From: an uncultured Gemmatimonadales bacterium
GTDB taxonomy: Bacteria > Gemmatimonadota > Gemmatimonadetes > Gemmatimonadales > GWC2-71-9
Assembly: GCA_963810165.1 (NCBI GenBank)
Contig: CAWEMG010000017.1
Span: forward strand, 7,229 to 71,228
Reading direction: 5' to 3'
DNA: 64,000 nucleotides
Part shown: one piece after another, positions 1 to 64,000 of the stretch
How positions within the stretch are numbered: position 1 is the first letter of the stretch
How the letters are laid out: every line of letters begins with the position of its first letter
The notes under the pieces: model-generated
Seen by the model: the letters and a program-made list of their open reading frames with translations, nothing else
Databases searched by the model: none
What the model was told of the DNA's origin: nothing
Position numbers and translations under genes: made by a program

Positions 1-110
1 TCGAGCGCCAACTGCCCACCGTCGCTCGGAAGCGTGAGCCCGCCGCCACAGGATACAACTGCGGCGCCGATCAGGATCGGAATGATTCTATGCCCGATGA
101 GAGTACCCAT
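1..110 (-). CDS. putative lipoprotein, N-terminal fragment (gene runs off window start)
   Basis: ATG at 110 on minus strand. MGTLIGHRIIPILIGAAVVSCGGGLTLPSDGGQLAL = hydrophobic signal segment plus Cys (lipobox-like VVSC). Only 36 codons visible. Confidence 0.3.
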   Translation of the reverse strand, partial: MGTLIGHRIIPILIGAAVVSCGGGLTLPSDGGQLAL

Positions 111-202
111 GAGCAAACCATCCTGCTGCGAGATGTCTTGGTGATATCGCGTTGCGACATACGATCATACAGCGCCGCTTACGAACGTCGAAATGACCTG
201 GC

Positions 203-997
203 TCACATGGCCCGCGCGTGTCGTTTCGTGACCCCGGCAATGACCCAGCGTGGGGTCACCCGCAGCAGCAGTACCAGCAGCTTGTAACGCAAGGCAGGGA
301 CGCACACCACCGATCTACCGCGGTCGAGGCATGCCAGCGAGGCATCCACGACCTTCTCGGCCGACAGCCACATCCACCGCGGGATATTTCCCACGTCGAG
401 CTCCATGCGTTGGTGGAACTCGGAGCGGGTGAAGCCGGGGCACAGTGCCTGGACCCGGACGCCGGTGCCGGACAACTCCGCGGCCAGACCTTCGCTGAAG
501 CTGGTGAGGTACGCCTTGGTGGCACAGTAGTTCACGTTGAAGGCGGAGAAGACAAACGAAGCCACCGACGAGACGTTCACGATGGCGCCGCTCCGGTTGT
601 TGAGTAGCACTGCAAGCGCCGCCTGGCTCAGCCGCATTGGAGCCATCGTGTGGAGCCGCAACATCGCTTCCTGCCGAGCCGGACTGGTGCTGAGGAGTGG
701 GCCGCGAGTACCGAAGCCGGCATTGTTGATCAGGAGGGCGAGCTGGGGCGACTGAGTGATCCGCGCTACCAGAAGGCTCACGTCGGTGTCAATGGTCAGA
801 TCAGCAGGAAACACCTCGACGGCTATTCCATAGCGCGCTTCCAGCTCCCGTTTCACCGCCTCCAGACGGTTGCCGTCCCGTGCGACCAGCAGAAGGTCGA
901 AGCTTCGAGCGGCAAGCCGCTCGGAGAAGACCCGGCCGATCCCGGCGGAGGCGCCGGTAATCACGGCGAGTGGACGAGCCGTTGGCGGCGTCATCAT
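203..997 (-). CDS. short-chain dehydrogenase/reductase (SDR)
   Basis: ATG 997 inside ORF 203..1477; the first 160 aa of that ORF are an out-of-frame overlap with the aminotransferase. VITGASAGIG Rossmann motif, NNAG, catalytic YCATK. Confidence 0.85.
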   Translation of the reverse strand: MMTPPTARPLAVITGASAGIGRVFSERLAARSFDLLLVARDGNRLEAVKRELEARYGIAVEVFPADLTIDTDVSLLVARITQSPQLALLINNAGFGTRGPLLSTSPARQEAMLRLHTMAPMRLSQAALAVLLNNRSGAIVNVSSVASFVFSAFNVNYCATKAYLTSFSEGLAAELSGTGVRVQALCPGFTRSEFHQRMELDVGNIPRWMWLSAEKVVDASLACLDRGRSVVCVPALRYKLLVLLLRVTPRWVIAGVTKRHARAM

Positions 998-1019
998 GAG
1001 CCTGTCTCTGTTGATGGGT

Positions 1020-2256
1020 TTACTGCTGCAGCCCGCTTCTGGTCGCGGGCTCCGGCGGCCGGTGGCCCGCCGCGCTGGGGGAGACTGATGACAGCGACCG
1101 CAGCCGCCGAGCAGCTTCCAGTAGGATGTCGTCGGTTTTGCAGAAGACGAACCGTACCAGGCTGGCCCCTTCGCCACCATCGCGGAAGAAGCTGGAGCCG
1201 GGGACCGGGGTAACGCCGATTTCCCGGGAGAGCCACACCGCGAACTCAGTGTCAGTAAGCGGCGGCTTCGAACTCGCGGGCTGTGCCAGAGTCGAAAAGT
1301 CGGCGAGAATGTAGTAGGCGCCTTCCGGCGGCAGGCAGGCAAAGCCGGATTCGACCAGCGCGCTCTGAAGGATGTCGCGGCGGGAGCGATAACCGGCCGC
1401 CAGCTGCTGGTAGAAGGGAAGCTCCAGCTCTCCCAGCGCCACCGCGATACCCTCCTGGAGGGGTGCCGGGGCCCCAACGGTCAGGAAGTCGTGGACCTTC
1501 CGGATAGCGTCGGTCAGCACTGCCGGCGCCAGAATCCAGCCCACCCGCCAGCCGGTCACGCTGAAGGTCTTCGACGCGCCACTGATGGTGACAGTCCGAT
1601 CCCTCATGCCGGGCAGCGTCGCCAGCGGCACGTGGTCGCCCTCGAAGCGAATATGCTCGTAGATCTCGTCGGTCACCGCCAGGACGTCATGCCGGATACA
1701 GAGATCGCTGATCGCCTCGAGCTCATTCCGACGCAGGACCCGTCCGGCCGGGTTGCTGGGCGTGTTGACGATGATGGCGCGGGTCCGGGGTGAAAAGGCG
1801 TCCGCCAGGCGATCGCGATCCAGTTCCTGGCCCGGCTTGAGCGGTACGTAGACCGGCTCGGGCATCGGCCAGAATCGTGTCCGGCCCGTAGTTCTCGTAA
1901 AAGGGCTCGAAGACGATCACCTCGTCACCCGGATTCACCACGGCCATCAGCGTCGCGATCATAGCCTCGGTCGCGCCGCAGGTCACCGTGATCTCACGCT
2001 CCGGATCCACCTCCAGCGCATACCAGTCCTGGTACTTCCGGGCCAGGGCCTCGCGCAGACGCTGAGCGCCCCAGGTGATCGCGTACTGGTTGATATCGTC
2101 GTGAATGGCGCGAGCGGCGGCTTGCTTCAGGACGTCCGGCGCGGGAAAGTTGGGGAAGCCCTGAGCCAGATTGATGGAGCGATACTCGCGGGCCAGCCGG
2201 GTCATGCCCCGGATGACCGACTCTCGGAAACCATGAGTGCGGCGGGCGGTTTGCAC
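1020..2256 (-). CDS. class I/II PLP-dependent aminotransferase (frameshifted in this assembly)
   Basis: N-half in ORF 1723..2454 (NLAQGFPNFPAPD, TCGATEAMIATLMAVVNPGDEVIVFEPFYENYGPD). C-half in ORF 1020..1865 (NTPSNPAGRV, PLP-lysine motif SGASKTFSVTGWRVGW). Frames rejoin as ..ILADAEPVYVPL.. if one base of GGG 1860-1862 is dropped. Start GTG 2256 is tentative. Confidence 0.8.
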
Positions 2257-2372
2257 GGCAGCTCGCTGGTAGAATGGCGGTGATGTGACAGGTGAAGAGT
2301 ATAGCGGCTCACCGCTCCAGCAAATTACGCGGCTCCCTTCGGCTGGCCTGATCGTTGCCTTAGAATCCGAGT

Positions 2373-3170
2373 ATGGCACAGACTCAGGCAGGCCCGCTTT
2401 CGATCGTTGACCTCCACAGTCACCTTGTTCCCGGCGTGGACGACGGCACCGCATCCGTGGCCGAGTCGCTGGAGGCGCTTGCCGGGCTCTATGCCGAAGG
2501 AGTTCGAACCGCAGTCACCACCCCGCATCTGCTGTTACCCCATCTGACGACCACCGAGGCGGTTGACCGCGAGCTGGAGCGCCACCGTCTCGCCTTCAAC
2601 GAGCTGGCGGCCGCTTGCGCTGATCGCACCGACCTCCCGGCACTCGCCCTGGGGCAGGAGATCTGGGCTCCCGATGCGGGCACCATCACCCGACTACTGC
2701 TGCGGAAAGACGTCGGACTGGCCGGCGGGCGATACCTGCTGGTGGAGTTTGGCTTCGAGCTCCAGGGCACGCACAACGATGTCGTGCGACGGGTGCATGA
2801 GGCCGGCCGCCAGATCGTCGTCGCCCACCCCGAACGCTATCGCTACCTCTCCGGGCACGATCCCCTCGAGGTGATGCGCACCTGGCAGGAGATGGGAGCG
2901 CTACTGCAGGTGAATGTGGGAAGCCTGACCGGGCACTACCGGCGTTCCAGTCCCGGCTCAGACACCCTGGCCTGGCAGATGGCGGAGCACGGCCTGATCG
3001 ACCTTCTCTCCAGCGACCATCATGGGCCGCGGCGTCAGGGTGTCTCCCCCCGTGAGGCCCTGGAAGTGCTCATCGCCCGGGGCCAGGTGGCGCTGGCCGA
3101 ACGGGCGATGGAAGAAGTTCCCGGGATGATCGCGCGAAACGAACCGATTGCCTCACGTCTCCCGCGGTAG
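2373..3170 (+). CDS. CpsB/YwqE-family PHP-domain protein-tyrosine phosphatase
   Basis: VDLHSHLVPGVDDG, TTPH, VVAHPERYRY and SDHHG match the Mn-dependent PHP Tyr-phosphatase signature. Confidence 0.75.
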   Translation: MAQTQAGPLSIVDLHSHLVPGVDDGTASVAESLEALAGLYAEGVRTAVTTPHLLLPHLTTTEAVDRELERHRLAFNELAAACADRTDLPALALGQEIWAPDAGTITRLLLRKDVGLAGGRYLLVEFGFELQGTHNDVVRRVHEAGRQIVVAHPERYRYLSGHDPLEVMRTWQEMGALLQVNVGSLTGHYRRSSPGSDTLAWQMAEHGLIDLLSSDHHGPRRQGVSPREALEVLIARGQVALAERAMEEVPGMIARNEPIASRLPR

Positions 3171-3809
3171 AGTGCTGGTGCCGATCGCCTGGAGCAGCAG
3201 GCCGGCGGGCCCGAGCGATGTCGCGCCGCCTGCTCCTACCGCACCGTCGATCTCCTCCTTGATCCTCCGGCGCAGCGCCGCGTAGGCCTGAGTTGCAGCC
3301 GGATTCTCGAAAGCAATGGCGGTTCCTCTGATCTTGTAGGCCCCAGCCTGTTCATCGAGCACTCCCAGAATGCTGTCTATGCCGGCGAGCAGGGAGCTGG
3401 TGAGCAGCTCCAGCGTCGGGGACTCCTTCCGCGGCGGCCGGGAGGACCACTGCTTGATCTCTTTCGGCTTCCATCCGTTACGCTTGGCCAGCATGGCGAC
3501 GCTGTCCTGATACGCCTGGTCGACCGCGGCCTGCTGCTGCCGGTAGACCCGGATGAAGTTGGCGGCTCCGGCCAGGCTGAGCCTCGTGGCCGGTACGCCA
3601 CCGCCAGCCGTGAGCCGGCCGGGAGCAAACAGGCGGTTCAGCCGGGCCGCTCGCAGCCCGCTCTCGAGCCGGGCGTACACCTCGTTGCTGGCTGCGTCGT
3701 AGCGGGCCATCAACGACTGAAGGGGGCGCCCTTTCAGTGGAGCCTGGGGCGCAGTCGCGGCCAGGGCGGCATGCAATGCCTTGGAGCGGAGCCTCGGTGC
3801 ACGCGGCAA
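3153..3809 (-). CDS. hypothetical protein
   Basis: 218-codon ORF from TTG 3809 (alternative ATG about 3710, MARYDAASNEVY). Coding-like composition, no recognisable domain. Confidence 0.4.
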   Translation of the reverse strand: MPRAPRLRSKALHAALAATAPQAPLKGRPLQSLMARYDAASNEVYARLESGLRAARLNRLFAPGRLTAGGGVPATRLSLAGAANFIRVYRQQQAAVDQAYQDSVAMLAKRNGWKPKEIKQWSSRPPRKESPTLELLTSSLLAGIDSILGVLDEQAGAYKIRGTAIAFENPAATQAYAALRRRIKEEIDGAVGAGGATSLGPAGLLLQAIGTSTLPRET

Positions 3810-3893
3810 TGCCGGTGCGGCCTTAACGGGTGGAAGCTGCCACCGCGATGGTGTCCACTGCGATGGTGTCCAGCGCGTACTACCGCGATGGTG

Positions 3894-4472
3894 TCACCAG
3901 CCACCGTGGCGCGCACCGGCCAAGGGCTGTGGGTGCTGGCGAGCGACACCATATCGAGCCGGTAGTCGTCCGGGTTTCCCAACTCGGCTCATCCCGTACC
4001 GGGCTCGCGAGCGACCGGCACCTTTAACGTGCTCTTCCGCTGTGGCGCCGCTCGCACGATCTGACTTGCCCTGGCCGGCCCACGGTGGCCGCGGCCCGGT
4101 GAACGCGAGCTGGATGCCGAGCAGAAGAAGGATGCAGGCCAGCCCGAGCCCTATCGGGCGCTTCCAGCGCTGCCGAATCGCATTACTCGAGGCAGGAGCG
4201 TCGCCCGCGGGAAGCTCGACCGGCACGCTCCCCATCGCTGCGGACAGCAGTCCCCACGCCTTGCGAGCGGGCTTGGCGGGCGCCGGCTTCTGGTCCGCGA
4301 TGATCGCCCTGTACTGCGGGTGGAGAGTAATGGAGATCCACTTGGCGGTGGCCCGATGGTAGATCCGGGAACGCGCATCCACGTCCCCATCCCGAATGGC
4401 GATCGCCAGATCATCGCCCGTGCGGTAGAGCTCTTCCCTGCCTGGCTTCAATTCGACGAGATACATAGTCAC
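3894..4472 (-). CDS. hypothetical membrane-anchored protein
   Basis: MTMYLVELKPGREELYRTGDDLAIAIRDGDVD soluble N-domain and one TM helix (PIGLGLACILLLLGIQLAF). The Arg-rich C-terminal third looks non-native, so an undetected frameshift is possible. Confidence 0.45.
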   Translation of the reverse strand: MTMYLVELKPGREELYRTGDDLAIAIRDGDVDARSRIYHRATAKWISITLHPQYRAIIADQKPAPAKPARKAWGLLSAAMGSVPVELPAGDAPASSNAIRQRWKRPIGLGLACILLLLGIQLAFTGPRPPWAGQGKSDRASGATAEEHVKGAGRSRARYGMSRVGKPGRLPARYGVARQHPQPLAGARHGGW

Positions 4473-4838
4473 ACTCGGATTTGTTCACGAGCCCTGGCGC
4501 GGCAGACCGGCGGAGGCCCTGGTCACAGGAGGTGTCGCGGAGTCTGATGAGCCAGATCCGTGCTTATATCGGTCAGCGGCGGGAACTCACCTGTGGGTCG
4601 GTCCGGAGCGGGGTGACCAAGACATTGGTAGAAAGGCGGTTAGGGATCCGACGCCGGCTGGGTCTCTGGCGCCGTCACTCCAATCGGATCAGGGTCGCGT
4701 GCCCGGTGGCCGGGCCATGTTCCCGGTGCGTTTTTCGACCCTCGATGGTGTAATGCAAGATATTTCCTTCCTTCGGACAATAGATTAAAGTGCGACAGGG
4801 TCCCGTAGTTCGAATGGTGGCTGGCATCGGAGGCACTC

Positions 4839-5450
4839 ATGGGCACACAGCACGGCCGGGGCAACGACCCCACCGACTTCCGGTCTGAACGCTCGGAGCG
4901 AGGGGGAGGGCACGGAGCGGGGTCGCTCCTGATGGCGACGCTGCTAGGAGTGGGTATCGGCCTACTCGCGGCACCACAGCCCGGCACCAGGACCCGGAAG
5001 CTGCTGCTGCAGCGCCTGGCTGCTCTCAGCGAAGGTGTGGGAGAGGGTATGGAGGAGGTTCAGGGCGTCAGCAGTAAGGCCGGCAAACGGCTGAAGCGCC
5101 GGCTGGCCAAGCTGCGTGAGGAGGCCGGGGAGGAGCGGGTGCCGGAACGCTGGAGCAAGTCCAAGCTCAAGCGGGATCTCGACCTCGACGACGAGGAGGA
5201 ATCCGGCTCGTTGGGCAAGCTGCTGACGCTCGCCGCCGGGCTGGCTGCAACCTACTTCTTCACCAGTGACCGGACCGCCACGGCTCGGGTCCGGGTCCAG
5301 GAGACCGCCGCCGACGTGGGGCGCCGCGCCACGGATCAGTGGGATCGCTTCCAGCGTGGCGGCCTGCGCGCCCGTCGTGAGGCAAACGAGAGCCGCTCGG
5401 AAACCCGCTCAGCATCGAACCCGTCTGATGAGGCCCCGCAGGCAGGCTGA
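4839..5450 (+). CDS. YtxH-domain stress protein
   Basis: TM segment followed by GLLAAPQPGTRTRKLL (YtxH-type motif), then Lys/Glu-rich helices. Confidence 0.55.
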   Translation: MGTQHGRGNDPTDFRSERSERGGGHGAGSLLMATLLGVGIGLLAAPQPGTRTRKLLLQRLAALSEGVGEGMEEVQGVSSKAGKRLKRRLAKLREEAGEERVPERWSKSKLKRDLDLDDEEESGSLGKLLTLAAGLAATYFFTSDRTATARVRVQETAADVGRRATDQWDRFQRGGLRARREANESRSETRSASNPSDEAPQAG

Positions 5451-5523
5451 CCTCGCCATGGATTCGCGAGGCGGCGAACGGCCCCCAGGTGCGGGGCCGT
5501 TTTCTTGTTTACCGGCGAGGACC

Positions 5524-7622
5524 ATGATCCATTGGCGGCAAGGGATCGAGTGGCTGGGGCGCCCCGAAGGCCGGCGCCGCCGCATCGCACTCCTCGGACT
5601 GGGATTCAGTCTGGCATTCATGGTCGTCGTGATGTCGTGGGTGGCGAGCTGTGGCTTTCACGGCTGTCCCTCGACCGCGCAGATCCAGGCCTTCCGACCC
5701 AGCGAGGGCAGCAGGGTACTGGATCGAACCGGCAAGCCGCTCGGGAGGCTGAGCTACGTCCGCCGCATCAACGTTCCCATCTCGACGGTACCGCGCTCGC
5801 TGCGGGCGGCGTTTATCGCCACCGAGGACCGCCGATTCTACTATCACGGAGGAGTCGACTGGCGGAGCGCGGGGCGCGCGTTGCTGCGCAACCTGTCCGC
5901 CGTGGGAGTCCGGGAAGGGTTCAGCACCATCACTATGCAGGTGGTGCGCAATGCGTTTCTGCCTCATCTCTCCAACGAGCGAAGCCTCCGCCGCAAGCTG
6001 ATAGAGGTCGAGCTGGCACGGCGCCTCGAGCGCACCCTGACCAAGCAGCAGATCCTGGAGATGTACCTGAACGTCATCTATCTGGGAAATGGAACTTACG
6101 GGGTCGAGGCCGCCAGCCGGGATCTCTTTGGAAAAAGCGTCGCCCGCCTGTCCCTCAGTGAGGCTGCCACGATAGCCGGCCTGGCAAAGGGTCCCTCGCT
6201 CTACGGGCCTCGACGCCACCCGGATCGAGCTCGCGCACGCCGGGACCTGGTGCTCTCGCTGATGGCGCGCGAAGGGTACGTCTCACCCGAGCTGGCGGAG
6301 CACGCCCGCAGGGAGCCGCTGCGGCTGGCACGAGCGGAGTGGCGCCCAGCGCGAGATCGTTCCTACGCGCTGGACCCGGTCCGGGCAGTGGTGGACTCCA
6401 TACTCGGCGCGGATGCAGCCACGGCGGGCGACCTGGTCGTCCACTCGACCATTGACGCCGAGGCCCAGCACGCCGCCGAAGGCGCAATCAAGATCCAGGG
6501 CGCGGCGATCCAGCGGCGAGCAGCGCGGCCGCGAGCGGAGCCGAGCTGGAGGGGGCAGTGATCGCGCTGGACCCCCGGACCGGTGAGATCCGGGCTCTGG
6601 TCGGTGGCCGCCGCTCCGTGACGCGTGGATTCAACCGGGCACTGGGAGCGCGGCGCCAACCGGGGTCGGCCTTCAAGCCGTTCGTTTACGCCGCGGCGCT
6701 CAGGGCCGGATACAGTCCGGCCACGATACTCGACGATTCGCCGGTGGAGATCTCGGACGCGGGACGGGTCTGGAGGCCGGAGAATTTCGGGGGTGAGTAC
6801 GGCGGCCCGCTCACCTTTCGGCGGGCGCTGATGCGCTCGGCCAACGCGGCGACCGTGCGGCTCAGCCAGGCCCTTGGCGAGGAGCGGGTAGCCTCGTTGG
6901 CTCGGCGTTCTGGCATCCGCAGCCGAATGGACGCGGTTCCGGCCCTGGCGCTCGGCGCCATGGAGGTGACTCCGCTGGAGCTGGTCGTCGCGTACGCTCC
7001 GTTTGCCAACGGTGGCATGACCGTGCAGCCCTCCATCGTCAGCCGGATCGAATCGGCGGACGGCTCGCTGCTGTGGCAGTCACGGCCCAGGAGTCCCGAG
7101 CGGGTGCTGGACGAAGCCGAGGCTTTTCAGCTGACCTCGATGCTTCAGTCGGTGGTGAATGGCGGCACCGGCCGGGTGCTGCGCGATATGGGCGTGAAGG
7201 GACCGGTGGCTGGGAAGACCGGCACCACCAACAACGGCGCCGACGTCTGGTTTATCGGGTATACCCCGACACTCGTCGCCGGAATCTGGTTCGGCTATGA
7301 CAGCCCCCGGCCGATCGGAGGCAACGCCTCCGGTGGACGGCTGGCCGCCCCGGCATGGGCAAGGTTTTACCTGAAGGGATGGCGCGAGGAGTCGCCGGTG
7401 GGCGCCTGGAGCGCGCCGGCCGGCCTGGTGCAGGAAACGATCGACGCCACCAATGGTGAGATCGCCAACGAATGGTGCCCTCAGACGCAGCGGGAATGGT
7501 TCAAGGCCGGCACTGAGCCCACCAGTACCTGCCGCATCCATCACGCTCCGTTCCTCGATCAGTTGGAAGAGTTGGGACGCAAAATCGGGAAGGCGCTCGG
7601 CCGGATCCTCAAAGGCCTGTAG
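5524..7622 (+). CDS. class A penicillin-binding protein (transglycosylase + transpeptidase), frameshifted in this assembly
   Basis: GT51 motifs EDRRFYYHGGVD, GFSTITMQVVRN, RKLIEVELARRLE in ORF 5266..6561 from ATG 5524. Transpeptidase motifs SAFKPF (SxxK), RSANAAT (SxN), KTGTT in ORF 6558..7622. Frame change somewhere in 6480-6545; ELEGAVIALDP reads in the second frame. Confidence 0.9.
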
Positions 7623-8349
7623 CGGCGCCGCCCGATACAGCTGAAAGAGCCTTGAGTTGCTGCGGCGGCAGATAGTGCAGCAGCTGCTGGCGGACCGCTT
7701 CGGCTTCCCGCAGCACCTTGCCCGGATAGCGCCGGCAGCTCTGAGTGGCTCGACTTCTGATGCAGCCGTTGTAGCGGAGAAGGGCGGACCTCACGTCCTT
7801 GGTTCTCTTGAGATAGCCGGCGAAGACTCGCGAGCCATGACAGATGTTGGCCTCGACCTGCATCAGGTCGTCGGAGTCGCAATCGAACACCCCCGCATGA
7901 AAGCGCATCACCTGCATCAGCCCGATCGCCCCCCGGTGGCTGATCGTCTCCGGCTCCAACCGCGAGTTCTCCGTGATGAGCACGCCGGCCAGCAGACTGG
8001 GCGGGATCTGGAGCTGCCGGGCTTCCTTGACGATGGCCCGCGCCACCCGGTTGGCCATGTGGGCGTCGGCCCTGCGGCGAAAGATCTGCGCCAGCGGGAG
8101 ATGGTCGTACCGGTTTACGACCTCCGTCTCCAGCGTGGCGCTGTCGGCGGGGATTTCGCGGGCTGCCTCGCCCGCCACGGCCGGCGCGATGGCAACGATT
8201 GGGGCGCGCAGCTCGGGCGTCGGCGTGAGCAGCAGCGCGCCGGTAAACCCGGCCGCCGCCAGGAACGTCATGAAGGCGCGGCTGGGTGTCTGGAGCGGCC
8301 GGAGGAACGCTGAGCTCTGTCTGGGCATCGTGAGCCCCCTGGTATGCAA
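7609..8349 (-). CDS. lytic transglycosylase (SLT domain)
   Basis: ITENSRLEPETISHRGAIGLMQVM catalytic-Glu/GLMQ block; N-terminal signal-like segment. Confidence 0.8.
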   Translation of the reverse strand: MHTRGLTMPRQSSAFLRPLQTPSRAFMTFLAAAGFTGALLLTPTPELRAPIVAIAPAVAGEAAREIPADSATLETEVVNRYDHLPLAQIFRRRADAHMANRVARAIVKEARQLQIPPSLLAGVLITENSRLEPETISHRGAIGLMQVMRFHAGVFDCDSDDLMQVEANICHGSRVFAGYLKRTKDVRSALLRYNGCIRSRATQSCRRYPGKVLREAEAVRQQLLHYLPPQQLKALSAVSGGAATGL

Positions 8350-8536
8350 AATCCGGGCACATCAGCACGAGCCGCGCTCCCCATCGGCACGGCCAAGCGG
8401 TGCGAGCTCCATGGGCTTACGATGGTGCAGCGAATGACATCTCGGGGTGCCCGCGGAGGCGGGTGAGCCGGGCGCGGAGGTGGGTGAGCGGGAGGAAACT
8501 GCGAGACGTGCGGCGGCGTGCGGGAATTCTTGGAGC

Positions 8537-9421
8537 TCAGGCCCCGCTCAAGAGCTTGATCATGGCGAGGTCGTAGGGGTCGGGTGAGGGATCCTCGTCG
8601 GCAATGTCGTAGTTCTTCTGCGGCGTCTCGAGAATCAGCGGAATCTCCTCCGTGCGCCGGTCCGCAAGCAGCCACTCAAAAGGCTGCCGGCCGATCTTTC
8701 CATCTCCGATCAACACATGCCGGTCCTTGTTGGAGCCGAGCGCCCCCTCACTGTCGTTGAGATGGAAAAACAAGGGTGGGGTCCCGGCTGCGGCCTCGAA
8801 CTCATCGAGAATCCGCGTCAGCTCTGCCGGCGAGCGGGTGATGTCGAGTCCCGAGGCGAAGAGGTGACAGGTGTCGAGACCGTAGCCGGTGCGGTGCCGC
8901 AGCCGGGCGGGTACCGCCTGGAGGATGGCGGCCACTTCCTCCGCGGTCTTTCCCAGCGTCATCCCGGCACCGGCGGTGTTCTCGACCAGGAGCAGTGTAT
9001 CCCCGGCGACGGCGTCCAGCGCGTCGGTGATCGCCTGTCCCACCCGCTCGGCGGCGGCGCTACGGCTGCCGGATGTCGCCGCGCCAGGATGAAAGCAGAC
9101 GCTGCCCACGCCCAGAGCAGTTGACCGCTCCAGCTCTTTCCGTAGTCCGCCGCGCGCCCGGCTCAGCTTGGTCTCATCTTCGGTGGCGGTATTCAGCACA
9201 TACGCGGCGTGCACGACCACGTGCCGGGGCGCGATCCCCACTTGCGCCAGGGTCGCCCGAAAACGCTCGGCTCGCTCGGGCCGCATGGTGGACTTGTCAC
9301 CATAGTACTGCGGCGGCGCCGTGAAGATCTGTAGCGCCTTCATCCCGGCGTTGGCCGCACGGAGCGCCGCCATATTAATCCCGCCGTTTGCCACTGCATG
9401 GGTCCCAATGAAATGCGCCAC
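8537..9421 (-). CDS. nfo: deoxyribonuclease IV (endonuclease IV)
   Basis: HAAYVLN, CFHPG, LVENTAG, GYGLDTCHLFASG and FHLNDS blocks typical of Nfo/AP endonuclease 2. Confidence 0.9.
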   Translation of the reverse strand: MAHFIGTHAVANGGINMAALRAANAGMKALQIFTAPPQYYGDKSTMRPERAERFRATLAQVGIAPRHVVVHAAYVLNTATEDETKLSRARGGLRKELERSTALGVGSVCFHPGAATSGSRSAAAERVGQAITDALDAVAGDTLLLVENTAGAGMTLGKTAEEVAAILQAVPARLRHRTGYGLDTCHLFASGLDITRSPAELTRILDEFEAAAGTPPLFFHLNDSEGALGSNKDRHVLIGDGKIGRQPFEWLLADRRTEEIPLILETPQKNYDIADEDPSPDPYDLAMIKLLSGA

Positions 9422-9552
9422 CGATTCCCCCTTTTATTCTCATCCCACGTGACGGTCGGCACAGCCCTGGTCGCGCCAAAAGTGGATGGTAGTTCCTGGC
9501 CGCAATCGTGGCGGCCGCTGTCGCCGACCATCATCGCATCTTGGAGGTTAAT

Positions 9553-10162
9553 GTGGCCAGGGATAAGAGCGAAGCAATCAACAGCTACATCACCGATATG
9601 CTCGCGCTGGAAGACCATATCGAGAAGGCGCTGCGAGGCCAGCTGGAGGATCTGAAGGACTACCCGGACGTCATCAGCGAGCTGACCGGGATCCACCGAA
9701 AGGTGGAGCAGCACATCTCCGACCTCAAGCTGCTGAGCGAGCGGCGCTCCGCCGGCGGGGCGGCCGACTTGATCAAGCGCGCCGGGCTCAGCCGTGCTGG
9801 GACTGGGTGCAGCGGCGGTGGATCTGGTGCGGCGGGAAGGGCTACCGAAGAACCTGCGCGACGACTATACCGCGTTCAGCCTGGCCACCATCGGCTACGT
9901 CATGCTCTATACCACCGGACTCTCGCTCGATGACCGCGAAGTGGCGGAGCTGGCACGGCAGCACTTTGCCGACTACGCGGAGGCCGTGACGCGGCTGCAT
10001 AACATCGTGCCAGCCGCCGTGATCCGCTACCTGAAAGAGGACGGTTTACCGGTGCAGGAAAACGTGCTGCGGGAAATCAGCCGTGCGATCGAGGAGGTCT
10101 GGCACTCCCAGTCAGATCAGGCCCCGAAGGCTGAAGCGGCGTCGATCGGGCGGAGCCATTAG
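9553..10162 (+). CDS. ferritin-like four-helix-bundle protein (DUF892/YciE-like, tentative), frameshifted
   Basis: GGAGG 9544-9547 then GTG 9553. ARDKSEAINSYITDMLALEDHIEKALRGQ...HRKVEQHISDL in ORF 9508..9933 continues as ..VLGLGAAAVDLVRREGLPKNLRDDY.. in ORF 9794..10162. Break about 9781-9795. Confidence 0.5.
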
Positions 10163-10802
10163 TGCGCTGACCATTTCGCTCAGTGGAGGCTCGCTCACCG
10201 TGGTGTCGGCAGAAGAAGAGGCGGGCCGGCATCACGTTCAGGGGCTCGAAGTCCTGCTGGATGCGGCCGAATACCTGTTCGAGGTACGGCAGCACGGTGC
10301 GGGTGAACTGGTAGACCAGGAAGGCCCCGCTGGGATGGAGAAGCGAGTGGGTCTTCCGAAGGATTTCCTCACGCACACCGGCCGAGATGGTCGTGTATGG
10401 AATGCCCGAGATGACGTAGTCTGCGTGCCTCAGATTCAGGGAAGCCAGGGCCGCGTCTGCCCCGGCCGCTGACCCATGGACTATGTGTAGCCGGTCGTCG
10501 TGGATCTTGCCGCGAAGGAAGTGCACGAAGTCGGCATTGGTCTCCAGCGCGATGAGCACCGCATCCGGCCGCATCCGCCTCAGGATCTCGGTCGTAAAGG
10601 TGCCCACGCCGGGCCCGTACTCCAGAAACACCCGAGCGCGGGCCCAGTCAACTTCGCTCAGAACCTTGTTGACCAGAAAGCGGGAGCTCGGGATGAGGCT
10701 GCCGAGCATTTTGGGATGCTTGATGAAATTACGGCCAAAGAGCAGGATCTGCTCCGAACGCGAGGCGCGCTGTGCGGGCACGGTGGGGATTCTGCCTTTC
10801 AC
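10077..10802 (-). CDS. class I SAM-dependent methyltransferase
   Basis: VFLEYGPGVGTFT (motif I), ALETN, ISGIPY. The 3' tail overlaps the convergent gene by about 86 nt, so the true stop may be earlier. Confidence 0.7.
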   Translation of the reverse strand: MKGRIPTVPAQRASRSEQILLFGRNFIKHPKMLGSLIPSSRFLVNKVLSEVDWARARVFLEYGPGVGTFTTEILRRMRPDAVLIALETNADFVHFLRGKIHDDRLHIVHGSAAGADAALASLNLRHADYVISGIPYTTISAGVREEILRKTHSLLHPSGAFLVYQFTRTVLPYLEQVFGRIQQDFEPLNVMPARLFFCRHHGERASTERNGQRTNGSARSTPLQPSGPDLTGSARPPRSHG

Positions 10803-10883
10803 ATGGTCTTGCCCGCCAACCTGCCGGGCACCGGACTGAGCCGGCGCCGGCTGGCGGAAAGTGAGGAAACCTGCTCGAAGCTA

Positions 10884-11099
10884 CTAGCGCGCAGTATCGC
10901 GCTTCACGTCGCCTTCGCGCACGGTGGTGTCGGTATCGACATCGACCGTCGTGTCGCTGGTGACGATCGTGGTGTCCTGCGTGGTCCTGGTGGTGACCGA
11001 GGTGTCGGCGTTTTCAACTCGTCCGGTGTCCCGCCCGGCCCGGTTCTCACAGGCCGTCAATGCCAACACGAACGCCAGTCCTGCGAACAGTGTCTTCAT
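10884..11099 (-). CDS. small Thr/Asp-rich lipoprotein
   Basis: ATG 11099. MKTLFAGLAFVLALTAC = signal peptide plus lipobox. Only the last 71 codons of ORF 10884..11861 are credible; the rest is antisense to DUF72. Confidence 0.55.
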   Translation of the reverse strand: MKTLFAGLAFVLALTACENRAGRDTGRVENADTSVTTRTTQDTTIVTSDTTVDVDTDTTVREGDVKRDTAR

Positions 11100-11296
11100 C
11101 TGATCCCCCAAAATGAATGTGCCAGTGCCTAGGCTTCGGTCATTTGCCCGAAACTCTTCCACCAAGTCGAGCCTGAACACTGCCACCTTGCCCGGCCTAG
11201 TCGCGGTGACTTGTCTCACCCTGCGCCCCAGAGGCTGGGATTTGGGGGCCCGCAAGTTTAGCCCGGAAGCGCCAACCCTGCAACAGCATAGAGGAA

Positions 11297-12038
11297 ATGC
11301 CGGGTCCGGCTGAGGTGTGGCTGGGGACCTCCGGGTACGTGTACCGGCACTGGCGAAAGGGGGTGTTTCTACCCTTCTGGCCTTCCGGCGCGGGAGGAGC
11401 TGACCTACTACGGGTCCCGGTTCAGGACCGTCGAGCTGAACAACCCATTCTATCGCCTGCCGACCGCGGAGATGTTCCAGCGTTGGCGCGATACCACCTC
11501 TGAGGGCTTCCAATTCGCTGTCAAAGCGAGCCGCTACATCACTCATATCAAGCGGCTGCGCGAGGTCGGCGATGAGCTCCAGCTGTTCCTCGAGAGAGCC
11601 GATCATCTGGGGCCCAAGCTGGGACCGATTCTGTTCCAACTCCCACCCAACCAGCAGCTCGATCTGACCCGGCTGCCAGAGTTTCTCCGGCTGCTGCCCG
11701 GAACCCGCCGCTGGGTGCTGGAGTTCCGCCACCCGAGCTGGCACACCCGCGACGTGTACCAGCTTTTGACCGAACATGCCGTCGCACTCTGCATCCCGGT
11801 CGGAGGCGGGCTTCACCCGGATCGAGTGACCACGGCACCATTCACCTACTTCCGAATGCATCGGGGCCAGGAGCCAGATGGCGGGTTTACCGACCAGGAG
11901 CTGGTCTCGTGGGCCGGCCAGATCCGGGGCCTCCGGAACGCCGGTAAGGAGGTGTACGTCTATTTCAACAACGATTGGGGAGGATATGCTATTCGGGACG
12001 CGTTGAAGCTCAGGGAACTGCTGGGGGTACCACAGTAA
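11297..12038 (+). CDS. DUF72 (YecE-like) protein, frameshifted
   Basis: VWLGTSGYVYRHWRKGVF | YPSGLPARRELTYYGSRFRTVELNNPFYRLPT...FQLPP. The frame changes in or next to G5 run 11359-11363. Confidence 0.8.
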
Positions 12039-12047
12039 ATTCCCGGC

Positions 12048-12614
12048 TCACTCTACCCACCGGGTCAGTCCAGCGGCGGCTTTCCGGCGCCTGGGAACCT
12101 CCTGCTCAGCAGGGTAGCCGAGCGAGATGAGCCCCACGATGCGGTAATTCTCAGGCACACCGACCAGCTCGAGGAGACCCACATCCTGCATCACACCCCC
12201 GGTCTTCAGGTAGGTCCCAAGCCCGAGCGATTCGGCCGCGATCATGAGGTTTGCCACCGCCATCAGGACCGCAGCATAGTCCTCTTCACGGGTGATCTCA
12301 TCGGAGCTCACCGCCGCCATCGCCACGATATGAACCGGAGTTTCCACGGTTTCCCGCCGCACCTTCTCCGCTCCAGCCAGCGCTTCGGACGAGGTCGGAT
12401 CGGTATACCGCTTCAGACGGTGTCGCGCCCGGATCTCGGCGTAGCGTGCGCCCGCCGCACCGGTCAGCACGGCGAAGCGCCATGGCTCTGTGAGTTTGTG
12501 GTTGGGAGCGCGCACCGCACACTCGAGCAGTTGCTCCACGACCGGGCGGGGCACCGGCCGGGACTGAAAACGACGCACCGAAGTCCGCTTGTTGATGGCG
12601 GTAATCGCATCCAT
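12048..12614 (-). CDS. nitroreductase family protein
   Basis: RTSVRRFQSRPVP...LLECAVRAPNHKLTEPWRF...GLGTYLKTG, typical FMN nitroreductase fold. Confidence 0.85.
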   Translation of the reverse strand: MDAITAINKRTSVRRFQSRPVPRPVVEQLLECAVRAPNHKLTEPWRFAVLTGAAGARYAEIRARHRLKRYTDPTSSEALAGAEKVRRETVETPVHIVAMAAVSSDEITREEDYAAVLMAVANLMIAAESLGLGTYLKTGGVMQDVGLLELVGVPENYRIVGLISLGYPAEQEVPRRRKAAAGLTRWVE

Positions 12615-12625
12615 GGAGACGGAAT

Positions 12626-13177
12626 CTACTCTACTTTACCGGCGGCCCGATAACGGCGGACGAGGCAGGTTAACGCGACGAAATCGTAGAGCGTGTGGGC
12701 GACGATGGGCACCAGGAGGTTTCCCTGCAGGAGAAACAACGCTCCCAAGTACGCGCCGGCCAGGAAGGCAAGCAGCGCATACGTGGGGGTCAGAAAATGG
12801 ACCAGACCAAACGCCACGCTGGTGATCGTCAGGGCCAGGCCATCGGAAAGCACGCGACCCAATCCCACTTGCATCACACCGCGAAACAGGAACTCCTCGG
12901 CCAGACCCGCGAGAATGGCGATACCCGCGAGCTCTCCTGACGATCGGGCGGCCAACAGCGGACCGAGCTGGTCCTGAACAAGCTGGACCAGCTGCCTCAC
13001 TGCCCCTGCCGGGGTCCGCAATGCCCAGTACAAGCCGAGCAACATCGGCAGCGCCGCAGCTGTTCCCCGAGCCACGCCGGGCCAGTCGAGATGAAGTTGT
13101 CCGAGCGGGTCGATGTCGAGCCAGCGGGCTAGTGCCCAGCCCAGCAGGAGCAGTCCCGCTTCCCCGGCCATGACCAT
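12626..13177 (-). CDS. CPBP-family intramembrane glutamic endopeptidase
   Basis: EEFLFRG, FGLVHF and HTLYDF motifs in a polytopic membrane protein. Confidence 0.8.
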   Translation of the reverse strand: MVMAGEAGLLLLGWALARWLDIDPLGQLHLDWPGVARGTAAALPMLLGLYWALRTPAGAVRQLVQLVQDQLGPLLAARSSGELAGIAILAGLAEEFLFRGVMQVGLGRVLSDGLALTITSVAFGLVHFLTPTYALLAFLAGAYLGALFLLQGNLLVPIVAHTLYDFVALTCLVRRYRAAGKVE

Positions 13178-13227
13178 GAGGAGGAAACTGCCCGGGGCTA
13201 TCCCATCTGGGCGGGGGCGGGAGGGGT

Positions 13228-13785
13228 CTACTTGGCCCGCTCGAGGTAGGCGCCGTCTCTCGGATTCACCCTTACCCGTTCACCTTCGCTGATGAACTCA
13301 GGGACCTGGATCGTTACCCCGTTGCTCAGCTTGGCCGGCTTGGTGCTGGCGGTCTTGGTCGCGGTCTTCATGACCGGGGCTGTTTCGACCACTTCGAGCT
13401 CCGCCATGGCGGGAAGCTGGATCGAGATGGCACGGCCGTTCAACCAGTCAGCCTGAAAGTTCACTCCCGATTCCAGCCACTGCGCCTGGTCACCGGCGAC
13501 TTCTGCGTCCAGGGTGAACTGCTCATAGGTCTCCGAATCCATGACGTGCACCCCATTCGCGTCCCGATACAACACCTGTAGCTCCTTGGTGTCCAGCCGA
13601 GCTTCCTCAACGAACTCGGTGGCGCTGAAGCGGTGCTCGAAGGTGGAACCGCTGTTCAGGTTGCGCATGCGCGCCTGCACGAATGCCCGTAGATTCCCCG
13701 GCGTCCGGTGAGTGAATTCCATGACTCGGCAGGGCTGGCCCTGAAAGAAGATCACATGGCCCCGCCGAATGTCGCTTGCCTTCAT
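13228..13785 (-). CDS. efp: elongation factor P
   Basis: Full-length EF-P: MKASDIRRGHVIFFQGQPCRVMEFTHRTPGNLRAFVQARMRNL... Confidence 0.95.
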   Translation of the reverse strand: MKASDIRRGHVIFFQGQPCRVMEFTHRTPGNLRAFVQARMRNLNSGSTFEHRFSATEFVEEARLDTKELQVLYRDANGVHVMDSETYEQFTLDAEVAGDQAQWLESGVNFQADWLNGRAISIQLPAMAELEVVETAPVMKTATKTASTKPAKLSNGVTIQVPEFISEGERVRVNPRDGAYLERAK

Positions 13786-13880
13786 CGCTTCGGACTCCCT
13801 ATGGCTGACTGGTTGGCGCAGCGTGCGTATGGGCTGGAAAATACACCGCGTCGACCATTTTTCAGCGCACGCGCTATCCC

Positions 13881-14858
13881 TTGACCCATCCGACCGACTT
13901 CGGCCTGACGCGTCACGCCGACGCCGTGCGGCCGGGCCTGGAGGAATGGCGCCGGAACGTGGGCGCCCTTGTCTCCCTCGATCTCGCCTCGAGCGGCAGT
14001 GAAAACTCCCCGCCGCGAAGTCTGGTGGTCCTCAGCTGGAATGTCTGGATCGGCCGCGGCCGGCTCCAGGAGCTGGTCACGCGGATCCGGAGCGGCGACT
14101 ACGCCGATGTCGGAGCCGACCCGAATCTGCCTCTGGTCGTGCTGGTGCAGGAAGCCTACCGCAGCGACTCGTCCATTCCGCCACTTGGTGAAGGGCGTTC
14201 GGGGCGGGTGCTGGTTGCCGCGCTGGGACAACAGGAAGACATCGTCGAATCGGCCCGCGCACTCGGCATGAGCCTTCGGTACGCCCCGTCGATGCGGAAT
14301 GGGCCGACCCACAGCGACCGCGGCAATGCTATTCTGTCCAGCCTTCCTCTTTCAGGCGCACAGGCACTGGAGCTCCCGCTGGTGCTGCAGCGGCGAGTGG
14401 TGGTGAGCGCGACGGCGACAATGGGAGAGACGAAACTCCGTCTCATCAGCGCTCACCTCGATCCCCGGGGCCCACCAGGCCACAAGTGGCTCGGCGCTGC
14501 GGGCCGTGCATTGCAGGCTCAGCACCTCCTTGACTCAGTGCACGACGACACCGCGATTCTAGGCGCGGACCTCAATCTCGGACGGGGACGGTATGAGCCA
14601 GCGTGGCGGCTGCTGACCGAGGCCGGGTTTACCTTCGGGGTGCCTCCGACGTTGCCGCGGTGGCGCCATACCTACCACGCCCTGCCCCGGTTGGTACTCG
14701 ATTACCTGCTTGTGCGGAACCGCCTCAGCGACATCATTGAGGCCCGGGTGCACCGCCTGGACGAACATCCGAACGATCGTGGAGCCCGAGTCTTCGGCTC
14801 GGATCATCATCCGCTGCTGGCGCGGATCGACCTACGGCAAATGGAGGGATCTCAGTGA
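13881..14858 (+). CDS. endonuclease/exonuclease/phosphatase (EEP) family protein
   Basis: VVLSWNVWIG, LVQEAY, ISAHL and GSDHHPLLARIDL. Start (TTG 13881) uncertain. Stop overlaps the GTG of the next gene (GTGA at 14855-14858). Confidence 0.7.
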   Translation: MTHPTDFGLTRHADAVRPGLEEWRRNVGALVSLDLASSGSENSPPRSLVVLSWNVWIGRGRLQELVTRIRSGDYADVGADPNLPLVVLVQEAYRSDSSIPPLGEGRSGRVLVAALGQQEDIVESARALGMSLRYAPSMRNGPTHSDRGNAILSSLPLSGAQALELPLVLQRRVVVSATATMGETKLRLISAHLDPRGPPGHKWLGAAGRALQAQHLLDSVHDDTAILGADLNLGRGRYEPAWRLLTEAGFTFGVPPTLPRWRHTYHALPRLVLDYLLVRNRLSDIIEARVHRLDEHPNDRGARVFGSDHHPLLARIDLRQMEGSQ

Positions 14859-16157
14859 GCGAGATCGTCGGATTCGGATTGGACGTGCCCTGGTGGGCAG
14901 CGCTGCTGATGTGGATCGGCGTAATGGGCATCATCGGCGTGATCGGCTCGCTCTTTCTGCCTGATTGGCCCTCTCACGAATACCGGGCTGGCTTTGACGC
15001 AGAGCCGGGATCGGAAAAATTCGTCGAATTGTCGGCAGCTTATCTGAACTGCGCGGTGTTCCAGGGTGGAGAGGTGAGGCTGCTCCAGAATGGGGACCAG
15101 TTCTATCCCGCTATGCTGGAGGCGATCCGGGGCGCCAAGGATAGCGTCAACTTCGAGGTCTACATCTTCGATCCCGACGCGATCGGCCGGCAATTCATCG
15201 AGGCTTTCAAAGAACGAGCCCGAGCCGGGGTTGAGGTGCGATTGCTCCTCGATGGCTTCGGCTGTTGGAGACTGAAGAAGCGGCATCGAGTGGACATGGA
15301 AAAAGCTGGCGTGAAGGTGGCCCTTTTCCGGCCTCTCGCCCTGCGAAATCTGGTCCGGATGTACCGACGGACTCACCGGCGGGCCATCGTCATCGACGGC
15401 CGCATCGCTTTTACCGGCGGCGCCGCGGTCTCCGAAAAGTGGAAGGGAAACGTCACCAACGAGCATGAATGGCGCGACAGCATGACGCGGGTGACGGGTC
15501 CGCTGGTGAGCGGCGTTCAATCTGCGTTCGCCAGCAACTGGGTGTACTGCTACCGGGGAGGTCATTGCGGGACCGCGCTTCTTTCCGCCGCTCGCCCGCG
15601 GGCCGGGTCCTTGTGGGCTTTCGGTGGTCAGCTCACCGTCCGACGCGTTGCAGCCGATTCGCCTGCTCTTCTGGCTGAGCTATATCAACGCACGGAAACG
15701 CCTCTGGATCTGCAATTCATATTTCATCCCGGATGAAAGGCTGCGGGAGGCCCTGATCGATCGTGCGCGGAGCGGCATCGACGCCCGGGTTCTGGTCCCG
15801 GGCAACGAGACCGATGCGGTGCCGGTTCAAGCGGCCGGACGGAGCTACTACGAGGAGTTGCTCAAGGCGGGTGTCCGAATCTTCGAGTACGATCCTTCGA
15901 TGATGCACGCCAAAACTACCCTGGTCGATGATCGCTGGGCCATCGTGGGGTCGGCCAATCTCGACGAGCGAAGCATGGAGATCAATGAAGAGAACGTGCT
16001 AGGGATTGCCGAACCGGCCTTTGCCCGCGCGATGGAGGAGGGTATTCTCGCTGATTTCGAGAGGTCGCGAGAGATCCTGCTGGAGGAATGGCAGAAGCGC
16101 TCGCTTCTGCGCCGGGGAATGGAGCGGTTTTGTAAGCTTTTGATAGAGCAGTATTAG
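14855..16157 (+). CDS. phospholipase D / cardiolipin-synthase-like protein (ClsB-like), frameshifted
   Basis: N-terminal TM. First HKD-like block THRRAIVIDGRIAFTGGAAV is degenerate (K>R, N>A). Second block MHAKTTLVDDRWAIVGSANLD is canonical. Frame change about 15550-15553: NWVYC | TGEVIAGPRFFPP...VVSSPSD. Confidence 0.85.
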
Positions 16158-16171
16158 CAGTAGCCAGCCCG

Positions 16172-16432
16172 TCAGAACGGCCCGTTGAACGCCGGATCGC
16201 AGACCCGGGTTCTGAGCTCGGTCTCGGAGCCCCGGAACCAGCCGCCCCTGAATTCAAAGTGCTGTTCGTTCAGAAGGCGCATTCCGAGCGCGGCCGGGCC
16301 CTGCTGCTGGACCTGCCAGAGCAGTACTCGGGCTCCCATCTCCGCGGCCGGCTCCCAGACATCTGGAGTCAGAGGAGGATACAGCTCGGCAAATTCGGGC
16401 TTCAGTCTGGCCTGCCGAGCTGTCGAGTCCAT
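16172..16432 (-). CDS. hypothetical protein
   Basis: 86 codons from ATG 16432 (MDSTARQARLKPEFAELYPP...). No recognisable domain. Confidence 0.4.
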   Translation of the reverse strand: MDSTARQARLKPEFAELYPPLTPDVWEPAAEMGARVLLWQVQQQGPAALGMRLLNEQHFEFRGGWFRGSETELRTRVCDPAFNGPF

Positions 16433-16709
16433 GCCTGCTCCGGGATAACAGTTGCCGCGTACAATCCGCGAGTTTTTGGAAGGCAGAGATAATGCGCGCA
16501 TCCGAGCGACTCCACCAGTGGCTACGACGTGGCGATGTTCTCACCGCAACCCCCGGGCCGCGGGAATGAAAGGAGCGCAGGATACTGGTCGCCGGGGCTT
16601 CCGTCAGCCTGGGATTCTGGGGTCAAACCGGCGGGTTCGCACGATAACGGCGCCGTCGGTGGCTTGCTGGCGGCGCATGCAAGTGTTAGCCCAGATTGAG
16701 CTTAAGAGG

Positions 16710-18204
16710 TCAATCCGGGTCGGCCGTAGTGGCGCCGCCCCCACCCATGTGGGTCTCCAGGGCCCCGGTGAGATCAACACCTTCGGCGCCTAACAGGCGG
16801 AACAACTCCCACTCCGCGGCCCGGGCGGCGTGGACTCGCCTGCCGTTGTACATCAAGGATATCACCAGGATTCCGTCACGGCGGCCGAGATACCCAGCCA
16901 GTGCGGCCACCCGGTCGAGGGTCCCGGTCTTGGCGTGCACCACCCCCCGCCCCATTCCGTAGCGCAGCCGCCGGAGCGTGCCTACACCGTTGGCGGGAAG
17001 CAGCAACGGAAAGCGCTCCGCCCCGCGCAGCTGCGGGTAACGAGCCAGGTAAAGCATGGTGGTCAAAGGGCTCACCCGGTCGAGCTCGCTCAGCCCGCTG
17101 CCGTCTACCAGGTGCACCCTCGCCTGAGGGCCCACCACATCGCGCACGTGCTGGGTCAGCAACTGGGGCCCGTTCGTCTGGCTGGCCGATGCCCACTGCA
17201 GCACCAGCTCCGCTCCGATGTTCAAGCTGCGGCGGTTTATCTCCACGGCTACACTGTCGAACGGCGGCGACTCCACCTTCGCGAGCACGGAAGGCAGTGC
17301 CGGCCACGCCGCCGGAGGCGCAAGTGCGATTCTCCCATCGAATACCCGCCCGCTCGAGTGCCGAACCCCAGGCGTACGCCAGAACACTGACCGGATCGTG
17401 GGCCACGGCGGAGATCCCTGCCACCCGCGAGTCGATCCCGATCGTGCCCGCAAGCGTCCAGCCGCCCTCACTATTGGCTATCAGCGCCAGCCGGCGACGG
17501 GTGCCGCCGACCGTGGTGGCGCTCATGCGCACCAGCCGGTCCACACCGGCAGGGTAGGCCCAGACGAAGCTGGGCGGGGAGCCCACATCCCGGCCGGGCT
17601 TGAGCTTGAGGGAGATGGTGTTCTCATGGAGCGTGACCGGTCCCACCGGCGGGGCATAGAGCTGCCCGGCATAGTCGGTTGACCAGACGGTGGGGTAGGA
17701 GGATGAGGCAGGCCCGGTGCGACTGGTCAGCATCAGCGGTCCCTCGAGGACGCTGATCCCTCGATCACGCAGTTGTTTCGCGAGCGCACGAAGGGTCGGT
17801 CCGGCTCGGCCAGAGCGCTCCAGCGTCGGATCTCCCCCGAGTTCCAGCTGCCAGCCCCCTCGCCACCTCCCGTTGAGTGAATCCAGGGAGCCGCGTCCGA
17901 TCACTCGCGTCGCGATGCGAGCACCGCCTCCCGCGCGAGCCCGGGTGAACCCGGTCGTGAACACCTTGACGGTCGAAGCAGGAATGAGCTCCCGGTGCGG
18001 GTCCACGCTCCAGAGGACCCGGCCATCCATGGTGCCGATGGCGACGCCCCACTCCCCGCCGACAGTCCGGGTGGACGTGCGTCGAAACCACTCCTCTACC
18101 GCCGCAAGCTCGGCGGGCGAGAGTGTTTGGGCTGCAAGGTTCCGGGAGACTGCGAGTCCCCCCAGAGCAAAGATGACCAGCGTCGTCAGGAGACGTTGGT
18201 GCAT
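16710..18204 (-). CDS. dacB: D-alanyl-D-alanine carboxypeptidase/endopeptidase (PBP4, peptidase S13), frameshifted
   Basis: Signal peptide, IPASTVKVFTT (SxxK), HAKTGTL (KTG). N-part in ORF 16876..18204, C-part in ORF 16710..17471. Break about 17340-17350: LERAG | FDGRIALAPP. Confidence 0.85.
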
Positions 18205-18409
18205 TGAACTCGATTCTGTTGGCGTGAATACAGGCGCTGAAACGAAGGTCCCAAGGGAGCAATCGTCGAGCCAGCGGTCAAACGCGCCGGAGACAACGAG
18301 TTAGCTAATGGCAATCGGCTGGGTACGGGCAATTCGCGGGGCAGCGGGAAGTGACGCAAGACCAGCGCCGGACTAGCGTTAGACCCTCGACCCGTGGATC
18401 TTGCGCGCT

Positions 18410-19447
18410 ATGCGTGTCGCAGTGGTTTTCGACACTCCCTACTCCGGCTGGGGGCATGCCGAGCACCAGGCCCAGATGGAGCGGGAGGTCGCCGCGTGGA
18501 AGGTGGATGAGCCCGAGATGGAGTACCAGATTGGCCACGCGTTGCGCGAGCGAGGCCACGAGGTGCGCCTGCTCGGCGTGCGGGACGATCTCCAGTCGCT
18601 GATGCACTGTCTGGAAGAATGGGCTCCGGACCTGGTGTTCAACGGGGCCGAGGCGTTTCGGGGTAACGCAGCCCTGGAGTACCTGTTGCCCGCTCTCTTG
18701 GAGGCCGAGGGCTACCGGTACACCGGCGCCCCTCCACTGGCGCTCCAGGTCACCCGTAACAAGGCCATCAGCAAGAAAGTCCTCGCCTACTTTGGCATTC
18801 AGGTACCCGGCTTCATCAGCTATCGCCTGCACGAGACCGTGGAGGCCGAGCCGGATCTGCGCTTCCCACTCTTCGTCAAACCCCTCCAGTCGGATGGGTC
18901 AGCCGGGATCGCGCAGGCGTCCGTGGTTCAGGATGTGGACGCGCTGGCTGAACGGGTTGCCTTCATTCAGGAGCGATTTGGCCAGGGGGCCATTGCGGAA
19001 GAGTTCGTGGATGGGCGGGAGCTATATGTCAGTGTCCTCGGCAACGACGACTCCCTGCAGATCCTGCCGATAATCGAAATGGTCTTCGACAAGGCAAAGA
19101 CCCGTCCAGAGGAACGGATTGCCACCCAGTACGCCAAGTGGGACGAGGCATACCGGGATCGGAAGGGGATACGGAACGTCATCGCCCGGCCGCTGTCCAA
19201 GGTAGTGCGGGACCGGATCTATCAGACCTGCCGGACCGCCTACCGGGCGCTCTGGCTGCGCGACTATGCCCGGCTCGACCTCCGGCTCACTGCCGACGGC
19301 CAGATCTGGGTGCTCGAGGCGAATGCAAACCCGTTCATCAGCTACGGTCATGACATGGCCAATGCCGCAGAAAAGGCCGGACTGGAGTACTACGATTTCA
19401 TCCAACGCATTGTCGAGGCCGCGGTAGCCCGGTATGAGCGCTCGTAG
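18410..19447 (+). CDS. ATP-grasp enzyme of the D-Ala-D-Ala-ligase-like family
   Basis: MRVAVVFD..., KAISKKVLAYFGIQVPGF, PLFVKPLQSDGSAGI, AEEFVDGRELYVSVLG, RLDLRLTADGQIWVLEANANP. ATG 18410 preferred over TTG 18401. Confidence 0.8.
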   Translation: MRVAVVFDTPYSGWGHAEHQAQMEREVAAWKVDEPEMEYQIGHALRERGHEVRLLGVRDDLQSLMHCLEEWAPDLVFNGAEAFRGNAALEYLLPALLEAEGYRYTGAPPLALQVTRNKAISKKVLAYFGIQVPGFISYRLHETVEAEPDLRFPLFVKPLQSDGSAGIAQASVVQDVDALAERVAFIQERFGQGAIAEEFVDGRELYVSVLGNDDSLQILPIIEMVFDKAKTRPEERIATQYAKWDEAYRDRKGIRNVIARPLSKVVRDRIYQTCRTAYRALWLRDYARLDLRLTADGQIWVLEANANPFISYGHDMANAAEKAGLEYYDFIQRIVEAAVARYERS

Positions 19448-20454
19448 GCGGCGGCCATCCACGTTCGCGCGGGAGCAGCGCTGCGTCTGCGGAAACGTGG
19501 TGCAGCGCTACCGACGCTTCTGCTCGTCCTGCGGCCGGGCCCAACGGTGGAACGACGCTGGAGGGGTGACCGGGGCGGAGTGCTATAAGTGCGGCTGGGC
19601 GGTCTCGGAGAAGTTCGCCTGCTGCCCCTGGTGCGGAGCGAACATCCACGAGGAGGGGTACTCCAGCGAGGAGCCGCTCAAGGCGCCTCGCGGATTCCGC
19701 ATGGACGCGCGCTGCGACTGGGGCTGTGGCGGCGGCGTGCAATACCCGATGCAGCACTGCCCCTGGTGCAGCCGCCCCCAGAGCTGGAACGAAGACCGGT
19801 TTTTCGAGGGCGAATGCCCGCACTGCGCCCGGGGTGTAGACGACTGGATGAACGCCTGCCCCTGGTGCGGTGGCGATCCCACCGGCCGCGACCTCATTCC
19901 TCGCGCGCTCACGCGAGTCCGCCGCCTGCTGCTGGTCTCCAGGATCAAGGACTGGGGTTACCGGGTGCTGCTGCGTCCGGGCGTCTCGGGTGTGGACCCC
20001 AAGTATCCCAGCATCGTCGAGATCGAACAGCGCTATGTCGTGGGCCGACGCTATCGTGACGAAATCTCATGGACCATGCTGGTCGGGCTTGCTCACCCAC
20101 GAGCTGGGTCACAGCTTCCTCTACCATCACTGGGACTGGACCCGCACCCGGCAGTTCCGCCGGGCCTTCGGGGAAGTGGATAAGGCGTACCGGGGCATGG
20201 ACAACACCTGGGTGTACTTTCAGCGGCGGCGGATAGCGATCGCACCCACGAACTTCGTCAGCGCCTATGCGGCCAAGCATCCCCAGGAGGACTTTGCCGA
20301 GACCTTCCGGTTCTACGTGACGCGCCGAGGGCGGCTGCGTGATCTCTTCGGCGAGTTTGGACGCAAGCGAAAAGGGGTCATTCTCTACGAGAAGTTTCTG
20401 GTCCTGCACGACTTCGTCCGCGCATTGAGGGGATGGGGCACCAGTTCGCCTTGA
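19434..20454 (+). CDS. four-zinc-ribbon protein with C-terminal HExxH metallopeptidase-like domain, frameshifted
   Basis: Four Cys4 modules: CVCG..CSSCG, CYKCG..CCPWCG, CDWGCG..CPWCS, CPHC..CPWCG. Then LLTHELGHSFLYHH and HPQEDFAETFRFY. Break about 20088-20092. ATG 19434 overlaps the ATP-grasp stop by 14 nt. Confidence 0.6.
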
Positions 20455-20530
20455 CAGCCCAATTTCCGGAGCGTACCCTCACCACAAACTCGCCCAACAA
20501 CACAAGAGTCACCCGGTGTCAGGAGGCCCC

Positions 20531-21792
20531 ATGTTCAGCCTTCCCCGCTGCACTGCTTTCGCGCTCATCCTTCTCACAGCTATAGCCTGCAACGACAAGA
20601 ACACCGCCGGCTCCAGTAGCGAATCCGCGGTCGTCTTGCCGGACGATAGCATCGCACTGCCAGCGCTGAGCGCAGGGCACAAGTCCGTGGCGGAGAAGGT
20701 CGTCACTCTGAGCGCAGGAGTGAAGGATGGCGACCTGGTGCTGATCTTCGGCAGCGACGAGGATCTCCCGCTGCTGGAAGACATCGCGGTAGAGGTGCGC
20801 AAGGTGGGAGCCAGCCCGCTGGTATCCGTGGCCACGGAGGAGCTGAACCGGCGTTTGTACGATGAGGTGCCCGCGAAGTACGACACCCGCGAGCCCGAGA
20901 TGATCATGAAGCTGGCGGCTGTGGTGGATGTCGTCATCAATACGGAGTCGGGTGAGGGCCGCACGCTCGAAGGCGTTCCGGCCGAGCGGATCGCTGCCCG
21001 GGGCAAGGCTTCCGCGCCGGTCGGCGCGCTAATGCAGAAGCGTGGCGTCCGAACGGTTGCGCTCGGCAACGGTCTGTATCCCAGCGAGGAGCGAGCCGAG
21101 CGGTTCGGCATCTCCCGGCAAGAGCTGGCGGAAATGATGTACGGCGGGGTAGATGCCGACTACGAAGCCCTCAAAGCCACGGGTGAGGAGATCAGAAGGG
21201 CTCTAGCTGCGGGGAAGGAGCTTCACATTACCAACCCCAACGGTACCGACCTGAAGGTTCGTATCTCGGGCCGGCCGGTCAGCATCAACGATGGCATCAT
21301 TTCGGACCAGGAGCGTCGAAAGGGTGGCGCGGCAACGTCGGTGTGGCTGCCGGCCGGCGAAGTGTATCTGACGCCGGTGCCCGGGACTGCCACCGGTACC
21401 GTGGTGGCCGACGAGTTCTTCTTTCAGGGCAAGCCTATCGCCGGGCTGCGGTTGGATTTCAAGGGGGCAAGCTGACCTCCATGACCGCCAAGGAGGGACT
21501 CGAGCCGCTCAAGGCGGCCTACGATGCAGCAGGCCCGGGAAAGGACGTGCTCGGGGTGGTGGATATCGGCATCAACGACGGCATCAAATCTCCCGAGCGC
21601 AGCCCGGTGCATGTGTGGGCCAAGGCCGGCACCGTAACGGTGGGCGTAGGCAATAACAGCTGGGCCGGCGGAGACAACCTCGTGAACTTCGGTGTTGCGC
21701 TGTATGCGCCCGGCAGCACGCTGAAAGTGGATGGAAAGCCGCTGGTTCAGGACGGAAAAATCGTGGCCGCGGAAAAGGTGGCCAACCGCTAG
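20531..21792 (+). CDS. M29 (AmpS/aminopeptidase T-like) aminopeptidase lipoprotein, frameshifted
   Basis: AGGAGG 20521-20526, ATG 20531. MFSLPRCTAFALILLTAIAC lipobox. VWLPAGEVYLTPVPGTATGTVV. Frame change at G5 21463-21467: LDFKG | GKLTSMTAKEG. Confidence 0.75.
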
Positions 21793-21908
21793 CCGCCCGG
21801 CGTAGCGCGCATCACAGACGGTCTCTATCGGACCTCGCAAATTGGAGGCACATTAGAACAGAGCGCCACCGCATCGTCGGTGGCGCACCCGTCTCCGGCG
21901 AGGTTTCT

Positions 21909-22421
21909 GTGCGGCGCATGTTGATTCTGGTGGGGGTTGCGGTCCTCTCGTTCAACCTCGCCAGCTTCGGGACCGGCGGCATGCCGCTGCGGGTCGACAC
22001 CAGTCGCACCGCCCTCATCAGCCTGGGACAGGAATACGGTGAGCTGCAGCAGTGGGCCACAGCGGTGGCTGAGGCAACCGACACCCTTCAAAGCCCGGAG
22101 CGTGCCCGGGCTCTAGCGTACCAGTTGGCCCGTCTCCTGGACCCACTCGAAGGCGATTTCGAGAAGACCACCGCGGCTCTGTCGACCGCACAGCTGGAAC
22201 AGATACTGCCGCTGTGGGAGCGGCTGGTCTTCGCTCATGCAGGGGTTCTGTTGCTCCAGGAGCAGGCGTCCAGCCTCGGAACCGACCCCGCGCTGGATCC
22301 CTCCGAAGTTCACGATCTCGCGTTCCAGCTCTCGGCAGTGCTGGATTTTGCATCGCAAATACAGCGCATGCTCCTGACTGAGCTGATCACCCCGGTTGCA
22401 ACCCCACTCCGCCTGACCTGA
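21909..22421 (+). CDS. hypothetical secreted protein
   Basis: N-terminal hydrophobic segment MLILVGVAVLSFNLASFG; helical Ala/Leu/Gln-rich body; no known domain. Confidence 0.4.
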   Translation: MRRMLILVGVAVLSFNLASFGTGGMPLRVDTSRTALISLGQEYGELQQWATAVAEATDTLQSPERARALAYQLARLLDPLEGDFEKTTAALSTAQLEQILPLWERLVFAHAGVLLLQEQASSLGTDPALDPSEVHDLAFQLSAVLDFASQIQRMLLTELITPVATPLRLT

Positions 22422-22425
22422 ATCG

Positions 22426-22878
22426 TCACCTGGAAACCGATTGGAACAGGGGCAGGTACTGGCCGTAGCCCTCCTGTTCCAGCGACTCCACTGGTATGAA
22501 CCGGAGAGCCGCCGAGTTCATGCAGTACCGCAGCCCGGTCGGTGCCGGTCCGTCCTGAAACACGTGACCCAGGTGGGAATCACCTTCCCGGGAACGGACC
22601 TCGGTGCGCTCTGCCAGGAGGGAGCGATCCGAGCGCTTCACGATGTTTGACTCCTCGAGCGGCCGGGTGAAGCTGGGCCAGCCTGTCCCAGAGTCGTACT
22701 TGTCACGCGAGCTGAAAAGTGGCTCGCCCGAGACCACGTCCACGTAGATCCCCGGCCGCTTGTTGTCCCAGAACTCGTTCTGGAACGGCGGCTCGGTACC
22801 TTCCTTCTGGGTGACTCGGTACTGTAGCGGCGTGAGCTTCTGAGCGAGATCGGCCGTGTCCTTCTTCTGGTTTCCCAC
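22426..22878 (-). CDS. msrB: peptide-methionine (R)-S-oxide reductase
   Basis: [33 protein letters not shown] and RYCMNSAAL. Confidence 0.9.
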
Positions 22879-22960
22879 TGTCTACCCCCTTTGGTCCAAC
22901 GGTGATCATCAAGTCGTAGATTATATCAGCTAACCACTGTCACCAGGCCCCGGGTTCCCG

Positions 22961-24130
22961 ATGACCGAACGACTCTATTATACCGATTCCTATCTCCAGG
23001 ACTTCGAGGCCGAGGTGACGGACCGGGCCGACGATTCCCGCCGGATCTATCTCGACCGTACCGCTTTCTACCCGACGTCGGGAGGCCAGCCTTTCGACAT
23101 CGGGCAGATCGGCGGGTTACAGGTGACCGATGTCGTAGATGAGGGCGACCGGGTCGCGCACCTGCTGGCCGGGCCCTTGGCGGCTGATCGGGTGGTCGGC
23201 CGCGTGGACTGGACCCGCCGCTTCGATCATATGCAGCAGCATACCGGGCAGCATCTGCTCTCCGCCGTTCTGGCCGATCGGCTGGGTTACCAGACGGTGG
23301 CGGTCCACTTCGGGAAGGAGAGCTCGACTCTGGATCTGGATGCCGCGTCGTTCACTGCGGATCAGGCGCGGCAGATCGAGGAGCAGACGAATGACATCGT
23401 CACCCAGAACCGGCCGGTCGACGTCAGCTTTGAGGAGGCCGAGCTCGCGACCGGGCTCCGGAAGGCCTCCCAACGGGCAGGGAAGCTCCGCGTCATCTCG
23501 ATCCGGGACCTCGACCGGAGCGCCTGTGGTGGAACTCACGTCCGGGCCACCGGTGAGATCGGAGTCGTTCTTCTCCGGAAGGTAGAACGGGTCCGGAAAG
23601 GAGTAAGGCTGGAGTTTCTTTGTGGTTCGCGGGCCTCGCGCCAGGCGCGGACCGACTATGCCCTGCTATCGCAGATGGGGGCCGATCTCTCGGCCTCAGC
23701 GGAAGAGATTCCGCGGCTGATCGCGGTCCAACGCGAGGAGCTCAAGCGGGCCCTCGCCACGACGCGGGATCTCGAAGGAAAGCTGGACCTGCTGCGGGCC
23801 CGGGAGCTCCATGCCGGCGCCACTCCCGAGACCACCGGCATACGCCGGGTCGTCGTTCGTGAGGACGAAGGAGCGCTCGACGCGCTCCGAGGGCTGGGCC
23901 AGGCGTTCAGCTCTCTGCCGAAAGCGATCTTCATAGGCGCCATCTCGAGCCCTCCAGCCGTAGTGCTTGGCGGCATCCGAGGATACCGGGGTCAATGCAG
24001 CCGGGATGCTCAGGAGTCTGTTGGCGAGCGTGGGAGGGCGAGGAGGGGGCTCGGCTCGGTTGGCGCAGGGGATCGTACCAGGACGGGCGCAGCTCGAGAA
24101 GGTGGTAGCCAGCCTGGGATCTAGGGTTTA
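22961..24130 (+). CDS. alaX: alanyl-tRNA editing protein (AlaX-type), frameshifted near 3' end
   Basis: YPTSGGQPFD, HTGQHLLS (HxxxH), CGGTH. After about 23968-23975 the homologous tail (ASEDTGVNAAGMLRSLLASVGGRGGGSARLAQG...) is in another frame, ending at TAG 24128-24130. Confidence 0.8.
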
Positions 24131-24136
24131 GTGGTC

Positions 24137-24228
24137 CCGGATCCTCATACCGAACGCAGTGAGGACCTACTCAGGCCGCCTTCGAAGTATGGCCAAGTAG
24201 GTCCCCGCGATGCTCGGATGCGGTTCCG
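24137..24228. repeat. divergent copy of the GTCATCCTGAGC-type palindromic element
   Basis: Arms 24137-24170 (ccggatcctcataccgaacgcagtgaggacctac) and 24197-24228 are imperfect reverse complements. Lies between convergent alaX and the sigma gene. Confidence 0.5.
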
Positions 24229-24235
24229 TTCTACC

Positions 24236-25126
24236 CTACGCTGCCAGCTCTCGCAGCTTATCCCCGTGCTCTTCCTTCAGCTGCCGCAGCGCCCGGTCCC
24301 GAAGCTGCCGGATCCGCTCCCGGGTTACCCCCATCATCCGGCCGATCTCCTCCAGCGTGCGGCTATTGCCGTCGTCCAGACCGAAATAGAGCCGGAGCAC
24401 CTTGGCATCCCGTGGCGGGAGTGCGGCCAGAGCTGCCTCCAGATCGTCGGTGCGGCTGCTGGCCAGAGTAGACGCATCGGTCCCCTCCTGAGTCAGCGGA
24501 ACGAACCGGTCGAGACGGCCGCGGTCCTCCCCCTCCCTGACCGGCTGATCGAGCCGGAGGGCCTCAACATGGAGGGCGCCCAGAGACCGAACCGCTTCGG
24601 GCGTCAGGCCGGTTGCCTTCACCAGCTCCTCGGTGGTGGGGACGCGACCCAGCTGCTCCGTCAGCAACGTGGTCACCCGCCCCAGCCGGCTGAGATCAGC
24701 CGTGCGGTTGAGCGGCAGCCGGACTGGGCGACCATGTCGAGCAATCGCCGCCTGGATCGCCTGCCGGATCCACCAGACCGCATAGGAGATGAATTTGACC
24801 CCGCGATCAGGATCGAACTTCCGGGCCGCCGTCATCAGACCGACGTTGCCTTCGCCGATCAGATCCATCAGGGGGACCCCGCGATTCTGGAACTTCTTGG
24901 CCACGGAGACCACGAAGCGCACGTTATGCCGCGCAAGCCTTTCCTGGGCTTCGATGTCGCCCTTGATCGCACGCCGAGCCAGCGCCGTCTCCTCCGGTAC
25001 GGTAAGCAGGGGGATGCGGCTGATGTCCTTCAGGTAGAAATCCAGGCTCTCCCGCCCCTCATCGGCGGCCTTGGCCATGGTGGCCGGCTTGGGACCGCGC
25101 CGGCGCTTACTACGGGTACCTGCCAC
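24236..25126 (-). CDS. RNA polymerase sigma-70 family factor (RpoD-like)
   Basis: Regions 1.2-4 present: YLKDISRIPLLT, NVRFVVSVAKKF, LMDLIGEGNVGLMTAARKFD, FISYAVWWIRQAI, TLEEIGRMMGVTRERIRQL. Confidence 0.9.
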   Translation of the reverse strand: MAGTRSKRRRGPKPATMAKAADEGRESLDFYLKDISRIPLLTVPEETALARRAIKGDIEAQERLARHNVRFVVSVAKKFQNRGVPLMDLIGEGNVGLMTAARKFDPDRGVKFISYAVWWIRQAIQAAIARHGRPVRLPLNRTADLSRLGRVTTLLTEQLGRVPTTEELVKATGLTPEAVRSLGALHVEALRLDQPVREGEDRGRLDRFVPLTQEGTDASTLASSRTDDLEAALAALPPRDAKVLRLYFGLDDGNSRTLEEIGRMMGVTRERIRQLRDRALRQLKEEHGDKLRELAA

Positions 25127-25267
25127 TATGCTACTCCCTCGGTGAGGCCCCCCTCGGGCCGGAAGCTGTTCATAGGTGACGAATAAACACCGGGGTCACC
25201 CGACGAGTTCCCTCCAGAGTCCAGGTATACATACTGCCCGGGGGGCTTCCCGGGTCGCAAAGAGGCG

Positions 25268-25301
25268 AAAAAGGGGTCGGAACCCCTTGGGTTCCGGCCC
25301 C
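25268..25301 (-). terminator. rho-independent terminator of the beta-barrel gene
   Basis: Minus strand reads GGGGCCGGAACC-CAAG-GGTTCCGACCCC followed by TTTTT. Begins 27 nt after the stop at 25328. Confidence 0.55.
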
Positions 25302-25327
25302 TTTGGCCAAGCGTCTGAAGGGCGCAC

Positions 25328-26092
25328 TTACCAGCTCAGGGTGTACTGCCCTCCGATCGTGTAGTAGACCTCGCTGGCCTTGAGGTCGATCATCTGGTCC
25401 TGAGTTGGCCAGGCGCTCCGGTGAGTTGTCATCCCAAAGCGGATCGCGAAGTTACGGACCAGATCCAGTCCCAGAGTCAGCCGCTCCAGCTGATCCCGGC
25501 GGCGGGGGATGAGCGGTTCCCCGCCGAAGGCGAAGGTCTTCTCCAGGGTCACGGTTATCGGGGTGCGTACCTCGGTCAACCCTCCATTCAGGGAGACGAA
25601 GGTGCTGAGTTCCTGGAGCGTCGCCTTGCCATCGGTGTATATCCCGAGCTGCGAGCTGGCGGTTAACCCCCGGATCATGATGCTGGGCCCGACACTGAAC
25701 CGGTAAGCGGTCCCCTTGGTAAGGGCCGAGCTCCGTTCGGTAGGCAGCCAGTTCGCGTGGGTGGCAGCCACCCGCATGGCCAGACCATAGCTCATCCCCT
25801 CACCCATGCGGCTTATCTGATGGGAGAGGTCGAGGGAGCCGCCTCGCGCATCCCCGCTAAAAAACCCCTGGAGCTTGCCGCTGAGCTTCCCGGTGGCAAC
25901 CTCGGCCTGAACGTTCCAGACCGTGTGGATGCAGCGCTTCCTTCAACAGCACCGACTTGTCCCGCGCGGTCACCGCACGCTTGGTGAACGCGGTGCTCCA
26001 GCCGCCGGTCACGGCAACCACGCGGTCGTTCCGTTCGGGTAAGCGGATGGACAGGTCGTGATAGTGGCTACGGCACCGGCCGCTTTCGGCAC
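25328..26092 (-). CDS. putative outer-membrane beta-barrel protein, frameshifted; 5' end uncertain
   Basis: Alternating beta-strand pattern ending ..EVYYTIGGQYTLSW (aromatic C-terminus). Upstream continuation LPERNDRVVAVTGGWSTAFTKRAVTARDKSVLLKEALHPH is in another frame (break about 25925). Candidate GTG 26092. Confidence 0.4.
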
Positions 26093-26460
26093 GCCACGAC
26101 CTTCACTGGTTTCTTGTAGACGTCGAACAGACGACCGTTCGCTCGCACGGCGTACCGGGTCACACCCACGCTGTCGCCGAAGTCACTGTCGAGCTGGGCA
26201 TTCAAGGTCGAGCCGGTGTTCCAGTACTGGTCCAAGCCATTGACTGATTCGACGGAGATGCTGTCCGACGACGGGCTGGAGACCTTCAGCTCCACCGATC
26301 CGCCAGGCAGTCCCATCGACGGCGTCATGGTGACTTCGACCGGCTCGGGCCCCGTGGTGAGGTTCACCGTCGATGTGGAGACGCCACAGCCTTGGAGGCC
26401 CAGCGCCACGCACACGAGCGTCGGCAGAGGTGAAGTGGTACCGCGAGTGAGGAGATTCAT
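26068..26460 (-). CDS. lipoprotein, unknown function
   Basis: ATG 26460; MNLLTRGTTSPLPTLVCVALGLQGC lipobox; Ser/Thr/Val-rich beta-type body. Confidence 0.45.
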   Translation of the reverse strand: MNLLTRGTTSPLPTLVCVALGLQGCGVSTSTVNLTTGPEPVEVTMTPSMGLPGGSVELKVSSPSSDSISVESVNGLDQYWNTGSTLNAQLDSDFGDSVGVTRYAVRANGRLFDVYKKPVKVVACRKRPVP

Positions 26461-26718
26461 TGATACCGCCGGTACGCTAATCGTACGAGAGCCTTCTCGC
26501 CGGAGCGTAAAGGCCAGCTCGGCGGTGAACCCCACGGACTCGCGCATCTAGTTGCGCTGTGTCAGGTGAGGTTTCGCAAGGAGCGTACCTCGACGAAGCG
26601 ACTCGATTGTGCACTGGAGTGGCGGAGGGAATGACAACCGCCGATCTGATCATAGCCCCGATTTCTGAAGTCCGCTAGGTGACCGGCGCCACTTCCCCAG
26701 CAGTGCGCCGCAGGTACC

Positions 26719-27405
26719 ATGACATCCATGGCGCTTCACGAACGCACACCGATCGCAACCGGCTCAGCCGCCGACTTCCTCCCTCCGAAGCCAACGCTGC
26801 CGAAGCTTCGGGAGGCAGCGCGCGGCTGCAGAGGCTGTCACCTGTGGATCAACGCGACCCAGACCGTCTTCGGGGAAGGAGCAGCCTCTGCCGACGTCAT
26901 GCTGGTCGGGGAACAGCCGGGGGACCAGGAGGACCGGCAGGGGCACCCCTTCGTCGGCCCTTCAGGTAAGCTGCTCGATGCCGCGCTGGAACAAGCGGGC
27001 ATCGACCGCAGCCAGGTGTACGTCACCAACTCGGTAAAGCACTTCAAGTTCGTGCTGATCGAGCGGGGTCGCCGGCTGCACAAGAAGCCCAATGCGGCTG
27101 AGGTGCGGGCCTGTCATCCCTGGCTCGAAGAAGAAATCCGCCTGGTGAAGCCGAAGGTGATCGTGGCGCTCGGGGCCACCGCGGCTCAGGCGCTCCTAGG
27201 AAAGCAATTTCGAGTCACCCAGCAGCGGGGAAAGCCTGTGTCATCCGAGCTGGCGGAAACCGTGATTGCGACGGTACATCCATCCGCGGTGCTCAGGGCC
27301 CGCGATGCCGATCGAGAGCAGGCGCGGGAAGATTTTTTCCGGGATATGCAGAAGGTGGCAGCGTACCTACGCACGAGGAAAACAAAAGTGGCCGGATCGC
27401 GGTGA
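26719..27405 (+). CDS. udgX: UdgX-type (family 4-like) uracil-DNA glycosylase
   Basis: Fe-S Cys ligands (CRGCHLW, ACHPW), motif A VGEQPG, motif B VHPSAVLR, and the UdgX-specific inserted loop ERGRRLHKKP (compare KRRIH). Confidence 0.75.
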   Translation: MTSMALHERTPIATGSAADFLPPKPTLPKLREAARGCRGCHLWINATQTVFGEGAASADVMLVGEQPGDQEDRQGHPFVGPSGKLLDAALEQAGIDRSQVYVTNSVKHFKFVLIERGRRLHKKPNAAEVRACHPWLEEEIRLVKPKVIVALGATAAQALLGKQFRVTQQRGKPVSSELAETVIATVHPSAVLRARDADREQAREDFFRDMQKVAAYLRTRKTKVAGSR

Positions 27406-27445
27406 GGCGACCCGGCCACCCTGGTAGTGCTCTCCGGATGTCGGA

Positions 27446-27658
27446 CTACTTACCGAGCTTCCGGACGTTCTCGGCGGCAGGACCCTTCTGGCCCTGAACC
27501 ACGTCGAACTCCACGCGCTCACCCTCGGCCAGGCTCTTGAATCCTTCAGCCTGGATCGCGGAATGATGGACGAAGCAGTCCTTCTGACCATCCTCGGGGG
27601 TGATGAAGCCGAACCCCTTGGCGTCGTTGAACCACTTGACCGTGCCGGTGGTGCGCAT
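27446..27658 (-). CDS. cspA: cold-shock protein
   Basis: [35 protein letters not shown] (RNP1/RNP2). ATG 27658. Confidence 0.95.
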
Positions 27659-27926
27659 TGTTCCTACTCCTTGAAAATGAGTAATCGGAGTCCGGACATG
27701 CCACACCGGCCGACTACAGTTGCGCGTGAAATGCACCCCTCACGCAGGGTATCGCTGCCATGGCACGTCAAATCGTAAAGCGGCAGCAAAGAAAAAAAGG
27801 ACCAGCAAGCGCCGGCCCTTCTGATGACAGTCGAGAATCGGCAGCCCGGGTAGGCCCCGACGCTGGCAACAAGGTAGCTTGGTAGCGGTGTAGAGGCAAG
27901 CCTGAGCGGATCGCACTGATTGGGAG

Positions 27927-29724
27927 GTGGTCGTGATCGGGAAGCTGCTGGCCCGTCGGGGAATCCTCTCCAAGCGCGAGCAGGAAATTCGCGTCCGCGA
28001 GCAGGAGCTCCTGCAGCGTCTGGCGACCGCCCTCGAGCGGTTCGGATCGGATGTCGCCGCGGAGGACCTGCGCCGTTTTCAGGAGGCACGAGAACAGCTG
28101 AACGGGTTGTTCCTGCTGGTGATCGCCGGAGAGTTCAACTCCGGAAAATCGAGTTTCATCAACGCCCTGCTCGGGGAGCGGGTGCTGCCCGAAGGCGTCA
28201 CGCCGACGACCGACCGCATCAACATTCTCCGCCACGGTCCCGAGGTCTCCGAGCACCTGCTGGAGGCTTACCTGCTGGAGCGTACCCACCCGGCGGAGGT
28301 CCTGCGGGAGATCAACATTGTAGATACGCCGGGAACCAACGCCATTATCCGGCGGCACGAAGAGTTGACCCGGGATTTCGTGCCCCGGTCCGACCTGGTG
28401 CTGTTCGTGACCTCGGCGGATCGGCCCTTCACCGAGAGCGAGCGGGCCTTTCTGGAGCAGATCCGGGAATGGGGCAAGAAGATCGTCTTCGTGGTGAACA
28501 AGGTCGACATCCTCACGCGGCCGGAGGAGCGCGACGAGGTGCTGCGGTACGTGGAGGAAAACGCCACGGGCCTCCTGGGGGAGACGCCGCAGCTGTTCGC
28601 GGTCTCGGCCCGACAGGCGCTGGAAGCTCGGGGAGGCGGACGGGGATACGGCCGAGCAGGCGGATGGCGCGGGCGAACAGTTGTGGGAGCAGAGCGGTTT
28701 CGGCGCCGTGGAGGATTATCTGCTCAACACCCTCGACCAGCAGGAACGGGTCCGGCTGAAGCTCCTCAACCCGTTGAACGTCGGGCTGCGTCTCGCGTCG
28801 AAGTACAAGGAGGCCACGTTCGAGCGGCTCAAGCTGCTGGCGCAGGACGTCGAGGCGATTCAGAACATCGACCAGCAGCTGGCCCTCTTCCACCAGGAGA
28901 TGCTTCGGGACTTCGAGCCCCGACTGGCGCGCCTCGATGTGCTTCTGGGCGACATGGAACGGCGCGGCATGCGCTTCTTCGAGGAGACCATCCGGATCGG
29001 CCGCATCAAGAGTCTCATGGACAGCGAGGGCGTGAAGCGGACGTTCGAGCGGGAGGTCATCGGCGAGACACCGCGCGAGATCGAGGATGAGGTGGGCCGG
29101 GTCATCGACTGGATCGTCGAGAGAAATCTGAAGCTGTGGCACGACATCAGCGGGTACATCGAGCGGCGTCAGATCACCCGGCACCGCGAAGGCATGATCG
29201 GCGACGTTGGCTCCAGCTTCAACTACAACCGCCAGGCGCTGCTCGACTCGGTCGGCCGGGTATCCCGCGAGGTGGTGGGGAGCTACAACCGGGAGGTAGA
29301 GTCGCGCACCATCGCCAATGAAATCCAGGGGACCTTTGCCACCACCGCCCTGGCGCAGGCCGGCGCCATCGGCCTGGGTACGCTGGTGGTCACCCTGGTG
29401 AGCAGCGCCGCTGCCGATGTCACCGGGATCCTCCTGGCCACCGCCCTCGCGGTAGGCGGGTTCTACGTCATTCCGCGCAAGCGGCGCCAGGCCAAGCTGG
29501 ACTTCGAGCGCCGTATCAACCAGCTCGGCTCACACCTCAAGGACGTGCTGACCCGCCAGGTCCACCTGGAGCTGGAGCAATCCACCGCCCGCATCAACGA
29601 GGCAATCGCGCCGTACCGCCGCTTCGTGCAGAGCCAGCAGCAGCAGCTGAACGAAGCCCGGGGCGAGCTGGTGGCCACCGAAGACGCGCTGCTCCGGCTC
29701 AGGGCCGACATCGAGCAGCGCTGA
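27927..29724 (+). CDS. bacterial dynamin-like GTPase (BDLP), frameshifted
   Basis: G1 GEFNSGKSSFINALLG, G3 DTPG, G4 NKVD. Long helical stalk and a hydrophobic paddle (GAIGLGTLVVTLVSSAAADVTGILLATALAVGGFYVIP). Break about 28620-28630. Start GTG 27927 or 27933 after GGGAGG. Confidence 0.85.
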
Positions 29725-29887
29725 CCGATGGCCGGCGAAGGCCTTGACGCCATCAGAGCTAAGTGGTAGCCTAGCATGCCGATAGTCTCCAATTCTATCC
29801 AATGTGACGAACCTCCTCAGTCTTTCCGCAGTCGCTTTGAGCGGTAGCGGGAAGGCGTTTGCAGTTCCCTTCCGCCGGAGGTGGCAC

Positions 29888-30373
29888 ATGGACGCTCTCG
29901 TCGCGCTCGCCATTAGTATCGCAATCCTCATTGCGGGCTGGACCTACGTCGCTATCGATGTAGCGAACTTGCCGGTATGGGCGGGGATCGTGGCGTGGGG
30001 GTGCTTCTTTGCCGCCGGCGGGAAGACGACAGGGCTCACCAAAACCATCGCGGCAAATCTCTCCGGGGTATTCTGGGCGTTCCTCGCGCTTCAGGCCCTG
30101 CCCCGAGCGGGCGGTGGCACCGCGATCCTGGCGGTTCTGGTTGGCCTGGCCGCGCTCATCATGGTGCTGCAGGCGAAGGCTTCGCTCTTATCGTTCATAC
30201 CGGGAGCCTTCCTCGGCGCCGCAACGGCGGTCAGCGTGGTGACGCGAACAGGAGCCGATGCCTACGCCCACCCGTGGATAAAGACAGCCATCGCGTTGGT
30301 GGTCGGAGCGGTGCTGGGTTACCTGTCCGAGATGCTGGCGGCGTCACTCACGGGGAGAAAGAGGACGGCGTAG
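29888..30373 (+). CDS. DUF1097-like integral membrane protein
   Basis: ATG 29888; 4-5 TM helices; WAGIVAWGCFFAAGG motif. Confidence 0.55.
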   Translation: MDALVALAISIAILIAGWTYVAIDVANLPVWAGIVAWGCFFAAGGKTTGLTKTIAANLSGVFWAFLALQALPRAGGGTAILAVLVGLAALIMVLQAKASLLSFIPGAFLGAATAVSVVTRTGADAYAHPWIKTAIALVVGAVLGYLSEMLAASLTGRKRTA

Positions 30374-30447
30374 AGTCGTCTATGGGGAGTAAACAAAATC
30401 CGGAGCCTCTCGGGCTCCGGATTCTTCTTTTCTGGCCTTCCTGCCGC

Positions 30448-31328
30448 TCATTCCGTCGCCTGATCCAGCTCCCCCAGTGCCTTGAGCACCCTGTCGGGCT
30501 GTTCCTCCTGGACGAACTGCCCCGCACCGGGAACGCTCTCCATGGAGAAGTCCGGGATCTTTTCCTCCAGCAGCTCCCGCTCGTCCTCTTTCACCCCGCT
30601 CGGGTGCGTCGACACCGCCGACCAGGAGCCGCACCGGCACCTGGATCTCGTGGAGCTGATCCTGAAGCGACTCGGTCTCTTTCGACTTGGACATGCTCCG
30701 GAAGGCGTCGATCGAGCCATTCAGGTCGGCTGCCTGGCCCGCGGTGTATTCCCGGATGACCCGCGGCGTCACCCAGCTGGTATCGCCCGAGTTCTTGACG
30801 ATCTCCTTGCGCACGTCGTGGCGGAGCTTGCTTTCACTGACGGCCAGCTTCGTAATAAAGCTGCCCATCCGCAACGCCTTCTTCATTCCTGGCGTCGCCG
30901 CGCTCTCGACGGGTCCACCATCGATGGAGAGGATGCCGCGGACCATGTTCGGGGTTGGCGATGGCAAGCCGCAGCGCGATGGAGGCACCAGTAGAATTCG
31001 CGATGAACAGGGCCTCGGTGATGCCGAGCTGCTCGAGAGCCTTGCTTATCCGCTGGGTCTGGGCGGTGAACGAATAATCCGCCTTGGGAGGATGAGAGGA
31101 GCGGCCGTATCCGAGGGGTTCGATCACAATGCAGCGATAGCCGCGCTGGACCAGCGGGCCGGTGACCTTTCGATACCCGTAGGCGCCGCCGAAGATCCCC
31201 GGGATCAGGACCACCGGCTCGCCTGAGCCGATCACCGTCGTATGGAGGATTTCGCCCGGAGCGACTTCGACGTGGTGAACCACGGCGCTGTCGAGGGAGG
31301 CCACAAGCGCCAGGCCGATGAGAATCAT
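30448..31328 (-). CDS. alpha/beta hydrolase, two frameshifts
   Basis: VVLIPGIFGG, nucleophile elbow IANSTGAS. Sequence continues through three frames. Breaks at G4 30951-30954 (IANP | NMVRGILSIDGG) and about 30612-30620 (LLVGG | STHPSGVKEDE). Confidence 0.7.
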
Positions 31329-31347
31329 TGAGGCGACGATTCCGAGA

Positions 31348-31549
31348 CTACCAGGAGTCGCCGGTGACCTTCTTTTTCCGCTTGCGGCGGAGCGCCGCGG
31401 CGGTCTTGATGGCCCGCGCTTCGCTCGGCTTCACGTAGTGCCTGCCGGCGCCGGAGCTCGCCAAAAAGCCCCGACTTCTGGAGCTTGCGCTTGAAGAGCT
31501 TGAGCGCGCGCTCCAGGCTGTCTTCATCGCTCAGCCTGACTTCCGTCAT
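31348..31549 (-). CDS. rpsU: 30S ribosomal protein S21 (frameshifted: 202 nt)
   Basis: MTEVRLSDEDSLERALKLFKRKLQKSGLFGELRRRQ then HYVKPSEARAIKTAAALRRKRKKKVTGDSW* in the next frame. One extra base about 31440-31442. Confidence 0.85.
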
Positions 31550-31625
31550 CCCGCTGTCCTTGTTGAGATGAAAGAGGGGGCCGGCGCCAGTGCCAGCCCC
31601 CTGTGATCGGTCGGCTATTGAACGG

Positions 31626-32042
31626 TTACCGCTCCGATGCTGTGAGAAGCATAGCGCGAGATTCCTCGAACCACAAGGCGAGCGCGGCCGCCGCCGCACC
31701 ACCGCCATTGCTTCCCTTGGCCGCGTCGGCGCCGGGCATTTCGGCGGAGGTCAGCACCTCTCCCTCCGTCACTTCCGGACGTCCCAGCTCGAACACCAGA
31801 GGGTTCCGTAAGGTGTATTCGGCGGCGCAGCGGCCCGACTCGAGCAACCCCTCCTTCGACTCACAGAAGCTGAGGGTCACGAGCTCACGATCGGCGACAC
31901 TCAGGACGTGGTAGCCGGCGAAGCCGGGGATCTTCCGAAGCAGGGGTACGAACTCATCGTGAAGCTGGCGGCGGAGCAGATCCAGGGAAGCCTTGTTGAT
32001 GGCGCCGTTCTTGGGGCTGTACCTGCGGATGGTGACGAACAT
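31626..32042 (-). CDS. hypothetical protein (ABM/Dabb-like fold suspected)
   Basis: MFVTIRRYSPKNGA...GYHVLSVADRELVTLSFCESKEG resembles small alpha+beta barrel proteins. Weak. Confidence 0.35.
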   Translation of the reverse strand: MFVTIRRYSPKNGAINKASLDLLRRQLHDEFVPLLRKIPGFAGYHVLSVADRELVTLSFCESKEGLLESGRCAAEYTLRNPLVFELGRPEVTEGEVLTSAEMPGADAAKGSNGGGAAAAALALWFEESRAMLLTASER

Positions 32043-32123
32043 GTCCTCTGAGACTCCTACCCTTTCAATAAACGACTTCAGAACCGTAGGGGGAACATAA
32101 TCGGATCGGCAGATGGAGGGTTA

Positions 32124-32930
32124 CTAGCGGCTCAGCAGCCCGGCATCGATCACCAGCGGAGCGCCCGTTACATACCGCGCCCGGTCCGACGCCAGGTACA
32201 GCACCGCGTGGGCCACGTCCTCAGGCTCGATCCAGGGCACCGGCAGGAGGTTGCCCGCAGACCGCTCCGCGATCTGCTGGGGCGTCAGCCCTTCCAGCGC
32301 GGCCAGGCCATCGTTCATCGGGGTGTTTACCCCGGTGGGATGGATCGAGTTCACCCGGATGCCGTGCGGCGCAAGCTCGATCGCCCAGGACTTGGTGAGA
32401 CCGGTCAGGCCCCACTTCGAAGCGGCGTAGTGGCTCAGTCGTCCCATGCCGCGAAGGCCGGCGATGGACGAGTTGTTGATGATCACCCCCGATCCCTGCC
32501 GGATCATGACGGGGATCACCCGACGCGCCACCAGCCACGACCCCTTCAGATTGATGTCCAGCATGGCGTCCCACGCCTCTTCGGTGAGCTCGTGGGCCAG
32601 CCCGTAGGCGCAGATGCCGGCGTTGTTGAAGAGGATATCGATCCTGCCGAACCGGTCTACTGTGCCGGTCACCGCGTGAGTTACGGCGGCATCGTCGCGG
32701 ACATCCCCGGCAAAGGTGGCGCATTCGGTGTCGAGCTTCCGGCACTCCTCGGCCAGCGAGTCGAGATCGGACGCCGAGCCCATGCTGTAACCGGGATATT
32801 TCAGAGGGCGGGCGATATCGAACCCGGCAATTCGCGCTCCCTCTCGGGCCAGCGCCAGGGCGGTGGCCCGTCCCTGCCCGTGGGCCGCTCCGGTGATGAA
32901 CGCGACCTTGCCGGCGAACTCGCCCGTCAT
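32124..32930 (-). CDS. SDR oxidoreductase of the carveol-dehydrogenase / mycofactocin-coupled-like subfamily
   Basis: GKVAFITGAAHGQGRA, inserted YPGYSMGSASDLD segment, NNAG, SHYAASK (YxxxK). Confidence 0.8.
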   Translation of the reverse strand: MTGEFAGKVAFITGAAHGQGRATALALAREGARIAGFDIARPLKYPGYSMGSASDLDSLAEECRKLDTECATFAGDVRDDAAVTHAVTGTVDRFGRIDILFNNAGICAYGLAHELTEEAWDAMLDINLKGSWLVARRVIPVMIRQGSGVIINNSSIAGLRGMGRLSHYAASKWGLTGLTKSWAIELAPHGIRVNSIHPTGVNTPMNDGLAALEGLTPQQIAERSAGNLLPVPWIEPEDVAHAVLYLASDRARYVTGAPLVIDAGLLSR

Positions 32931-33483
32931 ACCGGCTTGCCGGCCGTGGCAGCCTCGCGTACACCCTTTCGATACGGCTGAAGATACTCGTCCAGGTCGA
33001 CGTCGAGCGCGTTATTGAAGACGTTGGTGGCCACCATGAGCGCGCCGAACGCCGTGAGCGCCACGATTTGAGTCCGTTGGAAATGAGCAGCCAACCGCTG
33101 ATACACCTCCTCTGGCACCTTGAAGGGGACACCGCCAGAGCCCGCCCGAAGTCCACCACCGCTGTCTCCCGGTCGTCCAGCTTGAGACGCTCCGGATTCT
33201 CACCGGTCTGGATCAGCATCCGCCGGAAGAAGGTGGAACAGATGAGGCAGTCGCTTTCGGCCGAGATCGCGTGGGCGAAGAGCGTGGTCAGCCGCTCTCC
33301 CAGGAATGGCTGCACCGTGTCGCGGAGCGGATACCACTCCATCAGCGCGTTAAAGGCGGGCAGCGAGTGCAGCAGCGTCCGCTTCATGTTGGTCATGCGG
33401 GCGTGGCCGCGGACGTGTGCATCCGCCGCCGCGCGCGCATCAGGCGGCGCGTTCTCGGGGTCGAGCGGCTCGATACGGGGCAT
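32927..33483 (-). CDS. carboxymuconolactone decarboxylase/AhpD-like family protein, frameshifted
   Basis: ATG 33483; MPRIEPLDPENAPPDARAA..., CLIC (CxxC). Tail PEEVYQRLAAHFQRTQIVALTAFGALMVATNVF is in ORF 32927..33118. Break about 33125-33135. TGA overlaps the SDR ATG (ATGA 32927-32930). Confidence 0.7.
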
Positions 33484-33541
33484 GCTGGAAGGCTCCGAGC
33501 TAGGGGCGATCCGGCAATTTAGATCGGGAAAGCCCCGGGTG

Positions 33542-34150
33542 TCAGAGGACGCGGCGGGAAGCGACGTGCCGGGCCAGGTACCACTTGCCCCGCGGAGTCG
33601 ACAGGTCGTCGTATACCACGCCCCCGGCGCCGGCACTCGAATGGATAATGCGGTTGTTTCCGGCGTAGATGGCGACATGGTCCACTCCACGGCCCTTGCT
33701 GGAGAACAGCATCAGGTCGCCGGGCTTGAGAGCGGTGGGGGTACGAGGCAGGGCTCGCCCTGCTGTGGCCTGCTGGCGGGAAGTGCGGGGCAAGCTCACG
33801 CCATGTTGACCAAACACGTACTGCACGAAACCGGAGCAATCGAAACCAACAGCCGGCTTGGCGCCGCCATACAGATAGCGCTTCCCGAGATACTGGTCTC
33901 CGGTGGCCAGCACGCGGGTGGCGCTGGCGCTCGCCGTTGTGCGCGGCAACCGCGCCCTGGGAGTCGAGCGGGCCGGTTTGGCGGCGCGAACGCTGACCCG
34001 GCTGCCACCGAGGGTAGCGACGACTGCGATAGGACCGAGGGTTGCTCGCACGGCGGGACCGCCGAGGCGGGGAAGCGACAGATTGACCTGCGCAGACAAC
34101 ACGCTCGGGAGCCCCGCCAGGAGCGGCAGAGTACAAGCGATTAGTCTCAT
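33542..34150 (-). CDS. NlpC/P60 (C40) cell-wall peptidase
   Basis: ATG 34150; signal MRLIACTLPLLAGLPSVLSAQ; catalytic FDCSGFVQYVF and DHVAIY. Confidence 0.85.
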   Translation of the reverse strand: MRLIACTLPLLAGLPSVLSAQVNLSLPRLGGPAVRATLGPIAVVATLGGSRVSVRAAKPARSTPRARLPRTTASASATRVLATGDQYLGKRYLYGGAKPAVGFDCSGFVQYVFGQHGVSLPRTSRQQATAGRALPRTPTALKPGDLMLFSSKGRGVDHVAIYAGNNRIIHSSAGAGGVVYDDLSTPRGKWYLARHVASRRVL

Positions 34151-37102
34151 TGTGACCTCACTCACTGAGTGACCGGGAGCGGTCAATGCAGGAGGTATGC
34201 CAAGATCCTCCAGCACCAGGCCCGCCTCGGTGATAAACAGATGCCCCTGAGCGCGGTAGCCGCCTCGCTGCTCGGCGTAAGTCAACACCAGTCGCGACTT
34301 GGCGCGGGTCATTCCCACGTAGAGCAGTCGACGGGCCTCCTGGATCTCGGCGGTTCGATCCTCCTGAATCGCCCTCCAGCCGGGAAGCACCTGGTTCTCG
34401 ACACCCACGACGTAGACCCGGGAGAATTCCAGACCCTTGGTCGAATGGAGGGTCAGCAGATTCACACGGTTGGGATCGGTCTCAGCCCCTTCGCTGCTCG
34501 ATAGCGCTACCCGGCGCAGCATATCGTCGATGTGCTCGCCGAGAGTATTTCCAGCGCTGGCCTGTATCAGCATTCGGAGGCGCTCGACGGAATCCGGGTA
34601 GCGCTCATCCACGGGGCGATCCTCGCGCAAGCGCTCCATGAGTGCGCGGCCTCCAAGCCGCTCGATCACTTCCTCGAGCCCAGGCGCGCCTTCGGCACCC
34701 GCGGCAAGCTCGGCAGCGTAGATGTCCAGGCAGTCGCTGTACCGGCCAAGGGTGAAGGGCCGGGTGATGTCACGAAAGAGAGTCTCTTCCTTGGAAGGGG
34801 AGATCTGCGGATCGAGCGCCAGCGCCAGACCGAGCTGGTCCAGAAGGTGGACCAGAGCAACCGTGCGGGCACGGCGCACCCTCAGCTCGTTGAGCCTGGG
34901 CACGACCGCGGCGAGTACGACGGCGTCGTCGAGTGCGTGATGCTCTCTGCCGGGAGGAATGTTGTACCTCTCGGCGAGGTACTTGAGCTTGACGCTGCCA
35001 TCGACCACGGCGCGTGCCAGTGGGAGGGTGTCGTAGAAAACCAGCTCATCGAACCCCTCGAAGCCACCGCAGGCGCGCCGAAGAACCGGAACATCGAACT
35101 CCTGTCCGTTGTGTGCCACGACGAGGTCGCTTCCCACGAACTCGCGGAACCTCCGCCACACTTCGGACATCGGCGGCGCGCCGATCAGGTCCGCATCGGT
35201 GTAGCCGTGTATATCGGTGGCCTGCGACGAGATGGAGCGGCTACACGACACCAGGGAATGGAACTGATCCACCACCACGTTGTCCGCGAACCCGTACCGC
35301 CGCAATGTCTACGATCTGGGACGATTCGAAATCAAAGTCGCTGGTCTCGATATCGAAGGCGACAAAGTCGTCGAAATCGGCTTTCAGGGCCTCGGTGTGT
35401 ACCAGTTGAAGCGCCTTGAACAACCGGAGCGGTGACCCCCCGTCGGGGTCTTGGACGGCCCGTAGTACCAGATCGGCCAGCTCCGGGCACGTCGGCGGAC
35501 GTGAGCCGGTGAGCGCGAGTTATCCCCGCGCCTCGGAGCATGGCGATCAAGGGGATCTCGAGACCAGCTCTCGGTTCGACCCAGACCCGCCCTTCCGAGG
35601 CAACGCACTGCGTCAGTCGCTTGGCCAGGGCAAGAGCCCCCGGATAAAGCGATGGCTCCCTCAGATCATGATGGTACTCCTCCAGTGGATTCCGCCCGGC
35701 CCCGATGGGCCGCGCGAGCAGCTCATCCACCAGGCCGGTCAAGGATTGGTGAGACCGGCCCATGCCCCGCAGATTTTCCAAGTGATAGATCAAACGCCAC
35801 ACCCGTCTCCGGTCGGCATCGCCTTTGGGTCGTTGAGTGGCGAAGGCGCGCAGGTTCCTGAGAAAGTCCTTCTCTCTGGATGAGGCTTTGCGGATTTCCT
35901 GCCGCAGGGCGGGACTGAGAGCCAGAGCTGCCAGCGCTCCCAGCAGGATTGGGTCATCCGGCGAGCGAATGACACGCAAGGACGCGATTACCCATCCGAC
36001 GACTTTGTCGTCGACCAGGGCTTGGCCGCGGGCCATCCGACAGGGGATTCCCGCCCGAATCAACCGCTTCTCGAGATCCCGTCCCATCCAGCGGTACCGG
36101 TAGAGAATGGCATAGTCACCCCAGCCGGTGTCTCCCGTTGCGCGCTCGCTCAGAATGTCCCGAATGAGCCACTCGGCCTCGACTTCTTCGTTCTCGAATC
36201 CGCACGCCACCACCTCGAAGGGCGACTTCAGTGTGGTGTCGATCTGCTTTTCGAACAGTACCGGATTGCAGGCGATCAGTCTCCGGGCAGACTCCAGAAT
36301 CTGAACCGAGCATCTGCGGTTCTCCTCGAGCACGATCGGCTCGCGGAGATTGAAGTCCTCACGGAACCGGCCCATGATGCCGGGATCGGCACCGGTCCAC
36401 GAGAAAATCGATTGCTCGTCGTCTCCCACGCCAAAGAGACGGCGGTGGTCCTCGGCAAGCCGGCGGACGATGCCATACTGGGTCGGACTCAGATCCTGGA
36501 ACTCATCCACCAGCACGTAATCCCAGCGTGAGCGCAGCTCCTTGGCCGCGCTCTCATTGGTGCGAAGAAGTTTCTCGGTCAGCGTGATGAGATCATCGAA
36601 ATCCGCCAGATTCCTGGACCGCAGCGCCTCCTGGTACTGCCCGAAGAACGCCATGCCACGGTCGCTCAGTACCTTGCCTTGTAACTGGTGGAGACTGAAC
36701 TGCGTCGAGCGCGTGGGAGCATCGCTTGGCTGGAATGCGGAGCCGGCGCAGCACCCGCTCCTGGTACTCGCGGTCTGCCACGCCGAAGCCTGGTCGCAGG
36801 CCGCACCGCTCGGCGTAGTCCCGCAGGATCCTGAGGCAAATCGAATGCAGCGTCCCGCGGGTGACGTCGGCCGCGGTGACTCCCCGGGTGTCATGAAGGC
36901 GGGTGGCGATCTCCTCGGCAGCCTTGTTGGTAAAGGTCACTGCGAGAATTCGGCGTGGCGGGATGCCCAGCTCTTCGATCAGATGCTGGATGCGGTAGAT
37001 CAGGCAGTAGGTTTTCCCGGCTCCAGGGCCCGCAATGACCAGAAGCGGGCCCAGTGGCGCCTCGATCGCTCTGCGCTGCTCAGGGGTCGGCGCGAAACTC
37101 AT
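34151..37102 (-). pseudogene. UvrD/PcrA-family helicase with a DEDDh 3'-5' exonuclease domain nested between helicase motifs IV and V (at least 3 frame breaks as assembled)
   Basis: Helicase motifs: VIAGPGAGKTY (I), VTFTNKAAEE (Ia), VLVDEFQDL (II), GVGDDEQSIFSW (III), ENRRCS (IV), LHSTKGLEFSRVYV (V), LLYVGMTRAKSRLVL (VI). Exonuclease motifs: FVAFDIETSD (ExoI), VAHNGQEFDVPVL (ExoII), HHALDDAVVLA (ExoIII). Breaks about 36720, 35520 and 35285. No stop codon before the NlpC/P60 ATG in the final frame. Confidence 0.8.
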
Positions 37103-37782
37103 CAGCGGGCAGTACCGACGAAGGAGCGGGCCCACCGAACCAGAGCCTCAGCCAGCTCTTCCATCACAGAGCCGGCCGTGCGCCCGGATCGAGACGGAAC
37201 CCCGAACGAGTGGTCGGCCCCTTCGACGAGATGAAGTGTTGCGCGCGATCCCAGCCGCGAGCAGACCTCGGTGATGAGGTCCTGCTGGGCAAATTGATCA
37301 CGGGTTCCCTGAAGGAAGAGCATCGGTACATCAACCCTTTCGAGGTGCTCGGCCCGGCTGGTACCTGGTTTACCTGGAGGGTGAAGCGGAAACCCCAGAA
37401 ATGCCAGCCCGCGGATCCCCGGTAGCGAGGTGGCGGCCGCACCCGACGTCATGCGTCCGCCGAATGATTTGCCGCCCGCGATAACCGGGAGATCCGGCTC
37501 CAGCTCCTGAGCCTGGCTGACTGCTGAGCGCACTGTTGCTTCGGCGGTAGCGGGAGCGTCCGGCCGACGTGCTCCGGCCTCCATATAGGGAAACTGGTAG
37601 CGCAGGGTGGCGACCTCTCGCTCTGCCAGCGCCATGGCCATCGACTCGAGAAACCGATGGCGCATCCCCGCCCCGGCGCCGTGGGCCAGAACGTAGAGCA
37701 GCCAGGGATGGCGTGGACGGTCGAGTAAAGCTGACACCGGAGCCCGGCCACCATCGAGCAGGATCTTGAGCTCTTCAGTCAT
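37102..37782 (-). CDS. COG3571-type alpha/beta hydrolase (KANL3/Tex30-like)
   Basis: VLAHGAGAGMRHRF, AGGKSFGGRM, FLGFPLHPPGKP and LFLQGTRDQF. TGA overlaps the helicase ATG (37102). Confidence 0.7.
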   Translation of the reverse strand: MTEELKILLDGGRAPVSALLDRPRHPWLLYVLAHGAGAGMRHRFLESMAMALAEREVATLRYQFPYMEAGARRPDAPATAEATVRSAVSQAQELEPDLPVIAGGKSFGGRMTSGAAATSLPGIRGLAFLGFPLHPPGKPGTSRAEHLERVDVPMLFLQGTRDQFAQQDLITEVCSRLGSRATLHLVEGADHSFGVPSRSGRTAGSVMEELAEALVRWARSFVGTAR

Positions 37783-38827
37783 GCGACGCGGCGCCAGATC
37801 GAGCCCTTACACACTCCTCCATGCGCTTGTCATTCCGGAACCGCAGGAACACGGGCTGTCGCAGTAGCCCATCGTCCGTCCGCTCTGTGAACTTCACTTC
37901 GCACACCAGCCGAGGCTCGACCCAGGTGAGCCCCCGTTCCTGCGGGATCGGCCCACCGCACGGTGCGCGCGCGCGGCGGGTCTCTTCCAGGGTAGCTCGA
38001 ACCTGGGTCAGTTGCCTGTCGCTAAAGCCGGTTCCAGCCCGTCCGGAATAGGTGAGGATGCCGTCCACGTATTGTCCGAGTAGCAACGCGCCGAATCCGG
38101 TCCGCGCCCCCCTGGACGCAGTAAAGCCCACCACGACGAAGTCATCGGAGAGACGAGTGCGGATCTTCAGCCAGCTGGGAGACCGGCCGCTGCGATAGGG
38201 CGAGTCCGCTCGCTTCGCCAGAATTCCTTCCAGACCCAGCTTCAGGACCTCCTGATAAAGCAGCTCCCCGTCCCCCTCGACGTGGTCGAGGTAGCGTATC
38301 ACCCCTCCCGCAGACAGGAGCTTCAGCAGCAGTGCCTTTCGGGTCGAGAGCGGGAGAGGCCGCAAGTCGAAGCCTTCAGCAGCAAGAAGATCGAACGCAA
38401 AGAAGGTCGCGGGGATCTCGACGGCGGCCTGACGGATATCGAGGCTCCGGGTCAGCTTGGCACGCTGCTGAAGCCGTTGAAAGCTGGGCCGGCCGGAGCC
38501 ATCGAGCGCCACCACTTCGCCGTCAAGGACCAGGCCGTCTACGGGGAGGGCCGCTACCGCACGGCTCACTTCGGGAAATCCGGCCGAGAGATCGTTACCG
38601 TTGCGGGAGAAGAGCCGCGGCTTTCCCGAGACGCAGGTAGCCAGCAGGCGATACCCATCCAGCTTGAGCTCAAACAGCCATGCAGGGTCTGAGAAGGGGC
38701 GCTCCCTTGGCTCGGCCAGCATCAGGGGCGCGGTTTCGGCATTGATATCCCTTCTCGGCGGGCTTAGCCGCTCGAGGGCGGCGCGAATGCCGAGGGGGGA
38801 AAGCGGGCCGGATTTGGACTCAGGCAT
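37775..38827 (-). CDS. ATP-dependent DNA ligase (LigD ligase-domain/LigC-type; no Pol or PE domain)
   Basis: Adenylation motif I ELKLDGYRLLA, GLVLDGEVV, FFAFDLL, EGILAKR, WLKIR, OB-fold tail. 350 aa. Confidence 0.9.
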   Translation of the reverse strand: MPESKSGPLSPLGIRAALERLSPPRRDINAETAPLMLAEPRERPFSDPAWLFELKLDGYRLLATCVSGKPRLFSRNGNDLSAGFPEVSRAVAALPVDGLVLDGEVVALDGSGRPSFQRLQQRAKLTRSLDIRQAAVEIPATFFAFDLLAAEGFDLRPLPLSTRKALLLKLLSAGGVIRYLDHVEGDGELLYQEVLKLGLEGILAKRADSPYRSGRSPSWLKIRTRLSDDFVVVGFTASRGARTGFGALLLGQYVDGILTYSGRAGTGFSDRQLTQVRATLEETRRARAPCGGPIPQERGLTWVEPRLVCEVKFTERTDDGLLRQPVFLRFRNDKRMEECVRARSGAASHD

Positions 38828-38902
38828 GGACCAAATTTAGCTTATATAGACATCCCCGAACCTCTCCTTGCGGGCTCCCGCTTTGCGGGATATAGGAACC
38901 TT
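38828..38902. promoter_or_regulatory. divergent ligase/ku control region, AT-rich, possible leaderless starts
   Basis: 75 nt. ATATAG hexamers at 38844-38849 and 38890-38895; the latter ends 7 nt before the ku ATG. TAAATT on the minus strand lies 6 nt before the ligase ATG. No Shine-Dalgarno visible for either gene. Confidence 0.35.
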
Positions 38903-39766
38903 ATGCCTCCCCGTCCAATCGCCTCGGCCAGCATCTCGTTCGGCCTCGTGTCGGTCCCGGTAAGCCTCTACTCGGCCAGCGAGTCGTCGGCCAACGTCAG
39001 CTTCAACATGCTGCACAAGACCTGTGGCAGCCGGTTGAAGCAGCAGTACATCTGCCCCCAGGAAGGCGGCGTGGTGGAAAAGGACGAGATCGCCAAAGGC
39101 TACGAGTTCTCCAAGGGTCAGTACGTCACCTTTACTCCCGAGGAGATCAAGGCCCTGGATGAGAAGGCCACCAACTCGATTGATATCGCCGAATTCGTGC
39201 CCCTCGACGCGGTAGACCGGATGTACCTGGACAAGGTGTACTACCTGGGCCCGGACAAGGGTGGGGACCGGGCGTACCGGCTGCTGGGAGAGGCCCTCAA
39301 AGTCACTGGCCGAGCTGCGCTGGGGCAGTACTCCGCGCGTGGCAAGCAACACCTGGTGCTGGTCCGGCCGTTGGACGGCGTCTTGGTCATGGAGCAGCTG
39401 CATTATCCCGCCGAGCTCCGGCCGGCTGCGGAGGTCCCGCACCCGGAGACTCCGGTCAAGGAGACCGAGCTTGCCCTGGCCAAACAGCTGATCGAACAAT
39501 CGTCAACCGACGACTTCCGCCCGGAGAACTATCACGATACGGTGCGGGAGCGAGTGATCGACGCGATCCAGCGAAAGGTCGAGGGCCAGGAGATTACGGC
39601 AGAGGCTCCGCCGCCGGAAACGAAGATCATAGATCTGATGGACGCGCTGAAGGCCAGCCTGGCCAAGCAAGGGGCGGCAGCCTCCGAGAAAAAGTCCTCC
39701 AAACGTGGGGACGAGGACGAGGAGGAGTCGGTGCCGAGGAAGCGAAAGGCGGGAGGCAGGGGCTAG
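38903..39766 (+). CDS. ku: Ku protein (non-homologous end joining)
   Basis: ISFGLVSVPVSLYSA, KGYEF, YVTFTPEEI, YLDKVYYLGPDKGG and a basic Lys/Arg C-terminal tail. Confidence 0.95.
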   Translation: MPPRPIASASISFGLVSVPVSLYSASESSANVSFNMLHKTCGSRLKQQYICPQEGGVVEKDEIAKGYEFSKGQYVTFTPEEIKALDEKATNSIDIAEFVPLDAVDRMYLDKVYYLGPDKGGDRAYRLLGEALKVTGRAALGQYSARGKQHLVLVRPLDGVLVMEQLHYPAELRPAAEVPHPETPVKETELALAKQLIEQSSTDDFRPENYHDTVRERVIDAIQRKVEGQEITAEAPPPETKIIDLMDALKASLAKQGAAASEKKSSKRGDEDEEESVPRKRKAGGRG

Positions 39767-39795
39767 GTCTCGACTCGCGACTCGCGACTCGAGAC
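39767..39795. repeat. 29-nt near-perfect palindrome built from CTCGCGA repeats
   Basis: GTCTCGA-CTCGCGA-CTCGCGA-CTCGAGAC; 14-nt arms with one mismatch. Lies between the ku stop and the DUF72 ATG (39800). Confidence 0.6.
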
Positions 39796-39799
39796 TTCC

Positions 39800-40522
39800 A
39801 TGAACATCCTGACCGGCACCAGCGGGTGGTCGTACAAGGAGTGGAGGGGAAGCTTCTACCCCGCCAAGCAGCCGGCCGAAGACATGCTTCGCTTCTACGC
39901 GGGAAATTTTCCCGCCGTCGAAGTCAACAACTCGTTCTATCGCATCCCCGCAGAGCGGGTCTTGGCAAACTGGGCCGAACAGGTGCCCGAGACCTTCCGC
40001 TTCATCATGAAGGCATCCCGACGGATAACCCACAGTAACCGCCTGAAGGACGAGGACGGCTCGCTGGGGTACTTTCTGCGCGCGATAAATCCGCTGGGTA
40101 AGCGACTCGGCCCTACCCTGTTTCAGCTACCGCCCAACTTCCAGAAAGACATCGACCGGCTGCGAGCCTTTCTGGCGGCGCTGCCCCGCCAGTGGCCGGC
40201 CGCAATGGAGTTTCGCCATTCGTCCTGGTTCGTGGATGAGGTTTACGACCTGCTCAGCCAGCGGGATGTCGCCCTGGTGGCGGTAGATGAAGAGGAGTCG
40301 GAGGGCAGCGGCTCACCGCTGGTACCCACCGCTTCGTGGGGGTATCTGAGACTGCGACGCGCTGCGTACGACGAGCCGGCATTGGAGCAGTGGGTCTCCC
40401 GGATTCGAGAAAACCGGTGGACCGATGCCTATGTCTTTCTCAAGCATGAGGATGGCAGCCCCACTGGACCCGCAGCAGCCGCCCACATGGGCCGCATCGT
40501 CGCCCAACAGTCGCAAACGTGA
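39800..40522 (+). CDS. DUF72 (YecE-like) protein, second copy
   Basis: ILTGTSGWSYKEWRGSFYP, VEVNNSFYRIP, FQLPPNF and MEFRHSSW. Confidence 0.85.
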   Translation: MNILTGTSGWSYKEWRGSFYPAKQPAEDMLRFYAGNFPAVEVNNSFYRIPAERVLANWAEQVPETFRFIMKASRRITHSNRLKDEDGSLGYFLRAINPLGKRLGPTLFQLPPNFQKDIDRLRAFLAALPRQWPAAMEFRHSSWFVDEVYDLLSQRDVALVAVDEEESEGSGSPLVPTASWGYLRLRRAAYDEPALEQWVSRIRENRWTDAYVFLKHEDGSPTGPAAAAHMGRIVAQQSQT

Positions 40523-40607
40523 CCGAGGTCACGACCCCGAACGACCTCCTGGGCTAGAGTGTGCGTCCGTGGAAGAAGCACACCGTGCATAGCTCACGGA
40601 GGAAACA

Positions 40608-40964
40608 ATGGCAAACAAGATCAACAGCTGGAACGATGAGGACAACTGGTGGCGCAGCAACTTCAGTTCTCGGCCCTATGCCACCGGCCGCAGCTATGAG
40701 GATTTCCGTCCCGGCTACCAGTACGGCTTCGAATCAGGCCAGCACCACATGGGTCGGAAGTGGAATGACGTCGAATCAGACCTGAAGACCGGCTGGGACC
40801 GGTTCCAGAGTCGGGGTAACAGCACCTGGGAGAACGTGAAGGACGCAGTTCGCGATGCCTGGCATCGCGTGACCGGGCAGAAAGATCTCGATACCAGCCG
40901 CATGAGTGAGGCGAGCCGTACCTCCGGGTCGGACCCGTTTGGACCGGGCAATCGCGGCCGTTAG
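40608..40964 (+). CDS. Trp/Arg-rich hypothetical stress-type protein
   Basis: MANKINSWNDEDNWWRSNF...GWDRFQSRGNSTWENVKDAVRDAWHRVTG. Followed by a terminator. Confidence 0.5.
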   Translation: MANKINSWNDEDNWWRSNFSSRPYATGRSYEDFRPGYQYGFESGQHHMGRKWNDVESDLKTGWDRFQSRGNSTWENVKDAVRDAWHRVTGQKDLDTSRMSEASRTSGSDPFGPGNRGR

Positions 40965-40982
40965 TGGACTATGAGGAAAATG

Positions 40983-41017
40983 GAGCCCGGGACGAGTGTC
41001 CCGGGCTCGTCCTTTTG
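40983..41017 (+). terminator. rho-independent terminator
   Basis: GAGCCCGGGAC-GAGT-GTCCCGGGCTC followed by GTCCTTTTGTG. Confidence 0.6.
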
Positions 41018-41266
41018 TGCCCTCGTGCCGCATTTCTGCGTGACGTGCGACACGGCAGCCAGGGTCCCGAACGTGTCTCTTAAGGCTCGTCAGGGCGAGT
41101 GGATAGCGCCAGGAAATTACGTGGGTCGCAAGTCACGTGGCAGCGTCCGCCATTCCTTCCGCCATCCCGCTCAAGCCCCTGCACTGCAATCGATACCAGG
41201 TCTGCCACCAGCGGCGGCTCACAACAGAGGTACTGGCGAACCGGTCAGCACAAAAGGAGCAACACG

Positions 41267-41890
41267 ATGACGATGCCAAACACGGAAGCCCGCGCCGGTC
41301 AGCAAGGCGGCGGTCAGGAAGGCGGAGGCAGCGCCCGGGAACAGATCCGTGAGGTGAAGGATCAGGTGGTCACACAGGCCCGCAGCAGTCTGGAGCAGGC
41401 CCGCGACCGAGCCAGCTCGAGTCTGGGAGAGAGCAAGGGCCAGTTTGCCGAGCAGTTCGGCACTATCGCTGAGGCGCTCCGCCGCACTACGGAGCATCTG
41501 CGCTCCGAGGACCAGCAGCGGATCGCGGGAATCACGGACACGGTAGCCCGCCAGGTCGAGCAGGTCGCCGAATACCTTAGAAACAAGGATGCCGCGGCCA
41601 TGAAAACCGATCTGGAGAACCTGGCGCGCCGGCAGCCCGCCATAGTGTTGGGTGGGGCTCTGATTCTCGGCCTGATCGGCGCGCGTTTCCTCAAGAGCTC
41701 GCGGAAGTCCCGTGACGGCTCGCGGCGCTTCGGCGGCGAGCGCCGGTACGGCAACGGCGGATACGATCAGTTCTCCAGTGACCCACAGTTCTCGGGCGGC
41801 TACGATCGCTTTGCTGAGGACACCGAATCACAGTGGCAGACGCCGTCCACGGGTCGCGGCTATCAGGGAGGCGGCTATGCCGGCGCTTAG
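41267..41890 (+). CDS. hypothetical membrane-anchored stress protein
   Basis: AAGGAG 41254-41259, ATG 41267. Gln/Glu/Arg helical region, one TM (AIVLGGALILGLIGARFL), Gly/Tyr-rich tail. Confidence 0.5.
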   Translation: MTMPNTEARAGQQGGGQEGGGSAREQIREVKDQVVTQARSSLEQARDRASSSLGESKGQFAEQFGTIAEALRRTTEHLRSEDQQRIAGITDTVARQVEQVAEYLRNKDAAAMKTDLENLARRQPAIVLGGALILGLIGARFLKSSRKSRDGSRRFGGERRYGNGGYDQFSSDPQFSGGYDRFAEDTESQWQTPSTGRGYQGGGYAGA

Positions 41891-42275
41891 AGAGGATCGG
41901 AGCATCGGCGAGCTGTTTGGCCAGCTTAGCCAGGACATGACGCTCCTGGTCAGGCAAGAGCTGCAGCTCGCGCGGGCGGAGATGAGTGACAAGATCTCCC
42001 GCCTGACGACTAACCTGATCTCGGTGGGGGCGGGTGGTTTCGTCGCCTACCTCGGTGGCTTGGCACTGGTTGCGGCCCTGATCCTGGCCATCCGGGATCT
42101 GGCGAATATTTCCCTCGCGGTCTCGGCGCTGATCGTGGGCGCGGTTCTCGCGATCGCAGGCTACATGATGCTGCAGAAGGGCCTGAAGGAACTGAAGCGG
42201 GTGGACCTCGCCCCCCGCCGAACAGTTGAATCCCTGAAAGACGACGTCCAGTGGGCAAAGGAGCAACGGTCATGA
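41877..42275 (+). CDS. holin-X / DUF1469-family small membrane protein
   Basis: SIGELFGQLSQDMTLLVRQELQLARAEM followed by two TM helices. ATG 41877 overlaps the previous stop. Confidence 0.6.
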   Translation: MPALREDRSIGELFGQLSQDMTLLVRQELQLARAEMSDKISRLTTNLISVGAGGFVAYLGGLALVAALILAIRDLANISLAVSALIVGAVLAIAGYMMLQKGLKELKRVDLAPRRTVESLKDDVQWAKEQRS

Positions 42276-43285
42276 GTGAGTACCAGAGACAGAATCCCGG
42301 GCTCGCTTACGAGCCGACCAATCAGGAATTCGGATCGAGCGCCGAATCACGAGGCGAGAAGAGCCCCGAGGAGATCGAGCGCGAGATTGAGGAGACCCGT
42401 AACCGGATGAGTCAGAATATCGACGAGCTGGGAGACCGGCTCAGCCCTCAGAACCTCAAGCACGAGGCCAAGAGCGCCATCAAGAACGCGGCCTCCGATG
42501 CGGTCTCCAACGTAGGGGAGCAGGCCCGTCGCACCGGCTACCGTCTGGTGGACGTGATTCGCGAAAACCCGCTTCCCGTCATTGCCGTCGGCGCCGGGGT
42601 CACCTGGCTGCTGACGCAGCGTACCAACAGCGACGTCTCGGGAGACCGGATGGCCCGGTACGCCTACACCGGTCCCGATCGGCGCCAGGGCGAAGGCGAG
42701 CTCCGGCATCAAGACATCGGATCGGCGGAGCGGTCAGTGGCATCAAGGAAAAAGTGAGCGAGACGGCCAGCGGGATTGCCGGGCGGGCGAGCGAGCTTGC
42801 CAGCGGCACCCAGGAGCGGGCCGGAGAGATCGGCTGGCAGGCGCGCCGCCAGACCGAGCGGGTCAAGACCAACTTGGAGCACGTGGCGGAAGAAAATCCG
42901 CTCACGATCGCGATCGGCGCCACCATCCTCGGCATGGCCCTCGGTCTGCTGCTTCCCGGCACCGAGCGGGAAAATGAGCTGATGGGACCGGCTCGCGACC
43001 AGTTGGTCGACCGGGCCGAGCGGACTGCGGAGCGGGTGAAGGACGCGGCGGTTGAGGCCGGGCGCGAGGTGAAGGATGCGGTGCAGACTGAGATCACCGA
43101 GCGCACCCGAGGTCAAGCAGGCGGTGCAGGAAGCCGGCATGATGGTGAAGGAGCAGGTGAAGGAGTCGGCCAAGAAGGTGAAGAAAGGAAGCAGGACGCG
43201 ACGAATCGGGCAGAGTCGGCAACCGGAACAGCGACCGACCGCCGGGCTAACAACCCGGCAAGGGACGGGACAAAGGAGACCATGA
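42272..43285 (+). pseudogene. DUF3618-domain protein (at least 2 frame breaks; 3' end uncertain)
   Basis: SPEEIEREIEETRNRMSQNIDELGDRLSP (DUF3618), TM PLPVIAVGAGVTWLL. Continues as GIKEKVSETASGIAGRASE...NPLTIAIGATILGMALGLLLP...APEVKQAVQEAGMMVKEQVKESAKKVKK across three frames. ATGA overlap with the holin-like gene. Confidence 0.55.
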
Positions 43286-43802
43286 GTCTCGACTCACTGG
43301 AGAAACTGTTCCTGGAAGAGCTGAAGGACATCTACAACGCCGAGAAGCAGCTGACCCGGGCGCTCCCGCGGATGGCCAAAGCCGCCGAGTCGCCTGAGCT
43401 GAGGCAGGCCTTCACCAGCCACCTGAAGGAAACCGAGGGCCAGATTCAGCGGCTCGAGCGGGTCTTCCAGGAGCTGGGCCAGGCCGCCCGGGGCAAGAAG
43501 TGCAAGGGCGATGGAAGGGTTGATCGAAGAGGGCAAGGAAATGATGGAGGAGGAGGGCGAGCCCCAGGTGCTGGATGCGGCCCTGATTGGCTGCAGCCCA
43601 GAAGGTGGAGCACTACGAGATCGCCGCGTATGGCTGTCTTCGCACCTATGCCGAGCTCCTCGGCTACTCCGAGGCCGCGCAGCTGCTGCGGCAGAACCTC
43701 AGGAAGAGGAAGCGGCCGACAAGAAGCTGAACCGTTGGCCGAGGGTGGCATCAACGAGCGGCGGCAATGGCCGGCGCAGGACAGGACGAAGAGGACGAAT
43801 AG
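43282..43802 (+). pseudogene. YciE/DUF892 ferritin-like protein (at least 4 frame breaks in 0.5 kb)
   Basis: AAGGAG 43273-43278, ATG 43282. MSLDSLEKLFLEELKDIYNAEKQLTRALPRMAKAA...HLKETEGQIQRLE. Then [37 protein letters not shown] and [11 protein letters not shown] each lie in different frames. Confidence 0.6.
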
Positions 43803-43824
43803 CGAACGCTGCAGCCTGCAAACA

Positions 43825-43860
43825 AAGAAGCCCGGGAGCGCTCCCGGGCTTCTTGTTTTG
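43825..43860. terminator. bidirectional rho-independent terminator
   Basis: 13-bp stem AAGAAGCCCGGGA / TCCCGGGCTTCTT with loop GCGC. Flanked by A-rich 5' and GTTTTGTG 3' sequence, between convergent genes. Confidence 0.65.
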
Positions 43861-43897
43861 TGTCGCTTCAAACTACCGCGCCTTGCTGCTTCCTTCG

Positions 43898-46528
43898 TCA
43901 GCGGACTCTTCGTCCTCCTCGGACGAGTGCTGCCACCGCGGTCTTGAGGTCGCAGGCGAGGTCGCGTTCCCGCCGCAGCGCGCCGATCAGCGCCTCGGCC
44001 TGCTTCATCTGGAAGCTGAGCGCGCCGGCAGACTCCATCGCGTGATCGACCACCGTCTTCTGGGCGGTCAACGACTCCACGGTGGCGCGGATGCCGAGGG
44101 CAAGCGCTTCGGCGCGAGCCAGGCGCTGTTCGGCCCGCTCCAGCTGACGCTTCCGGGACTCGAACCCCTTGAGCGTCTCCTCGGTGGTCTTGAACTGATC
44201 CTGGGTCGCCTGCAGCATCGTCCGGGTCTCCTCGATCTCGCGCCGCGCCGACCCGATGCTCTGGACGTCTTCGACGGTGCGCTCGGCCAGATCGAACACG
44301 TGCTTCACCTGCGCCTCGATCGCTTCCACGCCGGCCTGGCGGGCCAGGGTCTGCTCCAGCGCCTTCGCGGCCTGGGCCTGCGCCGACTCCCACTTCGCGA
44401 GCAGCTCCTCGAAGTGCGCCAGCTGGCGGTCGATGTACTTGAGGGCCGCCGCACGCGTTTCCAGCTCCGACGAGACCTGCTGCAGGGTCCCGGCGCGTTC
44501 CTCGGCGTGCGCCAGGGTGGTGCCGACGACGCGGGTGACTTCCTCCATCCGCTGGGCGGCTTCCGCGGCTTCCTTCCGGAGGGCCGACGCACGGGTCAGA
44601 TGCTCGGTCGCCTTGTCGAGGGCGCCCTGCCGCTGGTCGAGCTCCTGGCCCAGGAGGCGGATCTTCTCTTCCACCTGGTTGATCTGCTGGGTCCGGCTTT
44701 CCATGGCCCGGACCGAGTCGTCCACCAGACCCATCCGGCGCTCCGCCTCTTCGACTGACGAGGTGACCACCGAGATCGTATCGCCGAGACGCTGGGCGCC
44801 TTCGGCCTGACGGCTGAGCTGGGCGAAGCGGGTTTCGGCCGCCTCCATCCGGGTCTTGAGGCCCTCGGTGCGGTCCTGCAGCTCGGCGCTCATCGAGCCG
44901 ATCTCGCCCAGGGTGCGCTGGACGTTCTGCACCATCTCACTCTGAGAATGGATCTGCACCATCGAACCCTTGACCTGCTCGACCTCGACGCGGATCCGTT
45001 CCACCATCGGCTCCAGACCGCTCAGCTCCTTCACCTGGGTTTGGACCTTACGGGTCCACACGTCGGCGTTGGCGAGCCAGGCCTGCGTCTCGCCATGGGT
45101 CTCCCGGAGACGGCTCATCTCCTCCGACGCGGAGCGCATCTGCTCCAGACCGTCGGCCAGCAGCTCGCGGGTGCCCTTGAGCGCGGCCAGCTGCTCGACG
45201 GCCTGCTCGACGCCCGGCCTGATCTCATCCAGCCGCCGCATCCGGGCGGCCAGGTCGGTTGCCATGTTGTCCAGCCGGGAGACGTCCTGCCGCAGTGAGC
45301 TCGACCGGGCCGCTTCCTGGGCCAGCGCGGTGACTTCCTTGGAGAGATCGGCGATCTGCTCGCCCACGTTCCGGACCTGGGTCTGGACCGCCGCGGTGCC
45401 CTGGCTGGCGGCGTCCAGCACGGCGAGACGAGCCTCGCACTCCTTCACCGCGTTGCGCAGATCGGCGATGCGCTCGCTGACCGCGTGCAGACCACGATGC
45501 TCCAGCTCGAAGCCCTCGCTGCTCTTCCGCATCTGCTCGCGCAGGTCGGTGAGCGCCTGGCGGGCGGACTGCTGGGCATCCTCGATCTTCTGCGAGGTGC
45601 CCTGAAGCTCCTCGGTACGGGACAACACCTTGTCCTGAATCGTCTTCACTTCGCTCAGCTTGGCTTCGATCGGACCAAAGCGGCGGATCTGCTCTTCCTG
45701 CCGGCGGAGCCAGGCATCCAGCTCGCGGTCCATACGGGTAAGCTGGGCGATCTGGCTGGCGGCGCGGTCGATGGCCTCGCGCTCCTGCTCCAGCATCGTG
45801 GTCTTCTGGGCGACCTGATCGGCCAGCGCCTTCAGCACGGCCAGCTGGTGCTGAACGTCAGGGATCGAGGTGGAGGCCTGATTGATCGGCTCCAGCGCCC
45901 GCTCGACCGACTGAACTCTCCGGACCATATCCTCCAGCTTGCCGGTGGCGGCCTGGAAGTCCTGATCGAAGTTCTCCAGCCGGGATGTCGTATGACGGTG
46001 GGCGGTGAGGGCGTCGTCGTGCTGGGTCCGCATCCGGGCAACGTTCTCGGCCTGCTCGGAGAGCTGGGTCCGGAGGGTTTCGGAATCGGTCCGGAGCGAG
46101 TTGAGGGGACCCTGCAGGCTGAGGAACGAATCCACCTGCTCGCGCAGCAGCAGCGCGGTCTCGACCTTGTCGCTCAGCCCGGCCATCTGGGTCTGGAGCC
46201 GCTCCACGCCTTCGCTGGCATGGCCGAGCCGGACCTCGGTGGCAGTCTGGGTCTTGATGACTCGCTCGACCTGCTCCTCCGCCATACTCAGCTGACTGCC
46301 GAGCCTCTCGAGCCCGGCGACTTGGCGCTCGACTTCTTCGCAGCGTTCCCGAAGTGCGTCGAACTCAGCCGCACGCTCCAGGATGGGAGCGAGCGACCTC
46401 AGGTCGTTCGCGGCGGCTTCGGCGCGGGCGACCAGCGCCTCCAGCGCGGCGGCAACATTTCGTCCGCTCGAATCGACGGCGACCACCGAGTCGTCATCGC
46501 GGCGGCGACCTTTCAGGAAGCTGACCAT
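43898..46528 (-). CDS. 876-aa coiled-coil protein, unknown function
   Basis: Uninterrupted ORF. Almost entirely heptad-like E/A/R/Q/L-rich helix. No P-loop, TM or signal peptide visible. Confidence 0.8.
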   Translation of the reverse strand: MVSFLKGRRRDDDSVVAVDSSGRNVAAALEALVARAEAAANDLRSLAPILERAAEFDALRERCEEVERQVAGLERLGSQLSMAEEQVERVIKTQTATEVRLGHASEGVERLQTQMAGLSDKVETALLLREQVDSFLSLQGPLNSLRTDSETLRTQLSEQAENVARMRTQHDDALTAHRHTTSRLENFDQDFQAATGKLEDMVRRVQSVERALEPINQASTSIPDVQHQLAVLKALADQVAQKTTMLEQEREAIDRAASQIAQLTRMDRELDAWLRRQEEQIRRFGPIEAKLSEVKTIQDKVLSRTEELQGTSQKIEDAQQSARQALTDLREQMRKSSEGFELEHRGLHAVSERIADLRNAVKECEARLAVLDAASQGTAAVQTQVRNVGEQIADLSKEVTALAQEAARSSSLRQDVSRLDNMATDLAARMRRLDEIRPGVEQAVEQLAALKGTRELLADGLEQMRSASEEMSRLRETHGETQAWLANADVWTRKVQTQVKELSGLEPMVERIRVEVEQVKGSMVQIHSQSEMVQNVQRTLGEIGSMSAELQDRTEGLKTRMEAAETRFAQLSRQAEGAQRLGDTISVVTSSVEEAERRMGLVDDSVRAMESRTQQINQVEEKIRLLGQELDQRQGALDKATEHLTRASALRKEAAEAAQRMEEVTRVVGTTLAHAEERAGTLQQVSSELETRAAALKYIDRQLAHFEELLAKWESAQAQAAKALEQTLARQAGVEAIEAQVKHVFDLAERTVEDVQSIGSARREIEETRTMLQATQDQFKTTEETLKGFESRKRQLERAEQRLARAEALALGIRATVESLTAQKTVVDHAMESAGALSFQMKQAEALIGALRRERDLACDLKTAVAALVRGGRRVR

Positions 46529-46855
46529 TAGTTACTCCGGAAATGCGCGCGGGATCGGTCGGACCATCGGGGCCGGAACTCAGGCGATCTCGGATCCCGC
46601 GCGTGGTGAAGATTGTGGCATGAAGGCGGACGGCGCCCTAACTGCAACGCGTGTGCCCCGACGCTGATCGTGCGGGCCGCGGCCGGACCGGAGCTGGTAG
46701 AACGCAAATCACTACAGGCGAGCGAGATTGGCGAACGAGGCGTCGGGACGGAATCGGGATCCGCACGGAGACTGTGAGCGGGTTCGGCTGGCGAGGTGCG
46801 AGGCGACCGGGCAGGTCGCAGGTTTTCGTGACCGCGGCCTCTCAGACCCGAGGCG

Positions 46856-48352
46856 TCACGGACCGGCCGGATCCAGGTTGTACTTCCGCCTGATCGGAGC
46901 GTCGCCGGTCACGACGATGGTCTCGACCTTCGTCAGATAGCCTTCCTGCTCCAGCCGAAGCCGATGGCGGCCCGGCGGCACTGGAAAGTCGGTCACCGGC
47001 GTCGGCCCGATCTCCCGATCATCCAGATACAGCATTCCCCAGGGCTCGGAGTCAACCGTCAGGTTCACGGGAGCCTTCTTCGCCGGCTTCTTGGGAGCCA
47101 TCGCCACGCTGTCGGCCGACGCCGGTATGGAAATGTCACGGCGGGCACATCGGCACGATCGGTTGCAGTGCCGGCTTCATGATAGGCGCCGGTCCGGCCG
47201 GCTCAGGCCGAGCATCCTGGTCCCACAGCCTTGCCCCGGCGGCGCCACCGAACAGCGCGCAGAGGCCGACGGCGATGAGTCTACGCCGAACCGCGGGCCA
47301 ACGCTGCGGCAGAGGCGCGAGTGCGGGCGCGGTCGATAGCCGCTGTAAGCGGCTTTACCGGCGCGCTCACCAGCGTCGCGGGCCCCCGGCGCTCGCCACC
47401 CACCGCGCTGGCGAAATCTTCCATGGTCGCGAAGCGCTGCTCCGGTTCCTTGGACAGGGCCCGCTCCAGCGCGGAGACCAGGTCCCGCGGAACGTCGGGC
47501 CGCAGTTCGAGCACCGGCGGAGGCGGCTCGAAGACGTGCTTGTACAGGATGCTGTGGGCGGAGCCGTCGAAGGGCTGCTTCCCGGTGAGAATCTGGTGGC
47601 CGACGACGGCGAGAGAATACTGATCGGCCCTGCCATCGACCTCGAGGCCCTTTGGCCTGCTCCGGAGCCATGTAGTGCGGGCGTGCCGATGATGGTGCCG
47701 GTTCCGGTCAGCTGCGAGGCTCCCTGCACCGCCTTCGAGATGCCGAAGTCGGTCAGGACCACTCGGCCGTCCTCCTCCATCATGATGTTGGCCGGCTTCA
47801 CGTCCCGGTGAACCACGCGGCGCCGGTGGGCGTGGCCCAGCGCCAGCGCCGCCTCGCGCAGCACCCGCCGGGCCTGTTCGATCGGAATCGGGCCCTCTTC
47901 CAGCATCTGCTCCAGCGACCGGCCGGTGACGTACTTCATGACGAAGTAGTCGAGCCCGGCCTCGCTCTCGACCCGGTAGATCGGAATGATGTTCGGGATG
48001 ATCCAGCTTGGCCGCGGTCTTGGCCTCCTGCTGGAACCTGCGGGATCAGCTTGGGATCGTGAGACAGCTCCGGTGGCAGCACCTTGATGGCCACCTGCCG
48101 CTCGAGGGTGAGGTCCTGCGCCAGGAACACGACCGCCATGCCGCCACGGCCGAGCAGCCGCGTGATCTCGTATCGGCCGGCGAGCGTCCGCGCCAGCCGC
48201 TGTCTCAGCTCGTTGGTTGGATCAGGCGGGCAGACGTGGTCGAATTCCCCCGAGGGGGTTCCGCAGTTGGAACAGAACCGGCCATCCACCGGCAGCGGCG
48301 TGTGGCATCTATGGCATTCACTCACTGGAAAACCACAGGGCTGGTATGGCAC
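46856..48352 (-). pseudogene. zinc-ribbon / Ser-Thr kinase / TM / PEGA protein, copy 1 (about 6 frame breaks)
   Basis: [84 protein letters not shown] domain LTVDSEPWGMLYLDDREIGPTP...GRHRLRLEQEGY. Confidence 0.8.
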
Positions 48353-48517
48353 GTTCCCCGCCTCTCATGGGTTGCTCTCGTAAAACCCGGCACCTTCGGG
48401 CGGACTCCGCGAGCGGAGCGTCCGAACGGACCGGCGAGTTTTGCCGAATGTGTGTATGTGGAGCGGAGTTTACACGTAACTGAGTAAGCCGAACGAGCAA
48501 GGGCTGTGCCCCCCGGC

Positions 48518-49988
48518 TCAGCGGCTGGCTGAGCGGATGTAGCTTGTACCTGCGGGTGATCGGAGACGTGCCCTTGACCACGATGCTTCTCGCCTGGGGA
48601 GCGGTAGCCGGCCCGTACGAGTCGGAGGCGTGGGTGCCCGGCGGAAGCCGGTGATTCGAGAATCGGCGTCCGTCCAATCTCGACGCCATCCAACGACACC
48701 ACCGCCCTCGGATCGGAATCCACTTTCAGCCGGGCGTAACGTCACCGCTCTCAGCTTGGCGCCGGCATGTCTTCCGCTGCGGTGGCGCCGGGCTGGTCAC
48801 CGGCGGGTGTCTGCCGTCGGACCGCTTTGGGAGCGGCCGAGGGCCTGGTGCGCGGTACTTCGAGCCACCGACCGGGGACCACCGGACGGTCTGCCGGTTT
48901 GCGCTCGGTGAGGGTCAGAAGGGTGGGCAGACTGACCCAGGCGACGAGCGCCAGCACCACGACGGTGGCCAGCGCGACGAAAACGCCCGCGCTTCGGTCG
49001 GCCGCGCTGCCGCATGTCCGACGACGAGTCTTCGGGGCGGCGGACCGGCGCGCTCACCGCGGTGGTCGGACCCGAGCACTTCCACTGCGATGGCGGAGGC
49101 AAACTCCTCCATCGTACGCGAACCGCGAGCTGGCTCCTTGGCGAGGGCCCGGTCGAGAGCCCTTCTCAAGTCCGGCGGCGTGTCGGGCCGGCGGTCGATG
49201 CAGCGACGGGTGGAGACTCGAACACCTGCTGATACAGGATCGCCTGAGCATCACCATCGAAGGGCGGCTTTCCGGTAAGCACCCGGTGACCGACGATGGC
49301 CAGGGCATACTGGTCGGTCCTCCCATCCACTTCGCGGCCTCGAGCCTGTTCCGGCGCCATGTAGTGCGGCGTGCCCAGGATCGCCCCGGTCCCGGTGTGC
49401 TCTCCGCTCTGTACCGCCTTGGAGATGCCGAAGTCGGTGAGGATGACCCGGCCGTCGTCATCAACCATGATGTTGGCCGGCTTAACGTCGCGGTGAACTA
49501 CGCGTCTCCTATGGGCGTGACCCAGAGCCAGCGCCGCCTCGCGCAGGATGTGACGAACCCGGTCGATGGGAAGAGGTCCCCGGGAGGCCAGCTCTTCGAG
49601 CGACTGACCCGAGACGTACTTCATCACGATATACGCCAGGCCGCCTTCGCTCTCGACCCGATAGATCGGAATGATGTTGGGATGATCCAGCTTGGCCGCG
49701 GTCTTTGCTTCCTGCTGGAATCGGCGAATCAGCTGCGGGTCCTGGTTCAGCTCCGGCGGGAGAACCTTGATTGCCACCTCCCGTTCCAGCACCAGGTCCC
49801 GGGCCAGGAAGACCGACCGCCATACCGCCCCGGCCCAGCAGCCGGATGATCTCGTAGCGACCTTCGAGCGTGCGGGCCAGCCGCTCCCTCAGGCTTCCAC
49901 TCGAACCCGTCTTCAGCCTGAGCGACATCGCACTGGAGCAGTTGCCACTGGCGGGAAGTGGAGTATGGCACTTGGCGCAGTCGCTCAA
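48518..49988 (-). pseudogene. zinc-ribbon / Ser-Thr kinase / TM / PEGA protein, copy 2 (at least 4 frame breaks; both ends uncertain)
   Basis: DCAKCHTPLP, GRGGMAV, EVAIKVL, HRDVKPANIM, DFGISK, GTPHYMAPEQARG, TM VFVALATVVVLALVAWV. PEGA domain VDSDPRAVVSLDGVEIGRTP...HPRLRLVRAGY. Candidate TTG 49988. Confidence 0.75.
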
Positions 49989-50244
49989 CGCAATCCCCTG
50001 GGTACGAGGAAGACTGGTAAATCCCGGCAGCTCTGGCGGACTCCGCGAGTGGAGCGCTGGCCGAGCCGACGAGGTTTGCCGAATGTCGTGTTCTGAGGCG
50101 GGTTTAACCCAAGCCGATGCGCCAGCTTCGGGCAAGGGCTGTGCCCGCGAGCGACCCGGTTTCGTGAGCCAACCCACAGCAACGGAAGCTCCACAAGGGC
50201 TAAACACATCGGAAAGTTCACGCCCCCAGGGGCCTGGAGGAACG

Positions 50245-51331
50245 ATGACAAAGCATTTTCGCATGCTTGCGGGTATGGCTTGGCTTCAGCCTGTTCGCCC
50301 GGCACCGAGGAACGGCGCGCTCCCGCGACCGACGACAACCTGACCCGCCCTCTCGAGGTGGCCCGGGTGGATACCACCCAGCCGATCGCACCGGTGGAGC
50401 ATCAGGTCACTCCGCCCGGCCACAGCCCAAGGCCAAAACCCAGCCGCCCCGGAAGGCGAGACGCTCGCCTGCGAAGCCGGCGCCGGTGGCCGCCGCAGAA
50501 TCGGCCCCCAGCAGCACCGAGGACACTGCGCACGGTTCAGGGATATGCGCCCGCCCCCCTGCCTGACTCGGTGCGCCGACAACGGATGACGCGTCTGACA
50601 CGCAGCCGGGCGACTCGATACTGCGGCGACGACCGGCTGAGCAGGATACCAGGCCGATACGGTTGCCGCAGCCATCGATTCCGCCGCTCGTGCTGCGCTG
50701 GCAGATACAACCGTTCCTGTTCCCGACACGGCGGCGAGTCGGGCGGCTCCCACGAGCACCGCTCCTGTGCTCGTCACTTCGTCCATCGGCTGCCTCAACC
50801 GCGGCCGCTCGCACCCTGCCGATCGGGACCGAGATCCACGCGGCGCTGGATGATTCGATCAACTCCCGCAGCGATACCGTCGGCCGGGCCGTCACCGCGG
50901 TCGTCATGGAGAACGTGACTGGATCGGATGGGAAGACGCTGATCGCCGCCGGCGCCCCGGTCCATTTCACGGTGACCAGGCTCAGTCCGGCCCGGAGCAA
51001 GAGCGCTCAGGGACGGCTCCGGCTTCAGGTCGAGGGCATCGGGGTAGGTGGTGAGATCCGGAAGATCAGCGCCGACGTGCAGCCAGTGCCCCACGAACTT
51101 CGGGGCCGGGGCGTCACCGCCGGCGACGCCGCCAAGGTCGGCGTGGGTGCAGCGGGCGGCGCCGTCTTCGGGAAGGTGATCGGCAAGGACACCAAGGGTG
51201 CGGTGATCGGCGGCGTCATCGGAGCCGCGGGCGGAGCCGTGGTGGCATCGCAGACGGCGACGCGCGACGTGGTCGTAAAGGCCAAGACCCCGGTGGTACT
51301 GGTGCTGACGCAGCCGCTGGTGGCGCAGTAG
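50245..51331 (+). pseudogene. lipoprotein with Ala/Pro-rich linker and C-terminal glycine-zipper domain (at least 3 frame breaks)
   Basis: GGAGG 50236-50240, ATG 50245. MTKHFRMLAGMA|LASAC lipobox. C-terminal GVGAAGGAVFGKVIGKDTKGAVIGGVIGAAGGAVV. Confidence 0.5.
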
Positions 51332-51503
51332 AAGGAGGGAGGAAGGACGGGAAGGACGGGAAGACGGGAAGGACGGGAATGAGGGACCTCACGGCGAGAA
51401 TCCATCGCTCCTTGCCTGAGTCCTTCCCTGCTCTTCCCGCTATGCCAGGCTTTCCCGCCTCTCCCGTCCTGCCCGTCGTTCCCGTCCTCCCTGTCCCTCC
51501 CCT
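51331..51503. repeat. long hairpin with tandem-repeat arms, (GGAAGGACG)n
   Basis: Left arm 51331-51386 carries four 9-nt units. Right arm 51452-51502 is its imperfect reverse complement. Loop about 65 nt. Lies between convergent genes. Confidence 0.7.
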
Positions 51504-51504
51504 A

Positions 51505-52409
51505 TCACCCGCTTCTCCTGCCGCACCCGAATCGCTCCCGGCTCCGGCTCGATCCCCTCACCCCGCTTCTCGGCCCAGGTCTCGGTAAACTCGGCGCCGA
51601 ACAGCACGATGAGGCCGAGTAATAGATCCAGAGCAGCAACACGATCAGAGATCCCGCCGCCCCATAGGCCTCACCCGGGTTGCTCTGTCCGATGTAGAGA
51701 CCGATCAGATACTTGCCCACGACGAAAGAGGATTCCGGTGACGAACGCCGCCGACCAACGCGCTCCTCCAGGCAACCTTGGCGTCGGGCAGCACCTTGAA
51801 CATCGCGGCGAACAGGAGGCTGATCACCGCGAAGGAGACCACGATATTCACGACATGAAGTACTCCCTCGGACAGTCCTGCCGGCAGAAACCGACGACAG
51901 CTGTCGCCCACCCCGGAGAGCATGGTGCTGACCACCAGCGACACCATGAGAAGAAATGCGATCGAGAGCAGCATGCCGAGCGAGAAGAGCCGCTTCGTGA
52001 GAAAGCTCTTGATCCCACCCTGCTTCGGGTCCGGCGCCACGTCCCAGGCCCGATTCAGTGCCGCCTGAAGCTGGCCCATGGCGCCGGTGGCACCGAAGAT
52101 CAGCGCAACGATCCCGACGAGCGTAGGAATCAGCCCGCCGCCCGGCCGCTCGGTCTCCTGGAGAATCGTGCGGACCTCGCCGCCCGCGCTCGGCCCCATC
52201 AGGGACTGGAGCTGAGACTCGAGACCTCCCTGGACATCGCTCGGATCCATGACCGAGCTGACCACCAGCATCAGCAGCATCAGGATGGCGGGGAGAGAGA
52301 ACACCGTATAGTAGGAAAGCGCGGCCGCGGACGTCATGCAATCGTCTTCCATGAAATCCTTGAAGCCTTGCTTGAAGATGCCGAATACTCCGGGTTTTGA
52401 ATCGCCCAT
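51505..52409 (-). CDS. YihY/BrkB-family membrane protein, two frameshifts; 3' end uncertain
   Basis: MTSAAALSYYTVFSLPAILML, GATGAMGQLQAALNRAW, then VVGKYLIGLYIGQSNPGEAYGAAGSLIVLLLWIYYSA and IVLFGAEFTETWAE in other frames. Confidence 0.75.
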
Positions 52410-53226
52410 CTTGGTTCCTGGGGGTTAGGGTGTGACCTGGGTCGCCCAGTGCGACGGGAGCAAGATGGGTGGGCCGGGTCGCCGGGTAAGTGACCAGAGT
52501 CACGGGTGCTCTCCGCCCCGCGGGTAGCTCCAGAGGACGGGCGGATCCTGGATTGTGCGACTATTTTTAGTCGATGCCCCTGTCCGCTTTTCATCCCGTC
52601 GTCGCCCGCTGGTTCGAACAGAAGTTCGGCGAGCCCACCCCTCCGCAACGCCTTGGCTGGCAAGCCATTCGGGAGGGCCGGCACACCCTCATTGCGGCCC
52701 CGACCGGGTCCGGAAAGACCCTGGCGGCGTTCCTGGAGGAGCTGGACCGGCTGTTTCGCGAGGGGATGGAGTCCCCCCTGCCGGATGAGACCCGGGTGGT
52801 CTACGTCTCGCCCCTGAAGGCCCTCAGCGCCGACATCCATCTCAACCTGGCCGAGCCCCGCCGGGAGATCCGCCGGCTGGCGGAGGAGATGGGGTACCAG
52901 GCCCCCCGGATCACAGCCGCCATTCGCTCGGGCGACACGCCCACGTCCGAGCGGGCCGCGATGCTGCGAAAGCCCCCTCACATCCTGGTCACCACCCCCG
53001 AGTCGCTCTATCTCATGCTCACGGCCCGGCGAAGCCGCGAGATGCTCCGCACTGTCCGCACCGTGATTGTGGATGAGATCCACGCCGTGCTGGAATCTCG
53101 CCGGGGGGCGCATCTGGCGCTTGACGCTGGAGCGCCTGGCCCACGTCGCCCAGCAGCCGCTGCAGCGGATCGGCCTGTCGGCCACGATGGAGCCGATCGA
53201 CGAGGTCGGACGGTGGCTGGTTGGAG

Positions 53227-53313
53227 GCGGGAACGCGAAACAGCGGAACGAGCGGAACAGGCAGGGCTAACTCACCCCGTCACGACTTCTTCCGCCCTTT
53301 CCGCCTCTCCCGC
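53227..53313. repeat. hairpin element with (AGCGGAACG)n-type arms inside lhr
   Basis: gcgggaacgcgaaacagcggaacgagcggaacagg versus cttcttccgccctttccgcctctcccgc (imperfect reverse complement). Carries TAA 53268-53270 in the incoming lhr frame. Confidence 0.55.
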
Positions 53314-54440
53314 TATCATAAACGCGGGCCACCGCCGCGAAGCTCGACCTCGCCCTCGAGCTCCCCGGCTCCCCCCTCGAAGCGGTCATGTCAGGCGAGG
53401 TGTGGGGCGAGGTGTACGACCGGTTGGCCCAGCTGATCGAGTCGCACAAGACCACGCTCGTATTCGTGAATACCCGCCGGCTGGCGGAGCGGGTCTCTCG
53501 CCACCTGGCCGAACGGGTGGGAGAGGATGCCGTCACCGCACACCATGGCAGTCTCTCCAAGGAGACTCGCCTCGACGCCGAGGAGCGGCTCAAGACCGGC
53601 AAGCTCAAGGCTCTGGTGGCGACCGCCTCCCTCGAGCTCGGCATCGACATCGGCCACGTGGATCTGGTTGCCCAGCTGGGCACGCCGCGGCGGATTTCCA
53701 CCTTCCTGCAGCGGGTGGGTCGCTCGGGGCACACCGTGCATGGCACTCCCAAGGGCCGGCTCTTTCCGCTCAGCCGTGACGAGCTGGTCGAATGCACCGC
53801 CCTGCTCCAGTCGGTTCGGCGGGGACAGCTCGACCGGCTGGTCATTCGGGACAAGCCGCTGGATGTGCTGGCGCAGCAGGTCGTGGCGGAGTCGGCGGGC
53901 GAGGACTGGGATGTCGAGGAGCTGTTCCAGCTGGTCCGGCGGGCCTATCCCTACCGTGACCTTACTCGCGCCGAGTTCGACGAGATCGTTGCGATGCTGG
54001 CCCAGGGCTTCTCGACCAGCCGGGGCCGCCGGGGCGCGCTGATCCATCACGACACGGTGAACGGGAAGATCAAAGCCCGGCGCGGCTCCCGCATGCTCGC
54101 GATTACCTCCGGCGGCGCCATCCCCGATAACTCGGATTTCCGGGTCATTCTCGAGCCGGACAACACCTTCATCGGCACGGTGAACGAGGATTTCGCGGTC
54201 GAGAGTCTCCAGGGCGACATCTTCCAGCTGGGCAATACATCCTGGCGGATTCTGCGGGTTCAGCAGGGAACGGTGCGGGTGGAAGATGCCCACGGCCAGC
54301 CGCCCAGCATTCCGTTCTGGCTGGGCGAGGCACCGGCCCGGAGCAACGAGCTGTCTACCGCGGTGGCGGAGCTCCGGGGAGAGGTGGAGAAGCGGTTGGA
54401 GGACCGGGAGGGAGCGAAGCAGTGGGTCGAAAGTCGCTAC

Positions 54441-54535
54441 TGTTGTCATCCTGAGGGAGCGAGCGACCTGAAGGATCGCCCTGGACCGAGCCAGAGATCC
54501 TTCGCTGCGCTCAGGATGACACCGCTCATCACTAC
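54441..54535. repeat. GTCATCCTGAGC-type palindromic element inserted in lhr
   Basis: Arms 54445-54477 (gtcatcctgagggagcgagcgacctgaaggatc) and 54496-54520 (gatccttcgctgcgctcaggatgac). CTAC at 54437-54440 and 54532-54535. Confidence 0.7.
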
Positions 54536-56503
54536 AGCGCAGCCGCAGCTGCGCATCAACTGGTCGAGTACCTCGGCGAGTCCAAGCGACTGCTGGGCAC
54601 CCTGCCGACCCAGGAGACCATCGTCGCCGAGCGGTTCTTCGACGAAGCCGGCGGGATGCAGCTCGTCATCCACTCGCCCTTCGGGAGCCGAGTGAACCGG
54701 GCCTGGGGACTGGCTCTGCGGAAGCGGTTCTGCCGTCAGTTCAACTTCGAGCTCCAGGCCGCCGCCACCGAAGACGCGCTGCTCCTGTCGCTCGGGCCGC
54801 AGCACTCCTTCCCGCTCGACACGGTCTTCAAGTTTCTCCACCCCGACACGGTGGAGGAGATCCTGGTGCAGGCCCTGCTCGACGCGCCCATGTTCGGGAC
54901 CCACTGGCGCTGGAACGCGACCATCGCGCTGGCAATCGCGCGGAGCCGGAACGGCCGCAAGACTCCGCCCCAGATTCAGCGGATGCAATCCGAGGACCTG
55001 CTGGCCGCGGCATTCCCCCACGCCGTCGCCTGCCTGGAGAACATTCCGGGCGACCGCGAGGTGCCGGATCATCCGCTGGTACGGCAGACGATCGACGACT
55101 GCGTGCACGAGGTGATGGACCTCGAGCTGCTTACGACGGTGCTCCGGAGGATCCAGTCGGGCGAGATCCGCTACGTCGCCCGCGACTTGCCCGAGCCGTC
55201 ACCGCTGACCCACGAGATCCTGAACGCGAGACCCTATGCGTTCCTCGACGATGCACCGGCCGAGGAGCGGCGGACTCTGGCGGTCCACACCCGCCGCGCC
55301 TTCGAGCCCTCGTCCGCCGACGACCTCGGCGCCCTGGACCCGGCCGCGATCGACCGGGTTCGGGACGAGGCCTGGCCCGACCCGCGCGATGCCGACGAGC
55401 TGCACGACGCGCTGCTGACCTCCGGCTTCCTCACCGAAGTGGAAGGGATCTCGGGTCGGGACGGCGTGTCGTGGTTGCCCTGGTTCCAGGAGCTGAAGGA
55501 TGCCGGGCGAGCGGACCGGGTAACCTTGGCCGATGGCGAGGTTCTGTGGGTGGCAACGGAGCGGCTGGGTGAAGTAGGCGGGGCAGCGGGGCAGCGGGGC
55601 AGCTGGGCAGTGGGGCCGTCTCAGAAGAGGCTGCTTCGCGAGCTCTTCAGAGGCAGGCTCGGGATCGTCGGGCCAACCACGGCCGCCATCGCTGGCCGCG
55701 TCGCTGAACGTGGACGAATCCGATGCCGACATCGCTCTGGCGGCGCTGGAGGTCGAGGGTGTGGTCCTCCGCGGCCATTTCAGCCCCCGCAACGGCGGAC
55801 CGGCCACCCTCGAGTGGTGCGACCGCCGTCTGCTGGCGCGGATCCATCGCTACACCCTCAACCGGCTCCGGGCCGAGATCGAGCCGGTCAGCGCGGCTGA
55901 CTTCATGCGCTTCCTGTTCGCGTGGCAGCGGGTGGATCCGGACGAGCACGCCGCCGGGCTGGAAGGTCTCGCCGCCGTGATCACGCAGCTGGACGGCTTC
56001 GAGGTGCCGGCTGCCGCCTGGGAGAGCGAGGTGCTCTCGTCCCGGGTGGCGGAGTACGATCCCACTCTGCTGGACACCCTCTGCATGATGGGGCGGGTGG
56101 CGTGGGGGCGGACAGGCGGGCGGCGCGGACGGCGCGGACGGGCGGTCCGATTCGGTCCACGCCCATTGCGCTATTCCTGCGGGAACACCTGGGCGACTGG
56201 CTGCGGGATAGTCCTGAGGCCGAGTCGCAGCTCTCCAGCTACGCCGGCATCGTGAAGCAGACGTTGGAGCAGCGGGGCGCCTCGTTCTTTCATGAGCTGA
56301 CCGCCATGTCGGGTTTGCTACCAACGCAGGTGGAGCAGGGTTTGAGCGAGCTCGCGGGCCTGGGACTGGTGACCTCCGACAGCTTTGCCGGACTTCGAGC
56401 GCTCATCACGCCTTCGAGCAAGCGCAAGCCGCTGAGCGGCGCAACTCGACGATACCGCACTGCGCCGGTGGGAATCGAAACGGCGGGGCGATGGTCACTG
56501 CTG

Positions 56504-56587
56504 GGCGGGCGGGCGGACAGTCGGACGGAGGGACAGACAAGAATGATCAAGGGGATGACCGTCCGCCCGTCCGTCTGTCCGCCCGTC
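56504..56587. repeat. hairpin with GGGC/GGACNG repeat arms inside lhr
   Basis: ggcgggcgggcggacagtcggacggagggacagac ... gtccgcccgtccgtctgtccgcccgtc, loop about 22 nt. The lhr frame changes across it. Confidence 0.55.
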
Positions 56588-57137
56588 AAACCGAGCTGCT
56601 GGCAAAGACACTGCTCCGCCGCTACGGGGTGGTGTTCAAGCGGCTCCTGGCCCGCGAGACCGGCGCCCCACCCTGGCGCGACCTGCTCATGGTCTATCGC
56701 CGCCTGGAGGCACGGGGCGAGATCCGGGGCGGCCGCTTCGTCGCCGGCATGTCCGGGGAGCAGTTCGCCCTTCCGGAGGCCGTAGGCCAGCTGCGATCAT
56801 TCGGCGCCTGGACGGCGGCGGCCGGCTGATCGCGCTGAGCGCCGCCGATCCGCTCAACCTGACCGGGATCATCACGCCGGGCGACCGGGTCACCGGCATC
56901 ACCCGCAACCGCATTCTCTATCGGGACGGCGTGCCGGTGCTCGCCGCCGAGGCCGGTGGAGATGAGGCCGATCGGCAGCGAGGAGTCGCCTACCCCCGAG
57001 ATGATCCAGGCCCTGGTGCGTAAATCGATCAGCCCGGCGTTGCGGGCGCGACTCGCCATGTCGGGGAACCTGGCCGCCAGCACGCCGCTCAACCGGAAGC
57101 CTGGCAAGCGCCGGACGCGGCCGGAAAAGGTGTCGTC

Positions 57138-57540
57138 TTGATCATTCAGTGGCTCTACGGCTACAGCGACGTCGCCCTGCTCCTGATGCGACTGCTGGTA
57201 GGGCTGGTGTTCGTGACCAGTGGCTGGAGCCACGTGAAGGATCCCGTGGGTCGAGGCCAGAGCATCGGCGCGAGCCCCGGCTTCACCCGCTTTCTCGGAG
57301 TCGCCGAGCTGGCCGGGCGGGCTCGGAGTGGCGTTCGGAGTGCTGACCCAGTTCGCGGCGCTGGGGCTGATCCTGATCATGCTGGGTGCAATCCAGAAGA
57401 AGATCGTCGTCTGGAAGACAGGGTTCTGGGGCAAACACAGCGACGGCTGGCACTACGATCTCATGTTGATCGTCATGTGTCTGGTGATTGCGACGACGGG
57501 CGGAGGCCGGTACGTGTTGGAGTGGGCTATTGGCTATTAG
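57138..57540 (+). CDS. DoxX-family membrane protein, frameshifted
   Basis: LLLMRLLVGLVFVTSGWSHV, then FGVLTQFAALGLILIMLGAIQKKI in ORF 57328..57540. Break about 57320. TTG 57138 overlaps the lhr stop. Confidence 0.7.
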
Positions 57541-57650
57541 CTATTGGCTATTGGCTTTTGCCCTTGCAGCGTCCGACTCTGCACTGCCCGACCTGTGCAT
57601 GAGCATTAGTGCTTTGCGAATAGCGAATAGCCAAATAGCCAATAGCCCAG
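57533..57650. repeat. long hairpin with tandem-repeat arms, (GCTATTG)n
   Basis: Left arm 57533-57571 (tgggctattggctattagctattggctattggcttttgc). Right arm 57612-57650 (gctttgcgaatagcgaatagccaaatagccaatagccca). Loop about 40 nt. Confidence 0.75.
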
Positions 57651-57662
57651 CCGGAGGCTGAC

Positions 57663-58181
57663 ATGACGCGCACTACTGAAACCTGGGAGCTCTCCCAGCT
57701 GCTTCTCGCCGAGCTGGAGCAGGAGGCGCAGGTCACCCGGCGGGTTCTCCAGCGGGTACCGGAGGCCAGTCTGGGCTGGAGGCCTCACCAGCGCTCCTTC
57801 TCGCTGGGCCAGCTGGCCCTGCACGTCGCCATCATTCCGAGTCTGGGCGAGCGGCTCCTGGGGCCCGATGTCTGCGAGCCACCCGAGTTCGTGCAGACCC
57901 AGGCCCGCACCTCGGCCGAGCTGATCAGCGCGCTGGACGAGAGCCTGGCGTCGGCTCGGAGGTTTCTGTCCGAGCTGACGCCCGAGCGAGCCGAGGCAAC
58001 CTGGCGCCTGGCAAGCGGAGGCCGGGAGCTCATGGCGGCGCCCCGGATCACCATGGTGCGCTCCCTCATGTTCAATCACTTGTATCACCATCGCGGGTCA
58101 CTGGTGGTATATCTGAGATTACTCGATGTGCCGCTGCCGCCGGTCTACGGGCCGACGGCGGATGAGAGGATGTTTGGGTAA
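57663..58181 (+). CDS. DinB-family (DinB_2/YfiT-like) protein
   Basis: Four-helix-bundle pattern with HQRSFSLGQLALH and FNHLYHHRGSLVVYLRLL. Confidence 0.75.
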   Translation: MTRTTETWELSQLLLAELEQEAQVTRRVLQRVPEASLGWRPHQRSFSLGQLALHVAIIPSLGERLLGPDVCEPPEFVQTQARTSAELISALDESLASARRFLSELTPERAEATWRLASGGRELMAAPRITMVRSLMFNHLYHHRGSLVVYLRLLDVPLPPVYGPTADERMFG

Positions 58182-58301
58182 GAGTCGCTATAGGCCAGAC
58201 GCTGGTATTGATCAGCTCCGAGGTGTCCTCCGAACCAGCTAGAGACTGGCGACTAGCGACTAATCATAGCTCTATTTCAACCTTTCCCCTGGAGACTCCA
58301 C

Positions 58302-58733
58302 ATGCGCCATCTCGCCTTTACCCTCGCCGGCGTCCTCGCCACCGCGCTGCTCGGCTGTGGTGACCGGAAGAACAACGAAACCGGCGGCGTGAGCGATACG
58401 TCGCTTACGATGCCCACCCCCGAGGTCGAGGAGGCGCCGGTCGAGGCGCGCGACTTCTCGTTCGACGACCGGCAGGGGTTCGCGGAGTCTATCCGGCAGC
58501 AGCTCACGGAGCTGGACACCCAGATCGAGCAGCTGGCGGCGGAGGTGAAGTCGAAGGGCGGCGCGGTGAGCGACCGGGCGGTAGCGCGGATCCGGGAGTC
58601 GCGGAAGGCAGCCGAACGGAGCTTGAGTCGCGTCGACAACGCCACGGCGGACACCTGGGAAGACGTGAAGACGCGGGTGAACCGCTCGGTGGAAGATCTC
58701 GCCGAGGCGGTTGAGGGCGCGATGCCGAAATGA
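58302..58733 (+). CDS. lipoprotein, unknown function
   Basis: MRHLAFTLAGVLATALLGC lipobox; helical Glu/Ala/Arg-rich body. Confidence 0.5.
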   Translation: MRHLAFTLAGVLATALLGCGDRKNNETGGVSDTSLTMPTPEVEEAPVEARDFSFDDRQGFAESIRQQLTELDTQIEQLAAEVKSKGGAVSDRAVARIRESRKAAERSLSRVDNATADTWEDVKTRVNRSVEDLAEAVEGAMPK

Positions 58734-58765
58734 CACCGTTCCGCTCTCTAAATGAAGCGGAAGGT

Positions 58766-58825
58766 GTCACCCTGAGCGCAGCGAAGGGGCCAGAACTGAA
58801 GATCCTTCGCTTCGCTCAGGATGAC
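58766..58825. repeat. GTCATCCTGAGC-type palindromic element
   Basis: gtcaccctgagcgcagcgaagg ... gatccttcgcttcgctcaggatgac, between the lipoprotein gene and the vgb-like gene. Confidence 0.7.
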
Positions 58826-58840
58826 AATCAAGGAGTAACG

Positions 58841-59845
58841 ATGCGATCAATCATTACAGCAGCCATTCTCGCTGCCACCCTGGCACCGGCAACCCAGCTA
58901 GCGGCGCAGGTCCCCATCAAGGAATGGCCGGTCCCTTACGCCGACTCACGCCCGCGCGACCCGTACGTGGACAGCCAGAACCGGGTCTGGTTCGTGGGCC
59001 AGGTCGGCAACTACATCGCCTACCTCGACCCGGCTAGCGGGAAGTTCCGCCGCTATGAGATCGAGGACGGCGCCCTGCCCCATAACCTGATCGTCGACAA
59101 GAAAGACATGATCTGGTACGCCGGGAACGGCAACGGGCACATCGGCAAATTGGATCCGGCCTCGGGTAAGGTCACCCGCTATCCGATGCCGCCCGGGGTG
59201 CGGGATCCCCACACGTTGATCGCCGACGGCAAGGACAACATCTGGTTTACGGCTCAGCAATCGAACTACGTCGGGCGACTCAACACCAAGAGCGGGAAGG
59301 TGGACGTGGTCCAGGTTCCGTCACCCAACGCCCGGCCATATGGGATCGAGGTGGATTCCAAGGGGCGGCCCTGGTTCAACGAGTTCGGCAACGAGAAGAT
59401 CGGCACTGTCGATCCGGCGACGATGAAGATCACCGAGTACTCGATGCCCAACGACCGCTCCCGCGGCCGACGGATCGCGATCACGTCGGACGACCGGATC
59501 TGGTACGTGGACTACACCCGGGGCTACCTCGGCCGGTTCGACCCGGGCTCGAAGCAGTTCAAGGAGTGGGCTCTGCCGGGCGGAGCGGGTGCGCTGCCAT
59601 ACGCGATGTCGATGGACGACAAGGACCGGCTCTGGCTGGTGGAGACCGGATCGCAGCCGAACCGGTTCGTGGGGTTCGACCCGAAGACAGAGAAGTTCTT
59701 TGGCATCACGCCGGTGCCGAGCGGGGGCGGCACGGTGCGGCATATGATGTTCGACGAGAAGAGCGGGCAGATCTGGTTCGGAACCGACAACAACACCGTC
59801 GGGCGGGCAGAGGTGACGGCGGCGAACTCGCCGCCGTCATCCTGA
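58841..59845 (+). CDS. Vgb-like (streptogramin-lyase-type) beta-propeller protein, secreted
   Basis: AAGGAG 58830-58835, ATG 58841, signal peptide. Repeated blades (PHNLIVDKKDMIWYAG, PHTLIADGKDNIWFT, PYGIEVDSKGRPWFNE, RIAITSDDRIWYVD, PYAMSMDDKDRLWLVE). Confidence 0.7.
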   Translation: MRSIITAAILAATLAPATQLAAQVPIKEWPVPYADSRPRDPYVDSQNRVWFVGQVGNYIAYLDPASGKFRRYEIEDGALPHNLIVDKKDMIWYAGNGNGHIGKLDPASGKVTRYPMPPGVRDPHTLIADGKDNIWFTAQQSNYVGRLNTKSGKVDVVQVPSPNARPYGIEVDSKGRPWFNEFGNEKIGTVDPATMKITEYSMPNDRSRGRRIAITSDDRIWYVDYTRGYLGRFDPGSKQFKEWALPGGAGALPYAMSMDDKDRLWLVETGSQPNRFVGFDPKTEKFFGITPVPSGGGTVRHMMFDEKSGQIWFGTDNNTVGRAEVTAANSPPSS

Positions 59846-59915
59846 GCAATCACTGTCATCCTGAGCAATCACTGTCATCCTGAGCGCAGCGAAGGATCCC
59901 TCCGAGTGGGATGAC
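59836..59915. repeat. GTCATCCTGAGC-type element with triplicated left arm
   Basis: 19-nt unit gtcatcctgagcaatcact at 59836-59854 and 59855-59873. Full left arm 59874-59899. Degenerate right arm to 59915. Confidence 0.7.
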
Positions 59916-61092
59916 AGAGCCTTCGTTGGCTCACGGAGGCGTCTGTCAGCTCGGGCGCATTCAGTCTCCGGGTCCCCAGTTGCACTGTTTGCGCCTCGGG
60001 TAGCTCCTCCCCCGCAATCCCCAGATCTCTGAACCGTCGGGCGGAGACCAGCACCCTTCCTTCCAGCGACCCGATCGCGTCGTTGTAGCTGTCCACCGTT
60101 CTGACCAGCGACTTCCGCAGGTCCTCGAAGTGCCCGGCCATGTGGCCCAGCCGCTCGTACAGCTCCCGTCCCAGCCGGCTGATGTCCTGCGCGTTGCGGG
60201 CGATGCTCTCCTGCCGCCAGCCATAGGCGATGGCGCGAAGCAGTGCGATGAGGGTGGTAGGGCTGGCGGGAATCACCTGCTCGCCCACGCCGAACTCGAT
60301 CAGCGAAGCGTCGTGCTCGCAGGCGGCGCTGAAGAAGGTCTCGCCCGGCAGGAACATCACCACGAAATCGGGCGCGGGCTGAAACTGGTTCCAGTAGGCC
60401 TTCGCACCCAGCTTGCTCATGTGGTCCCGCACCTGGCGGGCGTGCTTCTTCAGCAGCAGCTCGCGCGCGCCGTCGTCGCCGTTGCAGTCGGTCGCGTCGA
60501 GATATGCCGACAGCGGGGACTTGGCGTCCACCACGATGGTCTTGTCGCCGGGGAGGCGGATGATCAGGTCGGGCTGAAGTCGCCCGTCCTCCGACTCCAC
60601 TCGGGCCTGCTCCAGGAAGTCGCAGTAGTCCAGCATCCCTGCCAGCTCCACCACTCGCCGCAGCTGGATCTCGCCCCAGCGCCCCCGCACCTGCGGCGCC
60701 CGCAGCGCCTTCACCAGATTGCCGGTTTCGGCCTGGAGCGCCTGCTGGCTGCGAGCCATCGCCTTCACCTGCTCCAGTAAGCCGGAGTAGTGGGAGACGC
60801 GGTCCTTCTCCACCTGCTGCAGCTTGACGTCCACTCGGGCGATGGCGTCGTGGATCGGCCGCACCAGGTCGCCCACCGCCTTCTGGCGCCGCTCCAGGTC
60901 GAACGAGGCGGACTGCTGGAAGGCGCCCAGCTTGGTCTGCGCCAGGTCGAGAAACGACTGGTTGTTCTGCCGCAGCGCCTCGGCGGAGAGGGAGGCGAAC
61001 GCATCCCTGAGCCTGCGTTCATTGAGCCAAACCATCAGGCCGCCGGCGGCGGCTCCTATGATCAGTCCGAGCAGCAGGGTCGCGATATTCAT
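59875..61092 (-). CDS. rmuC: DNA recombination protein RmuC
   Basis: N-terminal TM, coiled coil, RGRWGEIQLRRVVE, IVVDAKSPL and DFVVMFLPGE nuclease-like core. The last about 15 codons (..[16 protein letters not shown]) are read from the repeat element. Confidence 0.9.
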   Translation of the reverse strand: MNIATLLLGLIIGAAAGGLMVWLNERRLRDAFASLSAEALRQNNQSFLDLAQTKLGAFQQSASFDLERRQKAVGDLVRPIHDAIARVDVKLQQVEKDRVSHYSGLLEQVKAMARSQQALQAETGNLVKALRAPQVRGRWGEIQLRRVVELAGMLDYCDFLEQARVESEDGRLQPDLIIRLPGDKTIVVDAKSPLSAYLDATDCNGDDGARELLLKKHARQVRDHMSKLGAKAYWNQFQPAPDFVVMFLPGETFFSAACEHDASLIEFGVGEQVIPASPTTLIALLRAIAYGWRQESIARNAQDISRLGRELYERLGHMAGHFEDLRKSLVRTVDSYNDAIGSLEGRVLVSARRFRDLGIAGEELPEAQTVQLGTRRLNAPELTDASVSQRRLCHPTRRDPSLRSG

Positions 61093-61133
61093 CGGCTTTT
61101 CCGGTGAGACGGGAGGGGGTGTCTAAGGATAGC

Positions 61134-61167
61134 TGTCATCCTGAGCGTGGCGAAGGGCTCAGGATGA
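61134..61167. repeat. short form of the GTCATCCTGAGC palindrome
   Basis: GTCATCCTGAGC-gtggcgaagg-GCTCAGGATGAC, a perfect 12-bp stem, in the divergent rmuC / membrane-protein promoter region. Confidence 0.75.
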
Positions 61168-61225
61168 CAACACCTCGATCTGACAGTACCTTATCCGGCG
61201 TCCCATCCCACAACTCGGAGGCTCC

Positions 61226-61786
61226 ATGGTCGACGTACACGATCTCTGGCTCCCCATCCTGGTCTCGTCGGTCCTGGTCTTCCTCGTCAGCGCCATCATC
61301 CACATGGTGCTCAAGTATCACAACAAGGACTTTACCCGGCTTCCCAACGAGGATGCGGTGCGGGCCGCCATGCGGGCCGGCAGCCCCGCGCCGGGTCAGT
61401 ACGTGATTCCGTATTGCACCGAGATGAAGGACATGGAAAAGCCGGAGATGAAGCAGAAGTACACCGAGGGACCGGTCGCCGTGATCACCGTCCTGCCGAC
61501 CGGCATTCCGAATATGGGCAAGAACCTTTCCCAGTGGTTCGCCTTTCTGCTCGTGGCCTCTCTCTTCATCGCGTATGTCGCTGAGCATTCCCTCGCGCGC
61601 GACGCAACCTACCTCCAGGTCTTCCGCAACGTGGGAGCGGTCGGCTTCATGGTCTATGGATTGGGGCAGGTCCCCAACTCGATCTGGTGGGGCAAGCCGT
61701 GGAAGAACACCGCGAAGGATCTGCTCGACGGACTGGTCTACGGCCTGGTAACTGCGGGAACGTTTGGATGGCTATGGCCTAACTAA
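61226..61786 (+). CDS. hypothetical integral membrane protein
   Basis: 186 codons with 4 predicted TM helices. No known motif. Confidence 0.5.
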   Translation: MVDVHDLWLPILVSSVLVFLVSAIIHMVLKYHNKDFTRLPNEDAVRAAMRAGSPAPGQYVIPYCTEMKDMEKPEMKQKYTEGPVAVITVLPTGIPNMGKNLSQWFAFLLVASLFIAYVAEHSLARDATYLQVFRNVGAVGFMVYGLGQVPNSIWWGKPWKNTAKDLLDGLVYGLVTAGTFGWLWPN

Positions 61787-61821
61787 GCGGGGCAGGGGGG
61801 CGGCGGGGAGGGAAAGTCGCT

Positions 61822-61890
61822 GTCATCCTGAACGAAGTGAAGGATCTCTCGATTGCACGCCGAGGGATCCTTCGCTGCGCTCAGGATGAC
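61822..61890. repeat. GTCATCCTGAGC-type palindromic element
   Basis: gtcatcctgaacgaagtgaaggatc ... gatccttcgctgcgctcaggatgac, between convergent genes. Confidence 0.75.
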
Positions 61891-61927
61891 ATCTAGCCGC
61901 TCACACGTCCCGCGCCCTTTGCCGCTG

Positions 61928-63376
61928 CTAGTTGGATGAGGGTGAACTGCCGCCCAAGGCTTTGTACAGCGCCGCGTACGCGGTCGCTGCATCGGTACGT
62001 CCCTGCGCCAGTTGATCCTGGGCCTCGAGGAGAGTGCGCTCCGCGTCCAGCACCTCCAGGAAATCGGCTACCCCACCCGAGAACCGGGCGCGCGCCAGCT
62101 GCGCCGCCCGCTCGCTGGCTGAGGCTGCGTCCTCGATCCGATCCACCCGGGCGCGGGAGGTCCGGTATCGCGACAAGGACGTCTCCACATCCTGAAGCGC
62201 CAGCAGCACCGTCTGGTCATACTGGGCCCGCGCCTCGGCTTCGCGGGCCTGTGACTGGTCTACCCGCGCCTTTACCCGGCCCAGGTTGAGCGCCGGCCAC
62301 GAGATGACGGGTCCAACCGCGTAGCGGAACGTTCCCTCCTCCCCCAGTGCGTCGAAGGCCAAAGAGGTGTAGCCGAAGCTTCCGCCCAGGTTGATCCGGG
62401 GCAGGTAGTCCGCCTTGGCGGCACCCACCAGTGCCCGCTCGACCGCGAGTCGGCGCTCCGCGGCGGCGACGTCGGGTCTCCTGAGAATCACCGAATCGGC
62501 GCGAGCCAGCGTCCCGATGGGCGGGAGCTCCGGCAGCGTGTCGAGAGCAGCCAGCTCCGCGGCAACGGTCGCCGGCGGGCGGCCCACCAGGACGCCGATC
62601 TGGTACTGCGCCTGAGCTACCCGGGATTCCAGCAGCGGAACAGTCGCGAGGGTAAAGCTGAGCTGGGCCTGCGCGCGCTCGGTGTCGAATGCCGTGCCCC
62701 GGCCCGCCTGCAGCCGTTGCCGGGTCACCTCCAGCGTACGCTGCTGGTTCTCCGCATTCCGCTGGGCCACCGAAAGCTGCTCCTGCGATCCGCGCAGGTC
62801 GAAGTAGGCCCGCGCCAGCTCGGCGGTGAGCGAGACCTGAACATCGCGCAGCCCTTGCTGTGCTACCTCCACAAATGCGCTTTGCGCCCGAACGTTCCGG
62901 CGGACGCGGCCGAACAGATCCAGCTCCCAGGAAGCATCGAATCCGGCATCCCAGATGTTCTGGTCCGGAAACGCGGGTCCTGCGACGGGAAAGGCCGCGC
63001 TGGAGATCTGCTGCCGGGTGTAACCGCCGGCGACGGTGACGGTCGGCGCAAGGTCCAATGCCACCTCGGTCTTGGCCGAGCGGGCCCCGAGCACGCGCGC
63101 TTCAGCCGCCCGGACGTCGAGATTGGCACTAATCACTTCGCGGATGAGCCGGGTCAGCGTAGTGTCGCCCAGCCCGAGCCAGGCAGCCTCGACCGGAAGC
63201 AACGTGTCCGTGGCCTTCGCTCCGCTGACCGCTGCGGGAGGCACACTATCCGGCGTCTCGCGGAACGTCGCCGGGACGGCCACCTCCGGGGCGCGGTAGG
63301 CCGGGGCGGCACAGCCGACAAACAGCAACGAGAGCAGGACCACCGCCGCGTTATACATGTTTGGCATCCTTGTCAT
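61928..63376 (-). CDS. RND efflux outer-membrane factor lipoprotein (NodT/TolC family)
   Basis: Lipobox LLFVGCA; two TolC-type repeat halves; typical NodT length (482 aa). Confidence 0.9.
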   Translation of the reverse strand: MTRMPNMYNAAVVLLSLLFVGCAAPAYRAPEVAVPATFRETPDSVPPAAVSGAKATDTLLPVEAAWLGLGDTTLTRLIREVISANLDVRAAEARVLGARSAKTEVALDLAPTVTVAGGYTRQQISSAAFPVAGPAFPDQNIWDAGFDASWELDLFGRVRRNVRAQSAFVEVAQQGLRDVQVSLTAELARAYFDLRGSQEQLSVAQRNAENQQRTLEVTRQRLQAGRGTAFDTERAQAQLSFTLATVPLLESRVAQAQYQIGVLVGRPPATVAAELAALDTLPELPPIGTLARADSVILRRPDVAAAERRLAVERALVGAAKADYLPRINLGGSFGYTSLAFDALGEEGTFRYAVGPVISWPALNLGRVKARVDQSQAREAEARAQYDQTVLLALQDVETSLSRYRTSRARVDRIEDAASASERAAQLARARFSGGVADFLEVLDAERTLLEAQDQLAQGRTDAATAYAALYKALGGSSPSSN

Positions 63377-64000
63377 GAGCCGGCTCGAGCGCGAACTGTT
63401 GCGCCGCCGGTGCCATCCGGTCGACCAGCCCTTGAATCACCACGTAGAACACCGGCGTCAGCACCAGCCCGAAGAAGGTGACGCCGAGCATTCCGGCGAA
63501 CACCGCCACACCCATGGCGTGCCGCATCTCGGCGCCGGCCCCGCTGGAGAACACCAGCGGCAGCACGCCCATAATGAAGGCGAGGGACGTCATCAGGATA
63601 GGGCGGAGCCGGATCCGGCAGGCTTCCAGCGCGGCTTCGACCCGGGACTTGCCCTGGAGGTGAAGCTCGCGGGCAAACTCAACGATCAGGATCGCGTTCT
63701 TACACGCCAGCCCGATAAGAACCAGGAAGCCAATCTGGGTGAAGATGTTGTTGTCGCCCTTGGTAAGCCACACGCCGGCGATGGCGCACAGCAGCGACAT
63801 CGGGACGATGAGGATGACCGCGAGCGGCAGCGACCAGCTCTCGTACTGGGCCGCGAGCACCAAAAAGACCAGCAGGACGCACAACGGGAAAATGAAGACC
63901 GCCGTGTTGCCGGACAGCTTCTGCTGGTAGGTCAGGTCGGTCCACTCGTAGCCGATCCCATTCGGCAGCACGTCGCGCATGATGCCTTCGATGGTCTGCT
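63351..64000 (-). CDS. RND (HAE1/AcrB-type) efflux permease, C-terminal part (5' end beyond window)
   Basis: AAQYESWSLPLAVILIVPMSL, FTQIGFLVLIGLACKNAILIVEFA, RLRPILMTSLAFIMGVLPLV. Confidence 0.9.
   Translation of the reverse strand, partial: QTIEGIMRDVLPNGIGYEWTDLTYQQKLSGNTAVFIFPLCVLLVFLVLAAQYESWSLPLAVILIVPMSLLCAIAGVWLTKGDNNIFTQIGFLVLIGLACKNAILIVEFARELHLQGKSRVEAALEACRIRLRPILMTSLAFIMGVLPLVFSSGAGAEMRHAMGVAVFAGMLGVTFFGLVLTPVFYVVIQGLVDRMAPAAQQFALEPAHDKDAKHV

Follow-up and report, generated by a model that had tools for sequence, protein, structure and literature searches.

Positions 34151 to 40522 of a 64,000-nt window from an uncultured Gemmatimonadales bacterium (the window is the whole stretch of DNA analyzed, positions 7,229 to 71,228 of the forward strand of contig CAWEMG010000017.1, assembly GCA_963810165.1) probably represent a chromosomal NHEJ locus of this bacterium in which a PE-Lig-Pol LigD was cut to its ligase core, with a hydrolase and a helicase-exonuclease as older partners that are add-ons rather than replacements of the lost domains. 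We conclude that this is a variant form of bacterial NHEJ, derived and with a minimal LigD, whose accessory genes are conserved and uncharacterized. Gene content, overlaps, orthology, domain deletions, conservation, selection, and the intactness of catalytic motifs were all read at the level of the sequence.

As usually described, the bacterial NHEJ system has two proteins, Ku and a multidomain LigD (ligase, PolDom [Pol], and phosphoesterase [PE] domains); we take M. tuberculosis Rv0937c/Rv0938 and the PE-Lig-Pol LigD of P. aeruginosa to be canonical examples. The present locus resembles these systems in that Ku lies beside a LigD-type ligase domain in divergent orientation, and its relatives carry the Pseudomonas-type PE-Lig-Pol order. 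In contrast to them, its LigD is devoid of PE and Pol, and a PF20408 hydrolase, a UvrD-DEDDh helicase-exonuclease, and a DUF72 protein are conserved extras outside the two-component system. These three further genes travel with ku and ligD, beyond the two-protein picture, and their linkage differs in breadth: that of the hydrolase extends over several phyla, that of the helicase-exonuclease covers one Gemmatimonadales clade, and DUF72 is found near Ku at most loci.

Organization of the locus

The genes form two divergent units, ku-DUF72 and ligD-hydrolase-helicase/exonuclease (Table 1). Ku, DUF72, the ligase, and the hydrolase are intact at the coordinates given in a first-pass annotation, and the divergence of ku from the ligase and the position of DUF72 after ku were also as described there. 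The hydrolase ATG (37782-37780) lies upstream of the ligase TGA (37777-37775), giving an 8-nt overlap, and the hydrolase TGA (37104-37102) has one A in common with the helicase ATG (37102-37100; TGATG); both overlaps had been recognized before and are present in the sequence. The ligD unit may be co-transcribed. Beyond the 3' end of the helicase gene follows an NlpC/P60 gene with its ATG at 34150.

Table 1. Features of the Gemmatimonadales ku-ligD locus, numbered from the first position of the window
Feature	Position	Strand	Remarks
DUF72 gene	39800..40522	+	PF01904, 201 bits; 240 aa
ku	38903..39766	+	PF02735, 168 bits; TIGR02772, 288 bits; 287 aa
ku/ligase divergent spacer	38828..38902		75 nt
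LigD-type ATP-dependent DNA ligase	37775..38827	-	PF01068 + PF04679; TIGR02779; 350 aa
PF20408 (Abhydrolase_11, COG3571-type) serine hydrolase	37102..37782	-	176 bits; 226 aa
UvrD-family SF1 helicase with DEDDh exonuclease	34158..37102	-	Pfam matches on fragments; ~980 codons stitched

The designation as an NHEJ-type locus holds for both key proteins: Ku passes TIGR02772 (Ku_bact; 288.5 bits; cut-off, 150) and is of the homodimer type, and the ligase scores above threshold on the LigD-specific TIGR02779 (NHEJ_ligase_lig; 303.3 bits; cut-off, 227.75). The C-terminal tail of Ku is basic, and sequence comparison found the C terminus to be the same in the window as at loci with full LigD, with no sign in this region of co-adaptation of Ku to the ligase-only state. 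The dN/dS of Ku was 0.02 to 0.04 (versus the relatives L001 and L098).

DUF72 is encoded 33 nt 3' of ku in the same direction. In a first survey, 22 of 25 loci containing Ku had DUF72 no more than 10 kb away, and in a second the same held for all eight Ku loci uncut by a contig end. The spacer between ku and the ligase contains conserved blocks directly 5' of both ATGs. The blocks CATATATCCCGCAAAGCGGGAGCCCGCAAGGAG and TAAATT-N6-ATG are common to the window, L001, L098, and L126 and are partly kept in L002, L094, L096, L097, L109, and L114. A strict sigma-70 scan of the spacer gave no match; the blocks might act as a promoter.

Loss of PE and Pol from LigD

A domain scan of the ligase found PF01068 and PF04679 alone (adenylation and OB domains, with Lys55 in motif I), in agreement with its initial description as a ligase-only ATP-dependent enzyme of 350 aa. 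The ligase core retains all its motifs, and the nearest homologues are multidomain LigDs. Clustering with non-NHEJ LigC or LigB ligases, which the first-pass annotation had named among the findings that would speak against its proposal, was not seen: the ligase fails the LigC-like and LigB-like models. It scored 125.8 bits (cut-off, 296) against NF006078 (PRK08224), a model named merely "ATP-dependent DNA ligase" and taken here as LigC-like by interpretation, and 104.9 bits (cut-off, 400) against the LigB-like TIGR04120. Neither PolDom nor PE (PF13298) was found in the 64-kb window when multidomain LigD relatives were used as tblastn queries or when every ORF of at least 60 aa was run through phmmer, so that the two methods agree with the earlier remark that no primase-polymerase or phosphoesterase is encoded there. 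Both domains were also not found at the L001 and L098 loci.

Alignment with six full LigDs revealed an in-frame deletion of PE that spared the start codon, the initial MPxSKS residues, and the linker between PE and Lig, and a removal of Pol immediately past the OB domain. In a neighbor-joining tree of ligase domains, the window, L001, and L098 form one ligase-only clade, which is sister to L002 with its full LigD and nested among full-LigD operons. Since the domain loss, the ligase has evolved with a dN/dS of 0.11 to 0.15 at a dS of up to 0.89, which indicates purifying selection. Judged by its sequence, the ligase is an orthologue of full-length PE-Lig-Pol LigD that has lost PE and Pol. Because the ligase-only state arose by deletion within a full-LigD clade, the hydrolase and the helicase-exonuclease predate the loss.

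Conservation of the operon

A gene-neighborhood check found the order ligase-hydrolase-helicase/exonuclease beside ku, first noticed in the window, to be conserved in relatives. Among helicase orthologues (at least 65% identity to the query, P0122, over the central region), the hydrolase lies directly upstream of the helicase in all 29 loci with enough upstream sequence. A full LigD precedes the hydrolase in 22 of the 23 loci reaching further upstream, a count that takes in PE-Lig-Pol LigDs or their Pol end at a contig edge. The full-LigD version of the operon occurs in L002 and in L085-L130; L002 is fully syntenic, and there the hydrolase and helicase-exonuclease genes come after PE, Lig, and Pol. 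Gaps are mostly short (0 to 21 nt from hydrolase hit to helicase hit in 34 of 36 loci; at most 100 nt from Pol to the hydrolase in 40 of 42 loci). The helicase-exonuclease is also found near ku/ligD in two further arrangements (L032/L162 and L067).

These counts bear on the proposal of the first-pass annotation that the hydrolase and the helicase-exonuclease are a dedicated end-processing module replacing Pol and PE, and thus a distinct type of NHEJ. The three genes are tightly chained, Pol and PE are missing from both the ligase and the surrounding 64 kb, the ligase-only state has persisted stably in three lineages, and the exonuclease could in principle perform 3' trimming, one of the functions of PE. 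However, a complete PE-Lig-Pol LigD stands before both genes in those 22 operons and in L002, so that the two genes normally coexist with the domains that they were supposed to replace. Neither protein has a polymerase activity for the gap filling of PolDom, and Ku shows no co-adaptation. Substitution for Pol and PE is very unlikely on this evidence, and the claim was not upheld.

In 35 loci the gene after the helicase encodes an NlpC/P60 cell-wall peptidase and is equally syntenic, and adjacency alone is therefore no proof of shared function. The genes might adjoin ligD through inherited synteny in a shallow clade and serve general repair, replication restart, or metabolism. Distant homologues of the helicase-exonuclease (45 to 53% identity) are mostly located away from NHEJ genes, most proteobacterial homologues of the hydrolase are without NHEJ neighbors, and no LigD was found within 10 kb in 52 of 80 hydrolase loci. 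Against inherited synteny, the hydrolase adjoins LigD or Ku in 28 of these 80 genome loci, in several phyla, where chance would give well below 1% for a 20-kb neighborhood (our own estimate). The linkage recurs with varied gene orientation and LigD domain order (Pol-PE-Lig versus PE-Lig-Pol) at L012, L028, L030, L049, L063, and L078, and the taxa with hydrolase-LigD linkage comprise Verrucomicrobia, a Bacteroidota-labelled MAG, Nevskiaceae, Xanthobacteraceae, and Longimicrobiales. The overlapping or almost abutting start and stop codons also argue against gene order without shared function, which we regard as unlikely. If the association were inherited gene order only, the locus would be an ordinary NHEJ variant of a kind already classed as nonconventional.

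The hydrolase

The COG3571-type hydrolase of the first-pass annotation is a member of PF20408 (Abhydrolase_11, KANSL3/TEX30-like; 175.9 bits; cut-off, 27), the COG number being assigned by description. Across 48 hydrolase homologues, Asp162 and Ser106 of the GxSxG motif (with G104 and G108) never vary, and at least 90% keep His191. An AlphaFold model (pLDDT, 97) has a lidless alpha/beta fold. The best matches in structure comparison are generic esterases, which indicate no specific function and agree with the inherited-synteny explanation. The dN/dS of the hydrolase is 0.13.

The helicase-exonuclease

The protein begins with a UvrD 1A/1B/2A core (residues ~1 to 390), followed by a DEDDh exonuclease and by UvrD_C motifs (residues ~880 to 946). 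Pfam scans of the window fragments gave PF00580, PF13361, and PF00929 (1.7e-15), and structure-level helicase matches are confined to residues 8 to 388 and 880 to 946. The SF1A motifs (Walker A GxGKT, DEFQD, and motifs III to VI) are present, and GPGAGKT, VDEFQD, GDDEQSIFSW, LHSTKGLEF, and YVGMTRA are conserved in 21 orthologues. The exonuclease domain has the DEDDh signature (ExoI DxE, ExoII NxxFD, and ExoIII Hx4D), with FDIETS, AHNGQEFD, and HHALDDA in the window translation and kept in orthologues. The helicase falls below the equivalog cut-offs for Rep (339 versus 951), PcrA (326 versus 911), and UvrD (266 versus 1144).

The first-pass annotation had placed a helicase gene at 34151-37102. 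Its domain content and length of ~980 codons, when stitched, were substantiated, but a single ORF was not: there are three frame changes and no in-frame stop. The coding frame is 1 from 37102 to ~36707, 0 to ~35485, 2 to ~35284, and then again 1; this last frame is stopless and reads into the NlpC/P60 gene, and neither of the two candidate natural stops (TGA at 34164-62 and 34160-58) is in frame. Compared with the close relative L001, one base has been inserted at each of the shifts at 36707 and 35283, and the third (~35433-35522) falls in a region of several indels.

Together with the loss of two LigD domains, the broken frame could suggest a decaying locus, with NHEJ in the course of being lost, the ligase left as a remnant, and the helicase-exonuclease turned into a pseudogene. 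Against decay, the ligase core keeps all its motifs under the purifying selection noted above, and the frame-corrected helicase has a dN/dS of 0.09 (versus L089). Intact orthologues of 979 aa share up to 87% identity, L001 has an intact gene call of 985 aa, and the match in L098 is uninterrupted. The frameshifts are probably assembly errors, because other window genes are broken alike: of 22 genes compared with a relative, 7 are affected, rpsU included; relative to L001, rpsU, a dynamin-like gene, and four others are disrupted, and PBP1A is split at ~6513. Decay of the locus is extremely improbable, and a true helicase pseudogene in this strain keeps a small probability.

Comparison with known systems

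Mycobacterial UvrD1 is reportedly a Ku-dependent helicase (Sinha et al. 2007). The window helicase has the same UvrD/PcrA-type SF1A motor (structure 9dci matches residues 8 to 388; E value, 2.5e-58) and is plausibly Ku linked as well. Unlike UvrD1, it has its N-terminal core separated from the C-terminal motifs by a DEDDh exonuclease and additional helices, has its gene in the ligD operon, and remains far under the UvrD, PcrA, and Rep equivalog cut-offs. In WRN, which Ku70/80 binds and stimulates, a RecQ helicase carries a fused DnaQ-like 3'-5' exonuclease. WRN and the window protein each unite a 3'-5' helicase with a DEDD-type 3'-5' exonuclease in a single chain, and each is associated with Ku-dependent end joining; the likeness is an analogy only, as the helicase is SF2 RecQ in WRN and SF1 UvrD here, and the exonuclease is N-terminal in WRN and internal here.

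The category of "nonconventional NHEJ" of Sharda et al. 2020 (PMC7719229) includes Ku with a LIG-only protein. Such systems, like mycobacterial LigC-backed joining, share with the window the pairing of Ku with a LIG-only protein; in contrast, the window ligase is by model score and phylogeny an orthologue of LigD, not LigC, and can be traced to the loss of domains from a full LigD that occupied the same locus. The "ligase-associated DNA damage response" cluster of Lhr-Core, MPE nuclease, and ATP-dependent ligase (Ejaz and Shuman 2018, as cited in PMC10140301) likewise has an ATP-dependent ligase that shares an operon with a helicase and with a nuclease or hydrolase. It differs in its TIGR04120-type ligase, its Lhr (SF2) helicase, its other nuclease families, and the absence of Ku. 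Gabija was rejected as an identity of the locus: PADLOC gave generic GajB (UvrD-like) matches for the helicase and none for the ligase, hydrolase, Ku, or DUF72, and Pfam scans of the locus genes and NlpC/P60 found no GajA-like (OLD-family nuclease) domain.

Proposed mechanism and significance

The ligase-only lineage is a natural domain-deletion experiment in which a LigD orthologue survives selection without Pol, the domain thought to mediate Ku binding. It lets one ask whether a ligase core works with Ku alone or needs neighboring proteins. The hydrolase, the helicase-exonuclease, and DUF72 are specific candidates for missing factors in end processing or regulation. In the literature we found no paper describing a link of the hydrolase with LigD/Ku or of DUF72 with Ku, and none tying the hydrolase, the helicase-exonuclease, or DUF72 to end joining.

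In the following scheme, we infer every biochemical step, as well as co-transcription and the recruitment by Ku. Ku would bind broken ends and recruit or stimulate the ligase core via its conserved C-terminal arm. The helicase would unwind from the end and its own 3'-5' exonuclease would trim the 3' strand, a parallel to Ku-stimulated mycobacterial UvrD1 and eukaryotic WRN. The lidless Ser-Asp-His hydrolase may take off an ester- or acyl-linked blocking group or modify a partner protein, the UvdE-like DUF72 may cut damaged termini, and the ligase core would seal last. Unless Pol and PE are encoded elsewhere in the genome, repair in the ligase-only lineage would be confined to ends that are compatible or have been trimmed.

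Two studies bear on recruitment: the M. tuberculosis Ku C terminus is described as binding LigD and stimulating ligation (PMC9638933), and the Pol domain as a main Ku contact in M. tuberculosis and Pseudomonas (PMC7719229). The ligase core alone may therefore be poorly recruited. A more far-reaching reading, which we entertain only tentatively, is that the hydrolase, UvrD-DEDDh, and DUF72 are genuine, unrecognized NHEJ components in Gemmatimonadota and some other phyla that would carry out all end processing in the ligase-only lineage, in a Pol- and PE-free, resection-based joining by a WRN-like helicase-nuclease with Ku. Under the favored reading, in which both partners are older add-ons to a LigD since reduced, the presence of the hydrolase and the helicase-exonuclease might have made the loss of Pol and PE tolerable. 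The four genes tested, those for the ligase, the hydrolase, Ku, and the helicase, had dN/dS values between 0.02 and 0.15.

Organization of the ku locus

The locus pairs ku and a DUF72 gene on the forward strand with a divergent ligase-hydrolase-helicase-exonuclease series on the minus strand. Four of its five genes (ligase, hydrolase, Ku, and DUF72) were found exactly as described in the first-pass annotation, as were the 8-nt overlap of ligase and hydrolase genes, the TGATG shared by the hydrolase stop and the helicase start, and the 75 nt separating ku from the ligase gene.

Features of the ku locus and its surroundings, and genes and regions split between reading frames, by window position
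Feature	Position	Strand	Remarks
NlpC/P60 gene	33542-34150 (ATG at 34150)	-	cell-wall peptidase, signal-peptide-like N terminus
Helicase-exonuclease gene	start ATG at 37102	-	coding signal, frame-broken
PF20408 (Abhydrolase_11) hydrolase gene	37102-37782	-	assigned by Pfam
Ligase gene	37775-38827	-	350 aa; PF01068 and PF04679, no other domain
ku-ligase spacer	38828-38902
ku	38903-39766	+	passes TIGR02772
DUF72 gene	39800-40522	+	directly 3' of ku
Second DUF72 paralogue	11292-12038	+
UDG-superfamily glycosylase gene	26683-27405	+
Five-gene downstream cluster	40608-43800	+
Coiled-coil protein gene	43898-46528	-	876 aa
PBP1A gene	~6513 (region 6450-6560)		split between its two catalytic domains; outside L001-collinear stretch
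Dynamin-like GTPase gene	~28640		split relative to L001
Abhydrolase_1 gene	30610, 30948		split relative to L001
rpsU (S21)	31443		split relative to L001
185-aa gene	33125		split relative to L001
DUF3618 and DUF892 genes			also split between frames relative to L001
Regions with frame-split genes	6450-6560; 27933-29721; 30451-31549; 32930-33483; 42272-43799

In the spacer, blocks conserved in relatives (TTGCGG-N17-TATAGG-N6-ATG on the ku side and TAAATT-N6-ATG on the ligase side) reach both start codons and leave no space for a Shine-Dalgarno sequence, which suggests that putative divergent promoters there give rise to leaderless transcripts. Strict sigma-70 and terminator scans called nothing in this spacer. 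Ku is constrained (dN/dS, 0.02 to 0.04), and comparison of its C termini between ligase-only and full-LigD loci revealed no adaptation. Published work describes DUF72 as a TIM barrel resembling UvdE that is enriched in the vicinity of polB2 damage-response operons (PMC11791011); the second DUF72 paralogue in the window, ~39% identical, has no repair gene nearby.

A LigD reduced to its ligase domain

The ligase proved to be of the LigD type, passing the LigD-specific model TIGR02779 with 303 bits (cutoff, 228) and failing the LigC-like, LigB-like, and other ligase equivalog models. Its nearest homologues are Gemmatimonadales LigDs with ligase-only (346 to 350 aa, 76 to 93% identity), PE-Lig, or Lig-Pol architecture. 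As first reported, neither the polymerase (Pol) nor the phosphoesterase (PE) domain of full LigD is encoded anywhere within the 64-kb window. In a neighbor-joining tree of ligase domains, the window sequence forms one clade with the ligase-only proteins of L001, a close relative, and L098; the sister of this clade is the fully syntenic relative L002, which has PE, Lig, and Pol, and the clade is nested deep among operons having full LigD and the helicase.

Six full-length LigDs, aligned with the ligase-only proteins of the window, L001, and L098, showed which segments are missing. All three reduced proteins retain the LigD N terminus MPxSKS (in L098 even KSDPPAPY), resume at the PE-Lig linker, and stop immediately after the OB-domain motif FLRFRDDKRxEEC, where the full LigDs start Pol. 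Judged from this alignment, the ligase gene is therefore a LigD gene that has lost PE through an in-frame deletion and has lost Pol as well. It still has the upstream spacer with the conserved blocks. With dN/dS of 0.15 against L098 (dS, 0.89) and 0.11 against L001, the reduced gene has been under purifying selection since the domain loss.

Reading frame and domains of the helicase-exonuclease

The helicase-exonuclease, originally described as one open reading frame, is not intact in the window. Its minus-strand coding signal switches frame near 36707, 35485, and 35284, and the last frame has no stop and runs on into the NlpC/P60 gene; the probable natural stops, TGA at 34164-62 and TGA at 34160-58, are both out of frame. 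Stitching the frames yields a 979-residue protein, for which intact 979-aa orthologues are abundant (best, 87% identity) with the domains UvrD-helicase, RNase_T, and UvrD_C. All SF1A motifs and three DEDDh motifs are kept.

Comparison with L001 (ENA ERZ25039550 contig_3729), which covers 20.7 kb of a 1.23-Mb contig and is collinear with window positions 27080 to 46823 at 88% nucleotide identity, revealed 7 of 22 window genes to be split between frames, including those for ribosomal protein S21, the dynamin-like GTPase, and an alpha/beta hydrolase. Most frame changes are single-base insertions outside long homopolymers; in the helicase-exonuclease gene, such insertions are at about 36707, 35283, 34183, and 34169. 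Assembly errors are the most likely source of the frameshifts. The alternative, a very recent, real pseudogene in the window strain, is unlikely, because PBP1A and other window genes are broken in the same way and because the frame-corrected helicase has a dN/dS of 0.09 against L089, its closest DNA orthologue. Several related contigs bear names typical of long-read metagenome bins, from which we can only infer a tie to assembly errors. The assembly looks error-prone, so that readings of the window based on open reading frames need frame correction.

Solved structures of UvrD, PcrA, Rep, and UvrD1 match the helicase at residues 8 to 388 and 880 to 946 only, and a PolC-type exonuclease matches residues 578 to 739; going by these sequence coordinates only, the exonuclease would thus occupy the place of the 2B domain.

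The hydrolase

Among 48 diverse homologues of the hydrolase, Ser106 (in GxSxG) and Asp162 never vary and conservation of His191 is at least 90%; the gene is constrained (dN/dS, 0.13). An AlphaFold model of very high confidence (pLDDT, 97) depicts a compact alpha/beta hydrolase. The best low-rmsd fold matches were the functionally uncharacterized lidless serine hydrolases 3trd, 2fuk, 2o2g, and 2i3d, along with generic esterases; the fold search returned generic esterases and lipases only and gave no functional lead.

Conservation of the neighborhood

The gene order is conserved in relatives, as two surveys established. For the first, the hydrolase alignment was scanned against one genome per GTDB species, and the resulting 80 loci were annotated by phmmer with ligase, Pol, PE, Ku, DUF72, and helicase-exonuclease queries. 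LigD lies within 10 kb of the hydrolase in 28 of the 80 loci, and 19 of these 28 have the hydrolase immediately 3' of Pol and on its strand. The majority of the LigD-linked loci are from Gemmatimonadota, including L078 of the order Longimicrobiales; the others are two Verrucomicrobia (L028 and L030), a Bacteroidota-labelled MAG (L012), one of the Nevskiaceae (L049), and one of the Xanthobacteraceae (L063). Hydrolase-LigD orientation varies among these six, and the LigD domain order in L012, L028, and L030 is Pol-PE-Lig, not PE-Lig-Pol. DUF72 was near Ku in 22 of 25 Ku-containing loci, spanning several phyla.

In the second survey, metagenomes were scanned with the central, family-specific part of the helicase-exonuclease, which again yielded 80 loci. 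The hydrolase is directly upstream in all 29 orthologues that are at least 65% identical over that region and have enough upstream sequence, and the hit-to-hit gap between hydrolase and helicase is 0 to 21 nt in 34 of 36 loci overall. Pol is present in 22 of the 23 loci reaching further upstream (a count that takes in L119 after a closer look), with PE-Lig-Pol wherever the contig is long enough; L098 is the sole ligase-only, window-like locus among the 23. DUF72 was near Ku in 8/8 Ku loci uncut by a contig end. Helicase-exonuclease homologues at 45 to 53% identity mostly have no link to genes for end joining (NHEJ). The exceptions are the L032/L162 clade, in which the helicase-exonuclease gene is 5 to 7 kb from ku-ligD-hydrolase, and L067, a third arrangement.

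Interpretation and relation to known systems

Two findings that would have counted against the first-pass annotation, a gene order not shared by relatives and a ligase of the LigC/LigB type, were not observed. Its central proposal, that the hydrolase and the helicase-exonuclease substitute for Pol and PE, fails: both genes are older than the loss of the domains and are usually found alongside a complete LigD, which means that neither can have originated as a substitute. We read the locus as most probably an NHEJ locus to which conserved accessory genes belong; in one lineage, LigD has been pared to the ligase core. A functional link to NHEJ is reasonably well supported for the hydrolase and DUF72, because the same linkage is seen in different phyla, in different orientations, and with different LigD architectures; by our own estimate, the chance expectation for a 20-kb neighborhood is well under 1%. 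The case for the helicase-exonuclease is weaker, because its tight coupling is found only in one fairly shallow clade, in which the unrelated NlpC/P60 gene is just as syntenic. In a possible scheme, the helicase-exonuclease would carry out Ku-guided unwinding and 3' trimming, by analogy with UvrD1-Ku and WRN-Ku; family knowledge suggests that the hydrolase might remove a blocking group and that the UvdE-like DUF72 protein might incise damage. A defense-system reading was rejected, PADLOC having given generic UvrD-like GajB matches only.

Ku with a LIG-only protein is a recognized category, "nonconventional NHEJ" (PMC7719229), and the window locus likewise pairs Ku with a LIG-only protein. Reviews state that LigD homologues do not always have all domains (PMC8656161). 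A search of open-access literature, in which a blank result carries little weight, found nothing tying PF20408/COG3571, DUF72, or a UvrD-DEDDh fusion to NHEJ, nor anything on a shared genomic context of LigD with such a hydrolase or helicase.

Flanking genes

The NlpC/P60 gene, which starts 8 to 14 nt past the expected helicase stop, also comes after the helicase in 35 related loci; a scan of the interval between the two genes detected no terminator. Such a passenger is unexpected in a repair operon and cautions against synteny-based function calls in this clade. Protein identity to L001 is mosaic, at 91 to 98% for Ku, ligase, hydrolase, DUF72, and an SDR gene, ~67 to 83% for the helicase-exonuclease pieces, and ~71% for NlpC/P60; the window helicase is nearer to those of L089, L084, and L002 (82 to 83% nucleotide identity). 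This mosaic suggests a recombination or allelic-replacement tract over the helicase-exonuclease and NlpC/P60 genes (33545-37102).

The cluster downstream of ku-DUF72 comprises two hypothetical genes and Phage_holin_3_6-like, DUF3618, and DUF892 genes and is syntenic in L001 and L002; speculatively, it might be co-regulated with NHEJ in dormancy or desiccation. The glycosylase gene lies ~10 kb from the locus, and on the other side of the locus is the gene for the coiled-coil protein, for which Pfam gave nothing informative.

Follow-up and report, generated by a model that had tools for sequence, protein, structure and literature searches.

Does one gene in this stretch of DNA encode a UvrD-type helicase with an exonuclease built into its 2B domain, and what would such an enzyme do? 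These questions are raised by the minus strand of a 64,000-nucleotide stretch from an uncultured Gemmatimonadales bacterium (hereafter the window), in which a preliminary description had placed a complete DEDDh exonuclease inside a UvrD helicase, at the position of 2B. No part of the UvrD, Rep, and PcrA helicases is more debated than the 2B domain: it rotates, it autoinhibits unwinding, and it binds partners, being the site where activating partners act. A widely conserved natural enzyme with a nuclease in this domain would be a ready-made system for studying how 2B movement is coupled to DNA-end chemistry. After deletion of five inserted bases, which are discussed at the end, the region reads as one coding sequence of 979 codons plus TGA (34158..37102, minus strand), the same length as that of the intact orthologue P0002. 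Residue numbers refer to this repaired translation, and all features are on the minus strand unless stated.

The nine motifs quoted in the preliminary description were all found as exact strings between 37039 and 34283, in the order claimed. VIAGPGAGKTY (37039-37007), VLVDEFQDL (36516-36490), GVGDDEQSIFSW (36432-36397), and ENRRCS (36324-36307), representing helicase motifs I to IV, precede the exonuclease, and LHSTKGLEFSRVYV (34450-34409) and LLYVGMTRAKSRLVL (34327-34283), representing motifs V and VI, follow it. Residues 1-358 (36028..37102), which comprise domains 1A and 1B together with the N-terminal half of 2A and carry motifs I to IV, aligned to Rep 6-399 and PcrA 14-411 and matched Pfam UvrD-helicase (1e-66, 225.8 bits against a cut-off of 23). 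Residues 869-960 (34220..34495), the second half of 2A with motifs V and VI, belong to a UvrD_C match (7e-35, 121.6 bits against a cut-off of 25.6) that was split in two. As sequence matches, the motif and Pfam hits lie far beyond chance. In a collinear alignment of 55 family sequences, K30, D199, E200, Q230, R263, K888, G889, E891, R924, and R932 were invariant, and motifs I-VI include the Walker A lysine, the DE of motif II, and the arginine finger expected of superfamily 1A. Judged from its sequence, the protein is a UvrD/PcrA/Rep-type superfamily-1A (SF1A) helicase in which all ATPase and translocation motifs are intact. Its scores stayed below the NCBIfam equivalog cut-offs for Rep (336 bits vs 951), PcrA (329 vs 911), and UvrD (270 vs 1144), and there was no NCBIfam model whose cut-off the family passed.

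Profile alignment and Foldseek recovered the 1A/1B/2A/2B layout with 2B inside 2A, and 2B was present and interrupted. The family profile aligned to E. coli UvrD at 6-478 and 498-643 and to PcrA at 8-491 and 504-652, so that about 100 residues of the N-terminal part of 2B and about 50 of its C-terminal part are kept. The former (residues 359-470, 35692..36027) is all helical, with model helices at 366-475, and its profile aligned to UvrD up to position 478; the latter (residues 831-868, 34496..34609) aligned to PcrA 484/504-555 and UvrD 498-550. The 2B accessory domain is thus retained and split by an inserted module of about 360 residues, the insertion point lying between positions equivalent to about 478 and about 498 of E. 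coli UvrD. The earlier placement of the nuclease holds in that it lies within 2B, but it does not replace this domain. The GIG duplex-binding motif of 2B was another matter: G-I-G occurred in none of the 55 aligned sequences at the matching columns, and some retained only 'NFPR'. The C-terminal Tudor domain, which binds RNA polymerase and, in UvrD1, Ku, was also absent, since only about 20 low-confidence residues remain past the last core strand and residues 966-979 had pLDDT values below 50.

The inserted module consists, in order, of a small alpha/beta unit, a conserved helix, the DEDDh exonuclease, and a helical bundle. AlphaFold2 (AF2) models had a pLDDT of 87.6 and a pTM of 0.78 for the full-length protein, and 87.5 and 0.79 for the insert alone. 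The alpha/beta unit (residues 489-550, 35451..35637) has three strands and two helices in the models; it matched neither a Pfam family nor any PDB structure in the top Foldseek hits. Some members suggested a degenerate DHH (RecJ-like) motif in this unit, an assignment that we dropped as Pfam gave only SIS_2 with an E-value of 0.058 in one sequence. An F-K-x-x-Q helix (residues 556-568 in the AF2 model, 35397..35435), whose F, K, and Q positions hardly vary in two alignments (A2 and A4), leads into the exonuclease. The family-specific helical bundle (residues 750-830, 34610..34852; AF2 helices at 750-825) follows it, and a genome scan with a four-sequence alignment as the query found matches to this bundle mainly in Gemmatimonadota and Planctomycetota, plus one Chloroflexi-labelled MAG.

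The exonuclease itself (residues 576-746, 34862..35375) was detected by Pfam, profile, and Foldseek searches. Its RNase_T match (6e-23, 82.6 bits against a cut-off of 24) covers profile positions 1-163 of 164; the HMM annotation proposed in the preliminary description returned UvrD-helicase, UvrD_C, and RNase_T from the repaired translation. FVAFDIETSD (35366-35337) supplies the ExoI D-x-E (D583/E585), VAHNGQEFDVPVL (35119-35081), which contains NGQEFD, the ExoII aspartate (D669), and HHALDDAVVLA (34942-34910) the ExoIII H-x4-D (H720/D725). In the model, strands 579-586, 596-605, 608-616, 659-662, and 687-690 form a five-stranded sheet within a complete alpha/beta fold, and Foldseek superposed it on E. 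coli epsilon (2ido_A) with an rmsd of 1.8 Å and a TM-score of 0.85, in agreement with the claim that the domain is complete. The best PDB matches of the insert were epsilon, the PolC exonuclease, DnaQ, TREX, and ExoX, and the PolC exonuclease 2p1j matched the family profile at 8.8e-53. The insert carries a complete DnaQ/PolC-like DEDDh fold with all five catalytic residues and is a predicted 3'-5' exonuclease.

This design recurs widely. The search for orthologues with the same domain order found more than 120 clusters of intact proteins of about 979 residues with the same Pfam set and nested order (65-87% identity) and about 45 more distant clusters with the nested order (25-47% identity), and the design was carried by Gemmatimonadota, Planctomycetota, Acidobacteriota, and Latescibacterota. 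In nine of nine representatives (31-47% identity), RNase_T lay between the N- and C-terminal ends of the UvrD_C matches.

We compared the protein with characterized systems that share its parts. With UvrD, PcrA, and Rep it has the motor, motifs I-VI, and the 1A/1B/2A/2B layout in common at about 20% structure-based identity, and its best PDB matches as a whole were D. radiodurans UvrD, PcrA, Rep, and E. coli UvrD (E about 1e-30, TM by target 0.64-0.69); it differs from them in its exonuclease-split 2B and in lacking the GIG motif and Tudor domain. With the proofreading exonucleases DnaQ/epsilon and PolC it shares the complete fold, ExoI/II/III, and the catalytic histidine, but it has no polymerase attachment or partner and is instead embedded in a helicase accessory domain between family-specific flanks. 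RecB, AddA, and AdnB likewise combine a UvrD-like SF1A 3'->5' motor with a nuclease on the 3'-ended strand and act at double-strand breaks. However, they carry a C-terminal PD-(D/E)xK endonuclease and work in multi-subunit recombination complexes, whereas the window protein is a single polypeptide with an internal DEDDh domain and a LigD/Ku linkage; its sequence matches to AddA, RecB, and AdnB were weak and confined to the motor, and Pfam found no PD-(D/E)xK domain of the RecB family at its C-terminus. Human WRN and the ExoDinG of Bacillus and Staphylococcus also carry a DnaQ-superfamily 3'-5' exonuclease on the same chain as a helicase, and the S. aureus DinG exonuclease domain was among our sequence and fold matches, but these are superfamily-2 helicases with an N-terminal nuclease, unlike the SF1A helicase with a nested nuclease described here. 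Mycobacterial UvrD1 is a UvrD-family helicase functionally tied to Ku, and UvrD1 (9dci) matched the family profile at 3e-173; it has no nuclease, binds Ku via the C-terminal Tudor domain that the window protein lacks, and to our knowledge does not share an operon with ku/ligD. In mycobacteria, Ku is an activator of the UvrD1 helicase, whose 2B domain is autoinhibitory (PMC13646824; bioRxiv 10.1101/2023.09.29.560180).

The PDB and the literature searched gave no characterized helicase-exonuclease fusion with an internal nuclease, in line with the earlier statement that known fusions carry theirs at a terminus, and no curated family or solved structure was found for the nested form. The literature searched, whose coverage stopped short of most subscription journals, contained no description of a DEDDh domain lying inside a UvrD-type helicase. 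The nested design apparently had not been studied before, and it is a variant of a kind already known, the helicase-nuclease fusions.

What this enzyme does was approached through its neighbourhood. Directly upstream lies an alpha/beta hydrolase gene (Abhydrolase_11, 37102..37782), whose stop overlaps the helicase start codon, an ATG at 37102, and whose own start overlaps the end of a gene for an ATP-dependent DNA ligase (37775..38827). This ligase, the first gene of the apparent operon, consists of the LigD ligase domain only and aligned to residues 183-538 of the 841-residue LigD of the orthologous locus L001. Divergent from it, on the plus strand, is ku (38852..39766), with 83% identity to Ku of the same locus. 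An NlpC/P60 lipoprotein gene (33545..34150) starts 8 nt after the restored helicase stop. The run ligD, hydrolase, helicase-exonuclease, and nlpC is therefore closely packed, with overlapping or nearly abutting stops and starts; a promoter/terminator scan found no terminator-like site across 33000-39300 and two promoter-like sites, against 0.9 expected. In the window, the gene is encoded together with ku and ligD, as may be looked for in an accessory factor of end joining (NHEJ). The arrangement of Ku divergent from LigD-Abhydrolase_11-helicase was found at 19 of the 19 close-clade loci having an upstream flank, but these loci are syntenic throughout and are therefore not independent evidence for the link. 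Five more distant Gemmatimonadota loci (44-56% identity) had Ku within 0-5 kb in differing arrangements, four of them with LigD as well. Outside Gemmatimonadota the linkage was absent, the members from Planctomycetota, Acidobacteriota, and other distant groups lying in unrelated housekeeping contexts, which rules out end joining as the ancestral or general role.

Bacterial end joining is usually described as requiring only Ku and LigD. It is also known to need 3'-resection, and we know of no dedicated nuclease assigned to this step. The position of the gene behind ligD and the hydrolase gene and near ku points to 3'-end processing in end joining, and the operon link in Gemmatimonadota nominates a concrete candidate for 3'-end trimming. 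We consider it probable, with some reserve, that the gene encodes one 979-residue bifunctional helicase-exonuclease that unwinds and trims 3' strands and has an end-joining role in the Gemmatimonadales clade; its polarity, substrate, and coupling are taken from family membership. The motor would load on a 3' single-stranded tail or DNA end and move 3'->5' like other SF1A helicases, and the tethered exonuclease would trim a 3' end that is free. In the simplest case, this would be the end that trails behind the motor on the strand it tracks, and a single polypeptide would then both unwind and shorten the 3' strand. In the Gemmatimonadales clade, it would most likely trim 3' overhangs, flaps, or damaged 3' termini before the ATP-dependent ligase seals the Ku-held ends. 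The placement of the nuclease in 2B may also link 3'-end capture to on/off switching of the helicase. In structures of UvrD and PcrA bound to DNA, 2B is positioned over the duplex in front of the motor, and the 3' end of the tracked strand exits at the 1A side. The geometry of the nuclease is therefore not obvious, and the same-strand model would need the large insert or 2B rotation as a bridge.

A more specific form of this proposal draws on WRN, which unwinds DNA 3'->5' and has an exonuclease that Ku stimulates. The window protein could be a differently built bacterial counterpart of the WRN-Ku pair, an accessory enzyme co-transcribed with LigD in which 3'-end capture by the nuclease sets 2B rotation and gates unwinding while unwinding feeds the nuclease. 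We regard this reading as rather doubtful; if true, it would supply the 3'-resection activity for bacterial end joining.

The strongest competitor to the end-joining reading, which we hold to be possible though on balance unlikely, is that the protein is a general housekeeping replacement for UvrD/PcrA, namely the main UvrD-type helicase of the cell in the phyla that carry it, with a built-in exonuclease that degrades the unwound strand from its 3' end in mismatch or excision repair, and that the Ku/LigD neighbourhood is a lineage-specific accident. In E. coli, separate DEDDh exonucleases (ExoI and ExoX) work with UvrD in degrading the unwound strand, and a motor and an exonuclease acting 3'->5' on one strand would fit the 3'-nick-directed excision of E. 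coli mismatch repair. Distant members lie among PBP1, TsaD/E, and GatCAB genes with no Ku or LigD nearby and obtain high scores with the PcrA and UvrD models (e.g., 481 bits for P0142), and the window contains only one UvrD-like gene. Nevertheless, every score fell far below the UvrD, PcrA, and Rep equivalog cut-offs, the Tudor domain and GIG motif of canonical UvrD/PcrA are missing, and, beyond the operon packing with LigD in the Gemmatimonadales clade, the proximity to Ku/LigD recurs in rearranged loci.

A role in anti-phage or anti-plasmid defence, in which a stand-alone helicase-nuclease would degrade foreign DNA as in systems containing Gabija GajB or in Nhi-like systems, was suggested by strong PADLOC matches to GajB (UvrD-type, 2e-86) and a Cas-associated DEDDh protein (2.5e-31). 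These models do not discriminate among UvrD helicases or among DEDDh domains, and we set the defence reading aside as very unlikely because the matches are generic. In addition, neither the OLD-family nuclease GajA nor another defence partner occurred in any neighbourhood examined, and the gene keeps a stable chromosomal setting, syntenic with ribosomal and housekeeping genes, in loci of 65-100% identity.

We give a similarly low probability to a reading in which the exonuclease domain has no catalytic function and serves instead as a structural or DNA-end-sensing module whose sole role is to regulate the helicase. A Latescibacterota member, P0162, is without the ExoI glutamate and the ExoIII histidine, so the fold can persist without catalysis. 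Against this, the window protein and nearly all of the 55 aligned members keep the five DEDDh residues, D583, D669, and D725 showing little or no variation and E585 and H720 being conserved in at least 90%.

The frame of the gene bears on whether the present copy is functional at all. The preliminary description had counted three frame breaks at about 36720, 35520, and 35285; DNA alignment to the orthologous loci L011 and L001 placed single-base insertions near each of these, at about 36707 (within a few nucleotides), about 35476, and 35283 (GG[A]CAAC), but the true count is five, with two more at about 34178 and about 34169. The last two jointly mask the stop, a TGA at 34160-34158, and the unrepaired ORF reads in frame into the NlpC/P60 gene (ATG at 34150); the end of the gene is thus 34158 rather than 34151. 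Five frame-shifting insertions in 2.95 kb and a lost stop codon might indicate a pseudogene, in which the breaks are genuine mutations and the present copy is dead. However, frame jumps of the same single-base type recur about 15 times over 18.5 kb of flanking genes, among them those for ribosomal protein S21, a dynamin-like GTPase, and six other genes, and therefore the five insertions are sequence errors. Their removal left a 979-codon ORF with no in-frame stop, 87.7% identity to P0002, and a dN/dS of 0.089; the gene is under strong purifying selection, and we consider a dead copy extremely improbable. The notion that a helicase and an independent exonuclease are separate genes fused only by the repair, prompted by the four ORFs in three frames of the region as printed, is refuted for practical purposes, since the orthologues are all single ORFs of 960-1090 residues that run through the segment boundaries without a stop or start, and each junction in the window is a single inserted base within a conserved codon, which bears out the original reading as one protein.

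Members of the family currently carry inconsistent annotations: PcrA, UvrD, or 'DNA polymerase III epsilon'. Because these names conflict and there is no curated model, a defined family would improve their annotation.

The minus strand from 37102 to approximately 34150 carries four long reading-frame pieces spread over three frames. All of the helicase and exonuclease motif strings quoted in the preliminary description were located on this strand in the order claimed: helicase motifs I (37039-37007), II (36516-36490), III (36432-36397), and IV (36324-36307), then ExoI (35366-35337), ExoII (35119-35081), and ExoIII (34942-34910), and finally helicase motifs V (34450-34409) and VI (34327-34283). 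Pfam annotation of the hand-repaired translation gave UvrD-helicase (1e-66), UvrD_C (7e-35; a match broken into two stretches), and RNase_T (6e-23), which covered profile positions 1-163 of 164 and bore out the proposed complete RNase T/DnaQ-like exonuclease. Because all motif strings were present and Pfam scored at these levels, the initial observation is real, far beyond chance.

Reading these pieces as one protein had been said to require repair of three frame breaks. By DNA alignment with two related contigs, every break proved to be one extra base in the window, and the number rose to five (~36707, ~35476, ~35283, ~34178, and ~34169; minus strand). The last two mask the true stop codon (TGA, 34160-34158), so that the open reading frame (ORF) seems to continue into the gene of an NlpC/P60 lipoprotein (start 34150, minus strand). 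Removal of the five bases left a single ORF of 979 codons, equal in length to the closest orthologue, with 87.7% identity and a dN/dS of 0.089. Furthermore, a search of 5.8 billion proteins yielded more than 120 clusters of intact ~979-aa proteins with 65-87% identity across 99% of the query and the same Pfam set, the majority from Gemmatimonadales metagenome-assembled genomes. Similar frame jumps, about 15 in 18.5 kb, affect flanking syntenic genes including those of ribosomal protein S21 and a dynamin-like GTPase; the window is thus error-rich, and ORF-based readings there require frame repair. The breaks are almost certainly non-biological, a product of noisy sequence. A pseudogene is made very unlikely by the intact orthologues, the repaired ORF, its dN/dS, and the jumps in flanking genes, and separate exonuclease and helicase genes are ruled out by the intact single-ORF orthologues and the single extra bases at the breaks. 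Across 25331-43796, single-base jumps, mostly insertions of no obvious homopolymer origin, disrupt about 10 genes (e.g., rpsU, 31351-31549; dynamin-like, 27933-29721; Abhydrolase_1, 30451-31328), with further jumped stretches at 32936-33483, 42272-43186, and 43282-43796.

The preliminary description had placed the exonuclease at the 2B position. In a single-sequence comparison, residues 8-384 and 867-948 of the closest intact orthologue (P0002) matched Rep 6-399 and 541-618, respectively, and a family profile extended the alignment to 6-478 and 498-643 of E. coli UvrD and to 8-491 and 504-652 of PcrA. With published 2B limits of 374-542 (Rep) and 378-550 (UvrD), this alignment indicates that 2B keeps about 100 residues of its N-terminal part and about 50 of its C-terminal part. 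The insertion point lies inside 2B, with the exonuclease nested in 2B and 2B nested in 2A; 2B is retained rather than replaced.

An AlphaFold2 model of P0002 (pLDDT 87.6, pTM 0.78) placed the helices of the N-terminal part of 2B at residues 366-475, a three-stranded alpha/beta unit at 489-550 (window 35451-35637, minus strand), a conserved F-K-x-x-Q helix at 556-568, the exonuclease with its canonical five strands at 576-746, and a helical bundle at 750-830, followed by the C-terminal helices of 2B and the resumption of domain 2A from residue 879. The insert modelled alone reached equal confidence (pLDDT 87.5, pTM 0.79), and its exonuclease part superposed on E. coli epsilon with an rmsd of 1.8 A (TM 0.85), with further matches to the PolC exonuclease, the DnaQ domain of Cas2-DnaQ, TREX1/2, and ExoX. 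The top PDB matches of the full-length model were UvrD, PcrA, and Rep, and comparison of the whole model with the PDB returned no solved structure with an internal nuclease. The alpha/beta unit and the helical bundle had no match in Pfam or among the top PDB matches. The former is bigger in family members of 1000-1090 aa; a DHH-type motif was considered for it, since the first strand and helix are similar in some distant members (e.g., 'IAVIAPATVDGACAAVIL'), and was rejected when searches gave no support.

Among 55 aligned sequences, helicase residues K30, D199, E200, Q230, R263, K888, G889, E891, R924, and R932 and exonuclease residues D583 and D669 were invariant, and E585, H720, and D725 were kept in at least 90%; the window copy has every one of these residues. 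A single polypeptide combines an SF1A motor with a DEDDh exonuclease borne on 2B, both apparently competent to judge from these residues. Unlike canonical UvrD/PcrA, the family has neither a GIG duplex-contact motif in 2B nor a Tudor domain at the C-terminus. In a Latescibacterota member (P0162), the exonuclease is degenerate (residues ~620-765; ExoI has D-I-R, and ExoIII lacks its histidine), so some lineages can keep the fold while dispensing with catalysis.

When 1.84 billion cluster representatives were searched exhaustively with HMMER, two tiers of relatives emerged, namely 12 full-length collinear representatives (40-70% identity) and about 35 further proteins of 990-1090 aa (31-37%). 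In all nine relatives scanned, the UvrD_C matches enclosed RNase_T, with their N-terminal end ahead of it and their C-terminal end behind it, and the 55-sequence alignment was collinear from end to end; orthologues with the same domain order exist. Named sources span Gemmatimonadota (many), Planctomycetota (Gemmatales, Fimbriiglobus), Acidobacteriota (Blastocatellia), and Latescibacterota. These sequences are already public under automatic names (PcrA, UvrD, superfamily I helicase, or DNA polymerase III epsilon-like), and no NCBIfam model reached its cut-off, the top ones (Rep, PcrA, and UvrD) each attaining about one third of it. Helicase-nuclease fusions are a known kind, Dna2 being among the characterised examples. 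RecB, AddA, and AdnB carry a PD-(D/E)xK nuclease at the C-terminus, and the SF2 helicases WRN and ExoDinG a DnaQ-type nuclease at the N-terminus, whereas here a DEDDh nuclease is internal to 2B of an SF1A helicase. No paper, curated family, or solved structure with this architecture came to light, in a literature coverage that is incomplete and leaves its absence unproven.

The minus-strand gene order is LigD (37775-38827; 350 aa, consisting of the ligase domain alone), an Abhydrolase_11 hydrolase (KANL3/Tex30-like, 37102-37782), the helicase-exonuclease, and the NlpC/P60 lipoprotein, with overlapping or almost abutting stops and starts and no terminator-like site in this run (scan of 33000-39300); Ku (38852-39766, plus strand) is divergent from LigD. 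The LigD-hydrolase-helicase order recurred in 19 of 19 close-clade loci having the upstream flank, several with 4-bp gene overlaps; because they are syntenic throughout, they amount to about one observation. More telling are five loci of 44-56% identity with differing arrangements, in which Ku lies 0-5 kb away (LigD too in four). Seven other loci, from Gemmatimonadales and of 44-55% identity, have an ATP-dependent DNA ligase of ~500 aa convergent to the helicase-exonuclease within 0-5 kb (L036, 7238-8755; L056, 988-2502; L040, 10428-11906; also L044, L047, L048, and L058). This ligase shows 28-31% identity to the LigD ligase domain, and in two loci the 3' end of its gene reaches up to or into the helicase-exonuclease gene. 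Close relatives have a three-domain LigD of 841 aa, to which the window LigD aligns over residues 183-538; no phosphoesterase or Prim-Pol domain was detected in the entire window, and in a related locus (L019) LigD lacks the phosphoesterase part only.

SF1A motors travel 3' to 5' along the tracked strand, and DEDDh enzymes strip nucleotides off a free 3'-OH. In the simplest joint action, the motor would run in front and the exonuclease would trim the trailing 3' end of the tracked strand. UvrD and ExoI/ExoX, as separate proteins, carry out motor-led 3'-end shortening in 3'-nick-directed mismatch excision, and RecB and AddA reach a comparable outcome on the 3' strand with a nuclease of another type. 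The main rival reading is that the protein is the lineage's general UvrD/PcrA with an excision exonuclease built in; in Planctomycetota, Acidobacteriota, and other distant members, the gene lies amid unrelated housekeeping genes. In the Gemmatimonadales clade, the operon with LigD adjoining Ku suggests an end-trimming role before ligation, acting on 3' overhangs, flaps, or damaged termini. A WRN-like end processor linked to Ku/LigD, its exonuclease gated by 2B rotation, is a specific form that we consider rather unlikely. The 2B domain is autoinhibitory, and mycobacterial UvrD1 is activated by Ku via its Tudor domain (PMC13646824; bioRxiv 10.1101/2023.09.29.560180). Since the helicase-exonuclease, in contrast to UvrD1, has no Tudor domain, any Ku contact would differ from that of UvrD1.

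The Abhydrolase_11 gene lies between those of LigD and the helicase, overlapping both neighbours at their stop and start codons, and in rearranged, more distant loci it still immediately precedes the helicase (L037, 3652-4260; L057, 3695-4298). Ku is followed by a DUF72 gene (39800-40516, plus strand), and DUF72 also occurs near Ku or the helicase elsewhere (L007, 747-1439; L037, 8356-9021; L042, 8056-8748; L043, 9776-10471; L057, 2642-3288), a closeness that persists across differently arranged Gemmatimonadota loci, suggesting that DUF72 is part of the same neighbourhood.

Follow-up and report, generated by a model that had tools for sequence, protein, structure and literature searches.

The plus-strand region 52574-57141 of the window (the whole 64-kb stretch of DNA that was analyzed) corresponds to full-length lhr, the gene for a long Lhr helicase (4,568 nt, ~1,522 codons). 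Judged from its sequence, this gene is probably intact and functional, with palindromic and tandem-repeat linkers kept in frame, and most of its frame changes would be consensus indel errors. The inter-domain linkers would thus carry in-frame palindromic or tandem-repeat elements, like those of the closest relatives, and the nine frame changes would mostly represent small consensus indels of a metagenome assembly of low accuracy, probably built from long reads. The gene may seem the most fragmented one mainly through its greatest length together with its indel-prone hairpin and repeat linkers. Among the readings proposed in the first-pass annotation, tolerated in-frame insertions of the Rickettsia type with superimposed assembly errors are the best supported, by the in-frame elements in four orthologs (L001-L004) and by at least ten other frameshifted genes.

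Reading frames and break sites of lhr

The reading frame of lhr was followed by colinear ungapped tblastn with an intact ortholog (L001, 1,539 aa) as the query. It switches nine times over 52574-57141, in agreement with the earlier estimate of at least nine frame changes. The segments found by tblastn with L001, with phases counted from 52574, are as follows.

52574-53122, plus strand: segment 1, phase 0
53121-53225, plus strand: segment 2, phase 1
53303-53338, plus strand: segment 3, phase 0
53343-54434, plus strand: segment 4, phase 1
54536-55684, plus strand: segment 5, phase 0
55662-56123, plus strand: segment 6, phase 1
56072-56503, plus strand: segment 7, phase 0
56578-56799, plus strand: segment 8, phase 2
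56799-56957, plus strand: segment 9, phase 1 (87% identity to L001)
56959-57135, plus strand: segment 10, phase 2

All eight ORFs previously assigned to the gene were recovered, and the additional frame suspected outside the ORF list is real (56799-56957). No stops were found within the homologous segments by ungapped tblastn with L001, and no nonsense codons were found in the 1,517 stitched codons. Nine minimal edits yield a single ORF of 1,517 aa. Its Pfam domains are DEAD (22-208), Helicase_C (280-384), WH_Lhr (412-576), DEAD_assoc (675-876), WH3_Lhr (1103-1187), and WH4_Lhr (1333-1406), in the order of the full long-Lhr set (Lhr-core plus C-terminal WH3 and WH4). Both the colinear tblastn tiling and the stitched ORF bear out the earlier statement that the conserved Lhr blocks are complete and correctly ordered over ~1,520 codons. 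The NCBIfam Lhr model PRK09751 (1,538 positions) aligned with the stitched protein over 320-1431 with 645 bits, the strict cut-off being 1496. L001, which has 84% identity to the stitched protein, matches the Lhr of M. smegmatis (7LHL, E = 4.5e-201; 5V9X, E = 2.5e-156). A long Lhr would be expected to have a single uninterrupted ORF; the lhr sequence as given is divided by nine frame changes.

Single-base indels were placed by nucleotide alignment of lhr to four orthologs. The following breaks were found.

53120, plus strand: extra base (+1), phase 0 to 1; gap at this column in all four orthologs
53225..53226, plus strand: missing base (-1) at the entry of linker A, phase 1 to 0; ortholog alignment, position uncertain by a few nt because linker A is variable
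53339, plus strand: extra base (+1), phase 0 to 1; ortholog alignment
54444..54521, plus strand: net +2 nt in hairpin B, phase 1 to 0; frame-restoring edits
55685, plus strand: extra base (+1), phase 0 to 1; ortholog alignment
56106..56140, plus strand: -1 change in linker C, phase 1 to 0; tblastn map and edits
~56504, plus strand: phase 0 to 2 in a G run at the 5' edge of hairpin D; one G after 56503 restores the frame
56798..56799, plus strand: missing base (-1), phase 2 to 1; ortholog alignment
56958, plus strand: extra base (+1), phase 1 to 2; ortholog alignment

In total, about four of the breaks are extra bases and four are missing bases, the remaining one being the net +2 change. The frame in hairpin B is restored by deleting 54453-54460 or by inserting one base, and that in linker C by one base inserted anywhere in 56112-56124, giving AWGRTGG..ARTARTGGPIRSTP. 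The description of the breaks away from palindromes as simple indels holds for the single-base changes at 53120, 53339, 55685, 56798, and 56958, but not for the break near 56.12 kb, which lies in a G-rich repeat linker.

Palindromic and repeat linkers in lhr and its orthologs

The following elements were found inside lhr.

53226..53302, plus strand: linker A, imperfect palindrome at the DEAD/Helicase_C junction, reading RERETAERAEQAGLTHPVTTSSALSAS; fold -31.5 kcal/mol, z -1.7
54444..54521, plus strand: hairpin B, family-1 element of 78 nt at the WH_Lhr/DEAD_assoc junction; fold -42.5 kcal/mol, z -4.3
55580..55603, plus strand: 8-nt tandem repeat (GGGGCAGC)x3 in a variable linker, in-frame AAGQRGS; repeat search
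56106..56140, plus strand: linker C, G-rich repeat of the GGCGGAC type where WH3_Lhr ends; tblastn map
56506..56585, plus strand: hairpin D, 30-nt arms of GGGCGGAC-like units just 5' of WH4_Lhr; fold -54.8 kcal/mol, z -5.6

In the stitched protein, all insertion sites are located between Pfam domains, and at sites A and B the alignment to 7LHL is gapped or interrupted; the hairpin-encoded peptides are putative translated surface linkers. One frame change falls in hairpin B and another at the edge of hairpin D. The earlier assignment of breaks at 53.2, 54.4, and 56.5 kb to palindromes stands for these two strong hairpins, but the palindrome at 53.2 kb is weak, 10 of 200 shuffles being equally stable. 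No hairpin was found in linker C (z -0.15). The arms of hairpin D are 83% complementary. Apart from one match outside lhr (L012), units of the GGGCGGAC type were detected solely in lhr linkers, both in the window and in its relatives. The 8-mer of the tandem repeat is also present in linker C of L003. Hairpin B is an inverted form of the in-frame 76-nt copy in L001, to which it is identical at 67 of 79 positions as the reverse complement vs. 56 of 81 when aligned directly.

The orthologs L001-L004 belong to four independent Gemmatimonadales MAGs, with contig names typical of short-read assemblers. All four have intact single lhr ORFs (~1,520-1,545 aa), in which palindromic elements of like kinds are kept in frame at the corresponding linkers. 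Thus, site B of L001 reads CHPERSEGS...LPQDDS (z -5.4), and its site D has a z of -5.7; site A of L004 forms a hairpin of -90.9 kcal/mol (z -5.7), and its site B has a z of -5.5. At site A of L002, a family-1 element is represented by its left-arm half alone, which reads CHPEG and forms no significant hairpin (z -1.09). The repeats are kept in frame in all orthologs sampled. Because close relatives carry the hairpins in frame in intact lhr, these are not artefacts, and for the same reason they predate the breaks. The alternative expectation, that an uninterrupted ORF would lack the hairpins, is contradicted by the orthologous ORFs, which retain them.

A single lhr ORF was found in 51 of 80 related loci, the shorter ORFs being mostly cut by contig ends. 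Broken lhr was found in 5 of 17 loci from 'MFD' MAGs, which we take to be nanopore assemblies, vs. 2 of ~42 other complete loci. The closest protein relatives, P0003 (94% identity) and P0005 (90%), are uninterrupted across the first three break sites. Linker content is variable even where relatives share 94% protein identity.

Origin of the frame changes

A codon-usage frame parser predicted ~43 frame switches in the 64 kb, with a switch in ~40% of the parsed genes; for about ten genes, synteny or an unbroken domain confirmed the switch. These window genes other than lhr account for at least 16 confirmed frameshifts, mostly recognized by a Pfam domain running across the stitched junction, including those listed below.

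1860: aminotransferase (Pfam continuity)
17289: Peptidase_S13 (Pfam continuity)
20085: Peptidase_Mx (Pfam continuity)
30595 and 30950: alpha/beta hydrolase (Pfam continuity)
35303 and 36724: UvrD/exonuclease (Pfam continuity)
43510 and 43592: DUF892 protein (Pfam continuity)
47653, 48003, and 48037: Ser/Thr kinase (Pfam continuity)
51617 and 51772: BrkB protein (Pfam continuity)
~57315: gene immediately 3' of lhr (relative to L002, L003, and L004)

The frameshifted genes include a probable class A PBP as well as the aminotransferase. With similar frameshifts in at least ten other genes, the disruption is not specific to lhr, and its indels would be technical rather than biological. Indel-rich long-read assemblies have many +/-1 frame changes in conserved genes along a contig. 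As in such assemblies, nonsense codons are absent here and breaks increase with gene length; 5 of 17 'MFD' MAGs likewise have a broken lhr. The window differs from such assemblies in two respects: the nine breaks in lhr are well above the one or two in 'MFD' MAGs, and the indels are not concentrated in homopolymers.

A genuine recent pseudogenization, with lhr and perhaps many other genes really inactivated by indels and the hairpins as bystanders, is unlikely, though it would account for the uneven distribution of the frameshifts. These cluster in some genes (nine in lhr, up to five in the DUF3618/DUF892 gene, three each in the kinase and the UvrD-like gene), while some long genes have none, such as the 2.6-kb gene at 43898-46528. 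The frameshift density in lhr is 1.97 vs. a window average of ~0.45 per kb, i.e., ~4-fold higher (Poisson p = 3e-4), and clustering of this kind is also expected of real pseudogenes. Additionally, hairpin B has a multi-base change (net +2 nt, or a block of 8 nt) in place of a classic 1-nt error. Against inactivation, the 1,517 codons contain no nonsense codon. Nine neutral indels would normally be accompanied by about ten times as many substitutions, the ratio seen in mutation-accumulation studies. The dN/dS of lhr vs. intact L001 is 0.083 overall, and its 11 fragments range from 0.03 to 0.23, with values of 0.107-0.151 among intact orthologs; at a dS of 0.87 to the nearest intact ortholog, these ratios have little power against a very recent inactivation, which would not alter them. 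No excess of lineage-specific amino-acid changes was found (63-68 unique to the window vs. 53-63 unique to L001, p >= 0.36), and no larger deletions or lost conserved blocks were found in lhr, all lesions being small indels. Frame switches in ~40% of the parsed genes are also implausible for a free-living soil member of Gemmatimonadales. The first-pass view of lhr as a decaying pseudogene and a sink for hairpin elements is disfavored by the same dN/dS, amino-acid and codon data and by hairpins that are older than the breaks.

The hairpin and repeat linkers make up 6.3% of lhr and hold four of the nine breaks (binomial p = 0.0015), so they appear indel-prone. This concentration also lends partial support to the proposal that hairpins provoke local errors, but the intergenic family-1 copies appear well formed. 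Real slipped-strand variation, in which some members of the population would have a shifted frame after gaining or losing units or inverting a hairpin, as true or phase-variation-like heterogeneity and not as errors, would explain the same concentration. The linkers consist of 4-nt and 8-nt tandem units, 8 nt not being a multiple of 3, and the breaks in B, C, and D share a sign (net +2 or -1). The inversion of hairpin B relative to L001 indicates that the elements do rearrange; the differing linker content of close relatives also speaks for this explanation. It is nevertheless improbable: the other five breaks occur in ordinary conserved sequence, similar indels are found throughout the window, the sampled orthologs all hold their repeats in frame, and one added G within a G-rich stretch is enough to mend either of the breaks in C and D. 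Recoding, with hairpins stimulating programmed -1 ribosomal frameshifting and the gene expressed as written, is barely credible, even though two -1-type changes occur at strong hairpins. No X XXY YYZ slippery heptamer was found upstream of hairpins B or D in a by-eye check, the frame changes are placed within the hairpins or at their margin and not 5-9 nt upstream of them, orthologs with like hairpins require no frameshift, and six other breaks lack any structure.

The indels of lhr are located outside homopolymer runs, the homopolymer density being normal, and the usual nanopore signature is thus absent.

The dispersed family-1 repeat and known systems

Hairpin B is a member of a dispersed repeat family, herein referred to as family 1, with four intergenic copies in the window (no strand assigned).

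58766..58825: intergenic hairpin; fold -36.7 kcal/mol, z -5.8
59836..59895: three tandem half-sites (GTCATCCTGAG), then a full left arm; repeat search
61135..61168: short intergenic hairpin; fold -25.1 kcal/mol, z -6.8
61822..61890: intergenic hairpin; fold -48.7 kcal/mol, z -8.1

Copies of the family start with TGTCATCCTGAG, end with CTCAGGATGACA, and have 26-nt arms. The exact 26-nt arm was found in more than 120 metagenome contigs spanning 34-76% GC. Coding insertions are rare among 100 sampled metagenome copies. No Y1 HUH transposase of the RAYT type, whose gene is flanked by the repeat in REPIN systems, was found among the ~18 window genes scanned with Pfam. Family 1 resembles REPINs, which are REP doublets that form hairpins, and MITE-like hairpin repeats. 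Like these, family 1 has two inverted arms forming a long hairpin and is dispersed, mostly intergenic, often between convergent genes, and terminator-like; its GC range is broader than that of typical lineage-specific REPINs.

Rickettsia palindromic elements (RPEs) are ~150 nt long, nearly half of them intragenic, and form in-frame insertions in protein-coding genes (PMC10969869; PMC3733652). Both RPEs and family-1 elements are short dispersed palindromes found between genes and within ORFs, and in intact L001-L004, as with RPEs, the frame is kept and a peptide segment would be added to an otherwise conserved protein. In contrast, the RPE host is an obligate intracellular alphaproteobacterium and not a free-living member of Gemmatimonadales, the elements described here are shorter (~40-120 nt) and have no sequence in common with RPEs, and coding insertions are rare in the sampled family-1 copies.

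According to the study by Di Nocera, De Gregorio and Rocco (2013; PMC3733652), REPs occur in several species inside the genes uvrA/B/C/D, recBCD and dnaE2 and those for DNA ligase and RNA helicase. Some of these genes are hit at multiple sites, and flexible linkers are the proposed location of the insertions; 'lhr' was not found in the main text. The same study describes REP termini that can provide stop codons, and GTAG/CGTC superfamilies with a tetranucleotide tag at one end and stems of 5-13 bp. No GTAG or CGTC tag was found in the family-1 copies, and their 26-nt arms exceed those stems. As with REP termini, the first half-site of 59836..59895 provides the TGA stop (59843-59845) of the ORF 58730..59845. 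Precedents thus exist for in-frame repeats within repair genes, and the repair helicase gene analyzed here has elements at three to five linkers.

Frame map of lhr and the reconstructed protein

The window has a GC content of 65%, and its closest relatives were found among Gemmatimonadales MAGs. A complete long Lhr helicase is jointly encoded at 52574-57141 by ORFs in three forward frames. The closest intact ortholog found (locus L001; its MAG has a "k127" contig name, which we take to be typical for a short-read assembler) is a single ORF of 1,539 aa. In ungapped tblastn, the L001 protein tiled the window gene colinearly in the phases 0-1-0-1-0-1-0-2-1-2, corresponding to nine frame changes, and no stop codons were found inside the homologous segments of this tiling. 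Six of the changes are single-base indels, positioned by nucleotide alignment to four orthologs, and the other three fall in variable linkers.

Frame changes in lhr (forward strand)
53120, single-base indel, +1
~53225, single-base indel, -1
53339, single-base indel, +1
54444-54521, frame change in a variable linker, hairpin B
55685, single-base indel, +1
56106-56140, frame change in a variable linker, G-rich repeat (linker C)
56506-56585, frame change in a variable linker, 5' edge of hairpin D
56798, single-base indel, -1
56958, single-base indel, +1

Nine minimal edits yielded an ORF of 1,517 aa without internal stops, whose protein is 84% identical to that of L001 overall and 88% over the query fragment. 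Its Pfam domains follow the order DEAD, Helicase_C, WH_Lhr, DEAD_assoc, WH3_Lhr, and WH4_Lhr, which is the full Lhr architecture. Thus, the fragmentation of lhr reported in the first-pass annotation, including a previously unlisted frame at 56799-56957, was confirmed by the tiling and by the stitched ORF with its domains. Of the three palindromes reported at the breaks, two are strong, at sites B (z -4.3) and D (z -5.6), and the third, at 53.2 kb, is weak (z -1.7).

Among 80 related loci, lhr forms one long ORF in 51; the shorter ORFs are mostly truncated by contig ends. Of 17 loci from "MFD" MAGs, which are nanopore-based assemblies, 5 have a broken lhr, as against only 2 among the roughly 42 other complete loci. 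P0003 (94% identity) and P0005 (90%), the closest proteins in the database, are uninterrupted across the first three break sites; both stop at contig ends shortly before the site-B linker. All of the best 120 database matches to the lhr fragment are at most 613 aa long, many N-terminally complete ones terminate within the site-B linker, and the matched proteins P0037 and P0036 differ there by a frameshift. Proteins ending at site B may be explained by breaks in the assembly or by frameshifts in this repeat-prone linker, or by bias in the search tool.

Frameshifts across the window and the origin of the lhr breaks

Across the 64 kb, a codon-usage frame parser detected about 43 frame switches. 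Those at 57133, 63362, and probably 37807 are gene boundaries and were left out of the frameshift count. A GC3 frame plot was too coarse in resolution for such counting. Frameshifts outside lhr were confirmed by a Pfam domain continuous over the stitched junction or by synteny.

Confirmed frameshifts outside lhr
1860, aminotransferase, Pfam continuity
17289, Peptidase_S13 (D-Ala-D-Ala carboxypeptidase), Pfam continuity
20085, Peptidase_Mx (metallopeptidase), Pfam continuity
30595 and 30950, alpha/beta hydrolase, Pfam continuity
35303 and 36724, UvrD-like helicase/exonuclease, Pfam continuity
43510 and 43592, DUF892 protein, Pfam continuity
47653, 48003, and 48037, Ser/Thr kinase, Pfam continuity
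51617 and 51772, BrkB gene directly upstream of lhr, Pfam continuity
~57315, gene directly downstream of lhr, comparison with three syntenic relatives

Confirmed frameshifts affect about 10 genes besides lhr, and about 10 further ones were predicted. The window is thus indel-rich, with approximately 0.5-2 frameshifts per kb confirmed or predicted over many genes; the most fragmented-looking genes in such sequence are always the long ones, and "pseudogene" calls from the window are not trustworthy without read-level checks. In a class A PBP-like gene, the transglycosylase domain and the transpeptidase domain are encoded by separate ORFs (5266..6561 and 6558..7622, overlapping by 4 nt); the gene is either frameshifted as well or truly split. 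The stretch at 33542-38749, some 15 kb upstream of lhr, is a DNA-repair gene neighbourhood. It contains an NlpC/P60 gene as well as a UvrD-like helicase to which an RNase_T-type exonuclease domain is fused; an ATP-dependent DNA ligase is also present, with an Abhydrolase_11 domain after it. Between convergent genes, 43819-43860 is a palindrome (CAAACAAAGAAGCCCGGGAGCGCTCCCGGGCTTCTTGTTTTG) with 92% complementarity that resembles a bidirectional terminator.

The frame changes in lhr are probably, for the most part, consensus errors. Frameshift density in lhr is 1.97 per kb, about 4-fold the window average of ~0.45 per kb (Poisson p = 3e-4); the genes neighbouring lhr are equally frameshift-dense, and one window gene of 2.6 kb has none. 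The lhr indels do not lie in homopolymers, so that homopolymer compression is absent as an error signature. Linkers of repeats and hairpins make up 6.3% of lhr and contain four of its nine frame changes (binomial p = 0.0015); therefore, the linker repeats are indel-prone, whether the indels arise in the cell or in the sequencer's consensus. The suggestion that the hairpins themselves provoke local errors is partly supported by this clustering. Fragmentation of lhr is most likely an assembly-quality artefact, worsened by the repeat-rich linkers.

The alternative that lhr is a genuine, recent pseudogene is quite unlikely; a decaying pseudogene was one of three readings listed in the first-pass annotation. 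The dN/dS ratio between the window lhr and L001 is 0.083, and 0.03-0.23 in the individual fragments (11 fragments, including all those downstream of the first frameshift); between intact orthologs it is 0.107-0.151. A relative-rate count with related lhr loci (L002, L003, or L004) as outgroups gave 63-68 lineage-unique amino-acid changes for the window versus 53-63 for intact L001 (p >= 0.36). Given known indel-to-substitution ratios, nine neutrally accumulated indels would be expected to be accompanied by a several-fold higher number of substitutions and by occasional nonsense codons; neither sign of neutral decay was found in the relative-rate count or the stitched ORF. The low dN/dS in the whole gene and every fragment, the lack of excess lineage-specific changes, and the same lesions in many other window genes all argue against decay. 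Two further explanations were rejected. The alternation of +1 and -1 shifts is not significant as a pattern, and the segments they enclose are conserved in the shifted frame; therefore, the shifts do not compensate one another. An explanation by programmed frameshifting at the hairpins was dismissed because no slippery site was seen upstream of hairpins B and D and the orthologs remain in frame through the hairpins.

Hairpin elements in the lhr linkers

Four independent MAGs have intact lhr ORFs in which the same linkers contain the same kinds of hairpin element.

Elements in intact lhr orthologs
L001, site B, canonical TGTCATCCTGAGCGCAGCGAAGGATC...CTCAGGATGACA hairpin, in frame, z -5.4
L001, site D, variant of family 1 (the dispersed repeat that includes hairpin B), z -5.7
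L002, site A, left-arm half of family 1, read CHPEG..., without a significant hairpin, z -1.09
L003 and L004, site B, diverged family-1 copies, z -5.5 in L004
L004, site A, hairpin of GCGGGGC repeats, -90.9 kcal/mol, z -5.7

Every insertion site falls between Pfam domains, and at sites A and B the alignment with the Mycobacterium smegmatis Lhr structure 7LHL is gapped or broken. The site-B insert is absent from relatives at 74-81% identity (L005-L012); it therefore arose within the clade to which the window belongs. The lhr hairpins are genuine and most likely tolerated in-frame insertions. This was one of the possibilities raised in the first-pass annotation, which had also envisaged a corrected ORF free of the hairpins; intact orthologous ORFs instead retain them in frame.

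Compared with the L001 copy, hairpin B is inverted: it matches the reverse complement of that copy at 67 of 79 positions and the unreversed copy at 56 of 81. Window positions 54444-54521 and L001 positions 2221-2296 lie in opposite orientations, the inner arms and loop being flipped between conserved 12-nt ends. This arrangement suggests that the hairpin may have been inverted in place by recombination between its arms. The two copies are 78 and 76 nt long, and this net +2 nt difference is the frame change at site B.

Hairpin D and linker C are made of GGGCGGAC-like units of 4 and 8 nt. A further linker contains a tandem repeat:
55580-55603, forward strand, linker E of lhr, (GGGGCAGC)x3, read AAGQRGS

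The 8-mer repeat of linker E was also found in linker C of L003, and repeat units of these kinds recur at other lhr linkers of relatives. Linker A of P0005 reads AAGQRGS at the protein level and, judging from the peptide, may contain the same 8-mer repeat. The lhr linkers thus turn over, with different elements at one site in close relatives and an apparent inversion in place.

Distribution and affinities of the family-1 repeat

Besides hairpin B, four copies of family 1 were found in the window, all of them intergenic.

Intergenic family-1 copies
58766-58825, single copy
59836-59895, tandem array of three GTCATCCTGAG half-sites with 19-nt spacing, then a full arm
61135-61168, single copy
61822-61890, single copy

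The ORF 58730..59845 ends with a TGA (59843-59845) within the first half-site of the array. Among the matches listed, the exact 26-nt arm (TGTCATCCTGAGCGCAGCGAAGGATC) was found in more than 120 metagenome contigs from soil, peat, and sediment (L081-L200), with GC contents of 34-76% and variable partner arms and loops. Only 8 of 100 metagenome copies lie in long ORFs, and these, with few exceptions, appear to be non-coding or to precede the actual gene. Coding copies being nearly absent from this sample, family 1 does not generally insert in frame. Family-1 sequence was seen within lhr at three sites across lineages, A (only as a half element, in L002), B, and D, with CHPE(R)SEG as the reading frame in every case.

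In Rfam, the whole window had no match at gathering thresholds; at permissive E-values, sub-threshold matches to generic miRNA-precursor hairpins were obtained for hairpins A and D and for the 61.8-kb intergenic copy. No published description of the family-1 arm was found: literature searches returned only unrelated primers for the arm sequence, nothing for peptides translated from it (such as HPERSEG), and nothing relevant for Gemmatimonadetes hairpin repeats.

Rickettsia palindromic elements (RPEs) are located in frame within many genes (PMC10969869). For several bacteria, Di Nocera et al. (2013, PMC3733652) describe REPs within uvrABCD, recBCD, dnaE2, ligase, and helicase genes, sometimes at several sites per gene and presumably in flexible linkers, as well as REP ends supplying stop codons. 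Family 1 has neither the GTAG or CGTC tag nor the stem length that define those REP superfamilies. By analogy, family 1 may work like an intragenic REP or RPE, and it is not filed as a member of those families. The lhr hairpins are a known general kind of insertion in a new host gene and lineage; with them, the known tolerance of in-frame palindromic repeats by genes for DNA repair is extended to lhr of Gemmatimonadales. What novelty remains concerns the family-1 repeat itself and its behaviour inside lhr.

A joint reading, which appears doubtful as a whole, is that family 1 is an undescribed, phylum-spanning repeat; that it and other repeat-armed hairpins entered Gemmatimonadales lhr at no fewer than three inter-domain linkers; and that family 1 can flip in place without breaking the frame (window versus L001). 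If true, it would point to targeted insertion into, or selective retention in, the linkers of a repair helicase, and the non-triplet units could then be real frame-switching hotspots. GIY-YIG-like nuclease motifs were found only twice in 734 kb of arm-carrying loci (L130 and L163), both less than 400 nt from the arm; two motifs are too few to conclude on an association and provide a weak lead. The wide environmental occurrence of the 26-nt arm may merit a separate survey.

Follow-up and report, generated by a model that had tools for sequence, protein, structure and literature searches.

Does the palindromic repeat that lies inside lhr in this window (the whole 64,000-nt stretch of DNA that was analysed) disrupt the helicase gene, whose reading frame breaks there, or is it carried by the gene as part of its coding sequence? 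The sequence-only reading had proposed a 95-nt MITE/REP-like insertion bounded by CTAC repeats, with a possible 4-nt target duplication. We favour a different explanation, to which as a whole we give a probability of about 0.78: the repeat would be an old insertion, translated in frame as a tolerated loop, the frame break would be an artefactually missing base, and the CTAC pair would not be a target-site duplication.

By sequence comparison, the organism belongs to Gemmatimonadales and the host gene is lhr, which encodes the DNA-repair helicase Lhr:

52574-57141, plus strand: lhr, long-form Lhr helicase of about 1520 codons, in nine successive frame segments (tblastn of orthologues, six-frame translation).

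Each frame segment is 60-95% identical to orthologues by tblastn, and six-frame translation and tblastn revealed no in-frame stops and no large deletions within the segments. Nine frame changes lie in these 4.6 kb (near 53121, 53270, 53338, 54455, 55690, 56123, 56560, 56798 and 56958), a density above the window average. Pfam assigns DEAD, Helicase_C, WH_Lhr, DEAD_assoc, WH3_Lhr and WH4_Lhr domains to the intact orthologues L006 and L019, and Lhr matches PDB 7LHL and 5V9X, both mycobacterial, with E values of about 1e-68 to 1e-70. Pfam on these two orthologues, tblastn to the window and the PDB matches together give the helicase core plus the C-terminal WH3/WH4 domain set of an Lhr helicase. 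The product of the window gene aligns with the solved structures across the insertion site, where the solved proteins have a short linker and the window gene has an extra element-encoded segment of about 30 residues.

Two side observations concern the gene and its homologues. The short stretch at 53226-53341 (LVGGG to IINAGHRRE) is variable: when set against L001 and L002 it has several small indels as well as two frame changes, in an alignment that is of low confidence there. The 120 best Lhr protein matches, out of about 8000 homologues, are all of at most 875 residues, while intact orthologues have 1400-1640 codons; many of these matches, on long contigs, begin at one common Met (MSGEVW) or finish in out-of-frame tails. 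The list of matches seems enriched for fragments and frameshifted calls, and could wrongly suggest that lhr is commonly truncated.

What lies inside the gene is supported as a copy of a dispersed REP/MITE-like palindromic element that has inserted into lhr. Its parts are as follows:

54444-54521, no strand assigned: palindromic element copy, 78 nt, between terminal inverted repeats TGTCATCCTGAG / CTCAGGATGACA (arms as in four intergenic copies and at least 120 metagenome contigs).
54444-54477, plus strand: left arm, 34 nt; beside the 26-nt arm of the family it shows a 9-nt bulge (GCGACCTGA) and is one base short (comparison with the consensus and with the right arm of this copy).
54455-54458, plus strand: most likely place of the missing base (-1), its exact position deduced from the left arm against the complement of its own right arm and from frame logic.
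54478-54495, plus strand: variable loop, 18 nt (sequence, fold).
54496-54521, plus strand: right arm, 26 nt, matching the consensus and read in the outgoing frame as (E)ILRCAQDD (comparison with L001 and other window copies).
54522-54537, plus strand: stretch with the right-hand CTAC, weakly aligned (10 of 16) to a second partial right arm, GCGCTCAGGATGACA, in L001 (comparison with L001).

The terminal inverted repeats (54444-54455 and 54510-54521) are perfect over 12 nt and the inner arms (54461-54477 and 54496-54512) have 76% complementarity; the element alone folds at -41.6 kcal/mol, and in a 115-nt context its folding z is -3.66. Measured against the family, the right arm matches at 26 of 26 positions, and the left arm is perfect over the 12 terminal nt before its bulge and missing base. 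All 26 nt of the right arm recur in the right arm of the copy at 61866-61891, and the first 25 are identical to the L001 arm, which is translated in frame there. The stretch that follows (54522-54537) is in frame in both genomes as well, as TAHHYS in the window and GGGAQDDN in L001. The hairpin arms described from sequence alone are thus real and the same as those of intergenic hairpins in the window, with an extent of 54444-54521 and four more copies. The idea of a MITE/REP-like insertion stands insofar as a dispersed palindromic element occupies a site in lhr that is element-free in orthologues (L005, L007, L009, P0006 and P0011); the CTAC duplication attached to it does not, as discussed below.

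The family is defined by 26-nt inverted arms, TGTCATCCTGAGCG[A/C]AGCGAAGGATC, around a variable loop. Copies are 46-161 nt long; their loops span about 0 to more than 60 nt, often lengthening the stem, and their hairpins fold at -24 to -48 kcal/mol. The exact 25-mer GTCATCCTGAGCG[A/C]AGCGAAGGATC is found in at least 120 metagenome contigs ranging from 34 to 73% GC, and the exact 25-nt arm also in 50 IMG/VR contigs (L205-L254) predicted to be viral or proviral. With at most one mismatch allowed, the window has 12 matches to the 11-mer GTCATCCTGAG, where 1.5 are expected and none of 100 shuffles reaches 12; these matches mark out the four copies outside lhr. Copies occupy five loci in the window and are also present in L001, L002, L004, L006 and L019. 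The four window copies outside lhr all lie between genes:

58765-58826, no strand assigned: copy upstream of a Vgb-lyase-like gene whose real start is probably the ATG at 58841 (orthologous remnant in L001).
59835-59916, no strand assigned: array of three tandem half-arms and a partial element, between convergent genes (orthologous array in L001 and L004).
61134-61169, no strand assigned: short copy with a 13-bp stem and small loop (arm match, fold).
61821-61891, no strand assigned: full copy between convergent genes (arm match; synteny with L001 ends there).

Two genes end inside half-arms of the array at 59835-59916: the Vgb-lyase-like gene, with its TGA at 59843-59845, and rmuC, with its stop at 59875-59877 on the minus strand. 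The half-arms of the array run as GTCATCCTGAGCAATCACT twice and then a partial element, an arrangement that L001 and L004 share, and half-arms in tandem are frequent in the family (window 59836-59884, L087). The window ceases to be syntenic with L001 at an element copy (61808-61821 / L001:18206), possibly the breakpoint of a rearrangement. The lhr copy and the copy at 61821-61891 also have in common a left flank, GAAAGTCGCT (54430-54439 / 61811-61820), and a right flank, CCGCTCA(T)CAC (54523-54533 / 61897-61906), the latter offset by 5 nt; GAAAGTCGAT abuts an element copy in an unrelated metagenome locus, L120, as well. In one subfamily the mobile unit may therefore be longer than the palindrome.

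Neither the whole window at gathering thresholds nor the element at E values up to 10 matched Rfam beyond noise such as miRNA and snoRNA models, and literature searches for the DNA and peptide strings of the element found nothing relevant and no description of the family. The REP-like regions of Planktothrix reported in PMC4766695 have a different sequence. Within 1.5 kb of the copies at 120 loci we saw no recurrent ORF family, transposase or other gene, and no RAYT (Y1 transposase) gene was seen near these loci or among the scanned ORFs of the window.

Could CTAC nevertheless be the target of a recent event? On this account a MITE-like 95-nt insertion (54441-54535) duplicated CTAC and disrupted lhr, so that precise excision would give back the ancestral gene. 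Its arithmetic holds: CTAC is present at 54437-54440 and 54532-54535, and deleting 54441-54535 joins ..AKQWVESRY exactly to the outgoing frame. The joined peptide is of plausible length, and the short W..QLVEYL spacing that the sequence-only reading gave for Lhr proteins is roughly right, with 12 residues from W to QLVEYL in the joined version, 15 in element-less close relatives and about 13 in most other Lhr proteins. However, the CTACs do not abut the inverted repeats, being 3 nt from the left end of the element and 10 nt from the right. In a flank census of 71 copies (53 full metagenome copies plus those on viral contigs), 70 had usable flanks; among these other copies, two have CTAC at most 16 nt from the left end, two at most 16 nt from the right end, and none has it at both ends. 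For the 52 of 53 full metagenome copies with enough flank, direct repeats in the flanks reached at best 0 to 4 nt, no more than in shuffled flank pairings, and the only conserved flank bases in these 52 are T at -1 and A at +1, which extend the inverted repeat. Reading CTAC as the reverse complement of a REP 'GTAG tag' fails in the same way, because the other copies lack it.

The deletion is not special either. In the same lhr interval, six frame-restoring deletions are bounded by direct repeats of at least 4 nt, where about 3.2 are expected by chance, and two of the six are better solutions with 5-nt repeats (TCGCT and TCATC). With nine frame changes across lhr, the 95-nt deletion mends the frame only locally. 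Its boundaries also conflict with the orthologue alignment, in which homologous residues run across the segment, just the observation that the sequence-only reading had named as counting against it: L001/P0004 and P0001 have translated residues that are homologous to the right arm and to the next 14 nt, and L002 and L006 carry the whole element in frame. Since the element is at the same site in a genome as distant as 74% nucleotide identity (L006), the insertion is not recent. The predicted empty site, which would read ..GTCGCTAC directly followed by AGCGCAGCC.., belongs to an account that is already contradicted and that we consider highly improbable. These comparisons indicate that CTAC is not a target-site duplication and that the pair arose by chance.

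The same orthologues argue that the insertion in lhr is old: in related Gemmatimonadales this site holds the complete element or what decay has left of it, a single arm. The whole element is in frame in L002, within an intact 873-codon ORF, and in L006 (SHPERREAS...LPQDD), within an intact 1637-codon ORF. Only the right arm is retained in L001/P0004, P0001 and L004, the last of which reads ..VDPSTASRPQDD... at this site. L001, the locus of P0004, is 85.5% identical to the window and syntenic with it over 18.6 kb. Because the other window copies have orthologous counterparts in L001 and L004, the element copies of the window appear to be old residents rather than recent arrivals.

The lhr copies may go back either to a single old insertion followed by losses or to repeated insertion. 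Element-bearing and element-free sequences are interleaved on a rough neighbor-joining tree, and a single ancient insertion requires clean losses because P0011, a close relative, is without the element. The 25 nt of the right arm that the window and L001 share are identical at all 25 positions in surrounding DNA that is about 85% identical (p about 0.02), a hint that constraint, gene conversion or re-insertion, and not neutral decay, shaped it. A string in P0005/L003, CPERSEGA, was considered as a second intragenic copy and set aside as a chance match in an out-of-frame tail.

Where in the protein does the element fall? Of the Pfam domains of P0002, WH_Lhr ends at residue 479 and DEAD_assoc begins at 583, and the site lies between the two. 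AlphaFold2 (113 aligned sequences, mean pLDDT 75) models residues 529-556 of P0002 as coil with pLDDT below 50, between confident helices at 513-525 and 560-580, and the element-encoded peptide corresponds to residues 532-561. The insertion site is thus predicted to be a disordered linker between the two domains. Its length varies among the 120 homologues, with the anchors FWLGEAP and ERFFDE 63 to 109 residues apart. Each arm has two of its three frames open (CHPERSEGS or VILSEAKDL on the left, ILRFAQDD or SFASLRMT on the right), which makes in-frame carriage easy.

We therefore picture a palindromic repeat that makes no target-site duplication and that would sit in the Lhr linker between the winged-helix domain and DEAD_assoc, in the frame in which its arms encode CHPERSE.. 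and ..ILRCAQDD. Translated in frame, it would add about 30 residues to the protein, which the helicase would tolerate as a disordered loop at its surface, and the insertion would not be gene-disrupting; the frame break of lhr would be a separate matter, a single base missing from the left arm. Translation as a harmless extra loop is the most likely fate of the element, judging from the structural model and the orthologues, and the loop is presumably without function.

Translated carriage has a precedent in finished genomes. An AT-richer version of the element, 75-80% similar, lies in frame inside RefSeq-annotated genes on Planktothrix agardhii plasmids: pglX (BREX) of strain PCC7805 carries an element array, ..VIPQTPTVIPQTPTVILSETKDLSGVVKDNRDSSQAQNDRNNAQND.., and an MmeI-type gene of strain No.66 has two full element units. 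These arrays (L255:2460-2640, NZ_LR882951.1; L256:200-499, NZ_LR882964.1) differ in unit number between strains while in frame, so an array of this kind changes length in place without leaving the frame.

What, then, breaks the frame of lhr? In the incoming frame the left arm yields C-H-P-E and so agrees with the intact L002, where that frame gives CHPERSEGS; in the outgoing frame the right arm yields EILRCAQDD, as it does in L001, P0001 and L019. A -1 shift must therefore fall within the element, somewhere in 54455-54494. At the point where the family consensus and the complement of the right arm have GAGCGCAG, the left arm has GAGGGAG, which makes it one base short, and a single C added after 54455 yields a continuous protein across the element. 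From these comparisons we infer that the frame break in the element is a single missing base in the left arm near 54455-54458. The caveat of the sequence-only reading, that an in-frame insertion plus one indel error could produce the same picture, has thus become the reading favoured by the evidence, with the arms in frame on each side and one base short on the left. Programmed frameshifting was rejected, given eight other single-base frame changes in lhr and intact orthologues that read straight through.

The missing base could be an error of the assembly or a mutation of the gene. In a six-sequence alignment of lhr we counted 7 private 1-nt indels for the window, 8 for L001 and 7 for L004, at differing places in each, and none for L005, L006 and L002. 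L001 and L004 were taken as long-read from their names alone ('contig_NNNN'; L004 is an MFD bin) and L005 and L006 as short-read from their k141 (MEGAHIT-style) names; a platform was assigned to these four only, L002 being a short contig. The window-specific substitutions in lhr number 34, 20 and 89 at codon positions 1, 2 and 3 (62% at third positions), a bias that indicates purifying selection on lhr. Frame breaks of this sort also split an aminotransferase (near 1860) and an alpha/beta hydrolase (near 30953) of the window, a protein kinase and BrkB at two points each, and a UvrD-like gene at three. Frameshifts were sought with a codon-usage Viterbi scan, used instead of a GC3 run-length scan that was too noisy for such calls; its 50 'switches' include real gene boundaries and were counted only when backed by split proteins. 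Many window genes are split between frames (e.g., at 1860, 30953, 33129, 35297, 35484, 36724, 47682, 48002, 51618 and 51771), among them a carboxymuconolactone-decarboxylase-like gene; the UvrD-like gene is of the helicase/exonuclease type and the kinase a Ser/Thr kinase.

Based on the nine changes in lhr, the other split genes, the restriction of private indels to long-read-style-named contigs and the third-position bias, we regard the lhr frameshift as most likely artefactual: the assembly would be error-prone, probably built from long reads, and this would be one of its many 1-nt indel errors. If lhr were instead a genuine, recently inactivated pseudogene, the element frameshift and the eight others would be real mutations. 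Nine frame changes in 4.6 kb, denser than in the rest of the window, would fit such decay, as would the placement of the indels outside long homopolymers and the fact that lhr is broken in L001, L003 and L004 too. Yet the gene shows none of the marks of relaxed selection expected in a pseudogene (even substitutions over codon positions, stops, large deletions): there is no position-2 excess relative to L001, the segments retain their identity to orthologues, the k141-named and short-contig orthologues are intact, and at least five other window genes are split likewise. A pseudogene is accordingly an unlikely explanation to us, though some real decay of lhr may have occurred beside the artefact. 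Read-level support is needed for any finding that rests on a frameshift in this window, because the window seems to stem from an assembly rich in indels.

The in-frame loop of the favoured explanation is not confined to one repeat family. L019, a Thermoanaerobaculia MAG, has the GTCATCC element, which is of the same family as the window copies, in the same Lhr linker (L019:6733-6825) within an intact 1420-codon ORF, and a GTAG...CTAC REP dimer, read as VGSPRCGDRTAQRAVPT, occupies that linker in L204 (L204:8763-8812), P0039 and P0055. Other palindromes lie there at L024:6444-6510, L041:10239-10330 and L057:3203-3262, and the arms of the L024 and L041 palindromes recur elsewhere in the analysed data. 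At the sequence level, these cases show that the Lhr linker has been colonised repeatedly by unrelated hairpin repeats in several phyla.

Such recurrence raises the question of whether repeats land preferentially in this linker or whether the insert is under selection, for instance as an RNA or DNA hairpin that modulates expression or as a useful flexible spacer. The independent in-frame palindromes at one site would be expected from either, and so might the perfect conservation of the right arm between the window and L001 and the reported concentration of REPs in replication and repair genes (PMC3733652). Outside lhr, moreover, none of 53 randomly sampled metagenome copies is convincingly intragenic, the spanning-ORF candidates all looking like non-coding read-through. 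But survivorship in a disordered linker of variable length (63-109 residues, low pLDDT) explains the pattern equally well, and copies decay to half-arms in several lineages. Preference or selection is thus a doubtful explanation compared with the tolerated loop. A still more sweeping picture strikes us as speculative and improbable, namely a linker genuinely preferred or selected by at least four unrelated families in at least three phyla, and a GTCATCC element that would be pan-bacterial and phage-borne with invariant 25-nt arms, mobilised by a trans-acting enzyme without target duplication, and expanding and contracting in frame in Lhr, PglX and MmeI-type proteins.

How does the element compare with known systems? 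Its mode of carriage resembles that of the Rickettsia palindromic elements (RPEs), dispersed palindromic repeats of about 100 nt that are found in frame in unrelated genes and translated as peptides compatible with fold and function (reviewed in PMC10969869). The likeness, by analogy, lies in the in-frame insertion into an ORF: the element-bearing ORFs of L002, L006 and L019 are intact, and the loop is predicted to be disordered. The element differs from RPEs in that it probably belongs to another sequence family, has arms of only 26 nt around a variable loop, is mostly intergenic in our sample, and has hosts that, unlike Rickettsia, live freely in soil and water (Gemmatimonadota, Acidobacteriota, Cyanobacteriota).

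REPs also occur inside genes, in particular replication and repair genes and helicases, where they encode 20-30 residues, and neutral placement in flexible linkers was offered as one explanation (Di Nocera et al., 2013; PMC3733652). Like REPs and REPINs, the element is a short hairpin repeat found mostly near 3' ends, between convergent or co-directional genes, without target duplication; its long-hairpin inverted doublets lie near gene ends, and the window copies are between convergent genes or next to gene ends. Unlike them, it has no GTAG or CGTC end tag, only the conserved T...A (GTAG falls within 16 nt in 1 of 70 copies on each side); its arm is not itself a palindrome; and the 25-nt arm is identical across genomes of 34-73% GC, far wider than lineage-specific REPs. 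A true GTAG-tagged REP dimer does occupy the same linker in L204. Bacterial MITEs such as Correia, ERIC and Nezha form occasional in-frame fusions with host ORFs (PMC10969869) and share with the element a small, non-coding, multi-copy form with terminal inverted repeats, but the element has no fixed target-site duplication (52 copies equal to shuffled flanks, no CTAC pair in 70), and no parent IS with matching ends, nor any recurrent ORF, was seen at the 120 loci.

An annotator would do best to enter a single lhr gene here whose in-frame loop is encoded by a repeat, rather than a gene that a mobile element has disrupted; the frameshifts stand as a warning on the quality of this assembly. The case would add an example from free-living bacteria to the small set of palindromic repeats translated in proteins (RPEs, intragenic REPs). 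The main interest would then lie not in gene disruption but in the repeated colonisation of the Lhr linker together with the breadth of the family, whose exact 25-nt arms extend across genomes of 34-73% GC and onto viral contigs.
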